From Dehalococcoidia bacterium (lineage in GTDB: Bacteria; Chloroflexota; Dehalococcoidia; Lucifugimonadales; QGNO01), in NCBI GenBank assembly GCA_965249115.1, contig CBDFLI010000002.1, forward strand, positions 153,859 through 217,858: a stretch of DNA of 64,000 bases. Reading direction: 5' to 3'. The notes under the pieces were generated by a model. It made no database searches, was not told where the DNA came from, and saw only the letters and a list, made by a program, of their open reading frames with translations. Made by a program: the position numbers and the translations under genes. This document shows, piece after piece, positions 1-64,000 of the stretch (the first letter of the stretch is position 1; every line of letters begins with the position of its first letter).

Positions 1-125
1 GGCTTAACCTTTGAATAGTCAATCCAATCCTCTTCCGTTTTAAGCCGTTCAATGCGTTGGAGTTGCTGTTCCACAATTGTGCCAAAATGGGCTTTTGCCT
101 GCTCTATGACCTGTGAATCTGTCAT
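1..125 (-). CDS. 5' end of an unidentified gene running off the window (MTDSQVIEQAKAHFGTIVEQQLQRIERLKTEEDWIDYSKVK...)
   Basis: ATG at 125..123 sits 6 nt downstream of an AAGGAG. The frame is open to the window edge. It is missing from the ORF track because it is truncated. Confidence 0.4.
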   Translation of the reverse strand, partial: MTDSQVIEQAKAHFGTIVEQQLQRIERLKTEEDWIDYSKVK

Positions 126-461
126 TGCTGGCTCCTTTCTTTGTGGTGGACACAAAAATATCTATAGGAACTGAACGTCAATGATTGGTCTTGCGTTGGA
201 CTCCTACCGTTGCCCGAAGGCTCTTACGCCGAAGGTGTTGCCATCTCACGCTTACAAAATCGACACATCCGGTCCCGGACCGGTCTGGCCCTAATCTGGT
301 CTCGGAGCACCTTGTCAACGACTGGATACCATTCGGACATAGACGCACCTGATAGAGAACGGCCAGGCAGGACTCTAGCTGGATTATATCAGGAAATCGG
401 GGGACGGCAATGTGAAGACAGAAATGAGACTATTTAAGAGCAAGCCACGGGACGGTCCGCG

Positions 462-653
462 TTATATGCGGCCCCAACCAAGGCTAGCCCAGGACTGGGT
501 ATTGGCCATGCCCTTTCTGTAAGCGACTTTCCAGGTACTGGCCCTTTCAGCATTAGGTGAAAGTCCTTGCCCCGCCAGAACGGCTTCTACAATTGTAGCC
601 ACGGCGGACATGATGGAGGGAATGTCCGTTGAAGTTTTCTTGGTCTCGGTCAT
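462..653 (-). CDS. small protein resembling the acyl-CoA carboxylase epsilon subunit
   Basis: 63 aa, starting 8 nt after the stop of the carboxyltransferase gene. It has an Ala/Val-rich N-terminus and a W/R-rich C-terminus (STWKVAYRKG..SWASLGW), like actinobacterial AccE/PccE, which are encoded just downstream of pccB. Confidence 0.45.
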   Translation of the reverse strand: MTETKKTSTDIPSIMSAVATIVEAVLAGQGLSPNAERASTWKVAYRKGMANTQSWASLGWGRI

Positions 654-660
654 CGAGATA

Positions 661-2223
661 CTACAAAGGAATGCTGCCGTGTTTCTTGGGTGGCAGGCTA
701 TCCCGCTTATTACTCAGCATCTCCAGGGCCTGGATAATCCGCGGTCTGGTCTCAGCGGGGTCAATGACGTCATCTATGTACCCTCGGCTGGCAGCTACGT
801 AAGGGTTGGCCCACTTTCCCCTGTACTCTTCTACAAGCTGCGCCTTCAGTTTGTTGGGGTTTTCAGCATTGGCAAGGGCCTCTCTGTTGATTATGTTGAC
901 GGCCCCATCCGGTCCCATAACGGCTATCTCTGCCGAAGGCCAGGCGTAGTTAACGTCAGCACGCAAATGCTTGCTCCCCATCACAATATACGCACCGCCG
1001 TATGCCTTCCTGGTGACGACAGTGATCTTGGGCACTGTCGCCTCTGCATATGCAAAGATTAGCTTGGCGCCGTGGCGAATAATCCCCCGGTGTTCCTGGT
1101 CCGAGCCCGGCAGATACCCGGGGACGTCCACCAGGGTGACAATGGGGATGTTGAAAGCGTCGCAGAACCTGACGAACCGAGCGGCCTTGTCGGAGGCGTC
1201 TATGTCCAAGACACCAGCCAAGTATGCTGGTTGCTGGGCGACGATACCTATGGAGCGACCTCCCATCCGCGCAAACCCGACGATGATGTTCTTAGCGAAC
1301 AGACGGTGTACCTCCAAGAAATCCCCGCCGTCTACAATCCGGGCAATGATCTCCCGCATGTCATATGCCTTGACTGGATCGTCGGGAACTATCTGTGACA
1401 GAACATCGTCTGTACGCGTAGGGTCGTCGTATGAGGGAGTGGAAGGAGAGTCCTCCATATTGTTCTGGGGTAGGAAGCTGGTGAGCCGTCGCACTTCGTC
1501 AAGGCATTCCTGCTCAGACGGGAAAGCAAAGTGGGCCATTCCGCTAAGGGTGGTATGGTTGTCTGCACCGCCAAGGAACTCATGGGTCACGCCTTCACCT
1601 GTGGCTGCTTTGATAACGTCCGGCCCGGTAATATACATCTGACCGATGCCCTGGACCATAAATACGAAGTCGGTTATGGCGGGGGAGTAAACGGCACCTC
1701 CGGCACAGGGGCCCATAATCACTGAGATCTGTGGCACGACGCCCGAGGCCAGGGTATTACGAAGGAATATTTCGCCGTAACCTGCCAGGCTGATTACACC
1801 CTCGTGAATTCGCGCTCCGCCGGAGTCAATGAGCCCGATGACAGGGGCACCGTTTTTCATGGCCATGTCCATGACTTTGCAGATCTTCTCCGCCACAGCC
1901 TCAGAGACCGAGCCTCCGAAAACGGTGAAGTCCTGAGAATAAACATAGATCAGCCGCCCGTGGATTTTACCGTAACCGGTGATGACAGCATCACCCAGGT
2001 AGTGGCGGCCTTCAGAGTCGCTTATGGACGACCAGGTGGTGACGAAAGGGTCTACTTCTTGAAATGTGTCGTTGTCAAGGAGTAGGGTGATGCGTTCGCG
2101 TGCGGTGAGCTTTCCTTTGGCGTGCTGCTGTTCAATCCGTTTTTGACCGCCGCCTTCGCGGCTCTCCTTGTGGAGCTTGCGAAGATCATCCAGGCGCTCG
2201 CTGATTTTCTTTTCGACTGCCAT
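661..2223 (-). CDS. pccB: acyl-CoA carboxylase carboxyltransferase (beta) subunit, propionyl-CoA carboxylase / methylmalonyl-CoA carboxyltransferase type
   Basis: 520 aa. The N-terminus is typical (QQHAKGKLTARERITLLLDNDTFQEVDPF). Both carboxyltransferase halves are recognisable (GPCAGGAVYSPAITDF; AFNIPIVTLVDVPGYLPG). Confidence 0.9.
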   Translation of the reverse strand: MAVEKKISERLDDLRKLHKESREGGGQKRIEQQHAKGKLTARERITLLLDNDTFQEVDPFVTTWSSISDSEGRHYLGDAVITGYGKIHGRLIYVYSQDFTVFGGSVSEAVAEKICKVMDMAMKNGAPVIGLIDSGGARIHEGVISLAGYGEIFLRNTLASGVVPQISVIMGPCAGGAVYSPAITDFVFMVQGIGQMYITGPDVIKAATGEGVTHEFLGGADNHTTLSGMAHFAFPSEQECLDEVRRLTSFLPQNNMEDSPSTPSYDDPTRTDDVLSQIVPDDPVKAYDMREIIARIVDGGDFLEVHRLFAKNIIVGFARMGGRSIGIVAQQPAYLAGVLDIDASDKAARFVRFCDAFNIPIVTLVDVPGYLPGSDQEHRGIIRHGAKLIFAYAEATVPKITVVTRKAYGGAYIVMGSKHLRADVNYAWPSAEIAVMGPDGAVNIINREALANAENPNKLKAQLVEEYRGKWANPYVAASRGYIDDVIDPAETRPRIIQALEMLSNKRDSLPPKKHGSIPL

Positions 2224-2286
2224 TAGTCCCTCGGATATAAAAATAAAAACAAATACTCTTCGAGCATGGTGCCCGAAGCTCGGGCG

Positions 2287-2315
2287 ATGCTAGCACATTA
2301 GCTACCGTATGGCAA
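2287..2315 (-). promoter_or_regulatory. sigma-70-like promoter with extended -10 for pccB
   Basis: Minus strand reads TTGCCA, 17 nt, TAGCAT, with TGTGC immediately upstream of the -10. It lies about 60 nt upstream of the pccB ATG. Confidence 0.45.
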
Positions 2316-2524
2316 GGGTTAGAGATTTTTAAGGACGAAACGTTGACCTAAGACCATGAAATCGTTGGTTGAAGTGCACATACACGACTGCGGACGACGA
2401 ATTATCGTTCGCGTGCACCTAGTCCTGATGTGAAGTTACATCTCTGCTTTGGTAGGATACTTGCAGGACAGGCCCGGACAAAATGGTCGTTTAGCTTTTT
2501 TATAAAATTGAGGAGAGATATGTT

Positions 2525-3016
2525 GTGGCTATCAACATTGATGAGATGAGTGTCCTTGACCGTCGGCGGATCGAAGCAACAGTCCTGGCTCCATTGGTTA
2601 AGGCTTTTGCTCAGGAGTTGGGTGAGGAGAAAACACGAGAGGTTATGGGCAGGACCATAGTCCAGATCGCCCGTGAGCAGGGACGGGCCCTTGCCGAGCG
2701 GGTCGGCGCCGATGATTTGAAGGCCTTTGCCCAGGCCAAAGAGCCGTGGACACGTAACAACGCGCTGGAGATCGAGGTGCTGACCGCCGATGACGGTCAG
2801 TATTCATTTAACGTTACTCGGTGCAGATATGCCGAGATGTATAATGAACTGGGGATACCTGAGCTTGGATTTATTCTTTCATGCGGCAGGGACTACGCTA
2901 TGTCTCAAGGTTTCAATTCTCATATCAAGCTGAGCAGGTCCCAGACCATTATGCAAGGTGCTTCCCACTGCGATTTCAGGTATGTAGCTGATACTGCCAT
3001 CAAAGATGAGAGTTGA
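2525..3016 (+). CDS. L-2-amino-thiazoline-4-carboxylic acid hydrolase family protein
   Basis: 163 aa with a GTG start after GAGGAGAG. The C-terminal signature is NVTRCRYAEMYNELGIPELGFILSCGRDYAMSQGF...GASHCDFRY. Confidence 0.7.
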   Translation: MAINIDEMSVLDRRRIEATVLAPLVKAFAQELGEEKTREVMGRTIVQIAREQGRALAERVGADDLKAFAQAKEPWTRNNALEIEVLTADDGQYSFNVTRCRYAEMYNELGIPELGFILSCGRDYAMSQGFNSHIKLSRSQTIMQGASHCDFRYVADTAIKDES

Positions 3017-3058
3017 CTTTTTACAGGGACTCCTGACTCATTGTAAACATAGCTTTCG

Positions 3059-3397
3059 GTGATAGAGCCGCCACCATTGGCCGTTGCTATGGCAGGTGAT
3101 GGCGCTGACCATATTGGGTTTGAGTCAGGCGAAAGCATGCCGCTGGCCCTCCAGGCGGACTACTTTGGACGACACCCCTTCGTTACATTAGGGGCGTACC
3201 TAATACAGTTCAGACGGTGGGCATGTTTGGGGCCAATCTTTACAGGTCTGGTCTTTTACGCTACGGGTAACTATCACGTTGCCTTTGTCGGCTTTGCAGT
3301 GGCCAGCGCTATAGCGGGGGCGCTCTTGAGAGGTCTGCGCCGGCCTAAAGTGCCCCATGGTGCATTGCATGTTTTGATATTCTTATCTTATGAATGA
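3059..3397 (+). pseudogene. probable remnant of the C-terminal two helices of an MFS transporter
   Basis: ..ADYFGRHPFVTLGAYLIQF..LGPIFTGLVFYATGNYHVAFVGFAVASAIAGALL resembles the last TM pair of OFA/MFS transporters. There is no N-terminal 10 TM, and its end overlaps the next gene's start. Confidence 0.3.
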
Positions 3398-4079
3398 ACA
3401 GTCCTCGCTGATATCACTGCAGCGACAAATCGCTCAATGTACCCGTTGCCCAAGACTTGTGGAGCACCGGCAGCAGGCTGGTGAGATCAAGCGGCGTGGC
3501 TACGAGGATTGGGACTACTGGAGCCGTCCGGTCCCAAGTTTTGGTGACCCCAATGCCAGGGTATTGGCCATTGGTCTGGCACCGGCGGCCCACGGAGGAA
3601 ACCGCACCGGCAGAATGTTCACCGGAGACGCGTCCGCCAGGTTCCTAATGGACTCCCTGTATGAGGTGGGGTTTGCCAGTCAACGCACATCGGAGCACGT
3701 GGATGACGGTCTAGCATTGCACGGAATGTATCTAACGGCGGCGGCGAGGTGCGCACCGCCAGCAGACAGACCAAGCACTGAGGAGCTAGCCAATTGCGGT
3801 TCTTACCTGAAGAGGGAGTTGGACCTTTTGCCTCACCTGAGGGTAGTGCTGGCATTGGGGCGCATAGCCTTTGATGCCTACCTGCGGCTAGTCCTGCCGG
3901 GTAAGGCCAGGTCTGGCCTTGCTTTCCGGCACGGCGCTCGCTATGAGGTCTCGGCGCGCGGGCCGGTGCTGTACGTCTCCTACCATCCCAGCCCGCGTAA
4001 CCACCTGACGGGCCGGCTAACCAGAGAGAGCTTCATTGATGTCCTTCAGCGGGCCTGGCAAGAGGCAGGGCTTGGTTAG
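3390..4079 (+). CDS. uracil-DNA glycosylase, family 4/5 (UdgB-like, Fe-S type)
   Basis: CTRCPRL at the N-terminus. Motif GLAPAAHGGNRTGRMFTGD. C-terminal HPSPRN. Confidence 0.85.
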   Translation: MNEQSSLISLQRQIAQCTRCPRLVEHRQQAGEIKRRGYEDWDYWSRPVPSFGDPNARVLAIGLAPAAHGGNRTGRMFTGDASARFLMDSLYEVGFASQRTSEHVDDGLALHGMYLTAAARCAPPADRPSTEELANCGSYLKRELDLLPHLRVVLALGRIAFDAYLRLVLPGKARSGLAFRHGARYEVSARGPVLYVSYHPSPRNHLTGRLTRESFIDVLQRAWQEAGLG

Positions 4080-4091
4080 TTATAGCTCAGA

Positions 4092-5675
4092 TCAGTTGTA
4101 CTTTAGTAGCCAGTATTCCAGACTATCCACCACGGCCAGCCAGCTAGCCTCGATGATGTTAGGGGAAGCGCCGACCGTCTGCCACGTGTTGACGCCGTCG
4201 GTGGACTCTATCAGCACTCTCACCGTAGCCTCTGTTCCGGAGCCCTGGTCAACTACCCGTACCTTGTAGTCCTGAAGACGGACAGCTTCCAGCTTTGGAT
4301 AGTCATGGAGCAGCGCCTTACGAAGTGCCGTATCCAGAGCGTTCACAGGGCCATTCCCAACCGCCGCAGTGTGACGGACTTCAGCGCCCACTTTGACCTT
4401 GACGGTGGCTTCGGACAGGAGGTCTTCCTGGTTGTAGCCTTCGGAAGGGCGCCGGCGCTGCTCCACTATGACCATGTAGTCCACCAGCTCAAAGGGGGTG
4501 GCATAGCCGTCAATGGTGCGACGTACCAGTAACTCAAAAGATGCCTCTGCGCCTTCATACTGATAGCCGTTGTTTTCCTTGTTCTTGATCTCTTCGACCA
4601 GAGCAGCGGCCTGATCTCTGGGTAATTCAATGTTCAGTCCCAGTTCCTTTATCTTGTAGGTCACATTGCCCCGGCCCGCTAGCTCGGACACCAGCATACG
4701 CGTAATGTTTCCTACCAGAGAGGGTTTGATGTGTTGGTAGCTGTCCTCTACTTTGATCACGGCTGACCCGTGAAGCCCCCCTTTGTGGACAAAAGCACTG
4801 GTCCCAACAAACGGCTGAGTATTCAGGGGTGGCATATTCATCACTTCGCTGATGTACCTGTGTACCTCGGTAAGGGACGCCAGTTGGTCGTCCGTAAGGC
4901 AGGAGATCCCCAGCTTTAGTTTTAGGTTGGCGGCCACCGAGAGGAGGTTGGCGTTGCCGCAACGTTCGCCGTAGCCGTTGATGGTTCCTTGGACTTGGAC
5001 CACCCCGGCGGCCACGGCTGCTAGAGTGTTGGCCACGGCCACATCGCAGTCGTTGTGAGCGTGAATGCCCAGGGAGACGCTTACGTCACGTGCCACACGA
5101 GGAACTATTTCTTGGACCTCGTGGGGCAACGTGCCGCCATTAGTGTCACACAGGACTACCGTTTCGGCGCCTGCGTCGGCTGCGGCGCGGACGCATTGGA
5201 GCGCGTAGTCGGGATCGGCCTTATAGCCATCGAAGAAGTGTTCAGCATCCAGAATAATGCGGAGACCTTGCCCTTTCAGGAAGGCTACCGAGTCGGAGAT
5301 CATTGCCAGGTTCTCTTCAAGAGAGGTCTCCAATACCTCTGTCACGTGCAGGTCCCAGCTCTTCGCAACTAGAGTGATAACAGAGGCGCCTGAGTCCACC
5401 AGCGCGCGCAGATTGGCGTCTTGCTCTGGAGCTACTTTGGGACGTCTGGTGCTGCCGAAGGCGGTAACCGTGGCGTTGCGGAGTCTAGCGGACCGTACGC
5501 GCTGGAAGTATTCGATGTCTTTTGGGTTGGACCCAGGCCAGCCGCCTTCGATAAACGTTACACCCAGTTCGTCCAGCTTGCGTGTGATTTTCAGCTTGTC
5601 CTCAACGGACACAGAAATCCCTTCCTGCTGAGTGCCATCTCGTAGCGTGGTGTCGTAGAGTTGTATTGTCTGCAT
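4092..5675 (-). CDS. cimA: (R)-citramalate synthase (LeuA/CimA family)
   Basis: MQTIQLYDTTLRDGTQQEGISVSVEDKL...; HAHNDCDVAVANTLAAV; C-terminal LeuA-dimer-like domain. I prefer the ATG at 5675 (GAGGA 5 nt upstream) over the track's TTG at 5687. Confidence 0.85.
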   Translation of the reverse strand: MQTIQLYDTTLRDGTQQEGISVSVEDKLKITRKLDELGVTFIEGGWPGSNPKDIEYFQRVRSARLRNATVTAFGSTRRPKVAPEQDANLRALVDSGASVITLVAKSWDLHVTEVLETSLEENLAMISDSVAFLKGQGLRIILDAEHFFDGYKADPDYALQCVRAAADAGAETVVLCDTNGGTLPHEVQEIVPRVARDVSVSLGIHAHNDCDVAVANTLAAVAAGVVQVQGTINGYGERCGNANLLSVAANLKLKLGISCLTDDQLASLTEVHRYISEVMNMPPLNTQPFVGTSAFVHKGGLHGSAVIKVEDSYQHIKPSLVGNITRMLVSELAGRGNVTYKIKELGLNIELPRDQAAALVEEIKNKENNGYQYEGAEASFELLVRRTIDGYATPFELVDYMVIVEQRRRPSEGYNQEDLLSEATVKVKVGAEVRHTAAVGNGPVNALDTALRKALLHDYPKLEAVRLQDYKVRVVDQGSGTEATVRVLIESTDGVNTWQTVGASPNIIEASWLAVVDSLEYWLLKYN

Positions 5676-5700
5676 GTCTGTCCTCAATAACTTGTTTGAG

Positions 5701-5734
5701 GGACGAAAAAACCCGTCCCCTTAAGGGACGGGTC
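5701..5734 (-). terminator. intrinsic terminator of the T-box expression platform
   Basis: Minus strand ACCCGTCCC-TTAAG-GGGACGGGT followed by TTTTTT. It ends 25 nt upstream of the cimA ATG. Confidence 0.75.
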
Positions 5735-5996
5735 AATTAACCCGCGGTACCACCCTTGTTTCCCCCGGTAAACCGGAGGACGCTCAATGAAGCGCTATCA
5801 CGCTTCTGTCCTGGCTAACGGCGGACAACCCCGTCCCGGTCTACTCGCCATTTCAGATGCCTCTATGAAAGACACGACAGGCTTTCGGCGGGAGGCTCAG
5901 GAGTGATTTTCAGCAGGGCCCGCAACGTCCGCTTTCACCATACCGGACTCGCTAGGTCGGGGTTGACCGGCTTACTCGGCTCCTTCGCAACTGTTG
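5701..5996 (-). promoter_or_regulatory. T-box leader (tRNA-sensing riboswitch), probable Ile (AUC) specifier, controlling cimA
   Basis: Minus strand shows a Stem-I AGCGA element and a GGUGAAAGC distal loop. The specifier region reads CUGAAAAUCACUCCUGAGCC. The canonical T-box sequence AACAAGGGTGGTACCGCGGG lies at 5741..5761 and is followed by a terminator. Confidence 0.8.
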
Positions 5997-6002
5997 CATA
6001 AG

Positions 6003-6031
6003 AGATTAGCACAGGCAGAATGTAGGGTCAA
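6003..6031 (-). promoter_or_regulatory. promoter of the T-box/cimA transcript
   Basis: Minus strand TTGACC (6031..6026), 17 nt, TAATCT (6008..6003), with TGTGC extended -10. Confidence 0.5.
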
Positions 6032-6042
6032 GAAAGGGCTCG

Positions 6043-6072
6043 TTGACACCAGTGATGGACAGCTATGATAAT
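6043..6072 (+). promoter_or_regulatory. candidate promoter of the threonine dehydratase-like gene
   Basis: TTGACA at 6043..6048, followed by GCTATGATAAT (-10 candidates TATGAT/GATAAT). It is back-to-back with the cimA -35. Confidence 0.35.
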
Positions 6073-6109
6073 CGGCTTGGGTTGACTTGCCAGGGAAGGA
6101 TGGGTTCTT

Positions 6110-7072
6110 ATGCAGACCCCGACATTTTCCGACGTTCTAAGGGCCAGACAGGTGGTCTATGAATACTTGAGTCGGACGCCGCTACATTCGTATCCCGGTC
6201 TCAGCGACCTTGTGGGTGCAGAAATCCTGCTGAAACATGAGAACCATCATGCCTTGGGGGCGTTCAAAGTGAGGGGCGGTGTCAACTTTTTAGCCCACCT
6301 CAGTGACGAAGAACGACGCAGAGGAGTAATCACGGCCTCCACGGGCAACCACGGTCAGTCCATTGCCTACGCCGGGAAGGTGTTCGGCGTTAAGACGGTA
6401 ATAGTTCTTCCAGAGGCCAGCAACCCCAGCAAGGTCGCTTCGCTGAGGGCTCTTGGTGCTGAGTTGGTGTTCAATGGCAAAGTCTTTGATGAGTCACTGG
6501 CACATTCGAAGGACCTGGTCAAAGAGTACGGCTACCGGTTTGTTCACCCAGCCAACGAACCCTTGCTCATAGCCGGTGTCGCTACATATTCACTGGAGAT
6601 ACTGGAAGATGACCCAAGCGTGGAGTACATCTTTGTACCATTGGGCGGCGGAAGCGGGGCCTGCGGTGCGTGTATTGTGGCCAAGGCCGTTAACCCCGGT
6701 ATCAAGGTAATCGCCGTTCAGTCTGAGGAGGCCCCGGCGGGCTACCGCTCCTGGAAAGAGCGGCGACTGGTCCAAAGGGAAACAACCACCTTTGCTGAAG
6801 GAATTGCCACAATGTCCGGATACGACCTGACCCAGCGCATTCTGTGGGAGCTCCTGGACGATTTCATTCTGGTCAGTGATGAGGAAATCAAGGAGGCTAT
6901 GGTCCATCTCATGGAGAGGGCCCATACTCTGGCAGAAGGGGCGGGTGCCACCGCCCTGGCCGGAGCCATCAAGGTGCGGGACAGAATTCAAGGAAAAAGG
7001 GTTGTGGCCGTAGTCAGTGGCGGAAACGTTGCGTTGTCGCAGCTTACGGACATTTTCCAAGACGCTGGCTAA
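6110..7072 (+). CDS. PLP-dependent threonine/serine dehydratase (short form, no ACT domain)
   Basis: 320 aa. PLP-lysine motif HENHHALGAFKVRGG; STGNHGQSIAYAG; GGGSGACG glycine loop. Confidence 0.8.
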   Translation: MQTPTFSDVLRARQVVYEYLSRTPLHSYPGLSDLVGAEILLKHENHHALGAFKVRGGVNFLAHLSDEERRRGVITASTGNHGQSIAYAGKVFGVKTVIVLPEASNPSKVASLRALGAELVFNGKVFDESLAHSKDLVKEYGYRFVHPANEPLLIAGVATYSLEILEDDPSVEYIFVPLGGGSGACGACIVAKAVNPGIKVIAVQSEEAPAGYRSWKERRLVQRETTTFAEGIATMSGYDLTQRILWELLDDFILVSDEEIKEAMVHLMERAHTLAEGAGATALAGAIKVRDRIQGKRVVAVVSGGNVALSQLTDIFQDAG

Positions 7073-7087
7073 TATGTCGAAGGCTTG

Positions 7088-8015
7088 CTATCTACCGTTC
7101 TGGAGTGTCCCTTCGCTGATTGGTGCGTCCGACCCTCGGGCAACCATACTCATTGCCTGTATAAGACCCAGGTACTTCTTTTGGACTTCCCTATGAGCAA
7201 TGCGCAACTCTTGCCTGACGGGTTCCGGGGCGACCAGGTAAGCGTTACGCAGTTCCTGGTCATGCCTGTCCAGACCGCGTTGTAGCTGGGAGACAAGTCG
7301 GAACAGTGCCATTGCCGTTTCCCTATCTGTGGGCCGAACTGCCATTCGGTCGTCGAATATATCACCTGGTTGCATTGAAGGTGTCACTGCCAGTGCCGGC
7401 ACGGGTATGCCCGGAATGGCGAACTGACGGACCCGCTTAAGGTTAAGGTCCAGATCTCCGGCCAGCCTCTCAACGTACACATTATTCCCTCTAGTGCCCA
7501 TGGCAGCCAGTTCCATCATCCGCCGCTCTGCAAGGGTTGCGTGTAGACGGGCCTTGGACTGATCGTTGAATGTTAAAGCCATCTGTGTCCGCTCCACAAC
7601 GCGCTTCACCGGGTAGGGGCTGGTCCGGCAGACTTCCGGCAGAGGCGGTGACTACCCCGGTGCCTCCAATTACGATGATCAGTATCGCGGCTGTAGCGGT
7701 GGCAGCCCACCGGTAGGGGCCTGACAGGCGAGTAGAGAAGCCCTGGAGAATACCCAGTATATGGCGCCAACGGTTGGGCGCCTGGCGAGATGTGACGGCC
7801 TGCTGGAAGCGTGCCCACGCTATGGCTTTGGCGTTGGAGCTGGGTGTGTAAGCCAGCGCTTCCCTGGTCTCTAGCGCTGTCTGGAGCAGCGGTTCCAGCT
7901 CAGAGGCGTAGTCCGGATGCCTTTCCAGGCATTGCTCAATAGAGTCGCCGTGTCCGAAGATCTTGTCAAGGCAGCTGTCCAATATCTGGTTGAAGTCGTT
8001 CGGATTATCTGTCAT
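7088..8015 (-). pseudogene. anti-sigma factor (N-terminal anti-sigma domain, TM helix, DUF5667-like domain) split by a 1-nt frameshift
   Basis: ORF 7491..8015 carries the cytoplasmic part and a TM helix and ends ..SAGSLPDQPLP. The overlapping frame (7088..7609, open further upstream) reads ..SPYPVKRVVERTQMALTF, which is the DUF5667 start. Removing one C near 7622-7627 gives SLPDSPYPVKR. Confidence 0.6.
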
Positions 8016-8617
8016 GGTCGTTGCCCCTCGACCTCAACATTGGTGGCCGGCACGGCGGACATGATGCGCCTAAGGGCCTTTAGCGCCGTGCTTTGCAACT
8101 CACGGACCGCTCCGTTGTTGCGCTTCATGATTTCCGCCACCTCGGCAGAGGACAGGCCTCCGAAAAACCGCAGGGCTACCACCTCTCTTTGGGCCGGCGT
8201 GAGGGATCCCATGGCGAGCAAGACCTCTTCCTTCTGAAGCGTCCTCAGAACTTCCTGCTCCGGGTCATCGGTCGAGGCTATTTCCTGTGCCTCCTGCAGG
8301 TCAGTCGTCTTGCGGCGGGAGCTTCTGCGTAAATAGTCAACGACCAGGTTGTGGGCGATGCGAAACAGCCACGCTTGAATGGGAATGCCGCGCCACGTGA
8401 AAGTGTCGATTCGCTCCAAGGCCCTGACAAACACATCTCCTGCCAGCTCTTCGGCATGACCAAAGTTACCTATGCGCACCCCGATGTAGCGGGTAATGGG
8501 TCGTATTCTGTCTCGAAGAGGTCGGCCAAGGCGGCTGCGCCCTGCCCATCCTGGTCTGACCTTACCAAGGGCTTTTCTCCGGTCCTTGCTTCTGGGGAAT
8601 ACGCTTTCTCCCCGCAC
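8012..8617 (-). CDS. ECF-type RNA polymerase sigma-70 factor
   Basis: Region 2 (AEELAGDVFVRALERIDTF...AWLFRIAHNLVVDYLRR) and region 4 HTH (LTPAQREVVALRFFGGLSSAEVAEIMKRNNGAVRELQSTALKALR). Its end overlaps the anti-sigma start by 4 nt. Confidence 0.85.
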   Translation of the reverse strand: MRGESVFPRSKDRRKALGKVRPGWAGRSRLGRPLRDRIRPITRYIGVRIGNFGHAEELAGDVFVRALERIDTFTWRGIPIQAWLFRIAHNLVVDYLRRSSRRKTTDLQEAQEIASTDDPEQEVLRTLQKEEVLLAMGSLTPAQREVVALRFFGGLSSAEVAEIMKRNNGAVRELQSTALKALRRIMSAVPATNVEVEGQRP

Positions 8618-8674
8618 TTATGATAACGAAGTTGATGGGGAAAATGTCAGATGGCCTATTGATTTCAACAACCA

Positions 8675-9682
8675 TTAGCTCTCACTAAAGTAGCGGGCCA
8701 GCTCATCCCGTTCAAAAGAGGGCAGGCCCCGAATGCCTTGAGGCGTGTGCAGTCTGAGGCCATTGGAGGCCGGGGTGACCTTACCTATGACCTGCGCTTG
8801 GATGTTGGATTCGGCAAGGGACTTGAAGAGGGAAGGGGTGTGTTCCTCTGAAAGGGTTATCAGGAGAGCGCCGGAGGCCAGAAGGCCCAGCGGGTCCAGC
8901 CCAAGGGCGGCGCAGATGGAGCCACACTCCGGCAGGACAGGTATGCGCTCCTGGTCTATTTCTATACCGACCTGGGCCGCTGCCGCGATCTCCCTCAGCC
9001 CCGTGGCCAGACCACCTTCTGTGGGGTCGTGCATGCTGTGGACAGGCACGGCTTTGCAAGATGTGAGCGCATCCTGGACGACGCTGATCCCAGGTTTGAA
9101 CAGGTAATCACCAGCTGCCCGCACCATTTCCGGAGGAACTTCCGTGGACAGAAGAGCCTCTCTGGCCTCCCGCGCCAGGACCGACGTGCCCTCAATGGCG
9201 ATGCCCTTGGTCAGGACTATGTCGTCGCCGGGGCGGGCCCCGGAGGTACGCACAATGGAATCCGACGCGACCTCTCCCAGCATGTGCCCCACCAGTATGG
9301 GTCGCTGTAGTTGGTGCGTGACCTCTGAGTGTCCTCCAACCAGGGTTACTCCCAGTTCCTTGCAGGCAGCCACGGTCTGGCTGAAGATGTCTTCGGCCAT
9401 TCGCGGTTCTGCGTTCTCCGGAAGGAGTACGGTTGCCAGGAACCACTTGGGGACTGCGCCCATGCAGGCCACGTCATTGGCGTTGACCTGGACGGCGTAC
9501 CAGCCGATGAGGTCGGTGGCGAAGGTGATGGGGTCGGACTTGGCGACGAGTGCATGGCCGCCCATGTCTATCACAGCGGCATCTTCGCCGGTCATGGGGC
9601 CCACCAGGACGCGAGGGTCCTGGATATCCAGGGTACCCAGGAGTCGCTCCAGGAGGTCCGGCGGCAGCTTACCAATGTTCAT
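8675..9682 (-). CDS. AIR synthase-related (PurM/HypE/ThiL-fold) protein
   Basis: GEDAAVIDMGGHALVAKSDPITF...VNANDVACMGAVPKWFLATVLLP. I prefer the internal ATG at 9682 (MNIGKLPPDLL), which fits a promoter just upstream. Confidence 0.7.
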   Translation of the reverse strand: MNIGKLPPDLLERLLGTLDIQDPRVLVGPMTGEDAAVIDMGGHALVAKSDPITFATDLIGWYAVQVNANDVACMGAVPKWFLATVLLPENAEPRMAEDIFSQTVAACKELGVTLVGGHSEVTHQLQRPILVGHMLGEVASDSIVRTSGARPGDDIVLTKGIAIEGTSVLAREAREALLSTEVPPEMVRAAGDYLFKPGISVVQDALTSCKAVPVHSMHDPTEGGLATGLREIAAAAQVGIEIDQERIPVLPECGSICAALGLDPLGLLASGALLITLSEEHTPSLFKSLAESNIQAQVIGKVTPASNGLRLHTPQGIRGLPSFERDELARYFSES

Positions 9683-9694
9683 TGAAGGGATGCG

Positions 9695-9723
9695 ATGATA
9701 GCACAGGGACCGGTGGGTCTCAA
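9695..9723 (-). promoter_or_regulatory. promoter (extended -10) of the AIR synthase-related gene; the mRNA would be nearly leaderless
   Basis: Minus strand TTGAGA, 17 nt, TATCAT, with TGTGC upstream. The -10 ends 13 nt before the ATG at 9682. Confidence 0.4.
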
Positions 9724-9794
9724 TTCGGGACCAGGGTTGACGATACGTCGTCGGCTGCCCTTGCACGGGGTGGCCTGACGGATATACTGGGGGC

Positions 9795-10604
9795 ATGGCG
9801 CAACGAGATATGAGCGATGAACTGACGGACACCCCTTCTTCGTCCAGGCAGGCACGGGAGCAGTTTGGCCGGCAGGCGCGGTTCTACGCCGAGAGCAACG
9901 CACACCGGGCCGGAGAGGGTCTGGATGCCCTTGTAGAATACGCTGCGCTGGGTCGTTACGGTACGGCGGTGGACATCGGCACCGGCGCGGGGTTCACGGC
10001 ATTTGCGGTGTCGCCCTATGCTGAGCGGGTGGTGGCCACGGACATAGCGTCGGGCATGCTCGCCCAGACGCGCCGGCAGGCGGGCGAGAAAGGGATAACC
10101 GGCCTGGAACTGGTCATGGGTGAGGCCGAGAGGTTGCCGCTGGCTTCGGGTTCCGTGGGGCTGGTGTCGTGTCGTCAGGCGGCGCACCATTTCTACGACC
10201 TCCCGAAAGCGGTTGCGGAGATGTGGCGGGTCCTGGAACCCGGGGGAGCGTTTATTTTCACTGACCCCGTGGCACCGGATGACGACGAAGTGGCCCTGTG
10301 GATGAACGACGTTGAGGTCCGGCGGGATGACACCCATATCAGGGATCTGAACGCAGGGGAGTGGCGTGGCCTTTTGAGCCAGGCCGGATTTGTGGTGACC
10401 CATTGGGCCATCACCAAGGTTTACCTGGAGTTCAACGACTGGGTCCGGCGCTCTGCGACACCAAAGGGGAAGATAAGGCCGCTGCGCGAGGACTTTCTCA
10501 CGGCGCCGGCAGCGATGGCAGCGGCCTTTGGCATACGGCCGGACGGGGAGGATATACACTTCTACTGGGACGTGGTTGCCGTGAGAGCAGTAAAGCCGGC
10601 ATAG
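9795..10604 (+). CDS. class I SAM-dependent methyltransferase (UbiE/Methyltransf_11-like)
   Basis: VDIGTGAGFTAFAVSPYAERVVATDIASGML; VSCRQAAHHF. Confidence 0.85.
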   Translation: MAQRDMSDELTDTPSSSRQAREQFGRQARFYAESNAHRAGEGLDALVEYAALGRYGTAVDIGTGAGFTAFAVSPYAERVVATDIASGMLAQTRRQAGEKGITGLELVMGEAERLPLASGSVGLVSCRQAAHHFYDLPKAVAEMWRVLEPGGAFIFTDPVAPDDDEVALWMNDVEVRRDDTHIRDLNAGEWRGLLSQAGFVVTHWAITKVYLEFNDWVRRSATPKGKIRPLREDFLTAPAAMAAAFGIRPDGEDIHFYWDVVAVRAVKPA

Positions 10605-10764
10605 GATACTAAAATCTTTTGCGAAAGCCTTGGTCACGGCTCGTGCGCGGTCATTTACGCCCAGAACATCAAGAATGGGTCGCATGTCACGCTTGAATGT
10701 GACGTGCGGTATTTCTAAAACTCACGACCGATGAACTGGCTGGACGGCTGGATAGTCCCCCGGG

Positions 10765-12423
10765 CTAAGCCCAGCCCATCGGTGGGTGCTTCTTGTGATG
10801 GTCCGTGGCCTGCTGGTAAGCGTGGCAGACGCGGAACAGTGTCTCTTCATTCATAGGCCGGACTCCAAGGTGCCAGCCAATGGGCATGCCTTCCCCGGTG
10901 AAACCCGCGGGAATAGAGATGGCGGCTGCGCCAGCCATGCTGAATGCCCCGGTCCCTCCGCCGCGAGCCATGACGGTGGTCTGGGCGGCCTCACGGCTTG
11001 TGACGGCAGACTCGGTGACTATGGGGCCTGCCGGTCCCTGGCCGGTGGACCCGACCAGCACGTCATACTTTTCGAAGGCTTCCAGCATCGTCTGGCCCAT
11101 CAAGGCCCGCGCCCGGCCAGCGAGGGTCTGCAGGCCCGCGGGTATCAGACAGCCGACCAGCAGGCGGACGCGGGTGTTGTAGTCGTAGTCCATGTACCTT
11201 TCCCGCAGGTGACCGCGGTGGTAGCTGGCGGCCTGGCCGTCACATATGGCGGTGTGCACACCCTGCATCCTCTGTATCAGCGGGATGGTCACAGGCTCCA
11301 CTGTGGCGCCAAGCTCCTTTAGCACATCTATGGCTTTTGTCACTATGGACCTGGTCTCCTGTTGCACATCATCGCCCATCATCTGCTCCAGCACGCCAAC
11401 CCGCAGGCCTTTGATGTTGCCGGTGAGCGCCCGTGAATAGTCAGGCAGGGGCTCCTGACTGGTTGTCGGGTCATTTGGGTCGTAGCCTCCGATTACCTGG
11501 AGCATGATGGCGGTATCCTCGGCGCTGCGTGCCAGAGGGCCGGCGGTGTCCAGCTCCCAGGAAAGGGTGAAGATACCTTGTCGACTCAGGCGGCTCCAGC
11601 TTGGCCGCATGCCTGCGATTCCGTTGACCGATCCCGGACCGCGGATGGAGCCTCCCGTATCTCCGCCCATGGACCCGCTTAGCAGCCCCGCAGCTACCGA
11701 TGCTCCTGACCCGGCTGAAGAACCGGCTGGACTCTTATTCAGGTCCCAGGGGTTCCTTGGTGCCTCCTTGTTGAGGAACTCCAGGGTCCCTCCCATGTGG
11801 AACTCGTGTGTGGCCAGGGTCCCCATGACGATGGCCCCGGCCTGGCGGAACCGGGCAATGATGGTGCAGTCCTCTTCGGCAATGTTGTCGCTGTAGGCAT
11901 CGCAACCGCCTGTATTGGGATGGCCTTTGATGTCAAACTGGTCCTTGACACCGATGGGGATGCCGTGCATAGGCCCTCGGTAGTTCCCGGAGGCGATCTC
12001 TTGCTCTGCCTTCTCTGCCTCAGCCAGCGCTTCGTCGTGCAGCACCAGGTTGAACGCGTGCAGATGAGGGTCGTAGTGTTGGATGCGCTCCAAATACGTC
12101 CGCGTAAGCTCCATCGGTGAGAGTTTCTTTGACTTGATGAGGTTGGCCTGCTCGCGGATGGTCATGAACGCAATGTTCTGGTCGTGGGGAGCGTCTTCAT
12201 CGTTGGCGGCCGCAGGTCCCTGTCCTGAGGACCGCTGGGGCAGCCCCTGGTACGGCAACACCGGCCACGGCTCCCTGTGGTAGACATCCAGGTCATCAAG
12301 TTTTTTCAAGCCATCGATCAGGGCGTTGATGCGATAGACTACTTCGGTGAATTCAGGCTCCGGTGGGTCGAAGCCCTGCATGTTCAGCTGGGAACGTATC
12401 TCTTCGCGTGTAAAGTCGGTCAT
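10765..12423 (-). CDS. amidase (amidase-signature family)
   Basis: 552 aa. AS motif GGDTGGSIRGPGSVNGIAGMRPS and an upstream GIPIGVKD. Confidence 0.9.
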   Translation of the reverse strand: MTDFTREEIRSQLNMQGFDPPEPEFTEVVYRINALIDGLKKLDDLDVYHREPWPVLPYQGLPQRSSGQGPAAANDEDAPHDQNIAFMTIREQANLIKSKKLSPMELTRTYLERIQHYDPHLHAFNLVLHDEALAEAEKAEQEIASGNYRGPMHGIPIGVKDQFDIKGHPNTGGCDAYSDNIAEEDCTIIARFRQAGAIVMGTLATHEFHMGGTLEFLNKEAPRNPWDLNKSPAGSSAGSGASVAAGLLSGSMGGDTGGSIRGPGSVNGIAGMRPSWSRLSRQGIFTLSWELDTAGPLARSAEDTAIMLQVIGGYDPNDPTTSQEPLPDYSRALTGNIKGLRVGVLEQMMGDDVQQETRSIVTKAIDVLKELGATVEPVTIPLIQRMQGVHTAICDGQAASYHRGHLRERYMDYDYNTRVRLLVGCLIPAGLQTLAGRARALMGQTMLEAFEKYDVLVGSTGQGPAGPIVTESAVTSREAAQTTVMARGGGTGAFSMAGAAAISIPAGFTGEGMPIGWHLGVRPMNEETLFRVCHAYQQATDHHKKHPPMGWA

Positions 12424-12802
12424 GGGGCCTCCCTGGCGAATGGTTGGCCGAGTATACGCCCTGTACTATCTCAAATCAAATATCTTCCGTGGCCAGGCAA
12501 ACCCTGTTCTTTCCCACCCGCTCCGCCCTGTGCGTTTTTTGATAGGAGACGCCTCCATTCTTCGTACTCATTACTTCACCTCGGGGAGCATAGGCGGATA
12601 GCGCATTGGGAAACGGGTACGAACCTAGAATAACGTGATATCGACGCGCGGCAATTAAGCCTCGAACTTGTGGAAAGGGCACAATCGGACAGTACTGATA
12701 ATTGGCTATGCTGAGATTGTACTAGGCGATGCTCGACCTCATCCAATTGTTAGGCTAGAATCGGGCCTACTACTGCTCCCCATCGTCCGAGGAGGATCTG
12801 CA

Positions 12803-14245
12803 ATGAACCAGCGTCAAGAAGTGCACGAGCTGATCGAGTCAGAGCGCCACCAACACCTAGAACGGGTTCGAGAGTTCATGGCCCAACCTAGCGTCAGCGC
12901 AGAAAACCGAGGTCTTAAAGAGTGCGCTGCGCTGCTTCAAGGCTATTATCAACAACTCGGTTGTCAGGAGACAGAGATAGTCGAAACGCCCGGACTACCT
13001 GCGGTTTGGGCCTATTACAACGCGGGTGCGTCTAAGACATTGGCGATATATAACTACTTCGACTCCAATGTGGAGGGCACCGGCTGGAAGTATCCACCGT
13101 ACGAATCAGTGGTGGTCGAACATGCGCCGTATAAAAAGGTGCTATATGGTCGGGGTGCAGGCAACAAGGGCGCGTTTATTGGCTTTCTCAATGCATTGTC
13201 CGCAATAAAGGCTGTTGAAGGGACGCTTCCGGTTAATCTGATGTTTATCTCTGAGGGGGAAGAATTTGTCGGCAGTCCACATGTCCCTATGCTCATTGAG
13301 CGGTATCGATCACGACTTGCCCAGGCGGATGCAGTTTTCTCTCCCGGACCTTGCCAAACCCCTACAGGAGACATCTCTTTCGCCTTGGGTAACAAAGGTT
13401 GTCTCCACATAGAGCTTGAGTGCTCTGGAGATGAGTGGGGCAGAGGGCCGGCGGAAGGCCCAGTGCACTCCTCGACACAATGTGTGGTGGACCATCCGAC
13501 CTGGCGTTTGGTTCAGGCGCTCGCCACCATGTATGATCCGGCCGACAACCGCATCATGGTTGACGGTTTTTATGATGGGCTGCGCGAACCCTCCACAGAC
13601 GATATCGCCCTCATTGACGTGCTGGCGTCTCGTTACCAGGGTAATGAGGCCAGCGCAATACCTAGCTTAGGGCCAGGGGTAGTCAACCGTTTCATCGGTG
13701 ACCTGACTGGACGGGAGCTGTTCTTACGGTATTGCTTCCAACCGACCATGAATATCAACGGTTTACGAGCAGGGTACACAGGTCCGGGTACGGCCCTTTG
13801 GACCCTACCCAACGTTGCCTCTTGCACTATTGACCACAGGCTTCCGCCGGACCTCGATCCTCAGGTGTGTCTACAAAAAATTCGGGATCACCTGGATCAG
13901 CGTGGCTACAGCGATATCAAGATCAAGGTCTTGATGTCCATAGGCGCTCAAAAGCTCAACGTCGCGGACGAAATTGCCCAGGCAGCGCTCCGAGTGTTTC
14001 GCGCCAGGGATCTTGACCCAGCCATCTGGCCGCGAAAAGGAGCCAGCGGTCCTACGGGACTCTTCAGTCAGCTCCTGGGCCTTAAAGTGCTGGGGGCAAC
14101 AGGGATGGGCTATGCCAGCGGTCATTCCGCCCCGAACGAGTTCCTAGTTGTGGAAGGTGATGGCAAGGTGGGCGGTCTCGTTGAGCTTGAGCAGTCCTTT
14201 GTTGACCTGCTGTATAGCTATGCTGCTTATCCGGGAGACTTCTAA
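12803..14245 (+). CDS. M20-family metallopeptidase / amidohydrolase (dipeptidase-like)
   Basis: ATG at 12803 follows GGAGGA. N-terminus ..FMAQPSVSAENRG..; ISEGEEFVGSP metal-site region; dimerisation-domain-sized insert. Confidence 0.75.
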   Translation: MNQRQEVHELIESERHQHLERVREFMAQPSVSAENRGLKECAALLQGYYQQLGCQETEIVETPGLPAVWAYYNAGASKTLAIYNYFDSNVEGTGWKYPPYESVVVEHAPYKKVLYGRGAGNKGAFIGFLNALSAIKAVEGTLPVNLMFISEGEEFVGSPHVPMLIERYRSRLAQADAVFSPGPCQTPTGDISFALGNKGCLHIELECSGDEWGRGPAEGPVHSSTQCVVDHPTWRLVQALATMYDPADNRIMVDGFYDGLREPSTDDIALIDVLASRYQGNEASAIPSLGPGVVNRFIGDLTGRELFLRYCFQPTMNINGLRAGYTGPGTALWTLPNVASCTIDHRLPPDLDPQVCLQKIRDHLDQRGYSDIKIKVLMSIGAQKLNVADEIAQAALRVFRARDLDPAIWPRKGASGPTGLFSQLLGLKVLGATGMGYASGHSAPNEFLVVEGDGKVGGLVELEQSFVDLLYSYAAYPGDF

Positions 14246-14280
14246 GCAGGGGAAAACCTAGTAATCAAAGAGGAACAGAT

Positions 14281-15426
14281 ATGGTGAACCACGCGGGTTT
14301 GACGGAGCGGGATATGCGGTTCAGGAGGGTACGCGAGGCAATGGAGAAAGCTGGCCTGGACGCCCTGGTTGTGGCAGGACATGGCAGCTCTTTCAATCGC
14401 GGATACATACGGTACATCGCTGATACGCATTTGTGGGCGGGCGACTCACTAATTCTTATCCCGCTGGAGGGTGATCCCGTACAGGCACTCGTAACATATT
14501 CAGGAGCCTCTTTGCCTGACAAGCTCTGGATTGAGGATTTTCGGAAGGCACCGGATCCACGGAGCGAGATTGTGAAAGCAATGGAGGAAAAGGGCCTGAC
14601 AAAGGGCAAAGTCGGCATCGTCGGACTTGACAGGATCATCACCGTTGGCGCGCACGAGACCCTGAACAATACCTTTCCGGGGGTGGACTTCGTGAGCGCG
14701 GACCTGTTGGTGGATCGGGTGCGCTCGATAAAAAGCTCTTTGGAGCTTCAGCAAATTGGTGAGCTGTTGAAGCTCTCTCAAAAAGCAATGGACCGGTTTG
14801 TAGAGGTGATCGCACCGGGTATTACCCAACGTGAGGCGGCCGCTGAAGCTGGTAAGGTAATCCGAGCTGGAGGATCCTTTGATGACCTGACCCTAATCCA
14901 CGAAGGCAGCTTCACAGGACTACCCAGGGATGTGGCCCTAAAGTGTGACGACCTGGTGGGATTTCACCTGGAAACGTGTGGGGAGAGCGGGCACTGGTCA
15001 GAGATTAATGTCGTCTGTGCCTTTCGCGAGCCCACCGTCCTTGAGCAGAAGCTGATAGATAGCGAACTAAGCGCATTTGCGGAGATCCGTAACATGGCCA
15101 GGCCGGGTGTGACGCTCGGCGAAATGGAGAATACCTTCCTCCGTGTCATTGTTGAGGATGGTTGGAAGTTAGGTGAGCCCGCCTGGCACTACTCCTTTCA
15201 CGGCCAAGGAATGGACAGCATAGAGTGGCCATATTTCACCCCTATGCTAGAAGCTAACAAGGACACGTCATTGGAAGAGGGCATGGTGTTTTCCTATCAT
15301 CCACATCGCGATACTACCCCCATAGTGGACAGGCTCCCCCGAATCTTCGATGACATCGTAATCACCACAGATGGTGCGGAGCGTTTGAGCAGCGACTGGG
15401 ACCTCGGTTGGCGGATCATGAGATAG
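14281..15426 (+). CDS. M24-family hydrolase (creatinase / Xaa-Pro peptidase fold)
   Basis: A creatinase-N-like N-terminus (LDALVVAGHGSSFNRGYIRYI) followed by a pita-bread C-terminal domain. Confidence 0.75.
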   Translation: MVNHAGLTERDMRFRRVREAMEKAGLDALVVAGHGSSFNRGYIRYIADTHLWAGDSLILIPLEGDPVQALVTYSGASLPDKLWIEDFRKAPDPRSEIVKAMEEKGLTKGKVGIVGLDRIITVGAHETLNNTFPGVDFVSADLLVDRVRSIKSSLELQQIGELLKLSQKAMDRFVEVIAPGITQREAAAEAGKVIRAGGSFDDLTLIHEGSFTGLPRDVALKCDDLVGFHLETCGESGHWSEINVVCAFREPTVLEQKLIDSELSAFAEIRNMARPGVTLGEMENTFLRVIVEDGWKLGEPAWHYSFHGQGMDSIEWPYFTPMLEANKDTSLEEGMVFSYHPHRDTTPIVDRLPRIFDDIVITTDGAERLSSDWDLGWRIMR

Positions 15427-15575
15427 GCGCGCCTGCGGAAGGATAGGCGACTCCCACATTTTGGCGGTATCCAAGGAAGAAACACGGATTCCCTCTCAGT
15501 CGCGCACCTTTGTTATCTAACGAAATTCGCGAATCTTGTTGCTTTGGCCATCAAGACAGGGAAGGTATTGGATCA

Positions 15576-16571
15576 ATGACGACTTTAGTAACGGGGGCGA
15601 TCGGCTTCACAGGCATTAATATCGTACGAACGCTAGCAAAAGCGGGAGAGCCTGTGGTCGCTCTAGATAATGTTGCTGAAAGTCCAGAGTGCCGCCGGTA
15701 TCTAGAGGGATTGGAGGATAAGATTCAATTCGTGGTTGGTGATGTTTTGGACACTGGCGCCATGCTTAGTCTTGCTGAAACAAAGGGGATCCGCAGAATC
15801 GTCCACGCGGCAGCTATTACACCATCCGGGACTGTTGAGCCGTCGATACCATTACGTGTTATCAACGTCAACTTGATGGGTACCGCAAACATGCTAGAGG
15901 TTGCTCGAAAAATCTCAGCCGAGCGATTTGTGTTTTTGAGCTCATCTGGCGTATATGGTGCGCCAAAAGACAGGACTGAACGCGTAAGAGAAGACAGCCA
16001 CCAGCAACTGAATAACCTGTACAGCATCTGTAAGCATGCCAGCGAACTGCTCTTGTTGAGATATAAAAGCTTGTTCGGACTTTCGACTGTGACTGGAAGA
16101 ATGGCTGCCATCTATGGTCCCATGGAAAGAGTGACGGCTTCCAGAGGCAACCCTTCAATGATCTTCAAATTGGTCAGGGCCCACCTTGCCGGGCATTCCG
16201 TAAAGGTGAGGGGGCGCCATTACGTGAGTGATTACACCCACGTAAAAGATGCGAGCTCTATTTGGCGACATCGCACACTGGCCGATCATCTTGGCTACGA
16301 TGTCTATAATGTATCGGCTGGCGTGGCCTACTCCCTCAATGATGTCCTTGAGACACTTCAGCGTGTGGATCCAACCTTTAGCTTCACCTACGTGGAGGCA
16401 GACCAAGATGCCGATGTCGAGATCATGTCAGAAAGTGAACGGGGAGCATTGGATGTCACCCGGGTAAGCGCCGAATTCGGCATTTCGCCAAGATACACCT
16501 TGAGACAGGGGTTGGAGAGCTACCTGGGGTGGGCTCGCCGATACCCGACGCTATTCCCATCTCGTCCATGA
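15576..16571 (+). CDS. NAD-dependent epimerase/dehydratase (extended SDR)
   Basis: LVTGAIGFTGINIVRTL Rossmann motif; YSICKHASE (YxxxK). Confidence 0.85.
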   Translation: MTTLVTGAIGFTGINIVRTLAKAGEPVVALDNVAESPECRRYLEGLEDKIQFVVGDVLDTGAMLSLAETKGIRRIVHAAAITPSGTVEPSIPLRVINVNLMGTANMLEVARKISAERFVFLSSSGVYGAPKDRTERVREDSHQQLNNLYSICKHASELLLLRYKSLFGLSTVTGRMAAIYGPMERVTASRGNPSMIFKLVRAHLAGHSVKVRGRHYVSDYTHVKDASSIWRHRTLADHLGYDVYNVSAGVAYSLNDVLETLQRVDPTFSFTYVEADQDADVEIMSESERGALDVTRVSAEFGISPRYTLRQGLESYLGWARRYPTLFPSRP

Positions 16572-16645
16572 CAATATTTAATATTCCAGATTAGGAGTGG
16601 CGAATCGTAGCCAAACTGTTGCATCAAGCGCCGAGGAGGCAATTA

Positions 16646-17155
16646 ATGGAAGTTTATGAAGCGGTTCGCACAGTGCTGGCAATCCGAGACTTTCAGAACA
16701 GGGCCGTGCCAGACGGCTTGGTAAATAGAATTGTCGAAGCTGCTCGCCTGACGGGAAGTAGCACGAACGGCCAGCCGTGGCATTTCATCGTCGTCCACGA
16801 GCGCGACACTCTACATCAGCTAGGCTCACTAGTCAGTTCTGGAAGCTATAATGCGCAGTCTGCATTTGCGATCGTCGTAGCCATCGATAAATCGTCGCAG
16901 TCTGGTGTGTCCGATGCCAGCCGTGCAATCCAATCTATGGTTCTGACGGCCTGGTCCGAGGGTGTTGGTTCTAATTGGACGGGGTGGGTTGGAATGAACC
17001 GGATTGCCGCTCTCCTCGATGTTCCGGATAGCATGGACGTAATTACCGTAGCCCCGTTCGGTTATCCCGCTCAGCCCCGCACGGGTGGCAGAAAGCGGCG
17101 TAAAGCTCTCTCCGAGGTCGCTCATCGCGAGCGATTTGGACAGCCGTTTAGTTAA
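16646..17155 (+). CDS. nitroreductase family protein
   Basis: ATG at 16646 follows GAGGAGG. MEVYEAVRTVLAIRDF...NGQPWHFIVV. Confidence 0.8.
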   Translation: MEVYEAVRTVLAIRDFQNRAVPDGLVNRIVEAARLTGSSTNGQPWHFIVVHERDTLHQLGSLVSSGSYNAQSAFAIVVAIDKSSQSGVSDASRAIQSMVLTAWSEGVGSNWTGWVGMNRIAALLDVPDSMDVITVAPFGYPAQPRTGGRKRRKALSEVAHRERFGQPFS

Positions 17156-17221
17156 TTGCTTCTATGGGTGCCATAACGTAACGCGTGGCCAATACTAGAT
17201 TTCCTCACTGCTGGAGGCCCG

Positions 17222-17914
17222 ATGATTATCCGCCATCCGCTGTCCCTAGTAACCCGAGAGACACAGCCTCTTGTCCTACGCAAAGACAATACTTGTCTGC
17301 TCCTCCAAGACCTCCACTCCGCCTTCACTGACATAGAGAATGGATGGCTCCCGAAGAGGATTCGGGAAAAAGTCTTGGATCGGGAATTTGACGAATATTT
17401 CCGTCTTCTAGGTCTGGTTGCCCCCAACATCGGGAATGTTCTTGAGGCCTTTAGGGAGCAAAGTATTCCTGTGGTGTACAGCTCGATGGGATACTACATA
17501 GTAGAGGGGCCTTCGGATTTTCAGAAGGCAATTGGCTGGACCTGGGACCTGGACAGCTCCTCTGGCACCTTCCGGCCACCGTGGGAGCCCTTACAGGGTG
17601 AGACGAAATTCTCCAAGCCCGGTTGGAGCGCCCTGGCCAACCCTGAGTTTCGTAAGCACCTCGACAAGACAAATATTTCTAACGTAGTTGTTATGGGAAC
17701 CATGTTCGATTTTGGAATCCGGCAGACATGTATCGATCTAGGTGACCGGGGAATCGGTAGTCTGATAGTTACCGACGGGGTAGTGGCCCTCACCCAAGTG
17801 GGCCAGGACTACACCGGAAATAGCGTCGCCCACGGCCTTATCAAGCTGCGCTCCGCTGCCGAGACTTTAGGGCTTCTGGAAGTCCTAATGAATGAAGGGT
17901 CCGTCCTCGTATAG
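17222..17914 (+). CDS. isochorismatase-family hydrolase (Gly at the usual nucleophile Cys position)
   Basis: LLLQDLHSAF and VVVMGTMFDFGIRQTCIDLGDRGIGSLIVTDG align to the family core G..TD.CV..T..DA. Gly replaces the Cys, as in EntB/PhzD. Confidence 0.7.
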   Translation: MIIRHPLSLVTRETQPLVLRKDNTCLLLQDLHSAFTDIENGWLPKRIREKVLDREFDEYFRLLGLVAPNIGNVLEAFREQSIPVVYSSMGYYIVEGPSDFQKAIGWTWDLDSSSGTFRPPWEPLQGETKFSKPGWSALANPEFRKHLDKTNISNVVVMGTMFDFGIRQTCIDLGDRGIGSLIVTDGVVALTQVGQDYTGNSVAHGLIKLRSAAETLGLLEVLMNEGSVLV

Positions 17915-17934
17915 ATTCCACGATAGGGATTGCC

Positions 17935-18900
17935 ATGGCTACGATTACGACGGTGCTGGGTCCGATAAAGCCTGAGGAGTTGGGAACCTGTCTACCCCAC
18001 GAACATATATGGTGTGACCAAAACTTGGGCCCACGTCGAACCCTCATGGGAACCATAAGGGATCCGGCTACATTCATGAAGCTGGATAACTTCGATAAGA
18101 TGACATCCGAACTCAAAGCCTACAAAGCCACCGGTGGAAATGGGATAGTGGAGGTGACCTGCAACGGTTGGGGGCGAGACTTAGACATGTTAGCCCGGCT
18201 CTCCGAGGCCTCGGAAGTCCATATTATCGCCACCTCAGGCTTCTACATAGAACCCCACATTCCGTATTTCGTCGACTCGATGTCGGTTGAAGCCCTGGCA
18301 GATTACATGAGTAGGGAGATTGAGGACCAGGTAGAAAACACCGGGCGACGATGCGGCCTTTTCAAGTCTGCGATACACCGGACCCGGGTGGAGGGTATTG
18401 AACTGAAGGTCCTCCAAGCGATTGCCTTGGCACAAAAAAGAACGGGTGCCGCTATCACCACCCACACGACCGGTTCCCGACGGATGGAAGTGCTGGGCGG
18501 TGTTGCCGGGGTACACCAGTTGGAGATTCTCAAAGACGCAGGGGTGGACCCGACAAGGTTGATCGTCGGGCACGTTGACGAGCGTCCAGACATAGATATT
18601 CTCTCGTCTCTCGCCAGCCAAGGATGCTACATCCAGTTCGACGTAATTGGCAAGGAGCACTACCTTCTGGACCAGACCAGGGCGGAGCTGATCCATGCTC
18701 TCATCAAACGTGGATTTCTATCTCAACTCATGATCTCCCAGGACCGGAACCGGGACCATGAAATGCGATACATGGGCAACACGGGCTATTGCCATATATT
18801 CGAGACATTTCTACCCCGTCTCCTTAAAATGGGAGTAACAGAAGAGCAAGTTAAGACCATCATGGTTCACAATCCTGCGAAAGCCCTGTCTATTTCCTGA
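17935..18900 (+). CDS. phosphotriesterase-related (PTER / PHP) amidohydrolase
   Basis: TVLGPIKPEELGTCLPHEHIWCD; ...TTHT...; GHVDE; TIM-barrel metallohydrolase pattern. Confidence 0.85.
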   Translation: MATITTVLGPIKPEELGTCLPHEHIWCDQNLGPRRTLMGTIRDPATFMKLDNFDKMTSELKAYKATGGNGIVEVTCNGWGRDLDMLARLSEASEVHIIATSGFYIEPHIPYFVDSMSVEALADYMSREIEDQVENTGRRCGLFKSAIHRTRVEGIELKVLQAIALAQKRTGAAITTHTTGSRRMEVLGGVAGVHQLEILKDAGVDPTRLIVGHVDERPDIDILSSLASQGCYIQFDVIGKEHYLLDQTRAELIHALIKRGFLSQLMISQDRNRDHEMRYMGNTGYCHIFETFLPRLLKMGVTEEQVKTIMVHNPAKALSIS

Positions 18901-19006
18901 CGTTTACCGGTCTAGCTACGAAACTCCAGGCATTCGTGATAAACAAGATGCGGTAGGCCCTCACCCTTGATATCGAACCCTTCGAACGGGAGTCAACCCC
19001 TCCCCA

Positions 19007-19033
19007 GATTCTTCACTCCGTTCAGAATGACAG
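19007..19033 (+). repeat. short dispersed element GATTCTTC-N9-AGAATGACAG (copy A)
   Basis: It has the same termini as the copy at 31294..31335 and lies in 3' intergenic DNA. Confidence 0.5.
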
Positions 19034-19055
19034 CATATAGTAGGCGCCACAGGGT

Positions 19056-19202
19056 ATTCGTTTCGATGGGAGCAGAGTGAACCAGGCATGGGACCGATTC
19101 GTTTATGTGCTAACGTTGTGCCTGGAGGGATTCGTTTTTTGGCTCCACTCAGGCACGGGTTGTGCCTGGGAAGAACAAGTAACTTTTTTTGAGGAAACGA
19201 AT
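19056..19202 (+). promoter_or_regulatory. cluster of ATTCGTTT octamers (three direct, one inverted) upstream of the HD/LuxR gene
   Basis: ATTCGTTT at 19056, 19097 and 19130. AAACGAAT at 19195. TTGTGCCTGG is also repeated at 19116 and 19160. Confidence 0.35.
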
Positions 19203-19418
19203 CTTCTTTTTAAAGTTTGTGGCGCACTCAGAAAAACACTGGATGGGAACGTTTGTGTTCACAAGGGAAATGATAGATAGAAGGCAGGGGTATGGGGAAG
19301 AAGAGGGTGGCGGGGTAGGCCCCGAACCGGCCCTTAGTATGACCTGTGTGGACAGCAGATTCCGCAAACTGCATACTAACTACAGAATAGAGTCAATTGC
19401 TATTGTTAAGGAAGACGA

Positions 19419-21037
19419 ATGACCTTCTCTGAGAACGCACCTGAGCTTGAACCCGGCCCAATTCGAGTGGCCGAAGTTCTGAGTGCATTCTCGCTGGCAA
19501 CAGACCTGGGCGCAGGCCAACCGATGGGTGATGTCCTCCGAATGTGTTACATGGCCATGGCCATAGCTCAGGAGTTAAAGCAGTCTGAGCGGGAGCGGGC
19601 CGACGTTTTTCATGCGGCTTTGTTGGCCCACGCAGGGTGCACGGCGGGAGCAAGCCTCTTCGCATCGTTGATACACGGCGATGAGCTTGCGGCCCACCGT
19701 GACCTGTTTCTTCGTGATCTGGCCAGCACCGTAGACATCCTGAAATGGATTCTACATTACGTCGCAGCTGACGAGTCCATCCCCACCAGGTTCTTGCGTC
19801 TGGTGGACGTTCTACGAGGAAAGGGAGACCTGGATGATCAGATACAAGGAGTGTGCGAAGTAGCACCCCGATTGGCTGTTCGCCTCGGAATGTCCATACA
19901 GGTAGGTGAGGCTCTTCGCTGTCGGTTAGAGCGTTGGGATGGAAGGGGTCCCCAAGGTCTTCGAGGGGACGAGATCCCGTTGATCGCCCGAATAACCCAT
20001 ATTTGCATGGTCCTCGTGCGTTTCTACCAGTCAGAGGACGCGAGGCAACCCTGGAAGCAGCGCGCCAGAAGAGGGGTACGGTCTTCGATCCAGAGGTCGT
20101 GGATGGATTCTTGTCCGCATCCAGAGAGGACGGTTTCTGGGCCGGTCTGTCTGCACCGGACTTATGGGACACGGTCCTCGAGCTGGAGCCAGAATCGCCA
20201 GCGAGAACAATAGGCGAGGAGAGGATCGAGGATGTGGCTTTGGCCTTTGCCGACTTTGCCGAACTGAAAACGGCCCATAAAGCAGGACACGCGCGAAATA
20301 CAGCGGACATTGCCGGTGCCGTAGCTGCGAAGATGGGACTCCCTCAATCGTCAGTGTCTTTGGTACGGCGAGCAGCCTTGGTCCACGACATTGGTGAGGT
20401 CGGCATTCCGGGGAGAATCCTGGTGAAAGAAGGTGCCCTAGAGGAGTGGGAAGTGGAACAGGTACATCTTCATCCCCACTACACCGAGCGCATTCTGTCG
20501 CGAGTGCCGGCGCTGCATTCAATCGCGACAATCGCGGGCGCACACCATGAATGGATGAACGGGCAGGGCTATCATCGCGGGTTGTCGGGGCCCCAAATAC
20601 CCCTTGGGGCACGTATTCTGGCGGTAGCCGATGCATTCCAAGAGCTGCTGGAGGGACGCCCAGGACACCCGGGCATGGAGAAGGAAGAATCGCTCAAGGC
20701 AATGAGGAAGGAAGTCGGCCCTCACCTGGACTCCGAGTGTTTCGAGGCCCTCTCCGAGGTGATCGGTGTTACCCTTTCCAAAGAGTCTCTCAGACGGCAG
20801 TGGCCGGTCGGCCTTACCGACAGAGAGGTGGAGATTCTCCGGATTTCTGCCACAGGACTCACCAAACGCCAAATGGCCCAGCATTTGACTATCAGCGAGA
20901 AAACGGTAGGGACCCATCTCGAACACATCTACGGTAAGATCGGCTGCTCAAGCCGAGCCGCCGCTGTGCTGTTTGCTATGGAACAGGGGCTCCTTACGGA
21001 CGCAGCCCTAGTTTGGAGTCGCTCCTCCACCGCGTGA
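19419..21037 (+). pseudogene. tandem HD / HD-GYP-like domain protein with C-terminal LuxR-type HTH, interrupted by a 1-nt frameshift
   Basis: ORF 19419..20213 ends its homologous part at ..ICMVLVRFYQSE. ORF 19934..21037 continues GREATLEAARQKRGTVFDPEVVDGF. Adding one G to the GG run at about 20036 joins them. Motifs: ERWDGRGPQGLRGDEIPL, HDIGEVGIP, HHEWMNGQGYHRGL, LTDREVEILRISATGLTKRQMAQHLTISEKTVGTHLEHIY. Confidence 0.7.
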
Positions 21038-21039
21038 GT

Positions 21040-21075
21040 GCCATTCTTCCGTCAAGAATCGGGCGAACGCCCGAT
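21040..21075 (+). terminator. two adjacent hairpins directly after the HD/LuxR stop
   Basis: ATTCTT-CCGTC-AAGAAT is followed by ATCGGGCG-AA-CGCCCGAT (8-bp stem). There is no clear U-tract. Confidence 0.35.
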
Positions 21076-21166
21076 GCGCAAGGGCCGTCCCCGTCATAAG
21101 ATTCCCGTATCCTGGTTATCAATTCAACTGTACTGATTGTGTTAGCAATGAAATGGAGGTCGCCCC

Positions 21167-21796
21167 ATGAAAGATGAAATAGTCAGGGACAGACGATTTG
21201 CTGAGGGTTCGTCTTCATCGTCTACAGTTGTGTTCATAGTGTTGGCGGTCTGGCTGGTGACAGCCATTGTCGTTGCTGCCTCCGGCGTGCTTGAAAGCCC
21301 GCCGCCACGGGTCACTCCTGTCCTAGTCTGGGGACCGGTGGTGGTGTTCCTGATAGCCTTTGCCAGGTCTCTGAGCTTCCGTGCATGGGCGCTTCATGTC
21401 AACATTCGATGGCTAGTCCTTTATCACGTCGTGCGAGCGGGGATCGGCACGGGATTCCTACTCATGTCCGGAGATGAACTGCCACCCGAGTTTGCTGACA
21501 CGGCCGGGGTCGGCGACGTCGTCGTCGGGATATCCGCTTTGATCCTCGCACTTGGGGTGTCAACTCGTACGGCCATACGTAGGCGCATCATCTTCACTTG
21601 GAACCTGATTGGGCTGCTGGACATGATTCTGGTCTTTGTCACGGCCCAGCGCCTCGTATTGTTCGGCGACGATCCGGACGCTATGGTCGAACTGACAGCG
21701 TTCCCATTGTTGTTGGTGCCAATTTTCGTCGTACCACTGGTCCTCATCACACACTTCACGATCTTCGCCCAGCTTTGGCGCGCGCGCGGTCGCTGA
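21167..21796 (+). CDS. hypothetical integral membrane protein (about 6 TM)
   Basis: 209 aa with several long hydrophobic stretches. No motif recognised. Confidence 0.55.
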   Translation: MKDEIVRDRRFAEGSSSSSTVVFIVLAVWLVTAIVVAASGVLESPPPRVTPVLVWGPVVVFLIAFARSLSFRAWALHVNIRWLVLYHVVRAGIGTGFLLMSGDELPPEFADTAGVGDVVVGISALILALGVSTRTAIRRRIIFTWNLIGLLDMILVFVTAQRLVLFGDDPDAMVELTAFPLLLVPIFVVPLVLITHFTIFAQLWRARGR

Positions 21797-22467
21797 TGCT
21801 GTCAACGAGCGGATAGGCTTCCTCCTCCCGGATTGGACCGAACACGTTGGTAATAATATAAATCGATGAAAAGGCGATAGCAGTGACGGCACTAACCGTG
21901 GCGATAATTCCCGGGACGCTCTTGAACCAAGCAGCCCGGGGGACAAGGTGATCCGGGTGTGGCAGAACTCGTCTTGGTCGCCTTGAAGCCATGGCTAATT
22001 GAGTGCTCCTAGGAAATCAAGGATAGGGCTGTTCTCGGGATTGCATTGTGCCGCTTTGGGCACGACTGTATGCCACCGACTTGGGGTAACCCCTCCCCTG
22101 CTTCCTCCCCGTTGACGACTAAGTGGTCACTCTGTCGCTTGATCCGGTTAGTCTTCATCGCCCCTACACTGACAGATAGATGGATTTTATAGTCACACTT
22201 GAGCATATTGCAAGTCTAAATGGACAAATTGCACCGGTTTACGCTCTTTGCGTTGCTGTCGTTTGGGGCATTAGCATCAACGACGAGTGAAATGCTGCGA
22301 TATTGAGCGATGAACCCTGACAACGAGGACAGCATTACCGCAGTCGTGGTCATGCCACGATCCTTACCTGCTAGAAGACCAGAAAGAAAAAGTTGAGTCA
22401 TGCGGCTTGTGGGCCAGGGAACCTGCTGCTCTGGCGGGCGACGATTCTCCATGTGTAGAGCGGAGAC

Positions 22468-23454
22468 CTAGGAAATAGCCTTGCGCAACTCGCGGAGGTT
22501 GGCGTCGGGGCAGCGGGGCGAGATGGAGCAACTGGGGCCGACCATAAAGCCCAGGCCTCCTGTTTCCTGGATAGCGGCGCGGACATCGGCGGAGACGAAC
22601 TCGGGCAGGCCGCGGTACAGGGTCTCGATGTTGACACCGCCTATGAGAGGCAGGTCCGTGAAGGCCCTGGCCTCCGTCAGGCTGGGGTTTGTGGCGTCGC
22701 GGGTGTCCCAGTTGAAGGCGTGGACGGGGTAGTCGGACAGGGTTTGGAGCATGTTTCGGCTGCGGCATACGTGGAGGATGTTGAACCAGGCGTCGCTGGC
22801 GGCGTCCAGGACCCGCAGGTCGTAGGGGCGGGCGAACTCATCGTACTCCTGGTCGGTCAGGCGTTCGCGCGTGGCCCAGGAGGTGGTGGCGAAGAATATG
22901 CCGTCGGCTCCCTCGCTCAGTATCTCGGTTACGTATTTCACGAAGGTGTCGGTGACCACCTCCAGGGCGGCGTGAACCCTGGTGGGGTGCTGTCGCATGT
23001 GATCGACGAATACGTCCTCCGACTCCACCAGCCGGGCGGCGATGGAGATGGGGTTGAAGACGGTCATGACGAAGGGGACCTCTCCGTTGAGGCCCTGTTT
23101 GATGGCCCTGAGGGAGGCCAGGTGTTCTCCAAGGGAACCGGCGTGAGGGTCCAGGGGTTTGAGGTCGTCCCACTGCTCAGGCGAGGATATGGGGACGGCG
23201 ACGGGAGTGGGACCCCGGGAGGTGTCGCCGGGGTACTGAAAGGTGGCGCCCCAGTCCTCGACGTGGTACTGGGCACGGGGGTTGACCTTCATAAAGTCCC
23301 AGTCGTACCGGCGCTGAAAGCCCAGCATGGAGTCAACCAGGCCCTGGGAGGTGGTCTCGACGTCGTAGAAGTGGCGCCACATGGTGACGGGAGGGCGGTC
23401 CGGTTGCTCTCCGGCCAGGGCTGCTTGTACGCGTTCTCGCTTGCTCAGGGCCAT
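22468..23454 (-). CDS. uroporphyrinogen decarboxylase (URO-D) family protein, MtaA/CmuA-like
   Basis: MALSKRERVQAALAGEQPDRPPVTMWRHF.. N-terminus; 328 aa TIM-barrel-sized protein of the URO-D family. Confidence 0.8.
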   Translation of the reverse strand: MALSKRERVQAALAGEQPDRPPVTMWRHFYDVETTSQGLVDSMLGFQRRYDWDFMKVNPRAQYHVEDWGATFQYPGDTSRGPTPVAVPISSPEQWDDLKPLDPHAGSLGEHLASLRAIKQGLNGEVPFVMTVFNPISIAARLVESEDVFVDHMRQHPTRVHAALEVVTDTFVKYVTEILSEGADGIFFATTSWATRERLTDQEYDEFARPYDLRVLDAASDAWFNILHVCRSRNMLQTLSDYPVHAFNWDTRDATNPSLTEARAFTDLPLIGGVNIETLYRGLPEFVSADVRAAIQETGGLGFMVGPSCSISPRCPDANLRELRKAIS

Positions 23455-23455
23455 C

Positions 23456-23695
23456 TCATGCCTCCTTGGTGGTCTTGGCGGTCTTTTCAGCGCGACGCCG
23501 GGCGATCTCCAGCAGCAGGCGTGCGCCGGTGCCCGTCACGCGCATCTTGCGCCGGTTCTTGCGCCGGCGTTCCCGTCGTTCGCTTCTGGTCTCCGGTTGT
23601 TCCTGCATGTCCTTGCCGCCACACGCTGATGGTACGTCAACCACAGGCGTGGCGCAATCGGGCTTGTGTCCATAGAGGGGGAATTGCGCTACCAT
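23456..23695 (-). CDS. possible small, highly basic protein
   Basis: Arg/Lys-rich, 50-79 aa. Its stop is 2 nt from the URO-D start. No homology recognised, so it may not be coding. Confidence 0.2.
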   Translation of the reverse strand: MVAQFPLYGHKPDCATPVVDVPSACGGKDMQEQPETRSERRERRRKNRRKMRVTGTGARLLLEIARRRAEKTAKTTKEA

Positions 23696-23749
23696 GTCGG
23701 TTACCCGTCACTCATTGAATAGGCAATAGGCGATAAACCGAACGCGAAG

Positions 23750-25192
23750 ATGAACAAGAAGCGCCTCGTAAAGGGACTGGAAGGCATTGTGGGTAGAGGG
23801 ATGGTTATCCACCACCCGGACGACTTGCTGGTGTTCGAGTACGACGGTTCGGTGGACCGGGGAGTGCCCACGGCGGTGGTGTTCCCCGAAAACACGGACG
23901 AGGTGTCCCGGTTGGTGTCGCTGGCGTACAGAGAAGGCGTGCCGGTGGTGCCCCGGGGCGCGGGCACCGGGCTGTCGGGCGGGGCGGTCGCGGGTGAGGG
24001 CGGAATCGAGATAGCGCTGACGCGGATGCGCTCGATTATCGGGATAGACCACGTCAACAGGACCGCGGAGGTGGAGCCTGGATTGGTCAACCTGGACCTG
24101 TCCAACGCCACGGCCAGGTTTGGGCTGTACTTCGCCCCGGACCCGTCCAGCCAGCGGGCGTGCACCATAGGTGGCAACGTGGCGGAGAACTCGGGCGGGC
24201 CCCACTGCCTGCGGTACGGCGTCACGACCAACCATGTCCTGGGATTGGAAGTGGTCCTGGAGGACGGCTCGGTGGTCTGGCTGGGCGAGGGATTCCGTGG
24301 TCGCCCCGGATACGACCTGGTGGGGGCATTCGTAGGCTCCGAAGGGACGATGGGCATTGTCACCAAGGTAATCGCGCGTCTTCTTCCCGAACCGGAAGCG
24401 GTGCGTACGCTGCTGGCAGCATTCCCGGAGATGGACCAGGCCAGCGCCACGGTGTCCAGGGTCATCGCCAGCGGGCTGGTGCCGACGGCGTTGGAGATGA
24501 TGGACAGGTTGACCATCCAAGCGGTGGAGACGGCGATGAAGTCCGGGTATCCCCGGGACGCGGGGGCGATCCTGCTGATAGAGGTGGACGGCCTGATAGA
24601 GGAGGTTGAGGAGGAGGCGTCACTTGTGGAGGCGGTGTGTCGAGAGGAGGGGGCCACGGAGGTAAGGACAGCCGGAAACACGATGGACCGGGAAAAGTTG
24701 TGGTCGGGCCGCAAGGGTGCGTTGGGAGCGCTGGGAGTGCTGGCCCCCAACTACTACCTAGTGGATGGCGTAGTGCCGCGGTCCAAACTGCCAGAGGTCA
24801 TGAAGAGGGTAGGGGAGATAGGCGAAGCGTTGGGACTGCCGATTGCCAACGTGTTCCATGCCGGTGACGGGAACCTGCACCCGTGCATCCTGTTCGACGA
24901 GCGGGAACCGGGGCAGACGGAGAAGGTACTGGAAGCGGGAGGTCAGATACTAAAGGCGTGCGTTGATGTAGGAGGGACGCTGACGGGGGAGCACGGCGTG
25001 GGGCTGGAGAAGAAGGAGTACATGCCGCTGGTGTTCAGCGATGCCGACATGGAGGCGATGCTGAAGCTGAAGCGGGCCTTTGCTCCGGTTGGAATACTGA
25101 ACCCAGGCAAGGTATTCCCGGGTGGCCCATCCTGCGGGGAGACGCCTCAGAGGCTGGCCGTGAGCCGCGCAGGACCGGGGGCATGGGTGTGA
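23750..25192 (+). CDS. glcD: glycolate oxidase subunit GlcD (FAD-linked oxidase)
   Basis: FAD-binding PCMH domain (VVPRGAGTGLSGGAV), C-terminal FAD-oxidase domain (GTLTGEHGVGLEKK). Confidence 0.9.
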   Translation: MNKKRLVKGLEGIVGRGMVIHHPDDLLVFEYDGSVDRGVPTAVVFPENTDEVSRLVSLAYREGVPVVPRGAGTGLSGGAVAGEGGIEIALTRMRSIIGIDHVNRTAEVEPGLVNLDLSNATARFGLYFAPDPSSQRACTIGGNVAENSGGPHCLRYGVTTNHVLGLEVVLEDGSVVWLGEGFRGRPGYDLVGAFVGSEGTMGIVTKVIARLLPEPEAVRTLLAAFPEMDQASATVSRVIASGLVPTALEMMDRLTIQAVETAMKSGYPRDAGAILLIEVDGLIEEVEEEASLVEAVCREEGATEVRTAGNTMDREKLWSGRKGALGALGVLAPNYYLVDGVVPRSKLPEVMKRVGEIGEALGLPIANVFHAGDGNLHPCILFDEREPGQTEKVLEAGGQILKACVDVGGTLTGEHGVGLEKKEYMPLVFSDADMEAMLKLKRAFAPVGILNPGKVFPGGPSCGETPQRLAVSRAGPGAWV

Positions 25193-25196
25193 TCAC

Positions 25197-26501
25197 GTGG
25201 TAACGGCGGGACCGGTTGGGGAGGCGCTGAAGCAGGCCATCGGCGCGGGTGGCATGGTCGCTGAAGATGACCTGTCGGGGTACGCGGTGGACGGTGTAGT
25301 GCCCAAGGCGGCGGTGTTTCCCAAGAATGAAGAGCAGCTGGTGGCCGTGTTGAGCGTCGCCGCCAGAGAGAGATGGACGGTGGTTCCCAGGGGGTCGGGC
25401 GGGCTTATGGGGCTGGGAAACGCGCCTGAGCGAATAGACATTGTGGTGGGGCTGGAAGGGCTGGAACGTTCCATAGAGCATGCGCCGGAGGACCTGAAGG
25501 TGACGGTGGGAGCAGGGATGACGCTGGGCGGTTTGCTGGAGACGCTGGCCAAAGAAGGGCAGTGGCTGCCACTGGACCCACCTCTGGCGTCTCGACGCAC
25601 CGTGGGCGGCGTCCTGGCGACGGGCCTGGACGGGCCGTTGAGCCTTGGCTACGGCACCGCCAGGGACATGGTCCTGGGCATGAGGGTCGCGGGCGCTGAT
25701 GGCGTGGTTACCAAGAGCGGTGGCAGGGTGGTAAAAAACGTCACCGGTTTTGACGTCGCCAAGGTACACATCGGGGGGGTTGGGACGTTGGGGATAATAG
25801 TGGAGGCGTCATTCAGGCTACAGCCGTTACCCAGGAAGGACGCAACGCTGACGGCGCGCTTCGACTCTTTGGAGAGGGCTATGGAGGCGGCCCGTGGAAT
25901 GGCGGGTCCTCCCTACACGCCCCAGGCGCTGGAGGTCGTGGCGGAAGAGGGTGTGCGGCTGTGTGCGCGGTTCCTGGGAAGCGCTTCCGGAGTGGAGAGA
26001 CGGTTGAAAGAGAGTCGTATCCACTTAGAGAAGTCGGGTGCAGGTGAGGTTGAGATGCTGGAAGGGAATGAGGCCGGCGAACTCTGGCAGCGCCTGTCCG
26101 ACTTCGGTTGGGAAGGGAAACCGGAAAGAGGTCTGGTGTTGCGGCTGGGGTGCCTGCCGTCGAGAGTCGGCGAGGTGGCAGCGGAGATTTTCACCCTGGC
26201 TCAAAGACAAAGGTATGGAATAGGCATGGCAATGGGGCCGGGACGGGGCGTGTTGCGGTGTGTTTTCCCCGGGCTGGACTGGGACGACGACATGGTGGTC
26301 AGTAGTGTCGTGGACGGGTCCCGTGGAGTGGTGGAGTCGGTGGGAGGGTACGCGGTGGTGGAGCGGTGCCCAACCCAGGCCAAGAAACGCCTGGACGTGT
26401 GGGGCGACGCCGGCCCGGGCCTCGCCGTAATGCACCGGCTCAAGGAACAGATGGACCCCACTCGGTTATTAAATCCAGGCAGGTTCGTGGGAGGAATCTA
26501 G
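25197..26501 (+). CDS. glcE: glycolate oxidase FAD-binding subunit GlcE
   Basis: Second PCMH-type FAD-binding domain (VVPRGSGGLMGLGN; VKNVTGFDV), positioned between glcD and glcF. Confidence 0.8.
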   Translation: MVTAGPVGEALKQAIGAGGMVAEDDLSGYAVDGVVPKAAVFPKNEEQLVAVLSVAARERWTVVPRGSGGLMGLGNAPERIDIVVGLEGLERSIEHAPEDLKVTVGAGMTLGGLLETLAKEGQWLPLDPPLASRRTVGGVLATGLDGPLSLGYGTARDMVLGMRVAGADGVVTKSGGRVVKNVTGFDVAKVHIGGVGTLGIIVEASFRLQPLPRKDATLTARFDSLERAMEAARGMAGPPYTPQALEVVAEEGVRLCARFLGSASGVERRLKESRIHLEKSGAGEVEMLEGNEAGELWQRLSDFGWEGKPERGLVLRLGCLPSRVGEVAAEIFTLAQRQRYGIGMAMGPGRGVLRCVFPGLDWDDDMVVSSVVDGSRGVVESVGGYAVVERCPTQAKKRLDVWGDAGPGLAVMHRLKEQMDPTRLLNPGRFVGGI

Positions 26502-26502
26502 C

Positions 26503-27807
26503 GTGACGATGGCTCAGACCATATCGGACAAACTGAAAAAATCCGTTGGAGGTCCCAGGGACGAGGACCTGTACAAGTGCGTCCATTGCGGCCTGTGTCT
26601 CAACGCGTGTCCAACGTACCTGGAAACGGGCCTGGAGACGGAGTCCCCCAGGGGGCGCATCGCGCTGATGAAGGCGGTGCGAGAGGAACGGGTGGGGCTG
26701 ACGCCTCGTGTGGTGTCCCATATGGACATGTGCCTGCAGTGCCGGGCGTGCGAGGTGGTATGTCCTTCGGGGGTGCCGTTTGGTCGGTTGATGGAGGCGA
26801 CGCGAGGACAAATTACGGACCAGCGCAAAGCCCCGCTGTTGCGCCGCCTTGCGCTGAGGCTGGCGTTTCGACACTTGCTACCGCATCCACGAAGACTGTA
26901 TGCCCTGGGTGCCGTGGTGCGGCTGTATCAGCGAACGCCGTTGTGGCGGCTGATGCGACGGTTCCCCGGAGTGTTGGGACGGCTGAACAGGCAGCTGCCG
27001 GTTCTACCGGGGGGCTTCTTCAGACCTTCACCAGGGGCGTATGCGGCTGAAGGTGCCGTGAGGGCCAGGGTGGGAGTGCTGTCGGGGTGTGTAATGGCGC
27101 TGTCCCACGGGCCGACCATGGAAGCGGTGGTGCGGGTCCTGGCGCGCAACGGTTGCCAGGTGGTTGTTCCTGTTGGTCAGGCGTGCTGCGGCGCGTTGAA
27201 CGTCCACGGTGGCGACAGGACACGGGCGCAGGAGATGGCACGTCGCAACATAGACGTTTTCCTGGAGCAGGGTGTGGACGCTGTTATCGTGGCCTCGGCG
27301 GGATGCGGCTCGGCGATGAAAGAGTACGGCGGTCTCCTGGAGGACGACCCCGAGTATGCCGAAAAGACGGAGCGGTTTGGCTCCCTGGTGAAGGACGTGA
27401 CCGAGTTCCTGGTTGACCTACCCTTCACGCCACCGAAGGGTCGCGTTCCCGTGCGGGTGACCTATCAGGACCCGTGCCATCTGGCCCACGCCCAGCGCAT
27501 AACCGAGGCGCCCAGGCAGCTGCTGAGGGCGATCCCCGGGCTTGACCTGGTGGAGATGGAGAGCTCCGGCCAGTGCTGCGGGGCCGCTGGACTGTACGGC
27601 TCGCTCCAGCCGGAGATGTCGCGACGACTGATGGAGAGGAAGGTGGCGTCGGTGGTGGATACGGAGGCAGAGGTGATGGCTACGGCCAACCCCGGTTGCG
27701 CGCTTCAGATAGAGATGGGGCTGAAGGCGGCGGAAAGCGGGACCCGGGTGCGCTACGTGGTGGACCTGCTGGATGAGTCGTACCAGCGGGAGAGAAGTGA
27801 TAGATGA
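26503..27807 (+). CDS. glcF: glycolate oxidase iron-sulfur subunit GlcF
   Basis: CVHCGLCLNACPTY and CLQCRACEVVCPSG ferredoxin motifs, plus two CCG domains (ACCG, QCCG). Confidence 0.9.
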   Translation: MTMAQTISDKLKKSVGGPRDEDLYKCVHCGLCLNACPTYLETGLETESPRGRIALMKAVREERVGLTPRVVSHMDMCLQCRACEVVCPSGVPFGRLMEATRGQITDQRKAPLLRRLALRLAFRHLLPHPRRLYALGAVVRLYQRTPLWRLMRRFPGVLGRLNRQLPVLPGGFFRPSPGAYAAEGAVRARVGVLSGCVMALSHGPTMEAVVRVLARNGCQVVVPVGQACCGALNVHGGDRTRAQEMARRNIDVFLEQGVDAVIVASAGCGSAMKEYGGLLEDDPEYAEKTERFGSLVKDVTEFLVDLPFTPPKGRVPVRVTYQDPCHLAHAQRITEAPRQLLRAIPGLDLVEMESSGQCCGAAGLYGSLQPEMSRRLMERKVASVVDTEAEVMATANPGCALQIEMGLKAAESGTRVRYVVDLLDESYQRERSDR

Positions 27808-27834
27808 GAATTTGTAGATATGTGTGCGAGCCAG

Positions 27835-28214
27835 TTAGAAATCTTCTTCAGTTATAACCGCGGAATTGTCGTAATAGGCGTGAATGACTTTGGCATGGTC
27901 CCCTACGAGTCGTACAGCAAAGGCGTGAATGCGTTTATTATGATTCCCAAAATACTCAGGTAGATGATGTTGCTCAGAATCTATATTTACAAAAATCCCT
28001 AGGTTGTAATTCAACATATTAAACATCTCTTCCAGTTTGTCGAAATCCTCCCTCGCCTCGTTCTTTGAGGCCATTCTTTTCAAAGCATAAGTGGCGAGGT
28101 TATTCTCTGTTACTAATCCTCCATGATGCTCTTGGGGAATATGAATAACGATGTCGGGCCTTTGATTAAGATGATGCCTGCTACTCTTTTGATATTCCTG
28201 CTCTGCTAACTCAA
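27835..28214 (-). pseudogene. 3' part of a small AT-rich gene disrupted by the IS
   Basis: It joins in frame to 29520..29675 once the IS and one copy of the CTCAA duplication are removed, giving a 176-aa ORF. Confidence 0.7.
28210..28214. repeat. target-site duplication CTCAA (left)
   Basis: Identical pentamer at 29520..29524, immediately outside the IS inverted repeats. Confidence 0.7.
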
Positions 28215-28227
28215 GTGGACCCCATCA

Positions 28228-29163
28228 TCAGGACAGCGGTGAGGCTAAAATAAGAGAGTCTACCGCTGGGGTGTCTCGTAAACCTTCATCCGATTGTAAG
28301 GCTCGTGGATGTTCCAGTAAACACCTTTGTGGGCTCACTGCTTGGAACACCTGACCCGGTGACCGATAGCCCAGGGCTTGATGGGGCCGCTCTTGGTTGT
28401 AGAAGGCCAGATAAGCCCCAATCCCCTTTCTGGCCTCAGTCCCATTTTGGTATGCCTTCAGGTACACCTCCTCGTACTTGATGCTGCGCCACAGCCGTTC
28501 CACGAAGACGTTGTCCATGCACCGGCCCCTGCCGTCCATGCTCACTTGAACGCCTTGCGCCAGCAGCATGCTGGTGAAGGCCTCGCTGGTGAACTGGCTG
28601 CCCTGGTCGGTGTTGAAGATCTGTGGCCGACCCTTGCTCAAGGCCTCTTCCAGAGCCGCAACACAGAAGTCTACCTCCAGGGTGTTGGACAGCCGCCAGG
28701 CCAGCACGTAGCGGCTGTGCCAGTCCATGATGGCCACCAAGTAGAGGAAACCCCGAGCCATGGGTATGTAGGTGATGTCGGTGGCCCACACCTGGTTGAC
28801 CCGGTTGATCTCCAGCCCCCTGAGCAAGTACGGATAGACCTTATGCCCTGGGTTTGGCTTGCTGGTGTTGGGACGCCGGTAGATGGCCTCCAGGCCTATC
28901 AGCTGCATCAGCCGGCGGACCCGCTTGCGGTTGACCTGGTGTCCGTGATTTCTGAGCCAGGCAGTCATCCTTCTGGAGCCGTAGAAAGGTGTCTTCAGGT
29001 ACTGTTGGTCTATGAGGGCCATCAACTCCATGTCCTCGGCGCCGGCCTCGGTTGGCAGGTAGTACAACGAGGAGCGGCTGATACCCAGCAAGGCGCACTG
29101 GCGCACCAGAGACAGCTTCGGTTCTTCTCGGTCAATCATGGCCCGGCGTTGGGACCGGCTCAC
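28228..29163 (-). CDS. IS3-family transposase OrfB (DDE / rve integrase core)
   Basis: 311 aa. [10 protein letters not shown]... [10 protein letters not shown] ... [11 protein letters not shown] ... [13 protein letters not shown] (DDE with K/R signature). Confidence 0.9.
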
Positions 29164-29444
29164 AACCCGAAGCTCCGTGACAAAAAATCCCGTTCCACCT
29201 TGAGCTGCCCAATCTGTTGGTAGAGCTGGGCAGTGAGGACCTCTTGGTCCTTCTCCTGGCGTCCAGCACCATTTTCAAAGAGGTGCGGCGCCCCCTGAAT
29301 CAAGGCCTTCTTCCAGGCATGGATCTGGCTCGGGTGGACTTCAAACCGGCTGGCCAGCTCTGCAATGGTGTGCTCCCCCTGGAGCGCGGCCAAAGCCACT
29401 TTGGCCTTGAAGACTGGGCTGTGCTTCTTACGTGTTTGCTTCAT
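29160..29444 (-). CDS. IS3-family transposase OrfA (HTH)
   Basis: 94 aa. [41 protein letters not shown], then a leucine-zipper-like tail. Confidence 0.9.
29181..29187 (-). promoter_or_regulatory. programmed -1 ribosomal frameshift heptamer U UUU UUG joining orfA and orfB
   Basis: Minus strand reads GAT TTT TTG TCA near the end of orfA. The -1 frame continues into the OrfB frame (..[12 protein letters not shown]). Confidence 0.6.
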
Positions 29445-29519
29445 GTCCTGCTCCTTCTTTCCGTCCTATTTTAGGAGCGGGACTCTCTCTTAGCCACCTG
29501 TCCGAATTTTGGGGTCCAC

Positions 29520-29524
29520 CTCAA
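29520..29524. repeat. target-site duplication CTCAA (right)
   Basis: Matches 28210..28214. Confidence 0.7.
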
Positions 29525-29675
29525 ACCATTCATCACTCAAAATCTTGCGTTTGTCCAACTCTGATCGTAAGGCGCAGTAGAATTCTCCTTGATACCCACG
29601 CTCGGTTCTAAAAAATCTGGCCCGGGTAACCCGCTTGAGCGCTTGGACAGTAGCGGCAACGATTTGCTCATGCAT
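29520..29675 (-). pseudogene. 5' part (52 codons) of the IS-disrupted gene
   Basis: MHEQIVAATVQALKRVTRARFFRTERGYQGEFYCALRSELDKRKILSDEWFE. The track ORF then runs on into the IS end. Confidence 0.7.
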
Positions 29676-29737
29676 AGTGCTCTCCTAGTTTCCAGATCGA
29701 TTGGTAAATCCATAAAATTATCTACGAGATGAACTAC

Positions 29738-30343
29738 CTAACCTTTCCTAATTCCGTTTGCGATTTGGTCTAGTTTGTTTATAGCTGCTTGTGCTCCGGT
29801 CTGTGCATAGGCATGAAAAGCTAAATCTCCTGGGCGCAGTTCAACTCCTTTCTCCAACTCCGCAACTACTAGTGTGATGTAGTCCATTACTGGAGGATTG
29901 AAGAGCTCACCAGCGACTAGTTTCTCGTTGTCTAGTTCTTTTCTTGCTTTCACATATTCTGTATGCGCGTCATCACGCTTATTTATCGCCTCTGTATGGA
30001 AGTCATTTGGACGCATTTCTTGTAGAAACCTGAGGTCCCGTTCCCTTTCTATAAGGGTCTGAGCGGCTGACTGAAAGATTCCGATTGCTTTAAAAAGGGC
30101 ATCCCTATTTGATAACCCAGCTTGACGGGCCTCTGCCTTGTTCCGCCCTATAGTCCTCCAAATCACTCCAGTAAGTGCTGTTCCAACAACGAACAATCCG
30201 CCATATAACCAAGCCACTCCTGAAGTCGTGACCCAATCTAGCAAAGTGGTCACGGCTTGCCCTTCTCTGAACCAATAAAGGAGAAAGGCGACCAAGAAGA
30301 GGAGAAGCCACAAGACGAGAATATAGAGAATTCTCTTTCGCAT
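29738..30343 (-). CDS. hypothetical membrane protein (two N-terminal TM helices plus a helical C-terminal domain)
   Basis: AT-rich ORF. MRKRILYILVLWLLLFLVAFLLYW... and GVAWLYGGLFVVGTALTGVIW. No motif recognised. Confidence 0.5.
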   Translation of the reverse strand: MRKRILYILVLWLLLFLVAFLLYWFREGQAVTTLLDWVTTSGVAWLYGGLFVVGTALTGVIWRTIGRNKAEARQAGLSNRDALFKAIGIFQSAAQTLIERERDLRFLQEMRPNDFHTEAINKRDDAHTEYVKARKELDNEKLVAGELFNPPVMDYITLVVAELEKGVELRPGDLAFHAYAQTGAQAAINKLDQIANGIRKG

Positions 30344-30499
30344 AGTTGCACTCTGCACCCTAGGTTGGGGGTAGCCTACACCAATCCCAAGCATCACTCC
30401 ACATTCGCCTACCAGTACCAGTCGTTTTCATCCCTTGACATTTACCCTACTCGGGGGCATGGTAAGTCCGGTTATTGAGGAGCTATACAGGAGGCGAAG

Positions 30500-31279
30500 A
30501 TGGCAGACCTTTCTCTGTTTGACCTGACGGACAGGGTTGCGATTGTGACGGGCGGCGGGAACGGGATCTCCAAGGCTGTGGCCCTGGGATACGCCAGGGC
30601 AGGGGCCCACGTCTGCGTGATTGACAAGGTGCCCGGAAGGTCCGAGGCGACGGCGGCAGCCATCGAGGACCTGGGACGGTCATCCATCTACGACACGGGC
30701 CATGTAGGTTACCAGGAGGTGGCCGATGGGTTCGTAAAACAGGTGAAGGACAAGTTCGGTCGGGTGGACATACTGTTCAACGGCGCGGGTGGGATGCGTA
30801 CATCCGAGGGTCTGTACTACGAGAAACCGGTGGAGGAGATAACGGAGGAGGACCTGGACGAGGTGATCCGGAACAACGTCAAGGGCACCTTCTTCATGTG
30901 CAAGGCGGCTGGAGCCATGATGTTGGACCAAGGCTCCGGAAGCATCATAAACGTCAGCTCCGTCAGCGGGTTTGAGCCGTCGCCGCGGCGTACACCCTAT
31001 GCCATCAGCAAGGGCGGCATCACCAGCTTCACGCGGAGCCTGGGAGCCGAGTGGGGTCCCAGGGGTGTGCGGGTGAACGAGATATGGCCTCTGGCGGTGA
31101 CCAGGCCCCAGGAGGAGCGGTACCAGGACCAGGAGAACGTGCAGAGGATCATAGGCCGCCAGATGGTCAAGCGGCTGGGTGCGCCGGAGGACCATGTGGG
31201 TATAGCCATATTTCTGGCGTCGGACGCCAGCGAGTGGGCGTGCGGCGTCACCTTCAGGGTGGACGGAGGACACTTTTAA
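30500..31279 (+). CDS. SDR-family oxidoreductase (FabG-like)
   Basis: VAIVTGGGNGISKAVALGYARAGAHV; NVSS...YAISKGG catalytic triad region. Confidence 0.85.
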   Translation: MADLSLFDLTDRVAIVTGGGNGISKAVALGYARAGAHVCVIDKVPGRSEATAAAIEDLGRSSIYDTGHVGYQEVADGFVKQVKDKFGRVDILFNGAGGMRTSEGLYYEKPVEEITEEDLDEVIRNNVKGTFFMCKAAGAMMLDQGSGSIINVSSVSGFEPSPRRTPYAISKGGITSFTRSLGAEWGPRGVRVNEIWPLAVTRPQEERYQDQENVQRIIGRQMVKRLGAPEDHVGIAIFLASDASEWACGVTFRVDGGHF

Positions 31280-31293
31280 AGCTGCCTACCCTG

Positions 31294-31335
31294 GATTCTT
31301 CGTCCCGATGGAATCGGGACTCCTCAGAATGACAG
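31294..31335 (+). repeat. short dispersed element GATTCTTC-[hairpin]-AGAATGACAG (copy B)
   Basis: Same termini as 19007..19033, with an inserted 8-bp-stem hairpin GTCCCGAT-GGA-ATCGGGAC. It lies between convergent genes. Confidence 0.5.
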
Positions 31336-31388
31336 AACGAAGGGCCAAGGGCGACTTATTGCGAGGGCGGTTAGAGACGTGTATCAGG

Positions 31389-32570
31389 TCAGGCTACGAG
31401 GGCGCGTTGGGCTGCTGCCAGGCCCTCGCCGCGGGCCACTTCATACCCCTCCTGAGCCAGGACCTCCTCCAGTGCGGAGAGGAAGGTGAAGACGCTGGAC
31501 GAGTTGGAGTTCTGGCCCATGAGTCCGATGCGCCAGACCTTGGCGGCCACCGGCCCCAACCCGCCGCCGATCTCTATGTTGTGCTGACGCAGCAGTGTTG
31601 AGCGTACTTTGGCGTCGGTGATGCCTTCCGGAATGCGTACCGTGGTCAGGGTTGGCAACCGGGCACCCTCTTTGGCGAACAGCTCCAGTCCCATGCCTTC
31701 CAGCCCCGCGCGCAAGGCTCTGGCGTTGCGTTCGTGGCGTTGGTACCTCGCCTCCAGACCCTCTTCCAGTACCACCCGTAGGCCTTCCCGTAGGCCGTAA
31801 ACCATGGATATGGGTGCCGTGTGGTGGTAAGCCCTGTTCTCCGACCAGTAGGTCCTGAGGAGAGACATGTCCAGGTACCAGCTCTGGACGGGGGTTTTAC
31901 GGTTGGTGAGCACGTCTTCGGCTCGTTTGCCCAGGGTAATGGGAGCCAGGCCGGGTGGGCAGCCCAGGCATTTCTGGGTCCCGCTGTAGCATGTGTCGAC
32001 GTCCCACCGGTCTATGGCGACCTCGACTCCACCCAGGGAGGTCACGGCGTCAACAATTGCCAGGGCGTCATGGTCGTGGGCTATCCTGGCGATCTCGGCG
32101 ACGGAGCTGAGGACGCCTGTAGAGGTCTCGGCGTGGACCATGGCGACGGCCTTGATTTTGGAGTGCTTTTTGATTTCGGCCTCTATAGCCTCCGGCGATA
32201 CGGGATGACCCCATTCGTATTCTACCCTGTGGACGGCGGCCCTGCACCTTCCGGCTACCTGGGCGATCCGGTCACCGAAATAGCCGTTGACCGCCACGAT
32301 GATGGAGTCGCCGGGTTCCAGGGTGTTGACCAGGGCCGCTTCCATTCCAGCCGAACCGGTGCCGGAGATGGGCAGCGTAACGCCGTTGGACGTCTGGAAC
32401 ACCTGGCGCAGCATCTCTCGGACGTCGTCCATAACGCCCAGGAAGTCGGGGTCCAGGTGGCCCAGCAGGGGCGAGGCCATAGCCTGGAGCACCCGGGGGT
32501 TGACGTTGCTGGGGCCGGGCCCCAATAGGAGACGGGCCGGCGGGTTAAACTCCTGGAGGTAGGTGGTCAT
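31389..32570 (-). CDS. class V aminotransferase (alanine-glyoxylate / serine-pyruvate aminotransferase)
   Basis: ATG at 32570 follows GAGGAA. LLLGPGPSNVNPRVLQAM; ISGTGSAGMEAA; YSGTQKCLGCPPGLAPI (PLP-Lys). Confidence 0.85.
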   Translation of the reverse strand: MTTYLQEFNPPARLLLGPGPSNVNPRVLQAMASPLLGHLDPDFLGVMDDVREMLRQVFQTSNGVTLPISGTGSAGMEAALVNTLEPGDSIIVAVNGYFGDRIAQVAGRCRAAVHRVEYEWGHPVSPEAIEAEIKKHSKIKAVAMVHAETSTGVLSSVAEIARIAHDHDALAIVDAVTSLGGVEVAIDRWDVDTCYSGTQKCLGCPPGLAPITLGKRAEDVLTNRKTPVQSWYLDMSLLRTYWSENRAYHHTAPISMVYGLREGLRVVLEEGLEARYQRHERNARALRAGLEGMGLELFAKEGARLPTLTTVRIPEGITDAKVRSTLLRQHNIEIGGGLGPVAAKVWRIGLMGQNSNSSSVFTFLSALEEVLAQEGYEVARGEGLAAAQRALVA

Positions 32571-33001
32571 ACAGATTTCCTCTTGCGTTTTTCGTAAGAA
32601 CGCCGGCGGGCCAGTAATGCATGCAGGTGAAAGCCAGCCAGTGGAGGATAGTATATCATCAGTCACAACGGAGGCCCTGGCGCTGGCGATAGGGGTGGGT
32701 TGGCGCGACCATTCATTTGCCGGCATACGCTACCGGGATTCCTTGACAACGCGGAACAGGCCCCCGTACAGTGAATTGACACCAATGTCAGCTTGGCCGG
32801 ACTGTGCTTGGCCCAGTTAACGCTCTTACGAAATGACCAGTTGGTTCTATTCGGGTTCTTTGGGACGCCTCTGTTGGGCCGTCCTTGACGGGATGCGGAG
32901 GCCATTCCCCTTGGGATGCGGAGTTAGTGGACGGAGGTATTTGGGGCGGGCACGTAGCTACCACATATCTGTGTGACAAGGCGGCAGTGTAGGAAGATTT
33001 A

Positions 33002-33547
33002 ATGACCGACTCCACGTATGAAATGGGCCGGGTTGCCCGTCTTAAAGCGGACGCTGTGGGCCAACCGGGCTCGCGCCGTTTTCGTCTTCTGGTGGAGTCG
33101 CAGTCGGGCCAGGCGGGGGTTGTGTGGATGGAAAAGGAGCAACTTTTCAACCTGGGGATCATGTTGAAACGCCTTACCGTGATGGTGGAGGAGGAGGGGG
33201 TGGAGAGAAGGGTTGAGGAGGTCTCAGACCCCAAGGGAGAAGACGCCACGGTGCCGGTAACGGAGGCGTCTCCGGTAGTGGAGTTCCAGGCAGCGCGAAT
33301 GGCCGTGGGCTACGACAAGGACACGGCCCTTTTCATAATCACTGCGTATGATACGGATGAGTCGGACCCGCCCAGCAACGAACTTACCCTGGCGGCCACA
33401 CAACAGGAGGTGGACGCCCTGGCGGACGAGTCGTTGGAGGTGTGCGCTGCGGGGCGTCCCAGGTGCAGACTTTGCGGTGCGCCTATGGACCCGGAGGGGC
33501 ACGTTTGCCCAAAGCACAACGGGCATGGACGTTGGGAAGTGGCGTGA
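33002..33547 (+). CDS. DUF3090 family protein
   Basis: GQPGSRRFRLLV..; C-terminal GRPRCRLCGAPMDPEGHVCPKHNGH zinc-ribbon-like tail. Paired with an SCO1664-family gene, as is typical. Confidence 0.75.
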   Translation: MTDSTYEMGRVARLKADAVGQPGSRRFRLLVESQSGQAGVVWMEKEQLFNLGIMLKRLTVMVEEEGVERRVEEVSDPKGEDATVPVTEASPVVEFQAARMAVGYDKDTALFIITAYDTDESDPPSNELTLAATQQEVDALADESLEVCAAGRPRCRLCGAPMDPEGHVCPKHNGHGRWEVA

Positions 33548-33646
33548 GGTCTAAACCGGATGGGCGCTGCACAGGCTTCTTACGGGAAGAGTGCGCACCG
33601 GTAGATAGGATGCTGCTCCTCTCAAGCAGGGCCTAGGTAGCACGCC

Positions 33647-34393
33647 ATGGACCTACACCTAGGTAGTGGTTCGTCTCGTTTTCCCAGGGAGCAACTGGAC
33701 CTGTTGGCGCAGGGAGAGATGGGTGAATGTCGCCTGGTGGCCCAAGGCTCCAACTACACCTTTTTCACCGTGTTGACGAATGGAGACCAGCAAGAGAGCC
33801 AGGCCGTTTACAAGCCACAGCGCGGTGAGGCGCCACTTTGGGACTTTCCGGACGGCACGCTGTATCTCAGAGAGTACGCCACATACCTTGTGAGCGAGTC
33901 CCTGGGGTGGAGTTTCGTGCCGCCTACGGTCATACGTGACGGTGAATTCGGCATCGGTTCGGTGCAGATGTACGTGGAGTCGGACCCGGACGCCAACTAC
34001 TTTACGCTGTTTGAGGCGTACCGCGATGAGATGATGCGTGTCTGCGCCTTTGACGTCTTGATCAACAATGCCGACCGGAAGGCCAGCCACTGCCTGCTGG
34101 GAGACGATGGAAGGATCTGGTGTATTGACCACGGCGTTACCTTTCATGACCAGTACAAGCTCCGTACCGTGATCTGGGACTTCGCCGGGGAACCGGTGCC
34201 CGAGGTGATACTGAAGGACCTGGATGGGTTGCTGCAGGGGTTTGGTGAAGCGGGCGGAATAGGAGAACGACTCACTCTTTTGTTGAGTCGTTCGGAGGTG
34301 GATGCGGTCCGGCGGCGTGTGGACGGTCTGCTGGAGAGCCGGACTTTTCCTCTGCCGGGCCCGGAGCGCTCCGTCCCCTGGCCCTGGCTCTAA
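33647..34393 (+). CDS. SCO1664-family protein (PI3/4-kinase-like fold)
   Basis: AFDVLINNADRKASHCLL..GRIWCIDHGVTFH catalytic-loop-like motifs. Confidence 0.75.
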   Translation: MDLHLGSGSSRFPREQLDLLAQGEMGECRLVAQGSNYTFFTVLTNGDQQESQAVYKPQRGEAPLWDFPDGTLYLREYATYLVSESLGWSFVPPTVIRDGEFGIGSVQMYVESDPDANYFTLFEAYRDEMMRVCAFDVLINNADRKASHCLLGDDGRIWCIDHGVTFHDQYKLRTVIWDFAGEPVPEVILKDLDGLLQGFGEAGGIGERLTLLLSRSEVDAVRRRVDGLLESRTFPLPGPERSVPWPWL

Positions 34394-35324
34394 CCCATCT
34401 GGTGACCCTCAGGCGTCGGAGCCAGCGCTTCAGATTGCGACGCGGGCGAAGATTATCGGCTACCATCTTCACTAGAGGCCCGTTCCCCACCAGGACACCG
34501 GCACCCCATTTTCTCAGGTCGCCGTCTGGAGGCAGTCCCGTCGAGCGCTCCAGGAAGGAGCGCAGGGATGTCCAACGACGCGTGGAGGTGTGGATTAGTG
34601 CATCGCCTCCGGCCTCCCGGATTATGAGCACGCCGGCGGCAACGTCCCATATCTTGGGAGCGCTGAAGGCGGCGTACTGCAATGCGCCGGACGCTACGAG
34701 GGCTAGCTCATAGGCGATGCTCCCGGTAATTCTCATGTCGCCTATTTTTCCCTTTAAGCCCTTGCCAACGCTGAACTGGGCCCAGGTGGAGGGGGGCAGC
34801 ATGAACAGGCCCGTAGAGGTAGGCTCCGGCTGGTCAAAGACGTGGACGGGCGTGTCTTCGGCGAATGCTCCGTTACCGGCGCTGGCATGAATGACGTGGC
34901 CTCCCTTGGCTAGGGGCCAGGGGATGAACAGGGCACCGGCCACGGGGACGCCGCGGTGGAGCACGCCGATGGAGACGCTGAAGAAGGGATACCGGTTGAT
35001 GTAGTTGGAGGTTCCGTCCAGAGGGTCAACTACCCAGAAGAAGTCACTGTCTTGGGCCTGTGCATCAGGAGTTTCCTCGGAGAGGATGGCATGGTCCGGA
35101 AACTTTTCCCGGATGCCATCCATCACCAGCGTTTCGGCCTGTTTGTCGGCGTTGGTGACCGGGTCTTTTTGTCCTTCCGACTTGTACTGGACCTGGAGAT
35201 CACGCTGGAACAGTTCCATAAGGAGGCTGCCGGCCCTGCGTGCGAGAGCGGTGGCGTGCTCTTCGATGGATGACAGGAGGGAGGCGTCCAGGACCTGTAC
35301 GGTGTCAGGGCCGGACGTATTCAT
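34272..35324 (-). CDS. inositol monophosphatase family protein with a basic C-terminal extension
   Basis: LSEETPD; WVVDPLDGTSNY; WDVAAG. The last 60 aa or so are Arg-rich and overlap the SCO1664 3' end in antisense. Confidence 0.8.
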   Translation of the reverse strand: MNTSGPDTVQVLDASLLSSIEEHATALARRAGSLLMELFQRDLQVQYKSEGQKDPVTNADKQAETLVMDGIREKFPDHAILSEETPDAQAQDSDFFWVVDPLDGTSNYINRYPFFSVSIGVLHRGVPVAGALFIPWPLAKGGHVIHASAGNGAFAEDTPVHVFDQPEPTSTGLFMLPPSTWAQFSVGKGLKGKIGDMRITGSIAYELALVASGALQYAAFSAPKIWDVAAGVLIIREAGGDALIHTSTRRWTSLRSFLERSTGLPPDGDLRKWGAGVLVGNGPLVKMVADNLRPRRNLKRWLRRLRVTRWVRARARGRSAPGPAEEKSGSPADRPHAAGPHPPPNDSTKE

Positions 35325-35424
35325 ATCAACACAAGGACACGGGCCAGCACCAGGAACAAGGGCATGCCTAGGCGGACGGGTACGAGGCCTTGACGTGGGT
35401 GTTCAGTCCGCCCCGTTCGTTGTA

Positions 35425-35769
35425 TCACGCCTCGACGACCATGGACTCCGGGTCGAGCATGGCCACGAGGTCCTTAAGCACGAGGTTGACCGCGTGCTCC
35501 TGGAGGATACCGACGTTGCGGTAGGAGGTAAGGTAGTACTTGAAGGACTTCAGCTCGACAAGGCGGTTGCGCGGACGGTAGGTGACGACGAGGCGTCCGA
35601 AGTCGGGGAGGCCGGTCCAGGGGCAGACGGAGGTGAACTCTACCGTCTCGTAGGTCACGTCGGTAGCGGAACCCGGGTAGTCATACGGGATGTGCTCCAG
35701 GACCTGGGTGTCAACGCTGGTGGCGTCCTCGACGTCGTACCTGCGGCTAGTGTACTTATCGGTAAGCAT
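35425..35769 (-). CDS. queF: NADPH-dependent 7-cyano-7-deazaguanine (preQ0) reductase, unimodular type
   Basis: VEFTSVCPWTGLPDFGRLVVTYRP and the QueF motif region ELKSFKYYLTSYRN. ATG at 35769 follows AGGAG and matches the promoter position. Confidence 0.85.
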   Translation of the reverse strand: MLTDKYTSRRYDVEDATSVDTQVLEHIPYDYPGSATDVTYETVEFTSVCPWTGLPDFGRLVVTYRPRNRLVELKSFKYYLTSYRNVGILQEHAVNLVLKDLVAMLDPESMVVEA

Positions 35770-35797
35770 ACGCGCTCCTGAAGGGAGGTTGGTGCCC

Positions 35798-35826
35798 AGT
35801 ATAGCACCTTTGAGGTTAGGCACAAA
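35798..35826 (-). promoter_or_regulatory. queF promoter (extended -10)
   Basis: Minus strand TTTGTG, 17 nt, TATACT, preceded by GTGC. Confidence 0.4.
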
Positions 35827-35899
35827 ACGTGTGGATTTTAATGGACGCTATGTTCTAATAATGTACCTGGCGGCGTAGAACAACATGGACTGGGTGTAT

Positions 35900-35944
35900 C
35901 TTTTAATCCGCGTGTCGTGGGTTCGAATCCCATACGGTCCACCA
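35900..35944 (+). pseudogene. orphan 3' half of a tRNA-Lys(UUU) gene (anticodon loop to CCA)
   Basis: CTTTTAA anticodon loop, TCCGC, GTGTC variable loop, GTGGG-TTCGAAT-CCCAT T-arm, ACGGTCC acceptor strand, A, CCA. The upstream sequence cannot form the anticodon stem, D-arm or acceptor 5' strand. Confidence 0.6.
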
Positions 35945-35983
35945 GACTTGACAAAATCAAGAACTTTCACCTTACGGTTCGTT

Positions 35984-35993
35984 CTGGATCTGT
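35984..35993 (+). repeat. 10-bp direct repeat CTGGATCTGT (left candidate att core)
   Basis: An identical 10-mer lies at 52986..52995, 14 bp after the serine recombinase stop. Confidence 0.45.
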
Positions 35994-36110
35994 AGTGAGG
36001 CTCAGACTCCACTCGCCGATGGCTATCACGTACTACGAGCCGCAGGAGTAGGCCCGACTCTGCGGCGCAGCGATGCCTCGACCCCGGTCCCAGAGTTTAG
36101 GAGTCGGACA

Positions 36111-37679
36111 GTGAACAGAAGTATGCCGAGAAACTACCAGATAGAGCGGAACGCTGTCATCCAGAGATGGTACGGTGGCAATCCCCATCCCAGGAACCCA
36201 AGACCCCACAGGAGTTGGAACGAAGGCCCTATCTCCCCTGCCGACTGCTTTGGCGTCCCCATGCAGGTAAACTCCCCCTTCACCCCCTTCGGCTACTGCA
36301 TGGTATGGAAATACAGCCTGAACCGGGACGGCTACGGCATCCTGGCTATTGACGGAAAGCAGGAATTAACTCACCGAGCTGCCTTCATCCAGACCCGAGG
36401 GCAGATAGCTGAGGAAAGGCAGGTCAATCACCTTTGCAACAGGCCCTACTGCGTGCAACCCTCTCACCTGTACGCCGGAACCACTCAGGACAACAAGGAC
36501 GACTCCCAGATCTTCAGCAAAGAGGAACTCCTCCACGCACCCTGGATACTCCTCATGTCAGACGGGGCAAATACTAGCGATCCTCTCTTTCAGAGGCTGC
36601 AGGATTCCAGCCGGTACGATGGAGCGGAACCCTGGGAGCCGGTAGAGCAGCCGGCGCAGAGACCCTTGGAGGAGTTCACCTGCCCCAAGCACGACTTCGC
36701 CATCACGATGTTCGGCGGGGCCTCCAGGATATGCCGGACATGCGAGATCTCCGAATTTCAAGAGAAGGAGAGCGACGATCTAGGAATATACTCTCTCATT
36801 GCCGAAATATGCCCAGTGTCTCAGACCATAATCCCTATCTTTGAGAAGATCACAACCTCCGAGTTCGCTGGCGAATCCCACCGAGAGACACGACGCAAGG
36901 CCTACCACCGAAACCGTCAAGGCTTGGGAATGGGCTCCCATGACCTCAGAACCTGTGGGTGCGACTACTGTTCCCAAGATCGAATAGCCTTCCGAGCCGC
37001 CATCCAGCCCCTGTTGACCAGGAATGAATCAGGACTCCTCGACGTTTGCGACCGGCTGGAGCCACAAATTGCCACCGCTCTCGAAGAGGCGTCTGTGGAT
37101 ATGATGGAACCACTGGCAAGAGCGGCTGGGATGAATGACGAGCAGGTGCAAGCCCTTAGGGGACACCATAAGGACTGCACCAAGACAAGTTCTGAGCTGA
37201 CCAAGGCATCCCGAACCCTGGAGGGCGAGCTTGGATACCTGCTGTATGCCATGGCTGAGTTCAGCACCAGGGAGGAGATGCTTGAAGACCAAATATTCCG
37301 GCAGCTATTGTTCCGCTGGAATTTAATCAGGATGAGGAAAGAGGACGAAGAGCATATTCGACGGATCATCCAACCGGCCGCTGACCAAACGGCCAACAGG
37401 ATAGCCCTAGCCTGGGAGAAGGAAACAGGCGAATTAATGAGGCCATACCTCGAGAGCAAACCGGAACTCCATCAGGACACCAGGTGGCTGGCACAAGCGC
37501 TGGCGAAGAAGCAGATCCTGGAACACCTGCGGCATGAACTCCTCGGCAGGAATAGCTCCGGTGAACAGGAACCACACCCCCATAGCTCCTGTGCAGCCAG
37601 CATAATGGAAACTGGGCGAGTGCAACCCTTCCCGCGAGAGTTCGAGGAGGGCATGGGGTATAAATCAAGCGAGTTGTAG
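36111..37679 (+). CDS. HNH endonuclease domain protein with a 370-aa uncharacterised Cys-containing helical C-terminal region
   Basis: GTG start 7 nt after AGGAG. HNH_3-like core CMVWKYSLNRDGYGIL...THRAAF...VNHLCNRPYCVQPSHLYAGTTQDNKDD. Later CPKHD..CRTC and CGCDYC clusters. Confidence 0.7.
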   Translation: MNRSMPRNYQIERNAVIQRWYGGNPHPRNPRPHRSWNEGPISPADCFGVPMQVNSPFTPFGYCMVWKYSLNRDGYGILAIDGKQELTHRAAFIQTRGQIAEERQVNHLCNRPYCVQPSHLYAGTTQDNKDDSQIFSKEELLHAPWILLMSDGANTSDPLFQRLQDSSRYDGAEPWEPVEQPAQRPLEEFTCPKHDFAITMFGGASRICRTCEISEFQEKESDDLGIYSLIAEICPVSQTIIPIFEKITTSEFAGESHRETRRKAYHRNRQGLGMGSHDLRTCGCDYCSQDRIAFRAAIQPLLTRNESGLLDVCDRLEPQIATALEEASVDMMEPLARAAGMNDEQVQALRGHHKDCTKTSSELTKASRTLEGELGYLLYAMAEFSTREEMLEDQIFRQLLFRWNLIRMRKEDEEHIRRIIQPAADQTANRIALAWEKETGELMRPYLESKPELHQDTRWLAQALAKKQILEHLRHELLGRNSSGEQEPHPHSSCAASIMETGRVQPFPREFEEGMGYKSSEL

Positions 37680-37734
37680 CAGCCCAACACTCGCACGCCG
37701 CGAGAAAGCATTGGCGGCTGCCTACTTAGCCCAC

Positions 37735-38607
37735 CTACCCTAGCACCCCTTGGCGGCCTCTGAGTTGTCCCGTCAGGGCAATCCAAGCGCACAGAACTCC
37801 TAACGGAATCCACCCGAGGATGCCTACATAGCTCACAAAGATCCAGTTCGGCCCACCCGTAAAGAGCAACAGCGTCAGGCTCCCGCCGATGGCGTTGGTG
37901 GCTGAATGTGCCAGACTGGCCGACCAGATACTTCCCGTCCTCACGCGGAGCCACCCAAAGATGATGGACAGCATTATCGTGCTGACTGTGAAGACGAACA
38001 TTCCTAGCATAGGCTGGTCAGGGAAATTGTAGCCCCGCAGGTTGATTGGAAGATGCCATAATCCCCATATGACGCCTGTTACGACGGCAGCCAGCATTGG
38101 TCGATGACCCAGCAATCGAACTTGGAGGTAACCGCGCCAGCCGAATTCCTCACCCAACAGGATTGGGGTAGCCATCAACGCAGTGATCATGAGCTGGAAG
38201 GGCAGTATGGCGAAGAGGCCAGTAGGAAGAGAAGGGGGTGTAGTACCCTCTGGTGTCAGTTGCCTCAGAGCACGGTCCAGAGTAAAATCCGGGTCGCTTA
38301 TCCCTAGGGCTACAGCTAGGAGTACAATCACCGAGACCACCAGGTGGGGCAAGGACCAGCCGGCAAGATAGTAGCGCCATCGATCTATGTTCAATCTTAG
38401 CCCTGCATCCGCAAACCCCTCCCGAGTAACCCACTTCCTCACAATGATCGCCGCGACGGCTGGTGAAAGGGCTCCGGGTAGGATGGCAAGTTGGAACAGG
38501 GGGTTTTCGGCCGACACGCCCATCCGAAGTGCAATCTCCCAAAGGACCCAGGCCAGTCCGAAGGTGATCAAGAGGTATGTGACGACGCCTTTCTTGTTGG
38601 TATCCAA
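37735..38607 (-). CDS. CPBP-family intramembrane glutamic endopeptidase (CAAX protease / Abi family)
   Basis: EEFGWRGYL motif 1, WGLWHLP motif 2, SLAHSATN motif 3. Multi-TM. Confidence 0.85.
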   Translation of the reverse strand: MDTNKKGVVTYLLITFGLAWVLWEIALRMGVSAENPLFQLAILPGALSPAVAAIIVRKWVTREGFADAGLRLNIDRWRYYLAGWSLPHLVVSVIVLLAVALGISDPDFTLDRALRQLTPEGTTPPSLPTGLFAILPFQLMITALMATPILLGEEFGWRGYLQVRLLGHRPMLAAVVTGVIWGLWHLPINLRGYNFPDQPMLGMFVFTVSTIMLSIIFGWLRVRTGSIWSASLAHSATNAIGGSLTLLLFTGGPNWIFVSYVGILGWIPLGVLCAWIALTGQLRGRQGVLG

Positions 38608-38714
38608 TACTGCAACCCTCTTTGTCTTACACTGGTTCCTTACTCAAGAAGGGAGATTGCTTTGCGAGCGAGTTTCACGTTGGCGCTGTAGAATCAGCGC
38701 TACTGCTGACTCCA

Positions 38715-41700
38715 TCAAGCAGCCGCCCACCCGTGTGACAGCACCTCCGCCTGCTCCAGAACGGTCTGAGTGGCTTTCTCCTGCTTGTCTGGCGGGTAGC
38801 CGTGCTTGCGCAGGATGTGCCTGACCAGCACGCGGAGTTGAGCGCGGACGTTCTCCCGCAGCGTCCAGTCGATGGTGACGTTCTTTCGCACTGTGTCGAC
38901 CAGTTCGCGGGCAATGGCGCGGAGCGTCTCATCTCCGAGCACCTGGACGGCGCTGTCGTTGGTCTCCAGGGCGTCGTAAAAGGCCAGCTCGTCCTCCGAC
39001 AGGCCCAGCTTCTCGCCGCGAGCGCTGGCCTCCCGCATCTCCTTGGCCAGCTCTATTAGCTCCTCGATCACCTGCGCCGCCTCGATAGCCCTGTTCTGGT
39101 ATCTCCGCAGCGTCTGCTCCAGCAACTCGGCGAAGGAGCGAGCCTGCACAACGTTCTTCCGCCGTCTAGCGGAGACCTCCCCCTTCAATAGCTTCTGGAG
39201 TAACTCCACAGCCAGGTTGCGATGGGGCATACTCTGCACTTCGGCCAGGAATTCGTCCGACAATACCGAGATGTCCGGCTTGTCCAGCCCTGCTGCTGCG
39301 AAGATGTCCATCACCCCCTCAGAGGCCACGGCGCGGGATATGATTTGGCGCACGGCATGATCCATGTCCTCTTCCGTCCGCGACTCTCCGATGGCGCTCT
39401 TGGACAGCACCGACTGCACCGCCTGGAAGAAACCCACGTCGTCCCTGATGCGCATGGTCTCCTCATGGGGGACAGCCAAGGCGAAGGCTTGGGACAGCTC
39501 TCTCACGATGCCTACACAGCGCTCTTTGCCGTTCTCCTGGGCCAGGATATGCTCCTGAGCGGCCGGCAGCAGTCCCACCCGTTCCGTAGCAGTGCCTGTG
39601 GTCCACTTGGACCAGTCGAAGCCGTGGAAGAGGACGCAGCACACCTCGTACTTCTCCAGCATCACCGCCACCGCCTCCTCCTGGTCGATGGCGGTCTGTC
39701 CTGTGCCCCCGCTCTTGGTGTAGGTCGCTAGGGCCAGCTTGAGGTCCTGGGCAAGGCCGAGGTAGTCCACCACAAGGCCGCCGGGCTTGTCCTTGAACAC
39801 CCGGTTGACCCGGGCGATGGCCTGCATCAGCCCGTGCCCCCGCATCGGCTTGTCCACGTACATGGTGTGCAGACTGGGAGCATCGAAGCCGGTCAGCCAC
39901 ATGTCCCGCACCAATACGACGCGGAAGGGGTCGTCGTGGCGCCGGAAGCGGTTGCCTAGGGCCTCCCTTCGAGGCTTGTTCCTGATGTGAGGCTGCCAGT
40001 CCAGCGGGTCTGTGGCCGAACCGGTCATCACCACCTTCATGGCTCCGTCGTCGTCACCGTCGCTGTGCCAGTCGGGGCGCAGCTTCGCCAGCTCTCGGTA
40101 GAGATCGATGCAGATGCGTCGGCTCATGCACACCACCATCGCCTTGCCTTCCAGGGCTTCCATGCGCTGCTCGTAGTGGTTGACAATGTCCTGGGCCACC
40201 TGCTTGAGACGTTTCTCAGCCCCGACCACGGCCTCCAGTTGCGCCCACTTGGTCTTGAGCTTCTCCCTGCGCTCTATCTCCTCGCCCTCGGTGGCCTCAT
40301 CGAACTCAGGGTCGATGGTCGGCTTCTCGCCCTCGACGAGGGCCAGCTTGGCCAAGCGGCTCTCGTAGTAGATGGGCACGGTAGCCCCGTCCTCAACGGC
40401 CTTCTGTATGTCGTAGATGCTGATGTAGTCCCCGAACACTGCCCTTGTGTTGGCATCCTGAAGCTCGATGGGCGTGCCGGTGAAGCCGACGAACGATGCG
40501 TTGGGCAGGGCGTCCCGCATGTGACGGGCAAACCCATCCACGAAGTCGTACTGGCTCCGATGGGCCTCATCGGCAATGACCACAACGTTGCGCCGGTCCG
40601 ATAGGGAGGGATGGGTATCCCCATTCGCCTCCGGGAAGAACTTCTGGATCGTGGTGAACACCACGCCTCCGGACTGCACCGAGAGCTTGCTGCGAAGGTC
40701 GGCCCTATTCTCCGCCTGCGCCGGCGGCTGGCGCAGCAGGTCCCGGCAACGAGAGAAGGTGCCGAAGAGCTGGTCGTCCAGGTCGTTGCGGTCGGTGAGA
40801 ACGACTATGGTCGGGTTCTCCATGACTGGCTCGCGGATGATGACTCCTGCGTAGAAGGCCATGGTCAGGCTCTTGCCCGACCCCTGGGTGTGCCAGACAA
40901 CGCCGATGCGATGGTCACCCGGCGCGCCACCCGGTTTACGGCCAGCCTCATACCGTCCCCATTCATCGGCAACCTGCGGGGCAGCTCGCTGCAGCTCGGC
41001 GGCCCTTAGCGTCTCGTCGACGGCTACTTGCACGGCGTGAAACTGGTGATAGCCCGCCATCTTCTTGATGAGCGCGCCGCTGCCGTCGTCCTCGAACACG
41101 ATGAAGTCTCGGATCATCTGGAGGAAACGTGAGGTTGCGCAGACGCCCTCCAGCATCACCTGAAGCTCGGTCATGTTGGGGTCGGCCAGGGTCTCCCCGG
41201 TGATGGTGCGCCAGGGCTTGAACCACTCTGTGCCCGTCGTCAGGGCGCCGATGCGCGACTGGGTACCGTCCGAGACCATGAGCATCTCGTTCATGGAGAA
41301 GAGGTTCGATAGCTCGGCCTTGTAGGTCTGGAGCTGCTGCCAGGCCGTCCAGATGGTGGCGTCCTCGTCCGCCGGGTTCTTGAGCTCGATGATGCAAAGG
41401 GGCAGGCCGTTGACGAAGAGCGCCACGTCAGGCCGGCGGTTGTACTTGTTCTCGGTGACGGTGAACTGGTTGACGGCCAGCCAGTCGTTGTTGGATGGGT
41501 CATCGAAGTCGACGGCGCGGGCCTGTGCGCCGCGGATGTCGCCGTCGGCGGTGCGATACTCCACCGTCACGCCGTCGACCAGCATGCGATGGAAGGCGCG
41601 ATTGCGGGCCTCCAGGGTCGGCCCCTCCGGGTGGGTCAGCTTACGAAGGGCGTCGTCCACCGCAGTGGTGGGTAGGTCCGGGTTCAGCTCAGCGAGGGCG

Positions 41701-41858
41701 TCCCGCAGCCGACGCTCCAGCACCACCTCGTCGTAGCTGGCGCGCTCGGCATTGGGCGCGTCTGGCACAATGTCCGGTCCATGGGCCACCTGCCAGCCCA
41801 GGCCCGAAAGCCACTCCAGCGCCGCCGCCTCAACAGTGGACTCGTAGATGGTGGTCAT
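38715..41858 (-). CDS. hsdR: Type I restriction enzyme R subunit
   Basis: 1047 aa. HsdR-N nuclease region ([16 protein letters not shown]), helicase motif I ([11 protein letters not shown]), DEAH ([10 protein letters not shown]), C-terminal helical domain. Confidence 0.95.
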
Positions 41859-42715
41859 GGGGTTTCCACAGCGGGTTCCTGGATGCTTTTCAAGGAGCGC
41901 CCGTTCTCATCCTTCCATTCGACCCGTCCGTTACTGGTCCTTCCCAGCAGGACACCAGATGCGGTGGATGGTGAGTTGAAGACGTAGTCCTGGATAAGGC
42001 GGTATGCAGCGCTGTCGTCCTCCAGAAGCCCCTGAGAAAGGAGGGCCTTCCGGAGATTGGAGAGGTAAGCATGGATCGAAGCAACCTCTTTCTTGACGAA
42101 CTGCGAGCCGGACCTTACGACAAAGCCTCCCGCCCCTTCGTAACCGCGCGCTCTTATGCCTTTGGCGCTCAGAAAGAGGTCTTTGCTCTTCTCCCCTTGG
42201 GTTCGAGGCTTATCGAAGAAGCTCACCCCAACAATCGGAAGGCACAACAGCATGTCGGCAAGATACAGCTCGGCATCCGCAGCGTCCGCATCCGAGAGGG
42301 AAGGGAGCTGGGGAACATTCCCATTGTCCAGCTCACAACGCTTGGCCTCGGCTGCAAGTCCTACAAGCCGGGCTTCGATATGCTGGACGTGGGCTTTGTT
42401 CAGGTTCTGGTCTTTGCTGGTGAAGGCGACGCCATGGGTCCAGAAGTCCTTACTCTTGGCATGGCTGTCAAGTCGGGGTAAGAGTGAGTCCCCTTCACCC
42501 ACGTATGCACGCGCAAGTTGCCCTGACTCGCCGGGACCCCACAGGATGTACACCCCAGTACGTGTGAGCTCCTCCCGACCTCTCGCCTCCGAGTAGAGTG
42601 AACGCGGGAAGGAGAGCCCCTGGCCCGTCCAATTCGACTTCTCGATGACGCGTAGACCCTCCGGCTCCCCGGTGGGGATGAAGATGCGTACCGAGAATCC
42701 TAGCGCTTCGCCCAC
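41855..42715 (-). CDS. GIY-YIG nuclease domain plus DUF4357 protein
   Basis: GVYILWG...[14 protein letters not shown]...HIEARL (GIY-YIG). C-terminal ..[30 protein letters not shown] (DUF4357-like). GTG start abuts the stop of the hsdR fragment. Its stop overlaps the hsdR ATG (ATGA). Confidence 0.8.
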
Positions 42716-42847
42716 TTAAAGTGTCTCCTTTGTATTGGCTGGGATATGTTCAGGCGCGATGTCCGGCCGGTAGGCCGTCCGCCAGCCCAGAACGCACAGC
42801 CACTCCAGCGCCGCTTCTTCGACTATGGACTCCGTGATGGTGGTCAT
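42716..42847 (-). pseudogene. fossil 5' end of a second hsdR (43 codons)
   Basis: MTTITESIVEEAALEWLCVLGWRTAYRPDIAPE.. against the hsdR N-terminus [33 protein letters not shown]... About 100 nt at roughly 70-75% nucleotide identity to 41761..41858. Confidence 0.75.
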
Positions 42848-42874
42848 GGGGCCTCAATGGGAGTGAACGGCCGT

Positions 42875-43747
42875 TCAAGGCCGCGTCAAACTTCCCATGA
42901 TGTCTTTAACCTCTGTAAGCAATCCATCCATTGTCAATAACACTTCCTTACCTGCTCCCGCCCAATTTAACTCCGATAGCGCATAGTCGCGCGCGTTGGC
43001 AGGAAGATCATTCAGTCGCCCATAAGCTGTAGCCTCATTATCTGCGAATCGGACGGATACCTCGAAGGTAGGCTCGCACGGCGCATCGGCCGGTGTGATT
43101 TCTAAGAACACGTTGCCGTACGCTAATGGTCGGAGAAATCCACGCGCGGACACAGGCGGCTTTGTTGGCGCTACCCATTCATCTAGTTCCAGGTTAATGT
43201 CTCCTACCCCAACAGCAAGGATGTTAGGGTACCGATGCCGATCAACGTTGCTCAAATGGCGTAGTAACGGCAAACGAAATCCGATTAGACCATGCTCCTG
43301 ATAGGGCTGGAGAGTCCTAATCCTGGTCTTGGTAGCTTCTTGCAAACCTTGCATCTGTTGCTGTGAGTGATCTTTCTCGAATTCTTTCTTCGTCCCACAG
43401 ATCGGGAACTGGTTTGCGGGTGTGGGATTACCCCCGTCGTTGAGAACTAGTTGGATCAATAGATGATCCAACGATGAACGCAACTGGTAAGCAATACTCC
43501 CCACGGACAGCGCCCAATCCACAGGAACAACGGGCGTTTCGGCACTGAATTTCCACAATTGCTGGTTGGATTGCGTATCGACTTCTTTTGTGAATAGGTC
43601 TTCCTGACGCGTACAAAAGTCCTCAATTTGCCTGCGGAGTAAATCTAGCTCAGTGCCGGCACGCTTAATCTTGCCAATCACACCGTCCAACTGTAACCAG
43701 GGTGCAGTGGTCAAATCATCACTTCGATTCAAGCCACTTGCTATCAA
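42875..43747 (-). CDS. uncharacterised protein embedded in the R-M operon (possible HEPN-like Rx4H motif)
   Basis: 290 aa with lower GC than hsdR. Contains IAYQLRSSLDHLL (R-x4-H) and LLRHLSNVDRHRY. No family recognised with confidence. Confidence 0.55.
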   Translation of the reverse strand: MIASGLNRSDDLTTAPWLQLDGVIGKIKRAGTELDLLRRQIEDFCTRQEDLFTKEVDTQSNQQLWKFSAETPVVPVDWALSVGSIAYQLRSSLDHLLIQLVLNDGGNPTPANQFPICGTKKEFEKDHSQQQMQGLQEATKTRIRTLQPYQEHGLIGFRLPLLRHLSNVDRHRYPNILAVGVGDINLELDEWVAPTKPPVSARGFLRPLAYGNVFLEITPADAPCEPTFEVSVRFADNEATAYGRLNDLPANARDYALSELNWAGAGKEVLLTMDGLLTEVKDIMGSLTRP

Positions 43748-45020
43748 TCATCCGAATCTCCCCCGACACCAGCTTGGGCAGCAGCGTGTCGCGGAGGGCG
43801 GCTAGGCAGTGGGACTCATGCGTTGTTGCTAGTATCCTATCAATTGCTGGTCGGATTGCCTTGGTAAACGCCTCGGTTACCACCAGGTTAGGGAGAACGA
43901 TCTGATAACGAGCCATGTCGGGCCAACTGGTGCGAGGCATCTTTGTTCCCGTCGAGCTGGCATCAGTGTAGTAGACGAATTCTTGGCTTGATACATGGCT
44001 TAGAAGGAAGCCAAACCATCCCTCTGACACTGGTGCGATCACTACAATGTCAGTTGAACACACTCCGTCTAGAGGTGCGACGCCAACCTTGTGGAAGTAT
44101 GGGCGTAGCTTTCCAAACAAGATGTCACCCCGCTGAAATCTAAACTTGCCACTAGCCAAGCCATCTGCCGCATCCCATTCTGAGAGTGCGATGCAGCGCT
44201 TGGGCATGTGCTCAAGTGCAATGTATGGTGTTCCCTCAGTGATTTCACTCGGTTTCACTCCGAGCCTCCGGTGTCTTCCTACATCCCCCAGGGTCCTCAC
44301 CTCCCACCCCTCCGGGATCTCCCCCAGCTCCGAGGGAACGAGCCGGTCGGGGAAGAGGTCGTAGTGTTCGGCGGGGAGGCCGGGGAGGGACTTGCCTGGA
44401 CGCCACCGACCGTCCATCTTGGCACGCACCGCGTCGAAGTCCACGAACCAGGACTTGAACAACGCCCGCGCCATCTCCTCCAGCGTCTCGTTCATCCGCC
44501 GGTTCAGCTCAATCTTGTCGTCCAGCGTCCCCAGGATGTGGGCAATGGCCCGCTGTTCGGGGAGGGGTGGCCGTGGCAAGATAACTTTTCGAAGCTCACT
44601 CTGCTTGATGCCGAGAACTGTAGTTCCTGTTGCTCTTGAACGCAGTTGCTCCTGCACTCCGTTCGACTGCATCAAGAACTTCAAGAAATTGTTATTCAAC
44701 ACTCCGGGCTTTGCACGTAGGCAGATAAGCCTCTGAGCCAATGCGACGCGTTCGTTTCCGAGCTGAGCAACTTCTCCCAGCGGCGCTTCCATTGTTACCA
44801 CCACATCGCCGCACTCAGGAACGCCACGCCGCATCCAGTCAACGTAGTCCTCTTCCGCAATAAACTCGTCGGGGGTCTCGATCCGACCGCCTTTGACGAT
44901 CTTGGCGGTTATCAATGGGATACCAGATGGCGTCTTCCTCGGCGTCTTTCCTCGATAGTCGATGACGGCGCCCATGGAATCCTCCAGAGTTAGCTCCTCC
45001 CACTCAGCCTCCATAGCCAA
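43719..45020 (-). CDS. hsdS: Type I R-M specificity subunit (two target-recognition domains)
   Basis: 433 aa. Duplicated TRD plus conserved helical spacers ([46 protein letters not shown]; ..[17 protein letters not shown]). Confidence 0.9.
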
Positions 45021-46593
45021 GCCCCTTCAAGTTCGCCTCTATCGCGGCGTCCAGCCTGGCAGCTTCGGCCTGCTGCTCCCGCCATTGGGCGGTGAGACGC
45101 GCCATCTTCTCCTCGAACGGCTCGCCCTCGTCCTCCTGCGGCTCCGCGCCGACGTAGCGGCCGGGGGTGAGGACGTGGCCGTGCTTGCGCACCTCATCCA
45201 GCGATGCGCTCTTGCAGAAGCCGGGAACGTCAGCGTAGTCGCCCGCGCCATCCTCGCCCCGCCAGGCGTGGTAGGCGCCGGCGATGCGGGCAATATCGTC
45301 TTCGGTCAGCTCACGGTGTGTGCGGTCGATCATGCTTCCCATCTTGCGGGCGTCAATGAAGAGCGTCTCGCCCTGGCGATCGCGGTATCTCCCACCCTTT
45401 CGGTCCCTTGAGAGGAACCAGAGGCAGGCGGGTATCTGGGTGGAGTAGAAGAGCTGGCCCGGCATCGCCACCATGCAGTCCACCAGGTCGGCTTCGATGA
45501 GGCTCTTGCGTATGTCGCCCTCACCGGACTGGTTCGACGACATGGAGCCGTTGGCTAGCACGAAGCCCGCTATGCCGGTGGGCGACAGGTGGTGCGCCAT
45601 GTGCTGGACCCAGGCGAAGTTGGCGTTGCCCTTGGGCGGAGCGCCGTACTGCCAGCGCTTGTCCTCCTGCAGGCGTTCGCCGCCCCAATCGGAGATGTTG
45701 AAGGGTGGATTGGCCAGAATGAAGTCGGCCTTCAGGTCGGGATGGCGGTCGTTGTGGAAGCTGTCGCCGTGGGCAATCTGTCCCTCGATGCCCCGTATCG
45801 CCAGGTTCATCTTGGCCAGCCGCCACGTGGTGTAGTTCGACTCCTGGCCGTAGATGGAGATGTCGCCTCGCGCCCTGCCGCCGTTGCCGTTCCCGCTGGC
45901 GTGGGCGCGGATGAACTCCACCGACTGCACGAACATGCCGGAGGAGCCGCAGCATGGGTCGTAGACTCGGCCCTGGTAGGGTTCCAGCATCTCGACCAGG
46001 AGCTTAACGACACTGCGGGGGGTGTAGAACTCGCCGCCCTTCTTGCCTTCTGCGCTGGCGAACTGGGAGATGAAGTACTCGTAAACCCTGCCCAATACGT
46101 CCTTGGAGCGGGCCTCCTCATCCCCGACCTGGATGTTGCTGATGAGGTCGATGATCTGGCCCAGCCGCTGCTTGTCCAGCGACGGCCGGGCGTAGTCCTT
46201 GGGGAGCACGTCCTTGAGCACGGGGTTATCCCGCTCGATGCCGATCATGGCGTCGTCGACAACCTGGCCGATGGTGGACTGGCGGGCCTGCGCCTTGAGC
46301 TGCGGCCAGCGAGCCTCAAGAGGGGACCAGAAGATATTCTGGGCACGGTACTCGTCCGGGTCCTCGGGGTCTGCGCCCTGGTCGACCGCGGCCTCCAGCT
46401 CAGCGTAGACCTCCTCAAAGGCGTCGGAGATGTACTTGAGGAAGATCAGGCCAAGGACCACGTGCTTGTACTCGGCGGCGTCCATGCTGCCCCGCAGGGC
46501 GTCGGCCATCCGCCACAACTCGGCCTCGTAGCCCGTGGTGGCGCTGTTTGTGTTGGACTGGGTGTTGGGCGGTCTCTGTCGAGATGTTGTCAT
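45004..46593 (-). CDS. hsdM: Type I R-M N6-adenine DNA methyltransferase subunit
   Basis: HsdM-N helical domain. SAM motif [11 protein letters not shown]-like ([12 protein letters not shown]). Catalytic ILANPPFN. Confidence 0.95.
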
Positions 46594-46841
46594 TTGGTAT
46601 CACTCTTACGCTTGCTCTCGGCCCGCCACCTGTCCACTTCGCGTAAGGCGTTCTTGCCCCCTGGTCCGTATCCGTGACGGACCAGGAAGCCGGGGACGCC
46701 GCCGTATTCGACGGAGATAACCGCGGACTCAGCGGTCTTGTCGTGGCCGGGCAGGAAGAACGAGCCGATCGCCGTCTCCGCGCCGCAACCACACCAGCAC
46801 TCGCCAGTCGGTAGCAGGCGTTTCTTTGAAGCCATTCTCAT
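46590..46841 (-). CDS. small Cys/His-containing protein translationally coupled to hsdM
   Basis: 83 aa. [22 protein letters not shown] motif. Its stop overlaps the hsdM ATG (ATGA). Confidence 0.5.
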
Positions 46842-47127
46842 ATCTCCCGAAACGAGACTGCGAGGTGGCCTTGGATGCTATCCAAGGATACGTCTCTAGG
46901 CGCTTCTGTGTCAAGACCGCCTTGCTCAGGCGGATTGCCACCTTTCCGTTCGTCACTTGCAGTCGCTCCGACCAGAAACCGTTTCGCCACTACCACAAGA
47001 TTGGCTGCGACACAATGGCTTGCAGGGCATTACATAGGACACCTTTCCACGCGACAATTGATAGTTGGACAACTGCCAGCTAGAGCAATTGCCCGAATAC
47101 GACACAGCGTGAAATGGGGACCCGGAT

Positions 47128-48840
47128 ATGCCCCTCACTGACCGACAGCTTCTCGACACCCTCAGCCGGATGCCGTTCATCGACTCTGCGGAGCTGGCAG
47201 GCATCCTGGGCGAGCCTCACGCGACGGTTCACCGCACCCTGACCGGCCTGCTGACCACCGTCATCGTCGGGAGGGTGAGCCACGGCACCGCCCACCTGCC
47301 GTCTAGTCAGAGATACTACCTGACGGCCCAGAGCATCAGACAGGCTGCGGAGTTGCTCGGCTTCGGGACGCCCTCTGACTTCGTGCGGGCCTACCCCGTG
47401 TCGAGGGAGTGGCTGACGCTGCTCATCCGCAGGATGGACGCGGTGGCCGCCGTCTACCGGCTCGCTGCCTCACTCTCCCCCGGAACAGGTTCTCTCCGGT
47501 CGCACGTGGAGTTCCACCGCCGGGGCCGCTTCGACGCCACGATCACCCTCCACGACGGTCGAAGCTTTGGAGTTGTCCGCCAGGGGCTAGCCCTGCGGCG
47601 GCGCTCACTCTACGACCGGCTCAGGGCCATAGCGGAGTACCACTACACGCGCCGCCCCGGCACCGTCCTGATCCTAACGCCTAGCGTCTGGGAGCAGAAG
47701 CTGACGACGAGGTTCTGCATGGAACTGAATCTTGAAGACTCCTACGTCGGCGTGGAGTCTCGGGACACACTGGAAAGACGGGACCTCCACGTCTGGCAGA
47801 AGACGTCAGGCCTGTTCAGCGGCTCGTACTACACCCTCGATTTCGTGAGCTCACAGGGCGGCCCTGGCGGAGCGCTTCATACGGAGTCGCCGGAGCGGAA
47901 GCGGGCCTCGATACCCAACCCTGAGCAGATGATTCAGGCTGCGCCGGCCTTCGGCATCAGCCCGGCTGAGAAGCGGACGCTCGACCTCATCACCGACCAC
48001 CCGATGATCCCCCGCGAGCACCTTGCCCTCTGGCTGGGCGTCTCCGAGGGCCGTGTCAGCCAGATGATGCACAGCCTCGTGAACACCTGGGGCCTGGTCG
48101 AGCGTCGAGGACAACGCAGTCACACCCGCTACACGTTGTCCGCCGAGGGCATTCGCTACGTAACCCACAGGGACCGCGCCCAGCTTCCCACCACGCAAGG
48201 CATCTGGAGCACGGCCTTCACTACCGACCGGCAGGGCCGGAGACGGCACGTGGGCCACCGGATCGACACGTGGGCGCGGCAGACGAAGCACGCAGACGGC
48301 ATCACCTGGTTCCTCGCGCAGTTGGAAGCTGAGACCAGGGAAGATTCTTCGAGCGAGTTGCTGTGGTCGGTCCCCACCGCGAGGTCTGACCGGGCATACA
48401 ACTGGGGCCAGTCTGCCATCGCCCCGGACGCCGTGGGGAAGATGGTCGCAGAGGGCCTTCAGATACCGTTCTACCTCGAGTACGAGCTACGTGCCCGTCA
48501 CCCCGAAGGTGTCCTGGCCCGCCTGAGTCCCTACATGAGCTACTACTGGTCCACCGAGCCCGGCGACGACCAGCCTCCGTTCCCCGTCACGCTCTTCGTA
48601 GTTGACACAGAGGAGGTCGAGGCCACGTACGTGCGCACATCGGCGCGGATGACTCGGATGTCGCTGCCCATTCTCGTGTCGTGCATCCCTGTCCTGTCCA
48701 CCGCAGGAATCCTGGGGCGGTCCTGGCATCCACTGTGGGAGCCGGAGTCTCCGAGACTTCCCCTGTCCGGGCTGAGGGCCTACCAGTGGGACTCGCTCTA
48801 CCACCGGATGCGTCACCGTCCTGTAGAGGGGAATAGATAG
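47128..48840 (+). CDS. replication-relaxation family protein, apparently duplicated (two wHTH plus core modules)
   Basis: Two wHTH-like segments (LTDRQLLDTLSRMPFIDSAELAGILG..; RTLDLITDHPMIPREHLALWLGVSEGRVSQMMHSLV..). C-terminal PDAVGKM...IPFYLEYELRA...LARLSPY resembles the Replic_Relax core. Confidence 0.55.
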   Translation: MPLTDRQLLDTLSRMPFIDSAELAGILGEPHATVHRTLTGLLTTVIVGRVSHGTAHLPSSQRYYLTAQSIRQAAELLGFGTPSDFVRAYPVSREWLTLLIRRMDAVAAVYRLAASLSPGTGSLRSHVEFHRRGRFDATITLHDGRSFGVVRQGLALRRRSLYDRLRAIAEYHYTRRPGTVLILTPSVWEQKLTTRFCMELNLEDSYVGVESRDTLERRDLHVWQKTSGLFSGSYYTLDFVSSQGGPGGALHTESPERKRASIPNPEQMIQAAPAFGISPAEKRTLDLITDHPMIPREHLALWLGVSEGRVSQMMHSLVNTWGLVERRGQRSHTRYTLSAEGIRYVTHRDRAQLPTTQGIWSTAFTTDRQGRRRHVGHRIDTWARQTKHADGITWFLAQLEAETREDSSSELLWSVPTARSDRAYNWGQSAIAPDAVGKMVAEGLQIPFYLEYELRARHPEGVLARLSPYMSYYWSTEPGDDQPPFPVTLFVVDTEEVEATYVRTSARMTRMSLPILVSCIPVLSTAGILGRSWHPLWEPESPRLPLSGLRAYQWDSLYHRMRHRPVEGNR

Positions 48841-49395
48841 GGCCGATACGTCCCTGTCTTCCCGTTATGCTGTCTGGGGGCTGCAAATGGTGCATCTTGG
48901 CCTGTAGGCGAGGTCTTGTGAGGCCACAACCCGCCTGATTTGCCCCTAATTTAGCTACGAAATAGGCCGACAAATCCTCTGACCGGTCAGCGCCCGAAAA
49001 TGCAAATGAATGAAAAGCCACGCTAAACTACATTGCCTCCCCGACGATGACCTGATTGCACTTTTGCAACCCCTGACGCATCATCCGATAGCGAAGAAAC
49101 AGCTATGGTTGAACCTGTCCGGCGGGTCGGCACAGCTGATCCGGGCAGGATTTGGCGTGTCGGCGGCGTCCGCGGCCCAGTGTGGCCCATCGGTTTTGCG
49201 GCGAAACGATGTCGGGATGCGTGACATGATTTTGGGGCATGGGTAGGAACGGACATCCCGGGCCAGCCAGCTAGGGATTCCTGCCACATTTGGAGTGTAC
49301 TGACCGAAATCTGTGAACAGTTCTTGTCCAGGGCTGGTTCCACCGAAAAAGGGATGTGATTGTCAAAGCGGGCCACCCCCCTGTAGAGGACGAAA

Positions 49396-49860
49396 ATGAG
49401 TGACGAACGGGCATCGCGGGCCGACGACAATCAGCCCGACCTCAGATGGGTCGTGGAGTGGCTGGTCGAGCGGGAGGGTCAGCGCCGGACGGCGGCCCTT
49501 CTGGGAGTGAACCGGAAGACGGTGGCGCTGGCCCTGCGCCGTGAGCGACTGACGGGCAGGATGACTCTGGCCGTGCAGCGGCTCATGGCCAACCTGGACG
49601 ACCCCGGATGGGAGAGAACGACGCCACTGGACCGGCTGGAGGCGAGGATGAGGCTGGCGAATGAAGCCGTGGACGATCTGGCGAGGGTGGTGGAGCGTCT
49701 GACCCGTCGCGTGGAGGTCCTGGAGGCGGCTCGGCAACCCGAAGACGACGCCGGGGGCCGGGAGTCGGCGGATGCTCACGACGCCGAGGGGCGGGGCCTG
49801 CGTCTGTTCAACTGGAGACGGAGGCGTCAGTCACAGGGCGAGGAAAAGAGTGATGGATGA
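49396..49860 (+). CDS. hypothetical HTH-like / coiled-coil protein
   Basis: QRRTAALLGVNRKTVALALRRERL looks like an HTH. Its end overlaps the next gene by 8 nt. Confidence 0.5.
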   Translation: MSDERASRADDNQPDLRWVVEWLVEREGQRRTAALLGVNRKTVALALRRERLTGRMTLAVQRLMANLDDPGWERTTPLDRLEARMRLANEAVDDLARVVERLTRRVEVLEAARQPEDDAGGRESADAHDAEGRGLRLFNWRRRRQSQGEEKSDG

Positions 49861-50287
49861 GCGTGTGCGCTGGGTGACGAAAGCGGAGGCGGCGCGAGAG
49901 ATGGAGATATCCCTGTCCACTCTCGACCGGAGGATCAGGAGGGGGGAGATCGAGGTTCGCAGGGAGGGACGCTGGGTCCACGTGCGGATGGAGGGGCCGG
50001 AGTACGTGGGCGACGACGAGCTGCTGCGTCGATCCCTTGGTCGGGAGGACAAGCTTCAGCGGACGGTATGGGAGTTGGATAGGACAGTCACGGAGTTGGA
50101 GCGGGAGCGAGACGAGGCCAGGGAAGCGGCGTTAGCCAGCAGACAGGCGCATAAGGAGCTTGAGGAGGCGTACCGGAAGGAGCTGGCAGTCCACGGGAGG
50201 ACGAGACGCTTGACTATCAGGATCGGCTTGGCCGTGGTCGCGCTGCTCGTCATCTGCGGTCTGCTCACGTGGCGGCTGCTGGCGTAG
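49853..50287 (+). CDS. excisionase-type (MerR/HTH_17-like) DNA-binding protein with a coiled coil and a C-terminal transmembrane anchor
   Basis: WVTKAEAAREMEISLSTLDRRIRRGEIEVRREGRWVHV (Xis-like wHTH), a charged heptad region, then RRLTIRIGLAVVALLVICGLLTWRLLA at the C-terminus. Confidence 0.6.
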   Translation: MDERVRWVTKAEAAREMEISLSTLDRRIRRGEIEVRREGRWVHVRMEGPEYVGDDELLRRSLGREDKLQRTVWELDRTVTELERERDEAREAALASRQAHKELEEAYRKELAVHGRTRRLTIRIGLAVVALLVICGLLTWRLLA

Positions 50288-50299
50288 CCAATTAGTCTA

Positions 50300-51058
50300 A
50301 TGGCAATCATAAACATAGGCATTGTCATACTCATGGGGTTGCTGATCTTGTCTGTCAGCAGTGGCCTATTGAAACCTGAGCCCATAGCACCACGGGCATT
50401 GATCTTGAGTGCTTGGAACTATCTGAAATCTGGCCCTGTCTCTTTGGCTTTTGCCATACTGATCGTCGCCGTCGAAGTGGCTGTTGTTGCTACTGGGACT
50501 AAGGAGCAGCTTAGATCGGAATTCGGACTGCCCAACGACAACGCTTGGGCCTATTTCGTATACGCCTTTCTACACCACGACATCACGCACCTTCTGGAGA
50601 ACGCAGGAGCGCTGTTGATATGCGGGGGAATTATCGAGGGGAGGATGAAAAGCCGATGGCTTTTGGTTTTGGCAGCTTTGTTTATACCTCTGGGGGGCTA
50701 CCTTGCTACATTGACCGCTCCGGTGTTCATTGATTCTCCCTGGACTGGCGATCTTCCTTCCGTGGGGTTTAGCATTGTCGATTACGCCGTTCTTGCCCTA
50801 TGTTCATTCTTCGTCATTGACTTTGTCCTGAAGGAGCGATTTTTCAGGTTAGCTTCTGAGAGGCGAAAGAGGCTGTTAGGTACAGCGATAGTAACGCTGT
50901 ACCTCTTGTGCTCTTTCATCTCCGGCGTCAGCGATGGCCCTGGGGAATCAATCTTGGGGCATTCCATTGGAATAGCACTAGGAACAGTAGCGGTAGGGAC
51001 TTGGTGGGTTGTGCATCGCCCGCGCCCACCTTCGGCGTTAGGCATGTCGGTTCTATAG
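50300..51058 (+). CDS. rhomboid-family intramembrane serine protease
   Basis: FLHHDITHLLENAGALLICGGIIEGRMKS (HxxxN, like GlpG MHILFN..GGAVEKRLGS). VGFSIVDY (GxSx catalytic Ser). ILGHSIGIALG (catalytic His). Confidence 0.7.
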   Translation: MAIINIGIVILMGLLILSVSSGLLKPEPIAPRALILSAWNYLKSGPVSLAFAILIVAVEVAVVATGTKEQLRSEFGLPNDNAWAYFVYAFLHHDITHLLENAGALLICGGIIEGRMKSRWLLVLAALFIPLGGYLATLTAPVFIDSPWTGDLPSVGFSIVDYAVLALCSFFVIDFVLKERFFRLASERRKRLLGTAIVTLYLLCSFISGVSDGPGESILGHSIGIALGTVAVGTWWVVHRPRPPSALGMSVL

Positions 51059-51124
51059 GTTGCCTGCCGGGAGTCCCTTGACAACTGGGCAGGGGATCAT
51101 TGATGATGTAGAGTAAGACAGCTT

Positions 51125-51355
51125 ATGACCAACAGGTTCATCAACAGGAACACCAAGACGATTACGTTCTCCCTGCCGCCTGAGATGGCCGAGCAGGTGC
51201 AGGACGTCATGCGTGAGGAGGGCCGCACCATGAGCGAGCTCATCAGAGAGGCCCTCCGCAACTACATGGAAGAGCGGGAGTGGCTCAGGACCATCCGGTA
51301 CGAGAGACTCCGAGCTCGTCATGCCGAACAGGAAGATTCAAGGAGGACAAAATGA
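51125..51355 (+). CDS. ribbon-helix-helix (CopG-like) protein
   Basis: TKTITFSLPPEMAEQVQDVMREEGRTMSELIREALRNYM. Its stop overlaps the recombinase ATG by 4 nt. Confidence 0.75.
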   Translation: MTNRFINRNTKTITFSLPPEMAEQVQDVMREEGRTMSELIREALRNYMEEREWLRTIRYERLRARHAEQEDSRRTK

Positions 51356-52971
51356 AGGAACAACTACAGCCACTAACCCCGGCGGCGCTCTACGCCAGGG
51401 TCTCCAGCGAGCGGCAGGACGTGGACCTGTCCGTGTCCGCCCAGCTCAGGGCGCTCAAGGACTACGCCAAGGCCAACGGCTACTCCGTCGCCAGAGAGTA
51501 CGTGGACGAGGCCGAGAGCGGACGCGTCGCCGACAGGCCCCAGTTCAGGGAGATGATCGAGGAGGGGAGCCAGCCAAAGGCCCCGTTCCAGGTCATCTTG
51601 GTCTGGAAATTCTCCCGCTTCACCAGAAAGCGGGAGCACGCTGTGGCGTTCAAGTCGATGCTCCGGCGCAAAGGTGTGAGGGTCGTCTCCATCACCGAAC
51701 ACGCCGACGACTCCCCCACCGGCAAGCTCATGGAGGCCATCATCGAGTCCGTGGACGAATTTTACAGCGAAAATCTTGCCCAGGAGGTCGTCCGGGGAAT
51801 GAGGGAGGCCGCTTCGAGAGGCTTCTTCCTCGGCTCCAAGGCCCCCTTCGGCTACAGGCGGGTGAAGGTCAGCGACGGAGCCAAGGAGCGTCCCACCCTG
51901 GAGGTTGACCCTGCCACCGCTCCAATAGTGAAGGAGATATTCGAGAGCTCGCTCAGCGGCTACGGCCTCAAGGAGATATGCAGGACCCTGAACGACCGGG
52001 GCATCACCAACAGGGGCAAACGCTGGTACAAGGGAGGACTCCACTACCTGCTGACCAACGAGGCGTACACCGGCACAGCCGTGTGGGGCCGCACGTCGAA
52101 GGGAGAGAAGGCTCAGGACCCGGTGCGTGTTGAGGGAGCGTGGCCCGCCCTGGTATCCAGAGAGCTGTTCGTTGCCGTGCAGCAGGCGATGCGAGACCGT
52201 GCGCCGAAGGTGCAGAGGCCAGCCAGAGTAGGAAGCAAGTTCCTGCTGAGCGGTTTGCTCAAGTGCGGTGTGTGCGGCAGGCCCTACAGAGCCCAGGGAG
52301 CCAAGAGCGGACAGTACGGTTACTACATTTGCGGCACCCTGTTCACGGAGGGCGCGGGTACGTGCACCGCCCGATACCTGAACGCCCCCAGGCTGGAGGC
52401 GTTCGTAGTGGAGAAGATCAGGGAGCGCATTCTCACCGAGGAGACCATCGTCGAGCTGGTGACGATGGTGGCTGAGGAGATCGACGCCATGGCCGGGGAG
52501 TTGTCGGGTAGGCTGGAGGTCATCGAGGCGGAGCTATCGGACGTGAGGAAGCGGCTCGAGAAGCTCTACGAGGCCATTGAGACCAGCGAGCTGACGTTGG
52601 AGGTCCTGTCGCCCCGCATCCTGTCTCTGAGGCACCGCGAGGAGCAGCTGGAGGCTGCGCGAGACGATGCCGAGCGCCAGCTTGAACAGCGCAGGGTGGA
52701 GCTGCCGACCACGGAGGAGATCAAGGAGTATGTAGCGGACTTCCGAGACTTCCTGGAGGAAGGGACTATCCCCGAGTGCAAGGCGCTCATCCGCAACTTC
52801 GTGGAGGGCATCGAGGTCAACGGAGACGAGGCCGTGCTGACGTACACCATCCCCATGCCGAACGATGGTGTGACGTCGGAATCGGCCTCGGTTCTTGATT
52901 TCGTCAAGTCCGGCCCCACCAGCGACATTCGAACCTCTAGTTGCGCATTTACCGAAGACCTTCATCGCTAA
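51352..52971 (+). CDS. large serine recombinase (resolvase domain, recombinase domain, zinc ribbon, coiled coil)
   Basis: ATG follows AGGAGG. AALYARVSSERQD (catalytic Ser); VILVWKFSRFTRK; PFGYRR; CGVCGRPYRAQ...YYICG zinc-ribbon region. Confidence 0.9.
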   Translation: MKEQLQPLTPAALYARVSSERQDVDLSVSAQLRALKDYAKANGYSVAREYVDEAESGRVADRPQFREMIEEGSQPKAPFQVILVWKFSRFTRKREHAVAFKSMLRRKGVRVVSITEHADDSPTGKLMEAIIESVDEFYSENLAQEVVRGMREAASRGFFLGSKAPFGYRRVKVSDGAKERPTLEVDPATAPIVKEIFESSLSGYGLKEICRTLNDRGITNRGKRWYKGGLHYLLTNEAYTGTAVWGRTSKGEKAQDPVRVEGAWPALVSRELFVAVQQAMRDRAPKVQRPARVGSKFLLSGLLKCGVCGRPYRAQGAKSGQYGYYICGTLFTEGAGTCTARYLNAPRLEAFVVEKIRERILTEETIVELVTMVAEEIDAMAGELSGRLEVIEAELSDVRKRLEKLYEAIETSELTLEVLSPRILSLRHREEQLEAARDDAERQLEQRRVELPTTEEIKEYVADFRDFLEEGTIPECKALIRNFVEGIEVNGDEAVLTYTIPMPNDGVTSESASVLDFVKSGPTSDIRTSSCAFTEDLHR

Positions 52972-52985
52972 ACGCATGTGTTACA

Positions 52986-52995
52986 CTGGATCTGT
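52986..52995 (+). repeat. 10-bp direct repeat CTGGATCTGT (right candidate att core)
   Basis: Identical to 35984..35993. Confidence 0.45.
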
Positions 52996-53016
52996 CGGGC
53001 CAAATCTGGAGGTGGT

Positions 53017-53772
53017 ATGGAGAAGGTCGACTACGACGCACGCCTGCACGCCGTCTACGCCGCCGGCCGGCAGATGTCGCCCGATGCACAAAAAACCTGG
53101 ATGGAGGCGTTCGCTCGCCACCTGCCAGAGATACGGCCACTGGTCTGGCTCGACCTGGGCTCGGGTAGTGGCCGCATGACCCCCTCTTTGGCGAGTGCCT
53201 TCGGCGGCCCCGCCCACGGAGTCGAGCCGTCAGACAAGATGCGTGCTCAAGCCGTTGCTTACGCTGGCCATCCCGCCGTCACGTATGCGTCTGGGTCTGC
53301 CGAACACATCCCGTTGCCAGATGCCTCGTGTGACGCAGCCTTGCTGTTCTTCGTCTGGCACCACGTAGTCGATCGCGAGGGCGCTGTACAGGAGTTGCGC
53401 CGGGTCGTCAAGCCAGGCGGCAAGCTCTTCGTGCAGGCGAACTTCTCCGACAGGATGCCTGATACCTGGTGGTTCCGCGTCGTGCCCGAATGGCTGAAAG
53501 TCGACAAGGCGCAGTTCCGGTCCGAGGAAGAGGTGAAAAGTGACTTCGCCGGCGCCGGGTGGACGCTCCTCTCTCGCGATGAAGTCACCTGGCTTCGCTC
53601 GGCGAACCTGGCCGAGGACTTCGAGAAGCTGAAGCTGCGTCCCGTCTCGGTCTTCGAGCACATGAGCGAGGAAGTCGTCGAAGCGGACTTCGCCAGGATC
53701 GAGGCAGCGCTGCCCTCACTCGGCGACGGGCCTCAATACGAGACCAGCCAACTGCTCGTCTTCCAGCGCTAG
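53017..53772 (+). CDS. class I SAM-dependent methyltransferase
   Basis: ATG follows GGAGGTGG. WLDLGSGSGRMT; AALLFFVWHH. Confidence 0.8.
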   Translation: MEKVDYDARLHAVYAAGRQMSPDAQKTWMEAFARHLPEIRPLVWLDLGSGSGRMTPSLASAFGGPAHGVEPSDKMRAQAVAYAGHPAVTYASGSAEHIPLPDASCDAALLFFVWHHVVDREGAVQELRRVVKPGGKLFVQANFSDRMPDTWWFRVVPEWLKVDKAQFRSEEEVKSDFAGAGWTLLSRDEVTWLRSANLAEDFEKLKLRPVSVFEHMSEEVVEADFARIEAALPSLGDGPQYETSQLLVFQR

Positions 53773-53842
53773 CAGCGCAGTTTCTGGTCGGCCTGGGTAG
53801 AGACAGAAGGCCGTTGCTTTGGTGTGATGACTATACAGGATG

Positions 53843-53902
53843 CGGTGGAGGCCCCAGCTACGTTAGCACAGCGCTAATGCAGAAATGTTCGGTAAGCATC
53901 AG
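53843..53902 (+). repeat. 60-bp imperfect direct repeat, copy 1
   Basis: 45/60 identical to 55242..55301 (CGGTGGAGG....AGCTACGTTAGCAC..GCT...GC....ATG.TCGGTAA.CATC). Confidence 0.6.
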
Positions 53903-53929
53903 GCCACCCAGCCATGTAACGCAAAGGCT

Positions 53930-54223
53930 CTAGGAGATGGAACCGATTATGCTCTGGTATTCATCCTCTGTGAATGCCTTAAGCGTTGTAGACCTTATGT
54001 TCCCGGTCTTGTTGATTTCGAGCATGAACCGGGCTGCGGAATCGTCGTCAGGCATCTCTAGTAAGACCGCTAGATCATACTGGCCCATTAGAAGGTAAAA
54101 GAATACGATCCTGCCTCCCCTGTCCTCTGCTAATTGCTTTGCCGCTGCCAGCCGATCCGGGCTCTCCTTGATATTTTGTACTCCCTGAGTTGTATAATTG
54201 CCTAATACTAGATAGCTTGGCAT
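53930..54223 (-). CDS. GYD domain protein
   Basis: 97 aa. MPSYLVLGNYTTQGVQNIKESPDRLAAAKQLAE..GQYDLAVLLEMPDD. Confidence 0.75.
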   Translation of the reverse strand: MPSYLVLGNYTTQGVQNIKESPDRLAAAKQLAEDRGGRIVFFYLLMGQYDLAVLLEMPDDDSAARFMLEINKTGNIRSTTLKAFTEDEYQSIIGSIS

Positions 54224-54443
54224 TTTTCTCCTCCGTTACTTGTCACCATCAAGCTCACCGTAGGTGGACTTGTCTACCATCTGTCGACAACTATACAACA
54301 CTCTGGGTCCCTGCACGATAGTCCAGGCAAAACCCTATTCGGCGTTTGGAATCTTCCCTGGGTGTCAGCCGATCATGACCTGTGCCATCGGGGAAGACCC
54401 AGGTTTCATTCGTGATGTTCTGTGAATCTCGCCAGAGATTGCT

Positions 54444-55193
54444 TCACCTATCCTTCAGCTCTGCCAATTTGCGTTCGGCGTCCTCCGGATACACCGTTCC
54501 GATCAGCCGCCCATCCGGGTCGGTCACCAACGTGCTTTCCACATTCCCGCTGCGAAGTGACTCAACGACTGTTTCGAGTGAGGTGTCAGGGCGAATCGTC
54601 GCAGGGCCGAGTCGCATTACGTCCTCAATCATTGACTCTGGGTCGCCGTCCAGAGCACGGCCCCTCACGCGTCCAAGCACAACGTGTCGATCATTGATGA
54701 CGATGACGGCGTTCTTTCCCTCGGATCGAACTCGTGCGGCGACATCACCAAGCCTTTCACCGCTATGAGCGACGATGTCGTCATGCCTCAGGGTACTGCC
54801 AGCGGTCAATGGGCCAGCCGACAGCCCTTGGGTAGGCAGCGCCATCGCGAGCCAGTCCGCCTTGCCGTTCACATAGTCGTAAACCTTGGTGAATCCAAGT
54901 ATTTCGAGCCGCGCCGCGGCTCGTGGGCTCATGTCTCAGAGCGCGTCATGTCAATACACGATGACCGGGCGGTCCTTGTCGAGGCCGTTGGTCGTGTTTG
55001 CATCCAGGTTCTTCAAGGGAATGTTGATTGCATCCTCGATATGTTCGGCTTCAAACTCCGGCGGTGGAAGCACCTCAACAAGCTGGGCTGCCTCATCCAA
55101 AAGTAGCCGCTGGACTTCTTCGCGCCAAATCTTTGTGACCATAGCTTCAGCCTCCTGGGCGTCCTTGCGCTTTAGATCGCAGATATCCCGCAT
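54444..55193 (-). CDS. rhodanese domain plus CBS-pair protein with two in-frame UGA codons at the C-x4-C active-site positions (candidate selenoprotein; otherwise a pseudogene)
   Basis: ORFs 54951..55193 and 54444..54932 are in the same frame. Read-through gives ..AEHIEDAINIPL..DKDRPVIVY-U-HDAL-U-DMSPRAAARLEILGF..VYDYVNGKADW.., followed by CBS domains. UGA codons are at 54953..54951 and 54938..54936. Confidence 0.55.
54905..54923 (-). promoter_or_regulatory. SECIS-like hairpin downstream of the two UGA codons
   Basis: Minus strand CGAGCCG-CGGCG-CGGCUCG (7-bp GC stem, 5-nt G-rich loop). It starts 12 nt after UGA#2 and 27 nt after UGA#1. Confidence 0.4.
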
Positions 55194-55241
55194 TGTATTC
55201 CAGAAAGAGAGCGTGATAAGACACGATTATCATGAATGTTT

Positions 55242-55301
55242 CGGTGGAGGTATTAGCTACGTTAGCACGGTGCTCGGGCGTAGATGGTCGGTAATCATCG
55301 G
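55242..55301 (+). repeat. 60-bp imperfect direct repeat, copy 2
   Basis: See 53843..53902. It lies in the leader/promoter region of the rhodanese-CBS gene. Confidence 0.6.
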
Positions 55302-55365
55302 ATCTCCTGAATGGAGGCTGGCGGTCAGCATAGCACCTTTGAGTTGGACTCAACGGGACGGGAGG

Positions 55366-56286
55366 CTAAGCTGGCGTCTTCTGCTGGAGTCCCTTTGGCA
55401 TGACGAAGGTCACGTTCTCTTCGGCGACGGAGATAACGCGCACGTTGTCGGGCCGCAAGGCATCAACGACGGCCTGCACCAGACGCTCCGGCGTGGACGC
55501 GCCGGATGTGATGCCCACCCGTTGGGCACCGTCCAGCCATGTCCTGTCCAGCTCTTCCGGTCCGTTAATGAGGTAGGCCGGCCGACCTGCGGCTTCCGCA
55601 GCCTCTCGGAGACGGTTGCAGTTGGAGCTGTTCTGCGCGCCGATGACCAGCACTACGTCCACGTCCTGTGCCATGGCCTTTACGGCCTCCTGGCGGTTGG
55701 TAGTGGCGTAGCAGATGTCGTTACGGGTGAGCAGCTTGGGAAACCGCTCCTTGAGTACCTGGATGACCTTGCTGGTGTCGGCCACGCTGAGGGTTGTCTG
55801 GGTGAGGGCCACCACGCGGTTGGGATCGCCCACCTGCAGGTCGGCGGCTTCCTGTGGTGTCTCGATGAGGACGGTGTTGTCGGGGGCTTCACCCATGGTG
55901 CCGATGACCTCGTCGTGGCCCCGGTGGCCGACGAGGACGATGGTGTAGCCGTCCCGGGCGTAGCGCAGCGCCTCCAGGTGGACCTTTGTGACCAGCGGGC
56001 ACGTGGCGTCTATGATGCGCAGGTCCTTTGCCCTGGCTTCTTCCCACACCGACGGCGCTACGCCATGCGCCGAAAAGACGACGGTCTCACCGGGGGGAAT
56101 ATCCTGGATTTCGTCGACGAAGATTGCGCCTCGTTGTTTGAGGTCGTTTACCACATGAGGATTGTGGACGATCTCATGGCGCACATATATGGGAGGGCTA
56201 AACTGCTGGAGACATAGCTCCACCACGTCAATGGCGCGCACCACGCCGGCGCAGAACCCTCTGGGGGCACTGAGAACAACGTCTAT
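55366..56286 (-). CDS. ispH: 4-hydroxy-3-methylbut-2-enyl diphosphate reductase
   Basis: The track ORF starts at a GTG (56244) inside the conserved N-terminus. The upstream in-frame codons read I-D-V-V-L-S-A-P-R-G-F-C-A-G-V, which includes the essential first cluster Cys. There is no ATG/GTG/TTG between that motif and the upstream in-frame TAA. AUA at 56286 sits 8 nt after AGGA. Confidence 0.85.
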   Translation of the reverse strand: MDVVLSAPRGFCAGVVRAIDVVELCLQQFSPPIYVRHEIVHNPHVVNDLKQRGAIFVDEIQDIPPGETVVFSAHGVAPSVWEEARAKDLRIIDATCPLVTKVHLEALRYARDGYTIVLVGHRGHDEVIGTMGEAPDNTVLIETPQEAADLQVGDPNRVVALTQTTLSVADTSKVIQVLKERFPKLLTRNDICYATTNRQEAVKAMAQDVDVVLVIGAQNSSNCNRLREAAEAAGRPAYLINGPEELDRTWLDGAQRVGITSGASTPERLVQAVVDALRPDNVRVISVAEENVTFVMPKGLQQKTPA

Positions 56287-56359
56287 GACCGGTATCCTGT
56301 TAGCAACATTATGTACTAATTATACGACAAAAGGGTTATCGGGTGGAAACCGGTGGCGG

Positions 56360-59300
56360 TTACTCGGAGGGGGATGCGCCGGAGGGGCTCGGTGACGGCT
56401 TACGCAGTACAAAGAAGTACAGGACCGGGGCTATCACTGCAATCAACCCGGCGATGATACCAATGATCAGTCCTATGGACAGTCCGGCGGCGGGTGCCGT
56501 GACTTCAAAGGTGCCGAGCTGGCCCTCTATATCTACGTTGTATACGCCGGCCTGGTCCCGGGTGACTGTAAAGGTAACCTCCCTGTTCCCTCCGGCAGCC
56601 ACTGTCACGTCCGCGGTGTCTTCAACGGCGCCGTTGATTTCCAGAGTGATAGTGCGGCTGCCCGCTGCGTCTCCGGTATTGGAGATGGTCCCTGTGATGG
56701 TGACTGCCTCTCCGGGTTCTACGGTCTGAGGTGATATCTGCAGAGCCGAGAAGCTGAACACCGCGGTGGGCACCCGGAGGACGGTGAGCGTTCCGCTGAC
56801 ACCCTCGATCTGGACGTTGTAGGTGCCTGGTTCGTCTTTGATCAGGTCGAAGATGACGGGGATGGAGGTTAGCGCTTCGATGGTTACCGACTGGCGGGTC
56901 TCTTCCAGGCCGTTGATAAGTAAGACCACATCGAATGTGCCGTCAGTCTCTCCGGTGTTTTCCACTAATACTACAATGGTGCTGCGCTCACTTGGGCTGA
57001 CCTCCCCGGGACGAATATCCAGGTTGGATACGGAAAAAGCCGCGGGAGTAAGAGACCGCGCCACAGTAAGGGTGGTGGTCAGGCCACCCACGGATATCTC
57101 ATACTCGCCAGGGAGGTCCAGAGATATGGGGAAACTGATGGGTATGGACACATTCCCAGGTATCCTGGTTGGACGGATTTCAAATAGAACGCCGTTGAGC
57201 AGGATTTCCATGTCCAGCTTGCCCGCCTGGCTTCCGCGGTTGGTTACCTGAACGGTCAGGGTTGCCGGTTCATTGGGGGCTACCACACGAGGTGATACGG
57301 ACAGGTCGGTGTAGCTGACAGAAGCGGGACTCAAGACCCTTGCGATCTCCAGAGTGGCGGTCTTGTCCTCTACTTCGACCTGGTAGGACCCTACTTCGGC
57401 CTGGGTGAGGAAGAAGAGGACCTGGCCTAGCTGCCCGGCATCAAGGGATATTTCCAAGGTGTCCACGGGCTGGCCGTTCACCTGGAGTAAGACTCCAAAG
57501 GTGCCGGCCTGACCGCCGTCATTGGTTACCTGAACGGTTATGGCCACAGGCTCATCAGGCTCCGCAACCGGTGGGTCAATGAGTAGGTCTGCGATTACGA
57601 AGTCGGCGGGAATGGGTGCCGAGGCGACAAGAGCGAATATGGAGAAGCCGTTGGGGGAGATAGCGCGGAACACCATGCGGCCCTGATCATCGGTGCCGAT
57701 AAGTTCGGTATCCAGGAACTCCAGGCTTCCGTCATCGGCCAGACGGGTCATCTGCATGGCGTCCTGGCCTCCGTTCTCGGCTACCCACGCGGGGCTGATG
57801 GCCATTGTGATGCGGACCTCTCCGATGTCGGTTACGTTATCGAGGTTAGTGCGGTCGATTTGGATGGCCACACCTACGTTGGTGATGGTGTTGCCATTGC
57901 CCCGGGCCACCAGTTCAAACCCGGCCCTGGCATCAGGGGGCAGTTGCTTCTTGGGCGTCACGGTCAAGTTGGCGTTCTCCGGCAGGCGCTGAAGGTCAGC
58001 ATCCAGCGAGAAACTAACCTCTCCCAGGGTCGGGTCATCGGCGCTGAGGTCCACCTCTTGCTCTTCCGTGACGATTCTAAGGTTTGAGACAGTCGCCGTG
58101 GCTGTGGTTCCCGTGCCCACTACTCCATCGGTCTCGGCAACCAGGCGGAGGGTGACGTTTCCCTGGTCGTCTCTTGCCAGAGGGATCTCCACAGTGTTGC
58201 CATCCACTATTACACCGCTGTCAGCGTCCTCGAAGGACTCTAACCCTACGCCGGACGTTACACCTATGGGAAGCTCGATTACGATGCCTTCATCCGTTTC
58301 CTCTACGGTCAAGGTATCTCCGGTGACGGTCACCACGTTGTTGTTGGCGTCCAAGCCAGTGGCTTCAGTGCCGATGGTGACCTCGTCCGGGACTTCAACG
58401 GCAGTGTCCAGGGAAGGCGGAACAACGGTGAATGAGGAGGACAGGCCGCCCACTGATACGGAGTAGGTTCCCGGAGCTTGACGAACAACCCGGAAAGCAA
58501 TGGTCTTTTCCCTGTCCGGGGGCAGCGTGCCTCTTTGAACGGCCTCTGTTGTGCCACCCACTGTAAGGTTGGCTTCATACGTTCCAGGTGCGCCACCGGT
58601 GTTGGCGACTGTGACGCCAACGGTGACGGGATCACCGGGGCCCACGGTCTTGGGTTCAACGGTGAGACCTGAGAACTGGATGGTGGGGCCACGTACCACG
58701 AAGCTCTCCACCAGGTCTCCGACCTGGACGGTGTGGGTGCCAGGTTCAGCACTGGTTACGTTGGTGACGTGAGCACGGCTTGCCCGCGCTGGCAGGGTGC
58801 CGATGGCGGTAAACGCGATATCGCCGTCCAGCAACATAAGTATCTCATAGCTGCCTTCCTGTTCACCGACGTTGGTAATACGGAAGTTGACGGTCACCGG
58901 TCTTCCGGCGTTGACCAGGTCCGGAGCGACCACAAGGTTGGATACCTCAAATCCGGCCGGTACCGGAACGGGTGTGGGCGGAACTGTGGGCGTTGCGGTA
59001 GGCGTTGGTGTGGGAGTGGGCGTAAAGGTAGGCGTAGCCGGAGGTATGATTATGGGAGTAGCTGTAGCCGTTGGGGTGAATGTAGGCGTGGGTGTGAAGG
59101 TGGGTGTGGGGAGTAGCTCCACCGTAAAGGCCAGGGTGGCGGTTGCCCCCAGGTTTGGTGCTGGAAGCGCTCCGTCAAGGGCCCTGACGGCGAAGGTGTG
59201 GGACCCTGGCAGGAGGGCGGCGCCACCTGGCACGGTGTAAGTGGTGACGTTGCCTATGGCGGTGAAAGCGCCCCCGTCCAGGGAGACTTCATAAGTGGCT

Positions 59301-59941
59301 ACGCCTGTACCCACGTCCACGGCAGCGGTCCAGGTGAAGGTGGGCGTGTCATCCGTTGTTGGAGAACCACCCTCTATGCTGAGGTTGGTCGGCGCCTCGG
59401 GAGGTGTTGTGTCGGGTGGTAGGGCAGGTGGAGGCGGCGCAGAAGTAGGTGTTGCCGTTGCCGCAGGGCCACCTCCTCCGCCACCATTGCCGCTAATGGG
59501 TGGAGCGGGTACGCTGAGGTCCACCTCATCCACGCCTCCCGATTGCCAGGGGACGGAGGCGACCGGCGAACCATTAAGGGTCATGGTTGCCTGGACGCCG
59601 TTGACGAAGAAGACCACAGGGTCTCCCGCTACGCCACCCTCTTTTGGTCCGGTCTCGTTATCATCACCGGCTACGCGAAATTCACGGCCAGGAGCGGAAC
59701 CGTAGGAGCCGCCTAATGTGGTGTTTACGGTGGTCGAAGTGTGGTACTCGGTGCCGTTGATCCTAGCGGACACCTGAGTGCCGTCGGACGCTGCCGACAC
59801 GCCGACGGTTACGTCACCGGAGAAGGTGTGGGGTGAGGCCGGTACCGCCTGGACCTCTCCCTGGGCCACGCTGCTGAGGAGGAGGATGGCGAGGGCCATC
59901 GTAGCGAGGACGGTGACGAACCCCAGCGCAGGTCTATTCAA
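56360..59941 (-). CDS. large cell-surface protein: signal peptide, Pro/Thr linker, six or more CARDB-like repeats, C-terminal TM anchor
   Basis: TTG start, MNRPALGFVTVLATMALAILLLSSVAQG. TPTFTPTPTFTPT linker. Repeated modules end PGTY-V-V-G---F-V. C-terminal LSIGLIIGIIAGLIAVIAPVLYFFVLRK. Confidence 0.8.
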   Translation of the reverse strand: MNRPALGFVTVLATMALAILLLSSVAQGEVQAVPASPHTFSGDVTVGVSAASDGTQVSARINGTEYHTSTTVNTTLGGSYGSAPGREFRVAGDDNETGPKEGGVAGDPVVFFVNGVQATMTLNGSPVASVPWQSGGVDEVDLSVPAPPISGNGGGGGGPAATATPTSAPPPPALPPDTTPPEAPTNLSIEGGSPTTDDTPTFTWTAAVDVGTGVATYEVSLDGGAFTAIGNVTTYTVPGGAALLPGSHTFAVRALDGALPAPNLGATATLAFTVELLPTPTFTPTPTFTPTATATPIIIPPATPTFTPTPTPTPTATPTVPPTPVPVPAGFEVSNLVVAPDLVNAGRPVTVNFRITNVGEQEGSYEILMLLDGDIAFTAIGTLPARASRAHVTNVTSAEPGTHTVQVGDLVESFVVRGPTIQFSGLTVEPKTVGPGDPVTVGVTVANTGGAPGTYEANLTVGGTTEAVQRGTLPPDREKTIAFRVVRQAPGTYSVSVGGLSSSFTVVPPSLDTAVEVPDEVTIGTEATGLDANNNVVTVTGDTLTVEETDEGIVIELPIGVTSGVGLESFEDADSGVIVDGNTVEIPLARDDQGNVTLRLVAETDGVVGTGTTATATVSNLRIVTEEQEVDLSADDPTLGEVSFSLDADLQRLPENANLTVTPKKQLPPDARAGFELVARGNGNTITNVGVAIQIDRTNLDNVTDIGEVRITMAISPAWVAENGGQDAMQMTRLADDGSLEFLDTELIGTDDQGRMVFRAISPNGFSIFALVASAPIPADFVIADLLIDPPVAEPDEPVAITVQVTNDGGQAGTFGVLLQVNGQPVDTLEISLDAGQLGQVLFFLTQAEVGSYQVEVEDKTATLEIARVLSPASVSYTDLSVSPRVVAPNEPATLTVQVTNRGSQAGKLDMEILLNGVLFEIRPTRIPGNVSIPISFPISLDLPGEYEISVGGLTTTLTVARSLTPAAFSVSNLDIRPGEVSPSERSTIVVLVENTGETDGTFDVVLLINGLEETRQSVTIEALTSIPVIFDLIKDEPGTYNVQIEGVSGTLTVLRVPTAVFSFSALQISPQTVEPGEAVTITGTISNTGDAAGSRTITLEINGAVEDTADVTVAAGGNREVTFTVTRDQAGVYNVDIEGQLGTFEVTAPAAGLSIGLIIGIIAGLIAVIAPVLYFFVLRKPSPSPSGASPSE

Positions 59942-59947
59942 CGGGCA

Positions 59948-59994
59948 CCCGCTCTGGTCCGTTGGTTTCGCCCCGCTCTGGTCCGTTGGTTTCG
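59948..59994. repeat. tandem duplication (2 x 23 bp, 24-bp period) just upstream of the surface-protein start
   Basis: CCCGCTCTGGTCCGTTGGTTTCG at 59948..59970 and again at 59972..59994. Confidence 0.8.
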
Positions 59995-60195
59995 CATTGT
60001 AGTGGGTTGATACATGTCAGTCAGTGAGAAGCCCTCCTTTTTGCTCGCAGACTGTTGGTCATTGCTGCGTCAGGAGGGCCCTCAATTCAACTCAAGATGC
60101 GGATGGCATACTTGCCTACCCTATTTGTGATTTCCAGGGCATTTGTGCCCTGCTTATGGTTCTGCTTCCTCCTGAGTTGCTCTCCGTTCTTTAGG

Positions 60196-63100
60196 CTATG
60201 GTGTGATGAGGCCGTCAGCCACAACGAACAGCCAGAAGCCTTCACCCCTGTTGACTGCGTCCGGTGTTGGCACGGCCTGGCGAGATTCGAAGGCACCCAG
60301 CGTCTGGGTCACCCTGTCCTTAATGGACAGGGCACCGGCGTTCTCGTAGTCAAAGGTCACACCGTTCTGGAAGTTCAGGAGCGATGTCCAGACCCTGGCG
60401 GGGAAGGTGACACCGGCCAAGAACTGGTCCACGTTCTTGTCGCCTTCCGTATGCGGGCCAACCATATTCCAACCGGTCAATACCGTGAATACTGGCGGGA
60501 CATCGCTCGGGGTCAGGAACTGGCCAGACGTGGTCATGGTCATGCATGAGAAGCTGGGGGTAGTGAAGCCCGGCAGCGGGTCGGCCTGTTGGAATATGTC
60601 CTTGAAGACTCCTGTAGTTTCCTCGAACTTGGTCTTGGTGAATATCCAGTAGGCTTTACCCTCGCTCAGGTTTGACAGGGTGTCAGAACCAAGACCGGCA
60701 AACACCTCGAAGGTGGAGGTAGCCGCGTCGTAGTAAGTGATGGACTCCACGACATCTGATAGTTTGACCGTCGTAGTGGGTAGGAAGCTAGTGAATTCTG
60801 AATTGACGTTGGGCACCACTTGGCCGAGGAGTGTGTCGATGTCACCGGCCAGCAGTGAGCCCGCGCCGTCGGGATCATCGGGCTGGATGGGCACCGATAC
60901 AAGGTTGGCGTTCTGCTGGAGGCAACTGTTCCACGCGGTCATACTGGCGACAACGGTTGCCGACACAGTGGTCTCAGTGGTGTTGCCCGCCCCATCAGTG
61001 GCCCTAACAATTAGAGATAGAGGCCCAGGAGGCGCAGTGGGCGAAATCACGGTTGGGAATATGTGAGAACCTGTAGTCTGCCACTGGTCTCGGAGGACTT
61101 CCGGTACCTGGGACGCTTCAAACATCGCCTGGCCAGGCGACGAGAAGATCTCAACACTGGCAACGCCGGTCTCGGCGTCAGAGGCGGTTATCTGGTACAC
61201 CACCGGGTCACCCGGCTTGGCGGAATCAAAGGTGAACGGATAGATGGTGCTGAGGGCTGTCAGCGTCGGCCCTGCGATGTCCACTGTTACCGTGGCCAAC
61301 GGGTCACCGGCTGGGTTGGATTCCAGGCCTCCAGCGTCCACGAGGTTAACCACTATGTCGTTGCTGCCGTTCTTGAGGTTGACGATAGTAGAGAAGGTCG
61401 GGTCCGCCGAGTCGAAGGTCTTCTTGGAGAGGACCAGCTTATCGTTTACCTTGACCGTCAACAGCGAGGGGTTGTCCTCGACGTAGGTGCCAAACACCAC
61501 CTGGACGGGGTTGTTGGTTTCCAAAGGCTCCACGCCGTTGGCCAGTGTGGTCAGGAGGCCGTCGCCGTTGATGTCCTCGCCCTCATCGAGGACGCCGTTA
61601 CTGTTCACGTCCTCGGTCAGCAGCAGGGTGAGGATGGGGTTGCTGATGTCCAGGGATATGGTGATGCTGTCGGTCGCGGTCTGGGGGTCGTAGGCGGTGC
61701 GACTGGCGGTGACGAGTATGTCGTTGCTACCGGGCGCCAGGGGGAATGCACCGCTGAAAGTCCCGTTGACTACGGGTAGCGGGTCAACATCGGTAGCAGC
61801 ACCAGCACCGACGATCGAGACGTCGTCAACAAACCAGCCCTCGAAATCATTGACGGTACCGTCCACGGTGTCAAAGGCAAACTGGATGGCCCCTGTCTGT
61901 CCGACGAAGTCGTCCAGGGGAAGGTTGACCTGGGTGAAGACGGGAGCGGGTCCGGCAAATATTGCGGTTGGTATGTACACCAGGTCATAAGGCGCAATGA
62001 AGGAGTTGGAGAAGACTGTACCAGGGGCGGCACCGAACAGCGGAAAGCCGTCAGGCCCGGTGGGCGGAATGTCAACTATCTGAGCTATGGTGATGGGCGA
62101 GCCGCCAGACGGCACTATGTTGATGAGCTTCTTGTCGAAGATGAAGTTCGGCTCCGTGAAGTACCAGGTCCAGAAGCTGAGCTCTGAGTTCTCACCAATG
62201 GTGAAGTCGTCGCTGGTAGCGGTACCGCTATTCGTGCCGAAGGTGTTGTAGGTATAGAGAGGTCCCGGAGGCGCGGTGCCAACGTTATCGGCGTCTCTGG
62301 TGTAGGCCAGAGAGAAGGTACCGGCATTGACCCTGGGGTTACCCGGGTCTATGAAGTCGTCGGTTGCGTGCCACAACCCCGTGGTGGTGAAGCTGTCCAG
62401 TGAACCGCCTTCGAAGGTGGCGGGGCCCAACAAGGTGGTGGACGGCAGGTCAATGCCCAGAGTCACGGTAGTAACTGTGGGGTCGTTGACCGTTCCCGTC
62501 ACTGTGATGGGCGTGCTGGTAAAGGAGTCGCCATCCGATGGGTCGGTAATAGCTACGACCAGAGTTGGCACGGTCTCAATGGTAAACAGCACAGTCTCGG
62601 TATCGGTAGGATTGTGGGTGACGGCAAAGGTGGCCTTGTAGTCACCGGCGACGGTGGTCTCGGGTGGGGGCGCGCCGGGCACGCCGGCCTTGAAGACCTG
62701 TTGCGAGTCGTCGGTAAAGAGGACCACGTCACCGCGCTGTGTCAGACCGGTTATACTAAAGGGTGGGAATGTAGTCACGGGCTTGAAGTCGGTTATCTCA
62801 CCGGTCGACGGGTCAATGAACCAGAACTCGGCAAATTTACCTCCGAGAAGGAATGGGCCAGTTGGAGCGCCTGTCACCAGGGTGATGGACTCCAGACCGA
62901 ATGGTGACGGGATCGAAAAACCGGTAGTAAACAGGGTTGTGCTAAAGGTCACGGTAGCGGTGGCCGGATCAACGAAGAACAGGTCGTCGCTGAACTGGGA
63001 CATCAGTATAAGCTCAGTGCCGGCGGAGTTCACGGTCATGCCACCGATGGACCCCACAAAGCCTGGCAGTGATTTCGGGTAGTCTGAGTCAATCGTCCCA

Positions 63101-64000
63101 TTGGAGGGATCCACTTTAATCAACGAGGGTGGAAAGTCCAGGTTATTGACGGTGTAAAGGGAGCCACCCAAGAAGGCGAGGCCTTCTACGCCGCTCGTTG
63201 GAGCGTCAAAGAAATTGATTTGAGTACCGCTGTCGTTAACTTCAATGATCTTATCGCACGGGACGCCGCAGTTATTGGTACCAGCGTTGTCCATCAGGAG
63301 GAAAATGTTGCCGCTGGGGTCGTTGGTAATGGCCCTGGCAAAGTCACCGCCGCCACCGCCTGCTAAAGCGGTTGAGTAGATCTTGCCCTGGGATGCAGAC
63401 TCCGACAGGTACACCACGCCGGGACCGGCGATATCAAAGGCGATACCCGTTACGTTGGTGAGGGGGGTGCCGGAGTCCTCAACGTCAAAGGAGCCAAATA
63501 ACGCACCGCCCAGGTCAAATAGACCCAGCTTGCCGCCGAAGGCGCCTGCCACGGCGGACTCAGGGTCAATAAACGCCACGTCATTGTAGCCGCCGCCCGT
63601 AGGCGCGGCGGGGATATCGAGGTCTATCCCTGGCAAGCCGTCACTTGCCCTCCTGGCCCAAACAGGTATGGCGCCTGTGGGGGTGGAGTTCAGGTCGGAG
63701 GCTATCAGCCAGCCCACATCGCCATCTGAGTAGGGGTTGATGCCGAGGCCGGCAATGGGAACAGAACCCGGCAGCGCAAATGGTGTGTCGGAGAGCGCAG
63801 ACAGGCCGGTACCAGTCAACGTGCCAATCTTTATGAGTTCTTTATCAGGAGACGAAGTGCCTCGCGCGATCCACACGCTACCTGGAGTAGTAAAGCCCGT
63901 ACCCGGGTCTCCCTGCCAGGTCACGTCCTGAGCATCGGAGACGCCCACATCTATGACGTCGAAGATGAATCCAAAGGTCGGGTCAACCACCAGCAGAGTA
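60196..64000 (-). CDS. very large secreted / cell-surface protein, N-terminus outside the window (beta-propeller/NHL-like and Ig-like regions)
   Basis: An ORF of more than 1264 aa, open to the window edge. It is Gly/Thr/Asp-rich with repeated beta-strand patterns, and no enzymatic motif was recognised. Confidence 0.7.
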   Translation of the reverse strand, partial: TLLVVDPTFGFIFDVIDVGVSDAQDVTWQGDPGTGFTTPGSVWIARGTSSPDKELIKIGTLTGTGLSALSDTPFALPGSVPIAGLGINPYSDGDVGWLIASDLNSTPTGAIPVWARRASDGLPGIDLDIPAAPTGGGYNDVAFIDPESAVAGAFGGKLGLFDLGGALFGSFDVEDSGTPLTNVTGIAFDIAGPGVVYLSESASQGKIYSTALAGGGGGDFARAITNDPSGNIFLLMDNAGTNNCGVPCDKIIEVNDSGTQINFFDAPTSGVEGLAFLGGSLYTVNNLDFPPSLIKVDPSNGTIDSDYPKSLPGFVGSIGGMTVNSAGTELILMSQFSDDLFFVDPATATVTFSTTLFTTGFSIPSPFGLESITLVTGAPTGPFLLGGKFAEFWFIDPSTGEITDFKPVTTFPPFSITGLTQRGDVVLFTDDSQQVFKAGVPGAPPPETTVAGDYKATFAVTHNPTDTETVLFTIETVPTLVVAITDPSDGDSFTSTPITVTGTVNDPTVTTVTLGIDLPSTTLLGPATFEGGSLDSFTTTGLWHATDDFIDPGNPRVNAGTFSLAYTRDADNVGTAPPGPLYTYNTFGTNSGTATSDDFTIGENSELSFWTWYFTEPNFIFDKKLINIVPSGGSPITIAQIVDIPPTGPDGFPLFGAAPGTVFSNSFIAPYDLVYIPTAIFAGPAPVFTQVNLPLDDFVGQTGAIQFAFDTVDGTVNDFEGWFVDDVSIVGAGAATDVDPLPVVNGTFSGAFPLAPGSNDILVTASRTAYDPQTATDSITISLDISNPILTLLLTEDVNSNGVLDEGEDINGDGLLTTLANGVEPLETNNPVQVVFGTYVEDNPSLLTVKVNDKLVLSKKTFDSADPTFSTIVNLKNGSNDIVVNLVDAGGLESNPAGDPLATVTVDIAGPTLTALSTIYPFTFDSAKPGDPVVYQITASDAETGVASVEIFSSPGQAMFEASQVPEVLRDQWQTTGSHIFPTVISPTAPPGPLSLIVRATDGAGNTTETTVSATVVASMTAWNSCLQQNANLVSVPIQPDDPDGAGSLLAGDIDTLLGQVVPNVNSEFTSFLPTTTVKLSDVVESITYYDAATSTFEVFAGLGSDTLSNLSEGKAYWIFTKTKFEETTGVFKDIFQQADPLPGFTTPSFSCMTMTTSGQFLTPSDVPPVFTVLTGWNMVGPHTEGDKNVDQFLAGVTFPARVWTSLLNFQNGVTFDYENAGALSIKDRVTQTLGAFESRQAVPTPDAVNRGEGFWLFVVADGLITP

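Follow-up and report, generated by a model that had tools for sequence, protein, structure and literature searches.

The genes at positions 49,396 to 52,971 of the window, a 64,000-nt stretch of DNA from an uncultured Dehalococcoidia bacterium (GCA_965249115.1 CBDFLI010000002.1:153859-217858; positions are counted from the window start), form an array of five open reading frames on the plus strand (Table 1). As an earlier note on this DNA had claimed, the array is co-directional and tightly spaced. The hth154 and tmHTH144 genes overlap by 8 nt, 12 nt separate tmHTH144 from the rhomboid gene, 66 nt lie between the rhomboid and RHH genes, and the RHH gene overlaps that of the large serine recombinase (LSR) by 4 nt. 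The gene identities and the tie to an LSR element given there are also correct, with the rhomboid and RHH protein above their Pfam cut-offs. All five genes are under purifying selection (dN/dS 0.02-0.48). Absent from that note are a sixth co-directional core gene, which encodes a 570-aa protein, a conserved 555-nt non-coding stretch, and the location of the region at one end of a mobile island that has defined limits and exists in several copies.

Table 1. Features of the island and its junctions in the window.
Feature	Position	Strand	Remarks
Left junction flank (attL, host side)	35919..35943	+	tRNA-like 3' fragment GGTTCGAATCCCATACGGTCCACCA; CCACCAG in common with right junction
Left inverted-repeat arm (P' arm)	35945..35964	+	GACTTGACAAAATCAAGAAC
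522-aa cargo protein	36111..37679	+	weak HNH / His-Me endonuclease motif; Pfam HNH_3 22.1 bits, below cut-off; PADLOC HEase E 0.002
CPBP / Rce1-like polytopic membrane protease, cargo	37735..38607	-	PF02517 67.6 bits; six hydrophobic segments
Type I restriction-modification (R-M) system, cargo	38715..46593	-	Pfam
hsdR	38715-41858	-	
DUF4357/PDC-S14 gene	41855-42715	-	PADLOC PDC-S14 322 bits
290-aa ORF in R-M block	42875-43747	-	no assigned function
hsdS	43719-45020	-	
hsdM	45004-46593	-	
p83, small conserved ORF upstream of hsdM	46590..46841	-	83 aa; 94% identical in L001; no Pfam family
570-aa wHTH protein, core gene	47128..48840	+	candidate MOB_C-type relaxase (Replic_Relax / PD-(D/E)XK kind)
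Conserved non-coding region	48841..49395	.	candidate oriT or regulatory; DNA conserved across loci
hth154, core gene	49396..49860	+	weak HTH, then helical, then acidic/basic tail
tmHTH144, core gene	49853..50287	+	Xis/MerR-like winged helix, long helix, C-terminal TM anchor (N-in, 4 residues outside)
Rhomboid intramembrane serine protease, accessory cassette	50300..51058	+	extra N-terminal TM, canonical orientation
RHH (CopG/Arc-like) protein	51125..51355	+	translationally coupled to LSR; RHH_1 37.2 bits (cut-off 20.5)
LSR	51352..52971	+	last ~17 codons past island end, differing between copies
Right inverted-repeat arm (P arm) and crossover region	52891..52921	+	arm GTTCTTGATTTCGTCAAGTC; crossover region CGGCCCCACCA

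The island and its ends

The five genes can be regarded, with moderate confidence, as the right-end module of an integrative, probably mobilizable island of ~17 kb (about 35.94-52.92 kb of the window). Several Dehalococcoidia MAGs carry the island in multiple copies. A 5.8-kb core module (47128-52921) is common to 10 of 11 genome loci with differing or unrelated flanks, and is present three times in one MAG and twice in each of two others. On the right the border is very sharp, with similarity ending at ~52921 in more than 20 loci, inside the 3' end of the LSR gene. A 20-23-nt inverted repeat marks the two ends, which also have a CCACCAG core in common, an arrangement of imperfect inverted half-sites flanking a short core as expected of LSR elements. 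In its 23-nt form (35942-35964 versus 52891-52913) the repeat is 91% complementary. A second left end, at the related locus L050, has the same arm with GGCCCACCA ahead of it. Neither ARAGORN nor Rfam calls a tRNA or tmRNA at the left junction; a TCGAACC motif lies 7-8 nt past the junction in related right flanks. No empty integration site was found, the island family has no DNA or protein match among PLSDB plasmids, and a literature search found no published description of it.

The LSR contains the expected Resolvase, Recombinase, and Zn_ribbon_recom domains (Pfam; 115.5, 85.9, and 57.8 bits), with the N-terminal catalytic Ser within ALYARVSSERQD. Its best NCBIfam match is CcrB at 163 bits, far under the CcrB cut-off. 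The RHH gene is strongly constrained (dN/dS ~0.05), and RHH-LSR pairs are also found in a second element family that has neither a rhomboid nor any other protease there. Given these pairs and the overlap with the LSR start, the RHH protein appears to belong to the recombinase module. The LSR would integrate and excise the island, and the overlapping RHH gene may regulate it or give it direction.

The 570-aa protein of the window reaches only MarR_2 (25.3 bits) and falls short of the threshold for PF13814, which is passed (35 bits, cut-off 25.3) by its homologue at L014, ~81% identical in DNA where aligned, and by a 31% relative at L009 that comes after a TrwB-type coupling protein. The profile corresponds to the MobC relaxase class of streptococcal integrative mobilizable elements (IMEs) (PMC5357655). 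Of the features that define an IME, the LSR is thus present in the island itself and the PF13814 match in orthologues and relatives of the 570-aa protein only. A Pfam scan of the island ORFs detected no secretion genes. Within the adjoining 555-nt stretch, a 78-aa ORF is interrupted by stop codons in most relatives. The 570-aa protein may nick an oriT, probably in this stretch, which would allow a helper conjugative element to mobilise the island.

LSR-driven elements include Tn4451/Tn4453 and SCCmec. Like these elements and IMEs with Rel_PF13814/MobC relaxases, the island exists in multiple copies with variable cargo and has an LSR (best NCBIfam match CcrB) at one end and a putative relaxase-type gene but no secretion apparatus. 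It differs from them in its Dehalococcoidia host, a core that includes two HTH proteins, one of them tail-anchored and Xis-like, a crossover inside the LSR 3' end, and a defined cassette slot beside the LSR. Among the cargo, hsdM and p83 are found upstream of the core module at L001 and L037-L041 as well. The CPBP protease is a second membrane-embedded protease family within the island.

The anchored HTH protein and the rhomboid

The first gene of the array, hth154, is also found in sister elements and has a dN/dS of 0.26-0.38. Its HTH assignment is weak by sequence (Pfam HTH_28, 15.5 bits, below cut-off). For tmHTH144, hydropathy reveals one TM, at the C-terminus, and no other protein coded in the island is a credible single-pass membrane protein. 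In the AF2 model (pLDDT 85), a winged helix (beta-alpha-alpha-beta-beta) leads into a single helix that covers residues 54-143. The winged helix can be superimposed on Xis of mycobacteriophage Pukovnik at 0.7 A across 40 columns (probability 0.99-1.0, with a weak Foldseek E of ~0.4), and BldC and RdfS also match, again with weak Foldseek E-values. By sequence, tmHTH144 lies below the excisionase thresholds of HTH_17 (17.4 bits, cut-off 27) and TIGR01764 (14.4 bits, cut-off 28.8). DNA-to-membrane tethers of the RacA type share the MerR/Xis-like winged helix and long coiled coil, and RacA-DNA ranks 47 among the weak fold matches. RacA differs in that it binds DivIVA instead of having its own TM and is chromosomal, so the likeness serves as a lead only.

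The rhomboid matches PF01694 at 45.7 bits (cut-off 22.6). The earlier note had described its HxxxN motif, GxS serine, and TM6 histidine as kept, and H97xxxN101, G156-F-S158, and H221 do not vary across 26 family members. The AF2 model (pLDDT 74.8) has a six-TM GlpG-like core, and the top 22 PDB matches are all GlpG (probability 1.00, TM-score (target) 0.53-0.68). These features are those of GlpG, AarA, and YqgP, as is the predicted canonical orientation. In contrast to the three enzymes, the window protein has an extra N-terminal TM, a short L1 loop, and a GFS-I serine motif in place of GxSG; it rides mobile elements and has a persistently low GC3. It is only 20-25% identical to GlpG. Its dN/dS is 0.27-0.48.

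The topology of the pair bears on whether one could act on the other. Lys and Arg residues of the rhomboid are distributed with 15 inside and 2 outside, the same as the median across the 26 homologues, and the canonical topology predicts an active site that faces outward. Rhomboids prefer type I/III substrates (PMC7232013). A caveat raised earlier, that an N-in anchor is opposite to classic rhomboid substrates, is confirmed, and strengthened by the canonical core and the 4 residues outside. The orientation of tmHTH144 does not suit the class of the protease as it would in a pair built for regulated intramembrane proteolysis, and an outer-leaflet cut would not free the DNA-binding domain.

Cassette exchange beside the recombinase

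Comparison of ~50 related copies shows that the position between the anchored-HTH gene and the (RHH-)LSR genes is a slot for cassette exchange. The slot contains rhomboid and RHH genes in the window and at L001-L007, L010, L021, and L022 (at L008 the contig ends after the rhomboid), and DUF3267 and RHH genes at L024-26. Elsewhere it is occupied by DUF7662 and PIN genes with or without cytochrome c (L014-20, L037-42), a RelE-like and XRE pair assigned by eye (L032), a HicB-like gene (L043), or genes of no assigned family plus HTH_3 (L023). This survey covers only ~10 independent variants and is biased to relatives of the window; among them, RHH is found only in the two protease variants. The TA cassettes sit behind ~560 nt, and the rhomboid starts 12 nt past the anchored-gene stop codon. 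The rhomboid-recombinase adjacency is seen in 12 or more related copies spread over at least 6 MAGs, so the proposal of the earlier note does not fail for want of this adjacency in related elements.

The rhomboid has a foreign composition, with 51% GC and a GC3 of 0.565 against 63-68% and 0.78-0.83 for the neighbouring genes. Between the window and L001, dS is 0.000 for the rhomboid and 0.35-0.60 for its neighbours, and the recombination breakpoints around it vary between pairs. Such divergences clearly point to a recent swap of the rhomboid between diverged backbones. In the window/L001 pair, the anchor codons of tmHTH144 are inside the recently exchanged block with the rhomboid.

Across relatives, the two genes do not co-occur as a protease and its substrate would, given a variable slot and 1556 clusters in the anchored-HTH family against 43 for the rhomboid and 165 for DUF3267. 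The anchor has two sequence variants, each found with and without a protease. Rhomboids of no more than 75% identity (L051, L009, L011-L013) are accompanied by neither an intact anchored HTH nor an LSR: at L051 an intact rhomboid adjoins a truncated HTH remnant, at L009 a 65%-identical rhomboid is directly 3' of coupling-protein and Replic_Relax genes with no LSR in the 8 kb fetched downstream, and at L011-L013 no transfer genes lie beside it. The other protease of the slot, DUF3267, belongs to the S2P clan (TmcP/DUF3267; PMC13252029), and a 55%-identical gene elsewhere sits in a housekeeping neighbourhood. Two unrelated intramembrane proteases thus occupy the identical slot directly behind a tail-anchored protein, which is more than expected from random cargo and hints at a link.

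Possible roles of the rhomboid

The rhomboid is one swappable cassette among several and probably not a built-in recombinase switch. Both hth154 and tmHTH144 would be core regulators or tethers that work membrane-bound and need no protease of their own, because most elements carry none. The rhomboid is predicted to be an active, outward-facing protease targeting membrane proteins with an extracytoplasmic N-terminus, whether of the host, other elements, or phages. With such activity it would rank as an accessory trait alongside the TA and defence cargo of the slot and island, and recombination would not be switched by it.

Alternatively, the protease and RHH genes, with either rhomboid or DUF3267, may act as a two-gene cassette for addiction, abortive infection, or immunity, equivalent in function to the TA pairs of the slot, in which the protease is the effector and RHH the repressor or antidote. 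TA-like pairs that include a DNA-binding partner make up four or more of the other slot variants, RHH is restricted to the two protease variants among those surveyed, and it resembles RelB/CopG antitoxins, below cut-off. The type I R-M system, the PDC-S14 gene, and the CPBP (Abi-type) protease of the island fit this setting, and selection to keep expression low is one possible cause of the persistently low GC3 across the rhomboid family. However, the RHH-LSR pairs that lack a protease and the overlap with the LSR start leave the rhomboid without the cassette-specific antitoxin-like gene of a type II TA pair, PADLOC matches neither protease, and no rhomboid toxicity is known. A cassette of this kind is unlikely.

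The earlier note proposed that excision and integration are controlled through cleavage of the anchored HTH protein by the rhomboid. This is unsupported, as the genes assort independently, the rhomboid is foreign, and the topology is opposed. Cleavage of the anchor would release or destroy an Xis-like regulator or directionality factor and so couple a membrane signal to recombination. The tight, co-directional, and repeatedly retained adjacency of the two genes is consistent with this, as are the status of tmHTH144 as the island's only single-pass protein, its Xis/RdfS/BldC-like N-terminal domain, the shared recombination block with L001, and the S2P-clan protease at the same place in sister elements. 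Against it, most anchored-HTH genes have no neighbouring protease, rhomboid relatives exist without an intact anchored HTH, anchor and protease do not covary, the composition is foreign, and a canonical rhomboid facing an N-in protein would, if it cut at the outer leaflet, leave the HTH domain on most of the TM. Such a switch is decidedly unlikely.

Known proteolytic systems resemble the pair in part. In S2P-type regulated intramembrane proteolysis, as in RseA/RseP and TmcP/DUF3267, a single-pass protein with a cytoplasmic N-terminus is coded beside an intramembrane protease, and a hand reading of the DUF3267 sequences at L024-26 places HExxH and a distal Asp near the cytoplasmic face. The window protease is instead a rhomboid of opposite substrate polarity, dispensable in most family members, and with only 4 residues outside there is no site-1 protease or sensor domain. 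ICEBs1, in which a soluble protease, ImmA, controls element induction, is a soluble precedent, with an HTH regulator and an adjoining protease gene both coded by an integrative element. ImmR is not membrane-anchored and ImmR/ImmA is conserved as a unit; tmHTH144 is anchored, and its pairing with the rhomboid is not so conserved.

It is very improbable that the protease serves horizontal transfer by processing some membrane or secreted factor on which mating, exclusion, or signalling depends: the arrangement at L009 means that two different types of element carry the rhomboid together with the relaxase module, and the S2P protease Eep, which makes peptide pheromones for the MOB_C plasmid pAD1, is a loose parallel, but most family elements have no protease, the L011-L013 rhomboids have no adjoining transfer genes, and no candidate substrate was identified.

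A swappable accessory cassette is thus the favoured reading. It is improbable, though suggested by the shared slot, that some members of the island family captured a protease, rhomboid here and DUF3267 in sisters, that processes the tail-anchored Xis-like protein, so that intramembrane proteolysis switches excision or transfer and elements that lack a protease use a host enzyme. If true, such a switch would amount to ImmR/ImmA in membrane-embedded form, undescribed for any recombinase system.

Organization of the island

The five genes mark what is apparently a previously undescribed family of mobile islands of the LSR/MOB_C type in Dehalococcoidia, a class that is mostly uncultured and little studied. 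No description of this family, nor of rhomboids on recombinase elements, was found in the searchable literature. The element is of a known kind, a mobilizable island integrated by a large serine recombinase (LSR), with three unusual features: a core protein that is tail-anchored and Xis-like, a crossover site within the LSR gene, and a cassette slot into which intramembrane proteases have been recruited twice. It is fairly probable that two HTH proteins (hth154 and the membrane-anchored tmHTH144), an RHH protein, and the LSR form the core of this mobilizable island, with the rhomboid as accessory cargo independent of recombination.

All five co-directional ORFs described in the earlier note are present with the spacing reported there. 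Its gene identities hold. The rhomboid (45.7 bits), the RHH protein (RHH_1, 37.2 bits), and the LSR with all three of its domains (Resolvase, Recombinase, and Zn_ribbon_recom) are clear in Pfam, while the matches behind both HTH calls stay under threshold by sequence. The winged helix and C-terminal anchor proposed for tmHTH144 are seen in its AF2 model (pLDDT 85), where a beta-alpha-alpha-beta-beta winged helix is followed by an unbroken helix over residues 54–143, and in hydropathy, which gives a single, C-terminal TM. Superposition of this winged helix on Pukovnik Xis gives 0.7 Å over 40 columns, and BldC and RdfS match it as well, all with weak E-values. The rhomboid keeps its proposed catalytic residues, H97, N101, G156, S158, and H221 being invariant in an alignment of 26 homologues.

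Neither the anchored-HTH profile nor the 570-aa protein encoded upstream has a sequence match in the PDB, and scans of JGI metagenomes and IMG/VR with the anchored-HTH alignment gave no relative that could be confirmed. A promoter and terminator consensus scan was uninformative, with one promoter-like site in the rhomboid–RHH gap and counts at chance level.

Features of the island and its surroundings (window coordinates)
Feature	Position	Strand	Remark
Intergenic repeat	35759-35814; 53826-53900; 55225-55343		three copies
tRNA-like minihelix, 58 nt	35868-35943		abuts left island end
Left-end arm, 23 nt	35942-35964		inverted copy of right arm
CPBP/Rce1-like (Abi-type) polytopic membrane protease	37735-38607	-	island cargo
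DUF4357 / PADLOC PDC-S14	41855-42715	-	322 bits; candidate defence gene between hsdR and hsdS
290-aa ORF	42875-43747		follows DUF4357/PDC-S14 gene in type I R-M system
570-aa protein	47128-48840	+	sixth co-directional gene; opens 5.8-kb block
Non-coding stretch, 555 nt	48841-49395		between relaxase-like gene and hth154
hth154	49396-49860	+	ORF
tmHTH144	49853-50287	+	ORF; 8-nt overlap with hth154
rhomboid	50300-51058	+	ORF; 12-nt gap before start
RHH	51125-51355	+	ORF; 66-nt gap before start
LSR	51352-52971	+	ORF; 4-nt overlap with RHH

Mobilization is suggested by the 570-aa protein. Two of its relatives, one with ~81% DNA identity where aligned (locus L014) and the other a homologue at 31% (locus L009), pass the threshold of PF13814 (Replic_Relax) with 35 bits, PF13814 being the MobC relaxase class (PMC5357655) with a PD-(D/E)XK fold (PMC3424549). 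In L009, a TrwB-type coupling protein precedes the Replic_Relax gene. The DNA of the non-coding stretch downstream is conserved without a conserved ORF, and a 78-aa ORF at 49010-49246 was rejected as a gene since most relatives have stop codons within it. The stretch, in which no strong hairpin was found, is a candidate oriT or a candidate regulatory region. The island showed no secretion genes, as would be expected of an element that is mobilizable and not self-transmissible. In PLSDB plasmids, neither the module nor the 570-aa protein nor the rhomboid had a match at the DNA or protein level. Further cargo consists of an HNH-motif protein, the CPBP protease (no PADLOC match), and a type I R-M system.

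Ends and target site

The island spans ~35.94–52.92 kb. When one genome per species was scanned, the rhomboid was found in 11 loci. All belong to Dehalococcoidia MAGs, of which one has three copies and two others have two each. DNA comparison shows that a 5.8-kb block, extending to ~52921, is common to 10 of the 11 loci and that the flanks differ. The start of this block at 47128 marks the edge of a module, since different copies carry different cargo to its left.

In more than 20 loci, similarity breaks off abruptly at the right boundary, where ...GTTCTTGATTTCGTCAAGTCCGGCCC(C)ACCA gives way to unrelated sequence. Because this boundary falls within the 3' end of the LSR ORF, the final ~17 LSR codons vary from copy to copy. 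The inverted arm at the left end is 91% complementary to the right arm, CCACCAG is common to both junctions, and one more left end of this type is found in another locus (L050). Metagenomes scanned for the DNA pattern of the right end yielded 10 short loci, of which L032 and L027 are informative. The predicted circular junction is ...GTCAAGTCCGGCCCCACCAGACTTGACAAAATC... and the predicted empty site is ...GGTTCGAATCCCATACGGTCCACCAGCGACATTCGAACC....

The host side of the left junction carries a tRNA-like 3' fragment (GGTTCGAATCC...CCA). A tRNA-like minihelix of 58 nt abutting this end has an acceptor stem with 6 of 7 pairs, a T-arm of GTGGG/TTCGAAT/CCCAT, and a CCA end, and it may be a target remnant. 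No Rfam family, tRNA, or tmRNA was called at the island ends, the minihelix included for the latter two. In several right flanks, TCGAACC lies 7–8 nt from the junction. Given this motif and the left fragment, the target half-sites look like T-loop motifs. Insertion into an intact tRNA gene was rejected, as only the 3' fragment and T-loop-like motifs are present.

Several observations concern the surroundings. A ~60–130-nt repeat, 71–80% identical among its copies and with no Rfam match, flanks the island on both sides. In eight loci (L002, L004, L005, L007, L010, L014, L019, and L020), the island's right end lies directly against the 3' end of another RHH–LSR pair, which is convergent and whose LSR has 643 aa and is 54–60% identical. 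In L004 and L005, this pair belongs to a Replic_Relax–RHH–LSR element without the HTH pair or rhomboid, and its flank forms a palindrome with a left flank in L050. It appears that each of the two island families inserts into attachment sites of the other. Outside the island, window 23000–28000 has a high GC of 0.60–0.65, a strong positive GC skew of 0.15–0.27, and three adjoining + strand ORFs of 480, 434, and 434 aa.

The cassette slot and the rhomboid

All anchored-HTH neighbourhoods share one order: Replic_Relax, an hth154-like gene, the anchored HTH, a slot, an RHH gene in some, and the LSR. The slot holds the rhomboid, a 203-aa DUF3267 protein followed by RHH–LSR, DUF7662 and PIN with or without cytochrome c, a RelE-like and XRE pair (read by eye), a HicB-like pair, or soluble proteins of no known kind with HTH_3. 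The 120 anchored-HTH matches listed have E-values of at most 7e-56 and at least 71% identity over the aligned part. In two copies within one MAG, kilobase-scale insertions (L007, 8700-12660; L008, 5327-8000) lie one between rhomboid and RHH and the other in the 3' end of the anchored HTH gene, deleting the TM.

The rhomboid is distinct from its neighbours in both composition and history. Its GC is 51% and its GC3 0.565, against a GC3 of 0.78–0.83 in adjacent genes and 0.91 in the anchor codons. Compared with L001, the rhomboid of the window shows 99.6% identity and a dS of 0, whereas adjacent genes have a dS of 0.35–0.60. The near-identical block of this pair runs from ~50190 to 51150; in the L004 pair it begins only at the rhomboid. 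Together, the composition, the dS contrast, and the shifting block starts indicate a cassette recently moved between diverged backbones. Rhomboid relatives at 65% and ~40% identity lie in other mobile or defence contexts, without anchored HTH or LSR, and in L051, on a contig of only 2x coverage, an intact rhomboid follows what remains of a truncated HTH gene. The rhomboid family has a GC3 of 0.48–0.57 in every context (the window, L009, L011, L012, and L013), even beside genes of 0.80–0.85, and recent arrival alone does not explain this persistence.

Protease and RHH together could instead form a TA-like or defence cassette. This is unlikely, given that RHH–LSR pairs exist without a protease; neither the rhomboid nor DUF3267 has a PADLOC match.

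Membrane topology and the role of the anchored protein

The earlier note proposed that the rhomboid cleaves the tmHTH144 anchor and thereby controls excision and integration. This proteolytic regulatory idea is disfavoured and quite improbable. Its own caveat, that the anchor has a polarity opposite to that of rhomboid substrates, is borne out. The best PDB matches of the rhomboid AF2 model (pLDDT 74.8) are 22 GlpG structures. With the helices of this model, 15 K+R fall in loops whose GlpG counterparts are cytoplasmic and 2 in the remaining loops (likewise 15 and 2 as medians over the 26 homologues). This count suggests that an extra N-terminal TM puts the N-terminus outside and leaves the core canonical, with the active site probably at the outer leaflet. 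Inversion of the core by that TM, as in PARL (1+6), would have solved the topology problem and is rejected by the same positive-inside count. The tmHTH144 TM is preceded by RTRR and followed by only RLLA, pointing to an N-in protein, while rhomboids prefer N-out (type I/III) substrates (PMC7232013). An outer-leaflet cut would leave the DNA-binding domain joined to most of the TM.

The presence of two unrelated intramembrane proteases in one slot, directly behind the island's sole single-pass membrane protein, is notable and favours a proteolytic link. A recent study showed DUF3267 (PF11667) to be an intramembrane metalloprotease of the S2P clan, TmcP, that cuts a TM precursor (bioRxiv 10.64898/2026.05.31.729130). 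The L024 protein has HEGVH within a hydrophobic segment, and its active-site residues, read by hand, lie near the cytoplasmic face, an orientation that would suit an N-in anchor. However, its homologues at 55% and 62% identity sit outside such elements, so the element-borne DUF3267 also looks captured. The 55% homologue (L044–L049), in a conserved housekeeping neighbourhood (der-plsY-gpsA-M16, mgtE), is a possible host protease and the likely source of the element-borne copy; the 62% homologue has a different, non-element context. The slot is swappable, and anchor and protease do not co-vary, each of the two anchor sequence variants being found both with protease and with TA cassettes. The co-occurrence survey likewise speaks against a dedicated pair, with 1556 homologous clusters for the anchored HTH versus 43 for the rhomboid. 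The rhomboid's foreign character and its relatives without anchored HTH or LSR weigh further against the idea. A rhomboid role in transfer, for which the gene's position after the coupling protein and relaxase genes in L009 might speak, is very unlikely.

With the rhomboid as accessory cargo, tmHTH144 would work membrane-bound, as a DNA-to-membrane tether or a regulator. As most elements lack a protease, it must be functional in this state. RacA offers a loose structural parallel.

If proteolytic control were true, no earlier case would be known in which intramembrane proteolysis controls an element with a site-specific recombinase, and the finding would supply a natural substrate for a bacterial rhomboid, of which few are known. 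Three families of intramembrane protease are found as mobile-element cargo: rhomboid, DUF3267 (S2P clan), and CPBP. The family is defined by its mapped ends, its cassette slot, and its tail-anchored Xis-like core protein, and this definition can be used to annotate Dehalococcoidia genomes and to mine LSRs along with their attachment sites.

Follow-up and report, generated by a model that had tools for sequence, protein, structure and literature searches.

TsoB is a rhodanese/DsbD fusion-like selenoprotein with a UxxxxU motif and two selenocysteine (Sec) residues (NCBIfam NF045694; Haft & Tolstoy 2025, listed in PMC13188914). Rhodanese-related sulfurtransferase selenoproteins have been described in forms 1-4, with the motifs UxxS, UxxG, and CxU/LYCAU (PMC13188914), and the UxU double-Sec rhodanese of Olavius symbionts provides a precedent for a second Sec evolving beside a first (PMC1976440). 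Outside the rhodaneses, the Group 4 [NiFeSe] hydrogenases with UXXU or CXXU motifs have passed between the C..U and U..U states upstream of an unchanged SECIS, and for the UXXU hydrogenases the authors propose that a single downstream SECIS decodes both UGAs (PMC13582414). The gene described here lies in a 64-kb stretch of DNA, the whole of which was analyzed and is referred to as the window. Judged from its sequence, it is probably (at a probability of about 0.78) an intact gene for one 232-residue rhodanese plus CBS-pair protein, in which two in-frame UGA codons are both recoded to Sec under the direction of a hairpin, and the active-site loop would then read VIVY-U-HDAL-U-DMSPR. The features are collected in Table 1.

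On the minus strand, positions 55193 to 54444 form a single frame whose internal stops are exactly two, both TGA. The preliminary description had read this frame correctly, but its product of 249 residues is probably too long, since the start codon is most likely ATG 55142 (MVTKIW...) rather than 55193, which gives a predicted product of 232 residues. The preference for this start comes from homology: homologous N-terminal fragments are exactly 63 aa long in 106 of 120 cases, those inspected start at the Met equivalent to ATG 55142, and the alignment of relatives agrees with it. Homologues lack the upstream extension and begin with MxTxIWR, and the extension is, by this comparison, probably untranslated. 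The N-terminal domain scores 52.5 bits against the Pfam rhodanese model (gathering cutoff 22.2, E = 7.3e-14) and places its active-site residue directly after the central beta-strand, and the C-terminal region scores 35.9 bits against the CBS model (cutoff 24). A two-CBS fold is also found in the AlphaFold2 model of the homologue P0081 (pLDDT 83.6), for which Foldseek ranks CBS-pair proteins highest, at a probability of 1.00. The neighbors of the gene in the window encode IspH, a GYD protein, and a recombinase, and give no functional clue.

Table 1. Features of the candidate double-Sec gene, in positions of the window.
Feature	Position	Strand	Remarks
Complete read-through CDS (predicted)	54444..55142	-	232 codons including two UGA (putative Sec) codons; from sequence and translation
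TGA stop of the CDS	54446..54444	-	
Upstream in-frame extension MRDICDLKRKDAQEAEA	55143..55193	-	included in the ORF of the preliminary description and in gene-caller protein P0141
Ribosome-binding site AGGAGG	55151..55156	-	8 nt 5' of ATG 55142; direct sequence reading
Rhodanese homology domain	54846..55121	-	Pfam PF00581; both UGA codons interrupt its active-site loop
CBS pair (Bateman module)	54450..54815	-	Pfam PF00571; Pfam match proper 54468..54629
UGA#1	54953..54951	-	follows the VIVY strand directly; position of the canonical rhodanese active-site Cys
UGA#2	54938..54936	-	second Cys of the C-x4-C loop; putative Sec site across the family
SECIS-type hairpin CGAGCCG-CGGCG-CGGCUCG	54923..54905	-	within codons R-A-A-A-R-L-E
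Candidate second small hairpin G(C/G)GCUC-[UGAGACAU]-GAGCCC	54925..54944	-	minimum-free-energy fold; UGA#2 in loop

The read-through context is ...RPVIVY-UGA-HDAL-UGA-DMSPRAAARLE..., with the two UGAs separated by CAT GAC GCG CTC (HDAL). In the HMMER alignment UGA#1 falls on the active-site Cys of PspE, and the full-length homologues P0081 and P0099 read VIVYCYDYQCDMSPRAA, with Cys at both UGA positions; the homologue L115 also has Cys at both sites, and the family has three Cys-type loci in all. These alignments bear out the earlier placement of UGA#1 on the canonical rhodanese Cys and of UGA#2 on the second Cys of a C-x4-C loop. Among 120 related N-terminal protein clusters (67-100% identity), 119 end exactly at ...VY, before UGA#1, and 118 of the best 120 whole-protein matches are C-terminal fragments that begin just after UGA#2. 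At the DNA level both TGAs are in frame in all nine distinct sequences from close relatives. Because independent assemblies carry both TGAs at identical codons, the pattern is far beyond chance, as the preliminary description had argued from the window sequence, and the homologue check that it had proposed, for Cys at both positions and for further UGA-containing orthologues, yielded the Cys-type genes and the nine distinct U..U sequences. A scan of genome contigs with the single protein gave only distant Cys-type relatives among the matches listed.

Across the family the two sites behave differently. Cys at site 1 with TGA at site 2 is found in 77 of 91 non-redundant loci, and site 1 is TGC or TGT in these 77 C..U loci but TGA in 9/9 distinct sequences of the window's clade; site 2 is TGA in 76/77 aligned family sequences and TGC in the three Cys-type genes. 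In the tree the double-UGA (U..U) sequences are monophyletic and nested beside C..U forms. The ancestral Sec is presumably at site 2, the non-canonical Cys, family-wide, and one clade later gained Sec at site 1, the canonical catalytic position, as well. The family would thus have originated as Cys-x4-Sec, and the window's Chloroflexi clade would later have turned the canonical catalytic Cys into Sec as well. The variant L133 carries GGA at site 1, which implies that Sec at this site is dispensable. As expected of a selenoprotein gene, UGA is kept in orthologues with coding constraint on either side, and purifying selection acts on both halves (dN/dS about 0.05-0.25, with dS often above 1).

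The SECIS-type hairpin has its 5' end 12 nt past UGA#2 and 27 nt past UGA#1, and its apical loop is 19-20 nt from UGA#2, a spacing typical for bacteria, and 34-35 nt from UGA#1, which is close to the accepted maximum. Published bSECIS criteria call for an apical loop of 3-9 nt with G in the first two loop positions, a stem of 4-16 bp, a distance of 16-37 nt from UGA, and an energy of -7.5 kcal/mol or lower (PMC13188914), and the hairpin lies within all four, with a loop CGGCG (or GGC) of 3-5 nt, a stem of 7-8 bp, an energy of -14.0 kcal/mol, and a match to the loop pattern N1-G-[G/U]-N-N2. The hairpin sequence and both distances had been given correctly in the preliminary description; the covariance-model check that it had pointed to returned no Rfam SECIS match, either at the gathering threshold across the whole window or at E <= 10 in 54700..55200.

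The stem is too conserved for covariation, and frozen synonymous sites and the Cys-type genes were used as controls instead. In the family alignment 96.4% of stem cells are paired and the sole changes are to G-U, with zero double compensatory changes, so the evidence for the RNA structure is one of conservation, not covariation. The G at loop position 1 or 2, 54915 in the window, is invariant (77/77 sequences), and the hairpin codons are frozen, with Ala GCC and Ala GCG each in 77/77, Arg CGG in 76/77, and Leu as CTC or CTT only, whereas the flanking Ser, Pro, Arg, Gly, and Leu codons are free to vary. In the Cys-type genes the frozen codons are lost in three of three, where the hairpin energy drops to -2.5 or -4.5 kcal/mol or the loop G is gone. 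Conserved TGAs, Cys homologues, purifying selection, and a frozen hairpin that has decayed in Cys-type genes together strengthen the earlier proposal of a candidate double-Sec protein.

In the proposed mechanism, the GC-rich hairpin in the R-A-A-A-R-L-E codons would direct recoding and would be bound by the Sec-specific elongation factor SelB. From the loop spacings, one typical and the other near the upper end of the range, we infer that a single hairpin would serve both UGAs. Against this, E. coli SelB works at a spacing far below the 27 nt that separate UGA#1 from the hairpin here. The candidate small hairpin with UGA#2 in its loop may assist in this clade: with 4 bp and -5.6 kcal/mol the window's own version is weak, but its codons GNG CTC ... 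AGC are invariant in 9/9 distinct U..U sequences and not in the sister C..U group, and its role can only be surmised. A two-step use of the one SECIS is conceivable, in which the small hairpin would fold the 27-nt spacer while the ribosome is on UGA#1, bringing the SECIS-SelB complex within reach, after which the ribosome would melt the small hairpin and come to UGA#2 with the usual 12 nt between this codon and the SECIS.

In the loop, the two chalcogen residues may act together as a redox-active or metal(loid)-binding pair, which would be a selenenylsulfide in most of the family and a diselenide in the window's protein, on a scaffold that appears to be of the sulfurtransferase type with a nucleotide-sensing CBS module attached. 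When neighbors were counted, the Cys-x4-Sec forms were recurrently linked with MerB-like lyases, MerA, ArsR/MerR regulators, and DF-family (seleno)proteins; the DF-family neighbors are thioredoxin-like proteins. In many relatives the functional partners of the gene may be MerB-like lyases, thioredoxin-like proteins of the DF family, and ArsR/MerR regulators, and the Cys/Sec pair of the wider family might provide MerB-type organometal lyases with a selenol acceptor. That all three hold jointly, the two-step use of one SECIS, a diselenide-capable U-x4-U rhodanese loop, and the selenol acceptor role, is speculative and on balance rather unlikely.

Genes for the Sec machinery were also sought near the locus. 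ARAGORN found no tRNA-Sec in the 64 kb of the window, out of a source contig of 2.24 Mb, or in 134 related loci (~0.9 Mb), and tblastn with approximate E. coli SelA, SelB, and SelD queries found no selA, selB, or selD in the window or in the same ~0.9 Mb. The sole notable match, a window ORF at 8675..9832 (starting MNIGKLPPDLLERLL), encodes an AIRS/AIRS_C protein with no GxGC/U motif and is HypE/ThiL-like, not SelD; PurM in L038 was likewise dismissed. A first scan of the window for further selenoprotein genes turned up 156 raw TGA candidates, the DNA being GC-rich, and a second scan with looser limits and codon-usage scoring gave nothing convincing, the best candidate (27805) looking like a true stop. 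In the clade member L120 (Chloroflexi MAG GCA_022560295.1) a DUF3179 gene 3 kb away has a TGA in ATW-U-PIC, and DUF3179 is among the listed selenoprotein families, with UxxC as its motif. SelA, SelB, and SelD are on record for Pseudonocardia and Rubrobacter, genera with C..U copies in cultured strains, and for many Chloroflexi.

Other explanations of the two TGAs differ in what they make of these data. Under one, recoding is hairpin-aided but one or both UGAs receive Cys rather than Sec, through a SelB-compatible tRNA-ReC (a SelC*-type tRNA) or through leaky near-cognate read-through at UGA#1. One study reports tRNA-ReC-like tRNAs for about 56% of the genomes that encode UXXU hydrogenases and cautions that Cys may in that case be inserted at either UGA (PMC13582414), and UGA#1 is unusually distant from the hairpin; yet no tRNA-ReC was found in the window or related loci, a tiny share of the genome, and there would be no reason to retain TGA over TGC in a clade with saturated synonymous sites, and we regard Cys insertion as unlikely. 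It is highly unlikely that the gene is split, an N-terminal peptide of 63 aa being made separately from a CBS protein of 162 aa that starts at the ATG two codons past UGA#2, even though all members of the U..U clade, the window's gene included, have this ATG, and RefSeq records two CDSs for Pseudonocardia autotrophica, as gene callers do elsewhere. In strain NBRC 12743 of that species the two are Pdca_RS35940 and Pdca_RS34830 on plasmid pPA12743CP, a C-x4-U form with the predicted loop VYCWDGLUDMSPR. The break would fall inside the rhodanese active-site loop and leave an incomplete domain in both pieces; the residue at that position is Met in only 65% of family members, the others having the non-start codons CTC, CTT, CTA, ATA, ATC, and GTC; the four inter-UGA codons are kept in frame with the pattern x-D-[A/G]-L; and both the hairpin and its loss in Cys-type genes would go unexplained.

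Still less credence attaches to a decaying pseudogene or to TGAs produced by sequencing or assembly errors. Two stops do occur in a short stretch, and the preliminary description noted indel errors elsewhere in the window, but more than 100 independent clusters and assemblies share these two TGAs, and in-frame TGAs cannot arise from indels, a point that it had itself made and with which we agree. Decay of the gene in close relatives, which it had named as grounds for rejection, was not seen either: there are no further stops or frameshifts, and purifying selection is strong; this reading is effectively refuted already, and the gene is neither a pseudogene nor an assembly error. Genome-wide reassignment of TGA to Trp or Gly (genetic codes 4 and 25), for which nothing speaks beyond the two codons themselves, is refuted: TGA ends 4 of the 15 confident genes of the window, this gene included, the other 14 (up to 1264 codons) have no internal TGA, which agrees with the earlier statement that TGA is a normal stop here, and the residue that homologues carry at these sites is Cys rather than Trp or Gly.

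With recoding of both UGAs to Sec as the preferred reading, the gene is a member of a large selenoprotein family that has so far gone unannotated and whose kind is already known. Hundreds of such genes in Chloroflexota, Actinomycetota, and soil and other metagenomes are called as two pieces, a "rhodanese-like" stub of 63-68 aa and a "CBS domain protein" of 162 aa; in RefSeq the records of cultured Pseudonocardia are split too, and Rubrobacter marinus has only the CBS half annotated. Once the family is recognized, these annotations would be mended and the prokaryotic selenoproteome would gain another rhodanese form. The natural series C..C, C..U, U..U, and G..U bears on what Sec buys at each position of C-x4-C, as well as on the upstream reach of one bacterial SECIS. 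The linkage with MerB-like lyases, MerA, ArsR/MerR, and the DF-family points to a possible selenium-based step in the handling of organometals or mercury, an idea testable in the cultured strain Pseudonocardia autotrophica NBRC 12743.

Compared with known systems, the protein is similar to TsoB in having a rhodanese domain with U-x4-U and two putative Sec residues, and thiol-redox partners are associated with both. The preliminary description was right that rhodanese selenoproteins are known, but the U-x4-U motif is itself not unprecedented, being that of TsoB (NF045694, PMC13188914). TsoB is the best NCBIfam match of the protein, at 31.6 bits (cutoff 805) and over the rhodanese part only; the two were compared by motif description and profile score and share only U-x4-U. 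The window protein differs in having a CBS pair instead of the DsbD-like membrane part. Its U-D-M-S literally fits the form 1 motif UxxS (WP_010941598.1), compared by description only, and it scores 25.9 bits against rhodanese_LYCAU (NF041203, CxU; cutoff 115), where the motif here is U/C-x4-U. The text of PMC13188914 contains neither "CBS" nor "CxxxxU" (0 occurrences each) and lists no rhodanese form with a CBS pair or C-x4-U, and no NCBIfam selenoprotein model is matched above its cutoff by the CBS-fused form.

The closest solved structure by sequence is BH2092 of Bacillus halodurans (PDB 3NHV, 3O3W; E = 6.5e-7), a single-domain rhodanese whose loop YCWGPACNGA has Cys at both aligned positions (C-x4-C), but which is all-Cys, has no CBS pair, and is of uncharacterized function. 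The UXXU hydrogenases belong to an unrelated protein family, and their UGAs are 9 nt apart compared with 15 nt in the window gene. The hairpin resembles the E. coli fdhF-type SECIS in lying within the coding region a short way past UGA and in having a small apical loop that carries a G at its start, though there is no sequence similarity and the upper stem in the window is fully GC-rich with no evident bulged U, and the element here must also serve a second UGA 15 nt further upstream.

The rhodanese-CBS gene occupies a single minus-strand frame that sequence and translation confirm to be broken only by two in-frame TGA codons, as the preliminary description had proposed, with four codons between them (CAT GAC GCG CTC). 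When Cys is put in at both UGA sites, the read-through product matches the Pfam Rhodanese (52.5 bits) and CBS (35.9 bits) domains. The catalytic Cys of PspE aligns with UGA#1 by HMMER, and the closest solved structure, BH2092 (PDB 3NHV, loop YCWGPACNGA), has C-x4-C cysteines that match both UGA sites, bearing out the earlier placement of the two codons at the active-site cysteines. The proposed frame from 55193 stands; the start there probably does not, translation more likely beginning at ATG 55142, which is preceded by AGGAGG at 8-nt spacing and is equivalent to the first Met of those N-terminal database fragments that were inspected; 106 of 120 such fragments are exactly 63 aa long. For the Cys-type homologue P0081, AlphaFold2 (pLDDT 83.6) predicts a VIVY strand leading into a seven-residue loop that holds both sites, followed by the MSPRAA helix and the CBS pair.

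Features of the window and of one related locus (L120).
Feature	Coordinates	Strand	Remarks
Reading frame of the rhodanese-CBS gene	55193 to 54444	minus	two internal stops, both TGA
UGA#1	54953..54951	minus	in-frame TGA
UGA#2	54938..54936	minus	in-frame TGA
Hairpin	54923..54905	minus	CGAGCCG-CGGCG-CGGCUCG; 12 nt past UGA#2, 27 nt past UGA#1
T-box leader	5721-5997	minus	Rfam RF00230, 93.7 bits; directly upstream of LeuA-type gene
LeuA-type gene	4092-5687		HMGL-like and LeuA_dimer domains
AIRS/AIRS_C protein	8675-9832	minus	N-terminus MNIGKLPPDLLERLL
Large serine recombinase, class I methyltransferase, GYD-domain gene	51280-54223		recombinase: Resolvase, Recombinase, Zn_ribbon_recom
Very large protein, 1193 aa	56360-59941	minus	Pro/Thr-rich linkers, CARDB repeats
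Very large protein, 1264 aa	60196-63990	minus	glucodextranase-B-like domain
DUF3179 gene	L120:13157-14149	minus	in-frame TGA; split by gene callers, 105 + 217 aa

A whole-protein search returned 1081 matches, and the best 120 include 118 fragments of 157-166 aa that begin with MSPRAA, two codons past UGA#2, the remaining two being full-length proteins that read VIVYCYDYQCDMSPRAA. The 63-residue N-terminal piece retrieved 120 clusters (67-100% identity), 119 of which terminate at ...VY, immediately ahead of UGA#1. The suggested search for UGA-containing orthologues had a clear outcome: both TGAs are in frame in all nine distinct DNA sequences of the window's TGA...TGA clade (the window, L036, L038, L039, L040, L120, L130, L138 and L139), with a variable peptide between them (HDAL, QDAL, WDGL, YDGL, MDGL, WDAL). 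With the window as reference, these relatives give a dN/dS of ~0.05-0.25 in both halves and a dS mostly >1, so that synonymous sites are saturated although both TGAs are unchanged. The recurrent in-frame TGAs and purifying dN/dS in both halves rule out a pseudogene or sequence error. Reassignment of TGA is likewise ruled out, in agreement with the earlier view that the codon is not globally recoded, since it ends 4 of 15 confidently identified window genes (the rhodanese-CBS gene among them) and occurs inside none of the other 14. The dS between the window and L039 is uneven, ~2.7 over the 63 N-terminal codons and ~0.29 over the first 100 codons past UGA#2, a difference that may be due to recombination in or close to the UGA/SECIS region, or to noise, the N-terminal segment being short.

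The hairpin lies at the two distances first described and is present in the minimum-free-energy fold. Compared with the bacterial SECIS model (PMC13188914), it agrees on four of four criteria; its apical loop matches N1-G-[G/U]-N-N2, at a distance of 19-20 nt to UGA#2 and 34-35 nt to UGA#1, its stem is 7-8 bp, and all 76 UGA-type sequences give it an energy between -8.7 and -14.0 kcal/mol. No Rfam model matches it. In a gap-free alignment of 77 family sequences, 96.4% of hairpin-column cells pair, falling to 27-57% once the 3' partner is slid by 1-3 columns; the only changes are G-U wobbles, the stem being too conserved for any double compensatory change to appear. The hairpin codons are frozen (Ala GCC 77/77, Ala GCG 77/77, Arg CGG 76/77, Leu CTC or CTT only) and codons next to them are free to vary, with six in use for Ser and for the following Leu, four for Gly and for the Arg just ahead, and three for Pro; this Arg codon has A or G as its third base, and the same U pairs with either. 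The three genes that encode Cys at site 2 serve as decisive controls for the putative role of the hairpin, as all have drifted exactly at its frozen codons: L136 to GCG...CGT CTG (-2.5 kcal/mol), L137 to GCA...CTG, with the loop G gone, and L115 to CGC (-4.5 kcal/mol).

Across 91 non-redundant loci from a metagenome scan and plasmid matches, sites 1 and 2 are Cys...TGA in 77, TGA...TGA in 10, Cys...Cys in three and GGA...TGA in one, which identifies site 2, the non-canonical cysteine, as the Sec position across the family. In a neighbour-joining tree every TGA...TGA gene falls in a single clade, with L040 basal, adjoining Cys...TGA forms with an x-D-x-L loop, and the Cys...Cys forms take two separate positions; together with the counts, this places the window in a derived clade whose canonical catalytic position has become a further Sec site. 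'Chloroflexi bacterium' is the NCBI name of three closely related fragment clusters (P0118, P0235, P0259), and L120 comes from the Chloroflexi MAG assembly GCA_022560295.1. In the single GGA locus (L133:288-290; protein cluster P0246, 11 member sequences) Gly replaces UGA#1, with UGA#2 and the hairpin kept; it shares its sample of origin with the TGA...TGA locus L127, and could be either an error or a naturally occurring allele that lacks Sec at site 1.

The distance from UGA#2 to the frozen hairpin resembles that in E. coli; from UGA#1 it is 15 nt longer. All nine TGA...TGA sequences have G-N-G CTC ahead of UGA#2 and AGC past AUG, resulting in a small hairpin, G(G/C)GCUC-[UGAGAYAU]-GAGCCC, whose loop contains UGA#2 and whose energy is -12.6 to -14 kcal/mol with G at the variable base and -5.6 kcal/mol in the window; sister Cys...Sec genes use different synonymous codons there and do not form it. 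Purely as a hypothesis, the small hairpin might aid reading of UGA#1 by shortening the effective spacer. These codons may equally be common to the nine sequences through shared ancestry, given that they form one clade.

Neither tRNA-Sec nor sel genes were found across the window and ~0.9 Mb of related loci. The only SelD-like match, the AIRS/AIRS_C protein (254 residues aligned to E. coli SelD at 29% identity), was rejected, since it has no N-terminal Cys/Sec-Gly-x-Lys motif and so looks HypE/ThiL-like. Indirect support for Sec comes from L120, where a DUF3179 gene 3 kb from the rhodanese-CBS gene has a TGA in ATW-U-PIC and fits this listed UxxC selenoprotein family, and from the records of SelA, SelB and SelD in many Chloroflexi and in Pseudonocardia and Rubrobacter, the genera of the cultured carriers of the Cys...Sec form. 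In principle, either UGA could be read as Cys by a SelB-compatible Cys-tRNA (tRNA-ReC; PMC13582414). The comparative evidence supports the double-selenocysteine protein originally proposed, and we judge the probability that the gene encodes one to be about 0.78.

No more than 6 kb from the rhodanese site, the 91 loci carry a DF-family (seleno)protein (NF049942) in 24, an ArsR regulator in 21, a MerB-like (alkylmercury) lyase in 20 (usually the next gene upstream, in the same orientation), a TlpA-like redoxin in 10 and MerR in five. Clustering with such neighbours recurs among the Cys-x4-Sec members L134 (NZ_AP018921.1 222699-224881), L135 (NZ_CP045122.1) and L041-L114, and Pseudonocardia autotrophica plasmid pPA12743CP carries, in this order, MerR, MerB-family, DF, rhodanese/CBS, hypothetical and MFS transporter genes. 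The Cys...Cys gene L136 adjoins a MerA-like reductase (552 aa; HMA and pyridine-nucleotide-disulfide oxidoreductase domains), as does L137 (75% identical by tblastn). In the TGA...TGA clade the ArsR-DF-rhodanese/CBS order occurs in L130 only, and the window gene neighbours IspH, the GYD protein, the methyltransferase and the serine recombinase. We infer that the sulfurtransferase scaffold would carry, at the two sites, a chalcogen pair that is redox-active or binds metal(loid)s, with the CBS module as regulator. The recombinase, methyltransferase and GYD genes lie directly 3' of the rhodanese-CBS gene, a region that may be the border of an integrated element. The two very large proteins are probably cell-surface proteins.

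In RefSeq the gene is split into two CDSs in Pseudonocardia (P. autotrophica), and in Rubrobacter (R. marinus) it is represented by the CBS half only. Five forms of rhodanese selenoprotein are listed in a 2026 review (PMC13188914), including TsoB with UxxxxU and two Sec, and a 2007 report describes a UxU rhodanese (PMC1976440). Neither a CBS fusion nor CxxxxU is in any entry of that review; of the combination earlier called unusual, the fusion is thus new relative to those entries and U-x4-U itself is already found in TsoB. The family exposes a large annotation gap, offers a natural C..C, C..U and U..U series, and raises the question of SECIS reach. TsoB (NF045694) is the best NCBIfam match of the window protein, yet its 31.6 bits fall far short of the 805 cutoff, and the LYCAU model (NF041203) gives 25.9 where 115 is required; on these scores the protein is not a TsoB. 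The scores and the review entries together, the published 'form 1 (UxxS)' example aside, make it a new, unannotated member of a known rhodanese-selenoprotein class, and it poses the same question as the UXXU/CXXU hydrogenases (PMC13582414), namely whether one SECIS can serve two UGAs.
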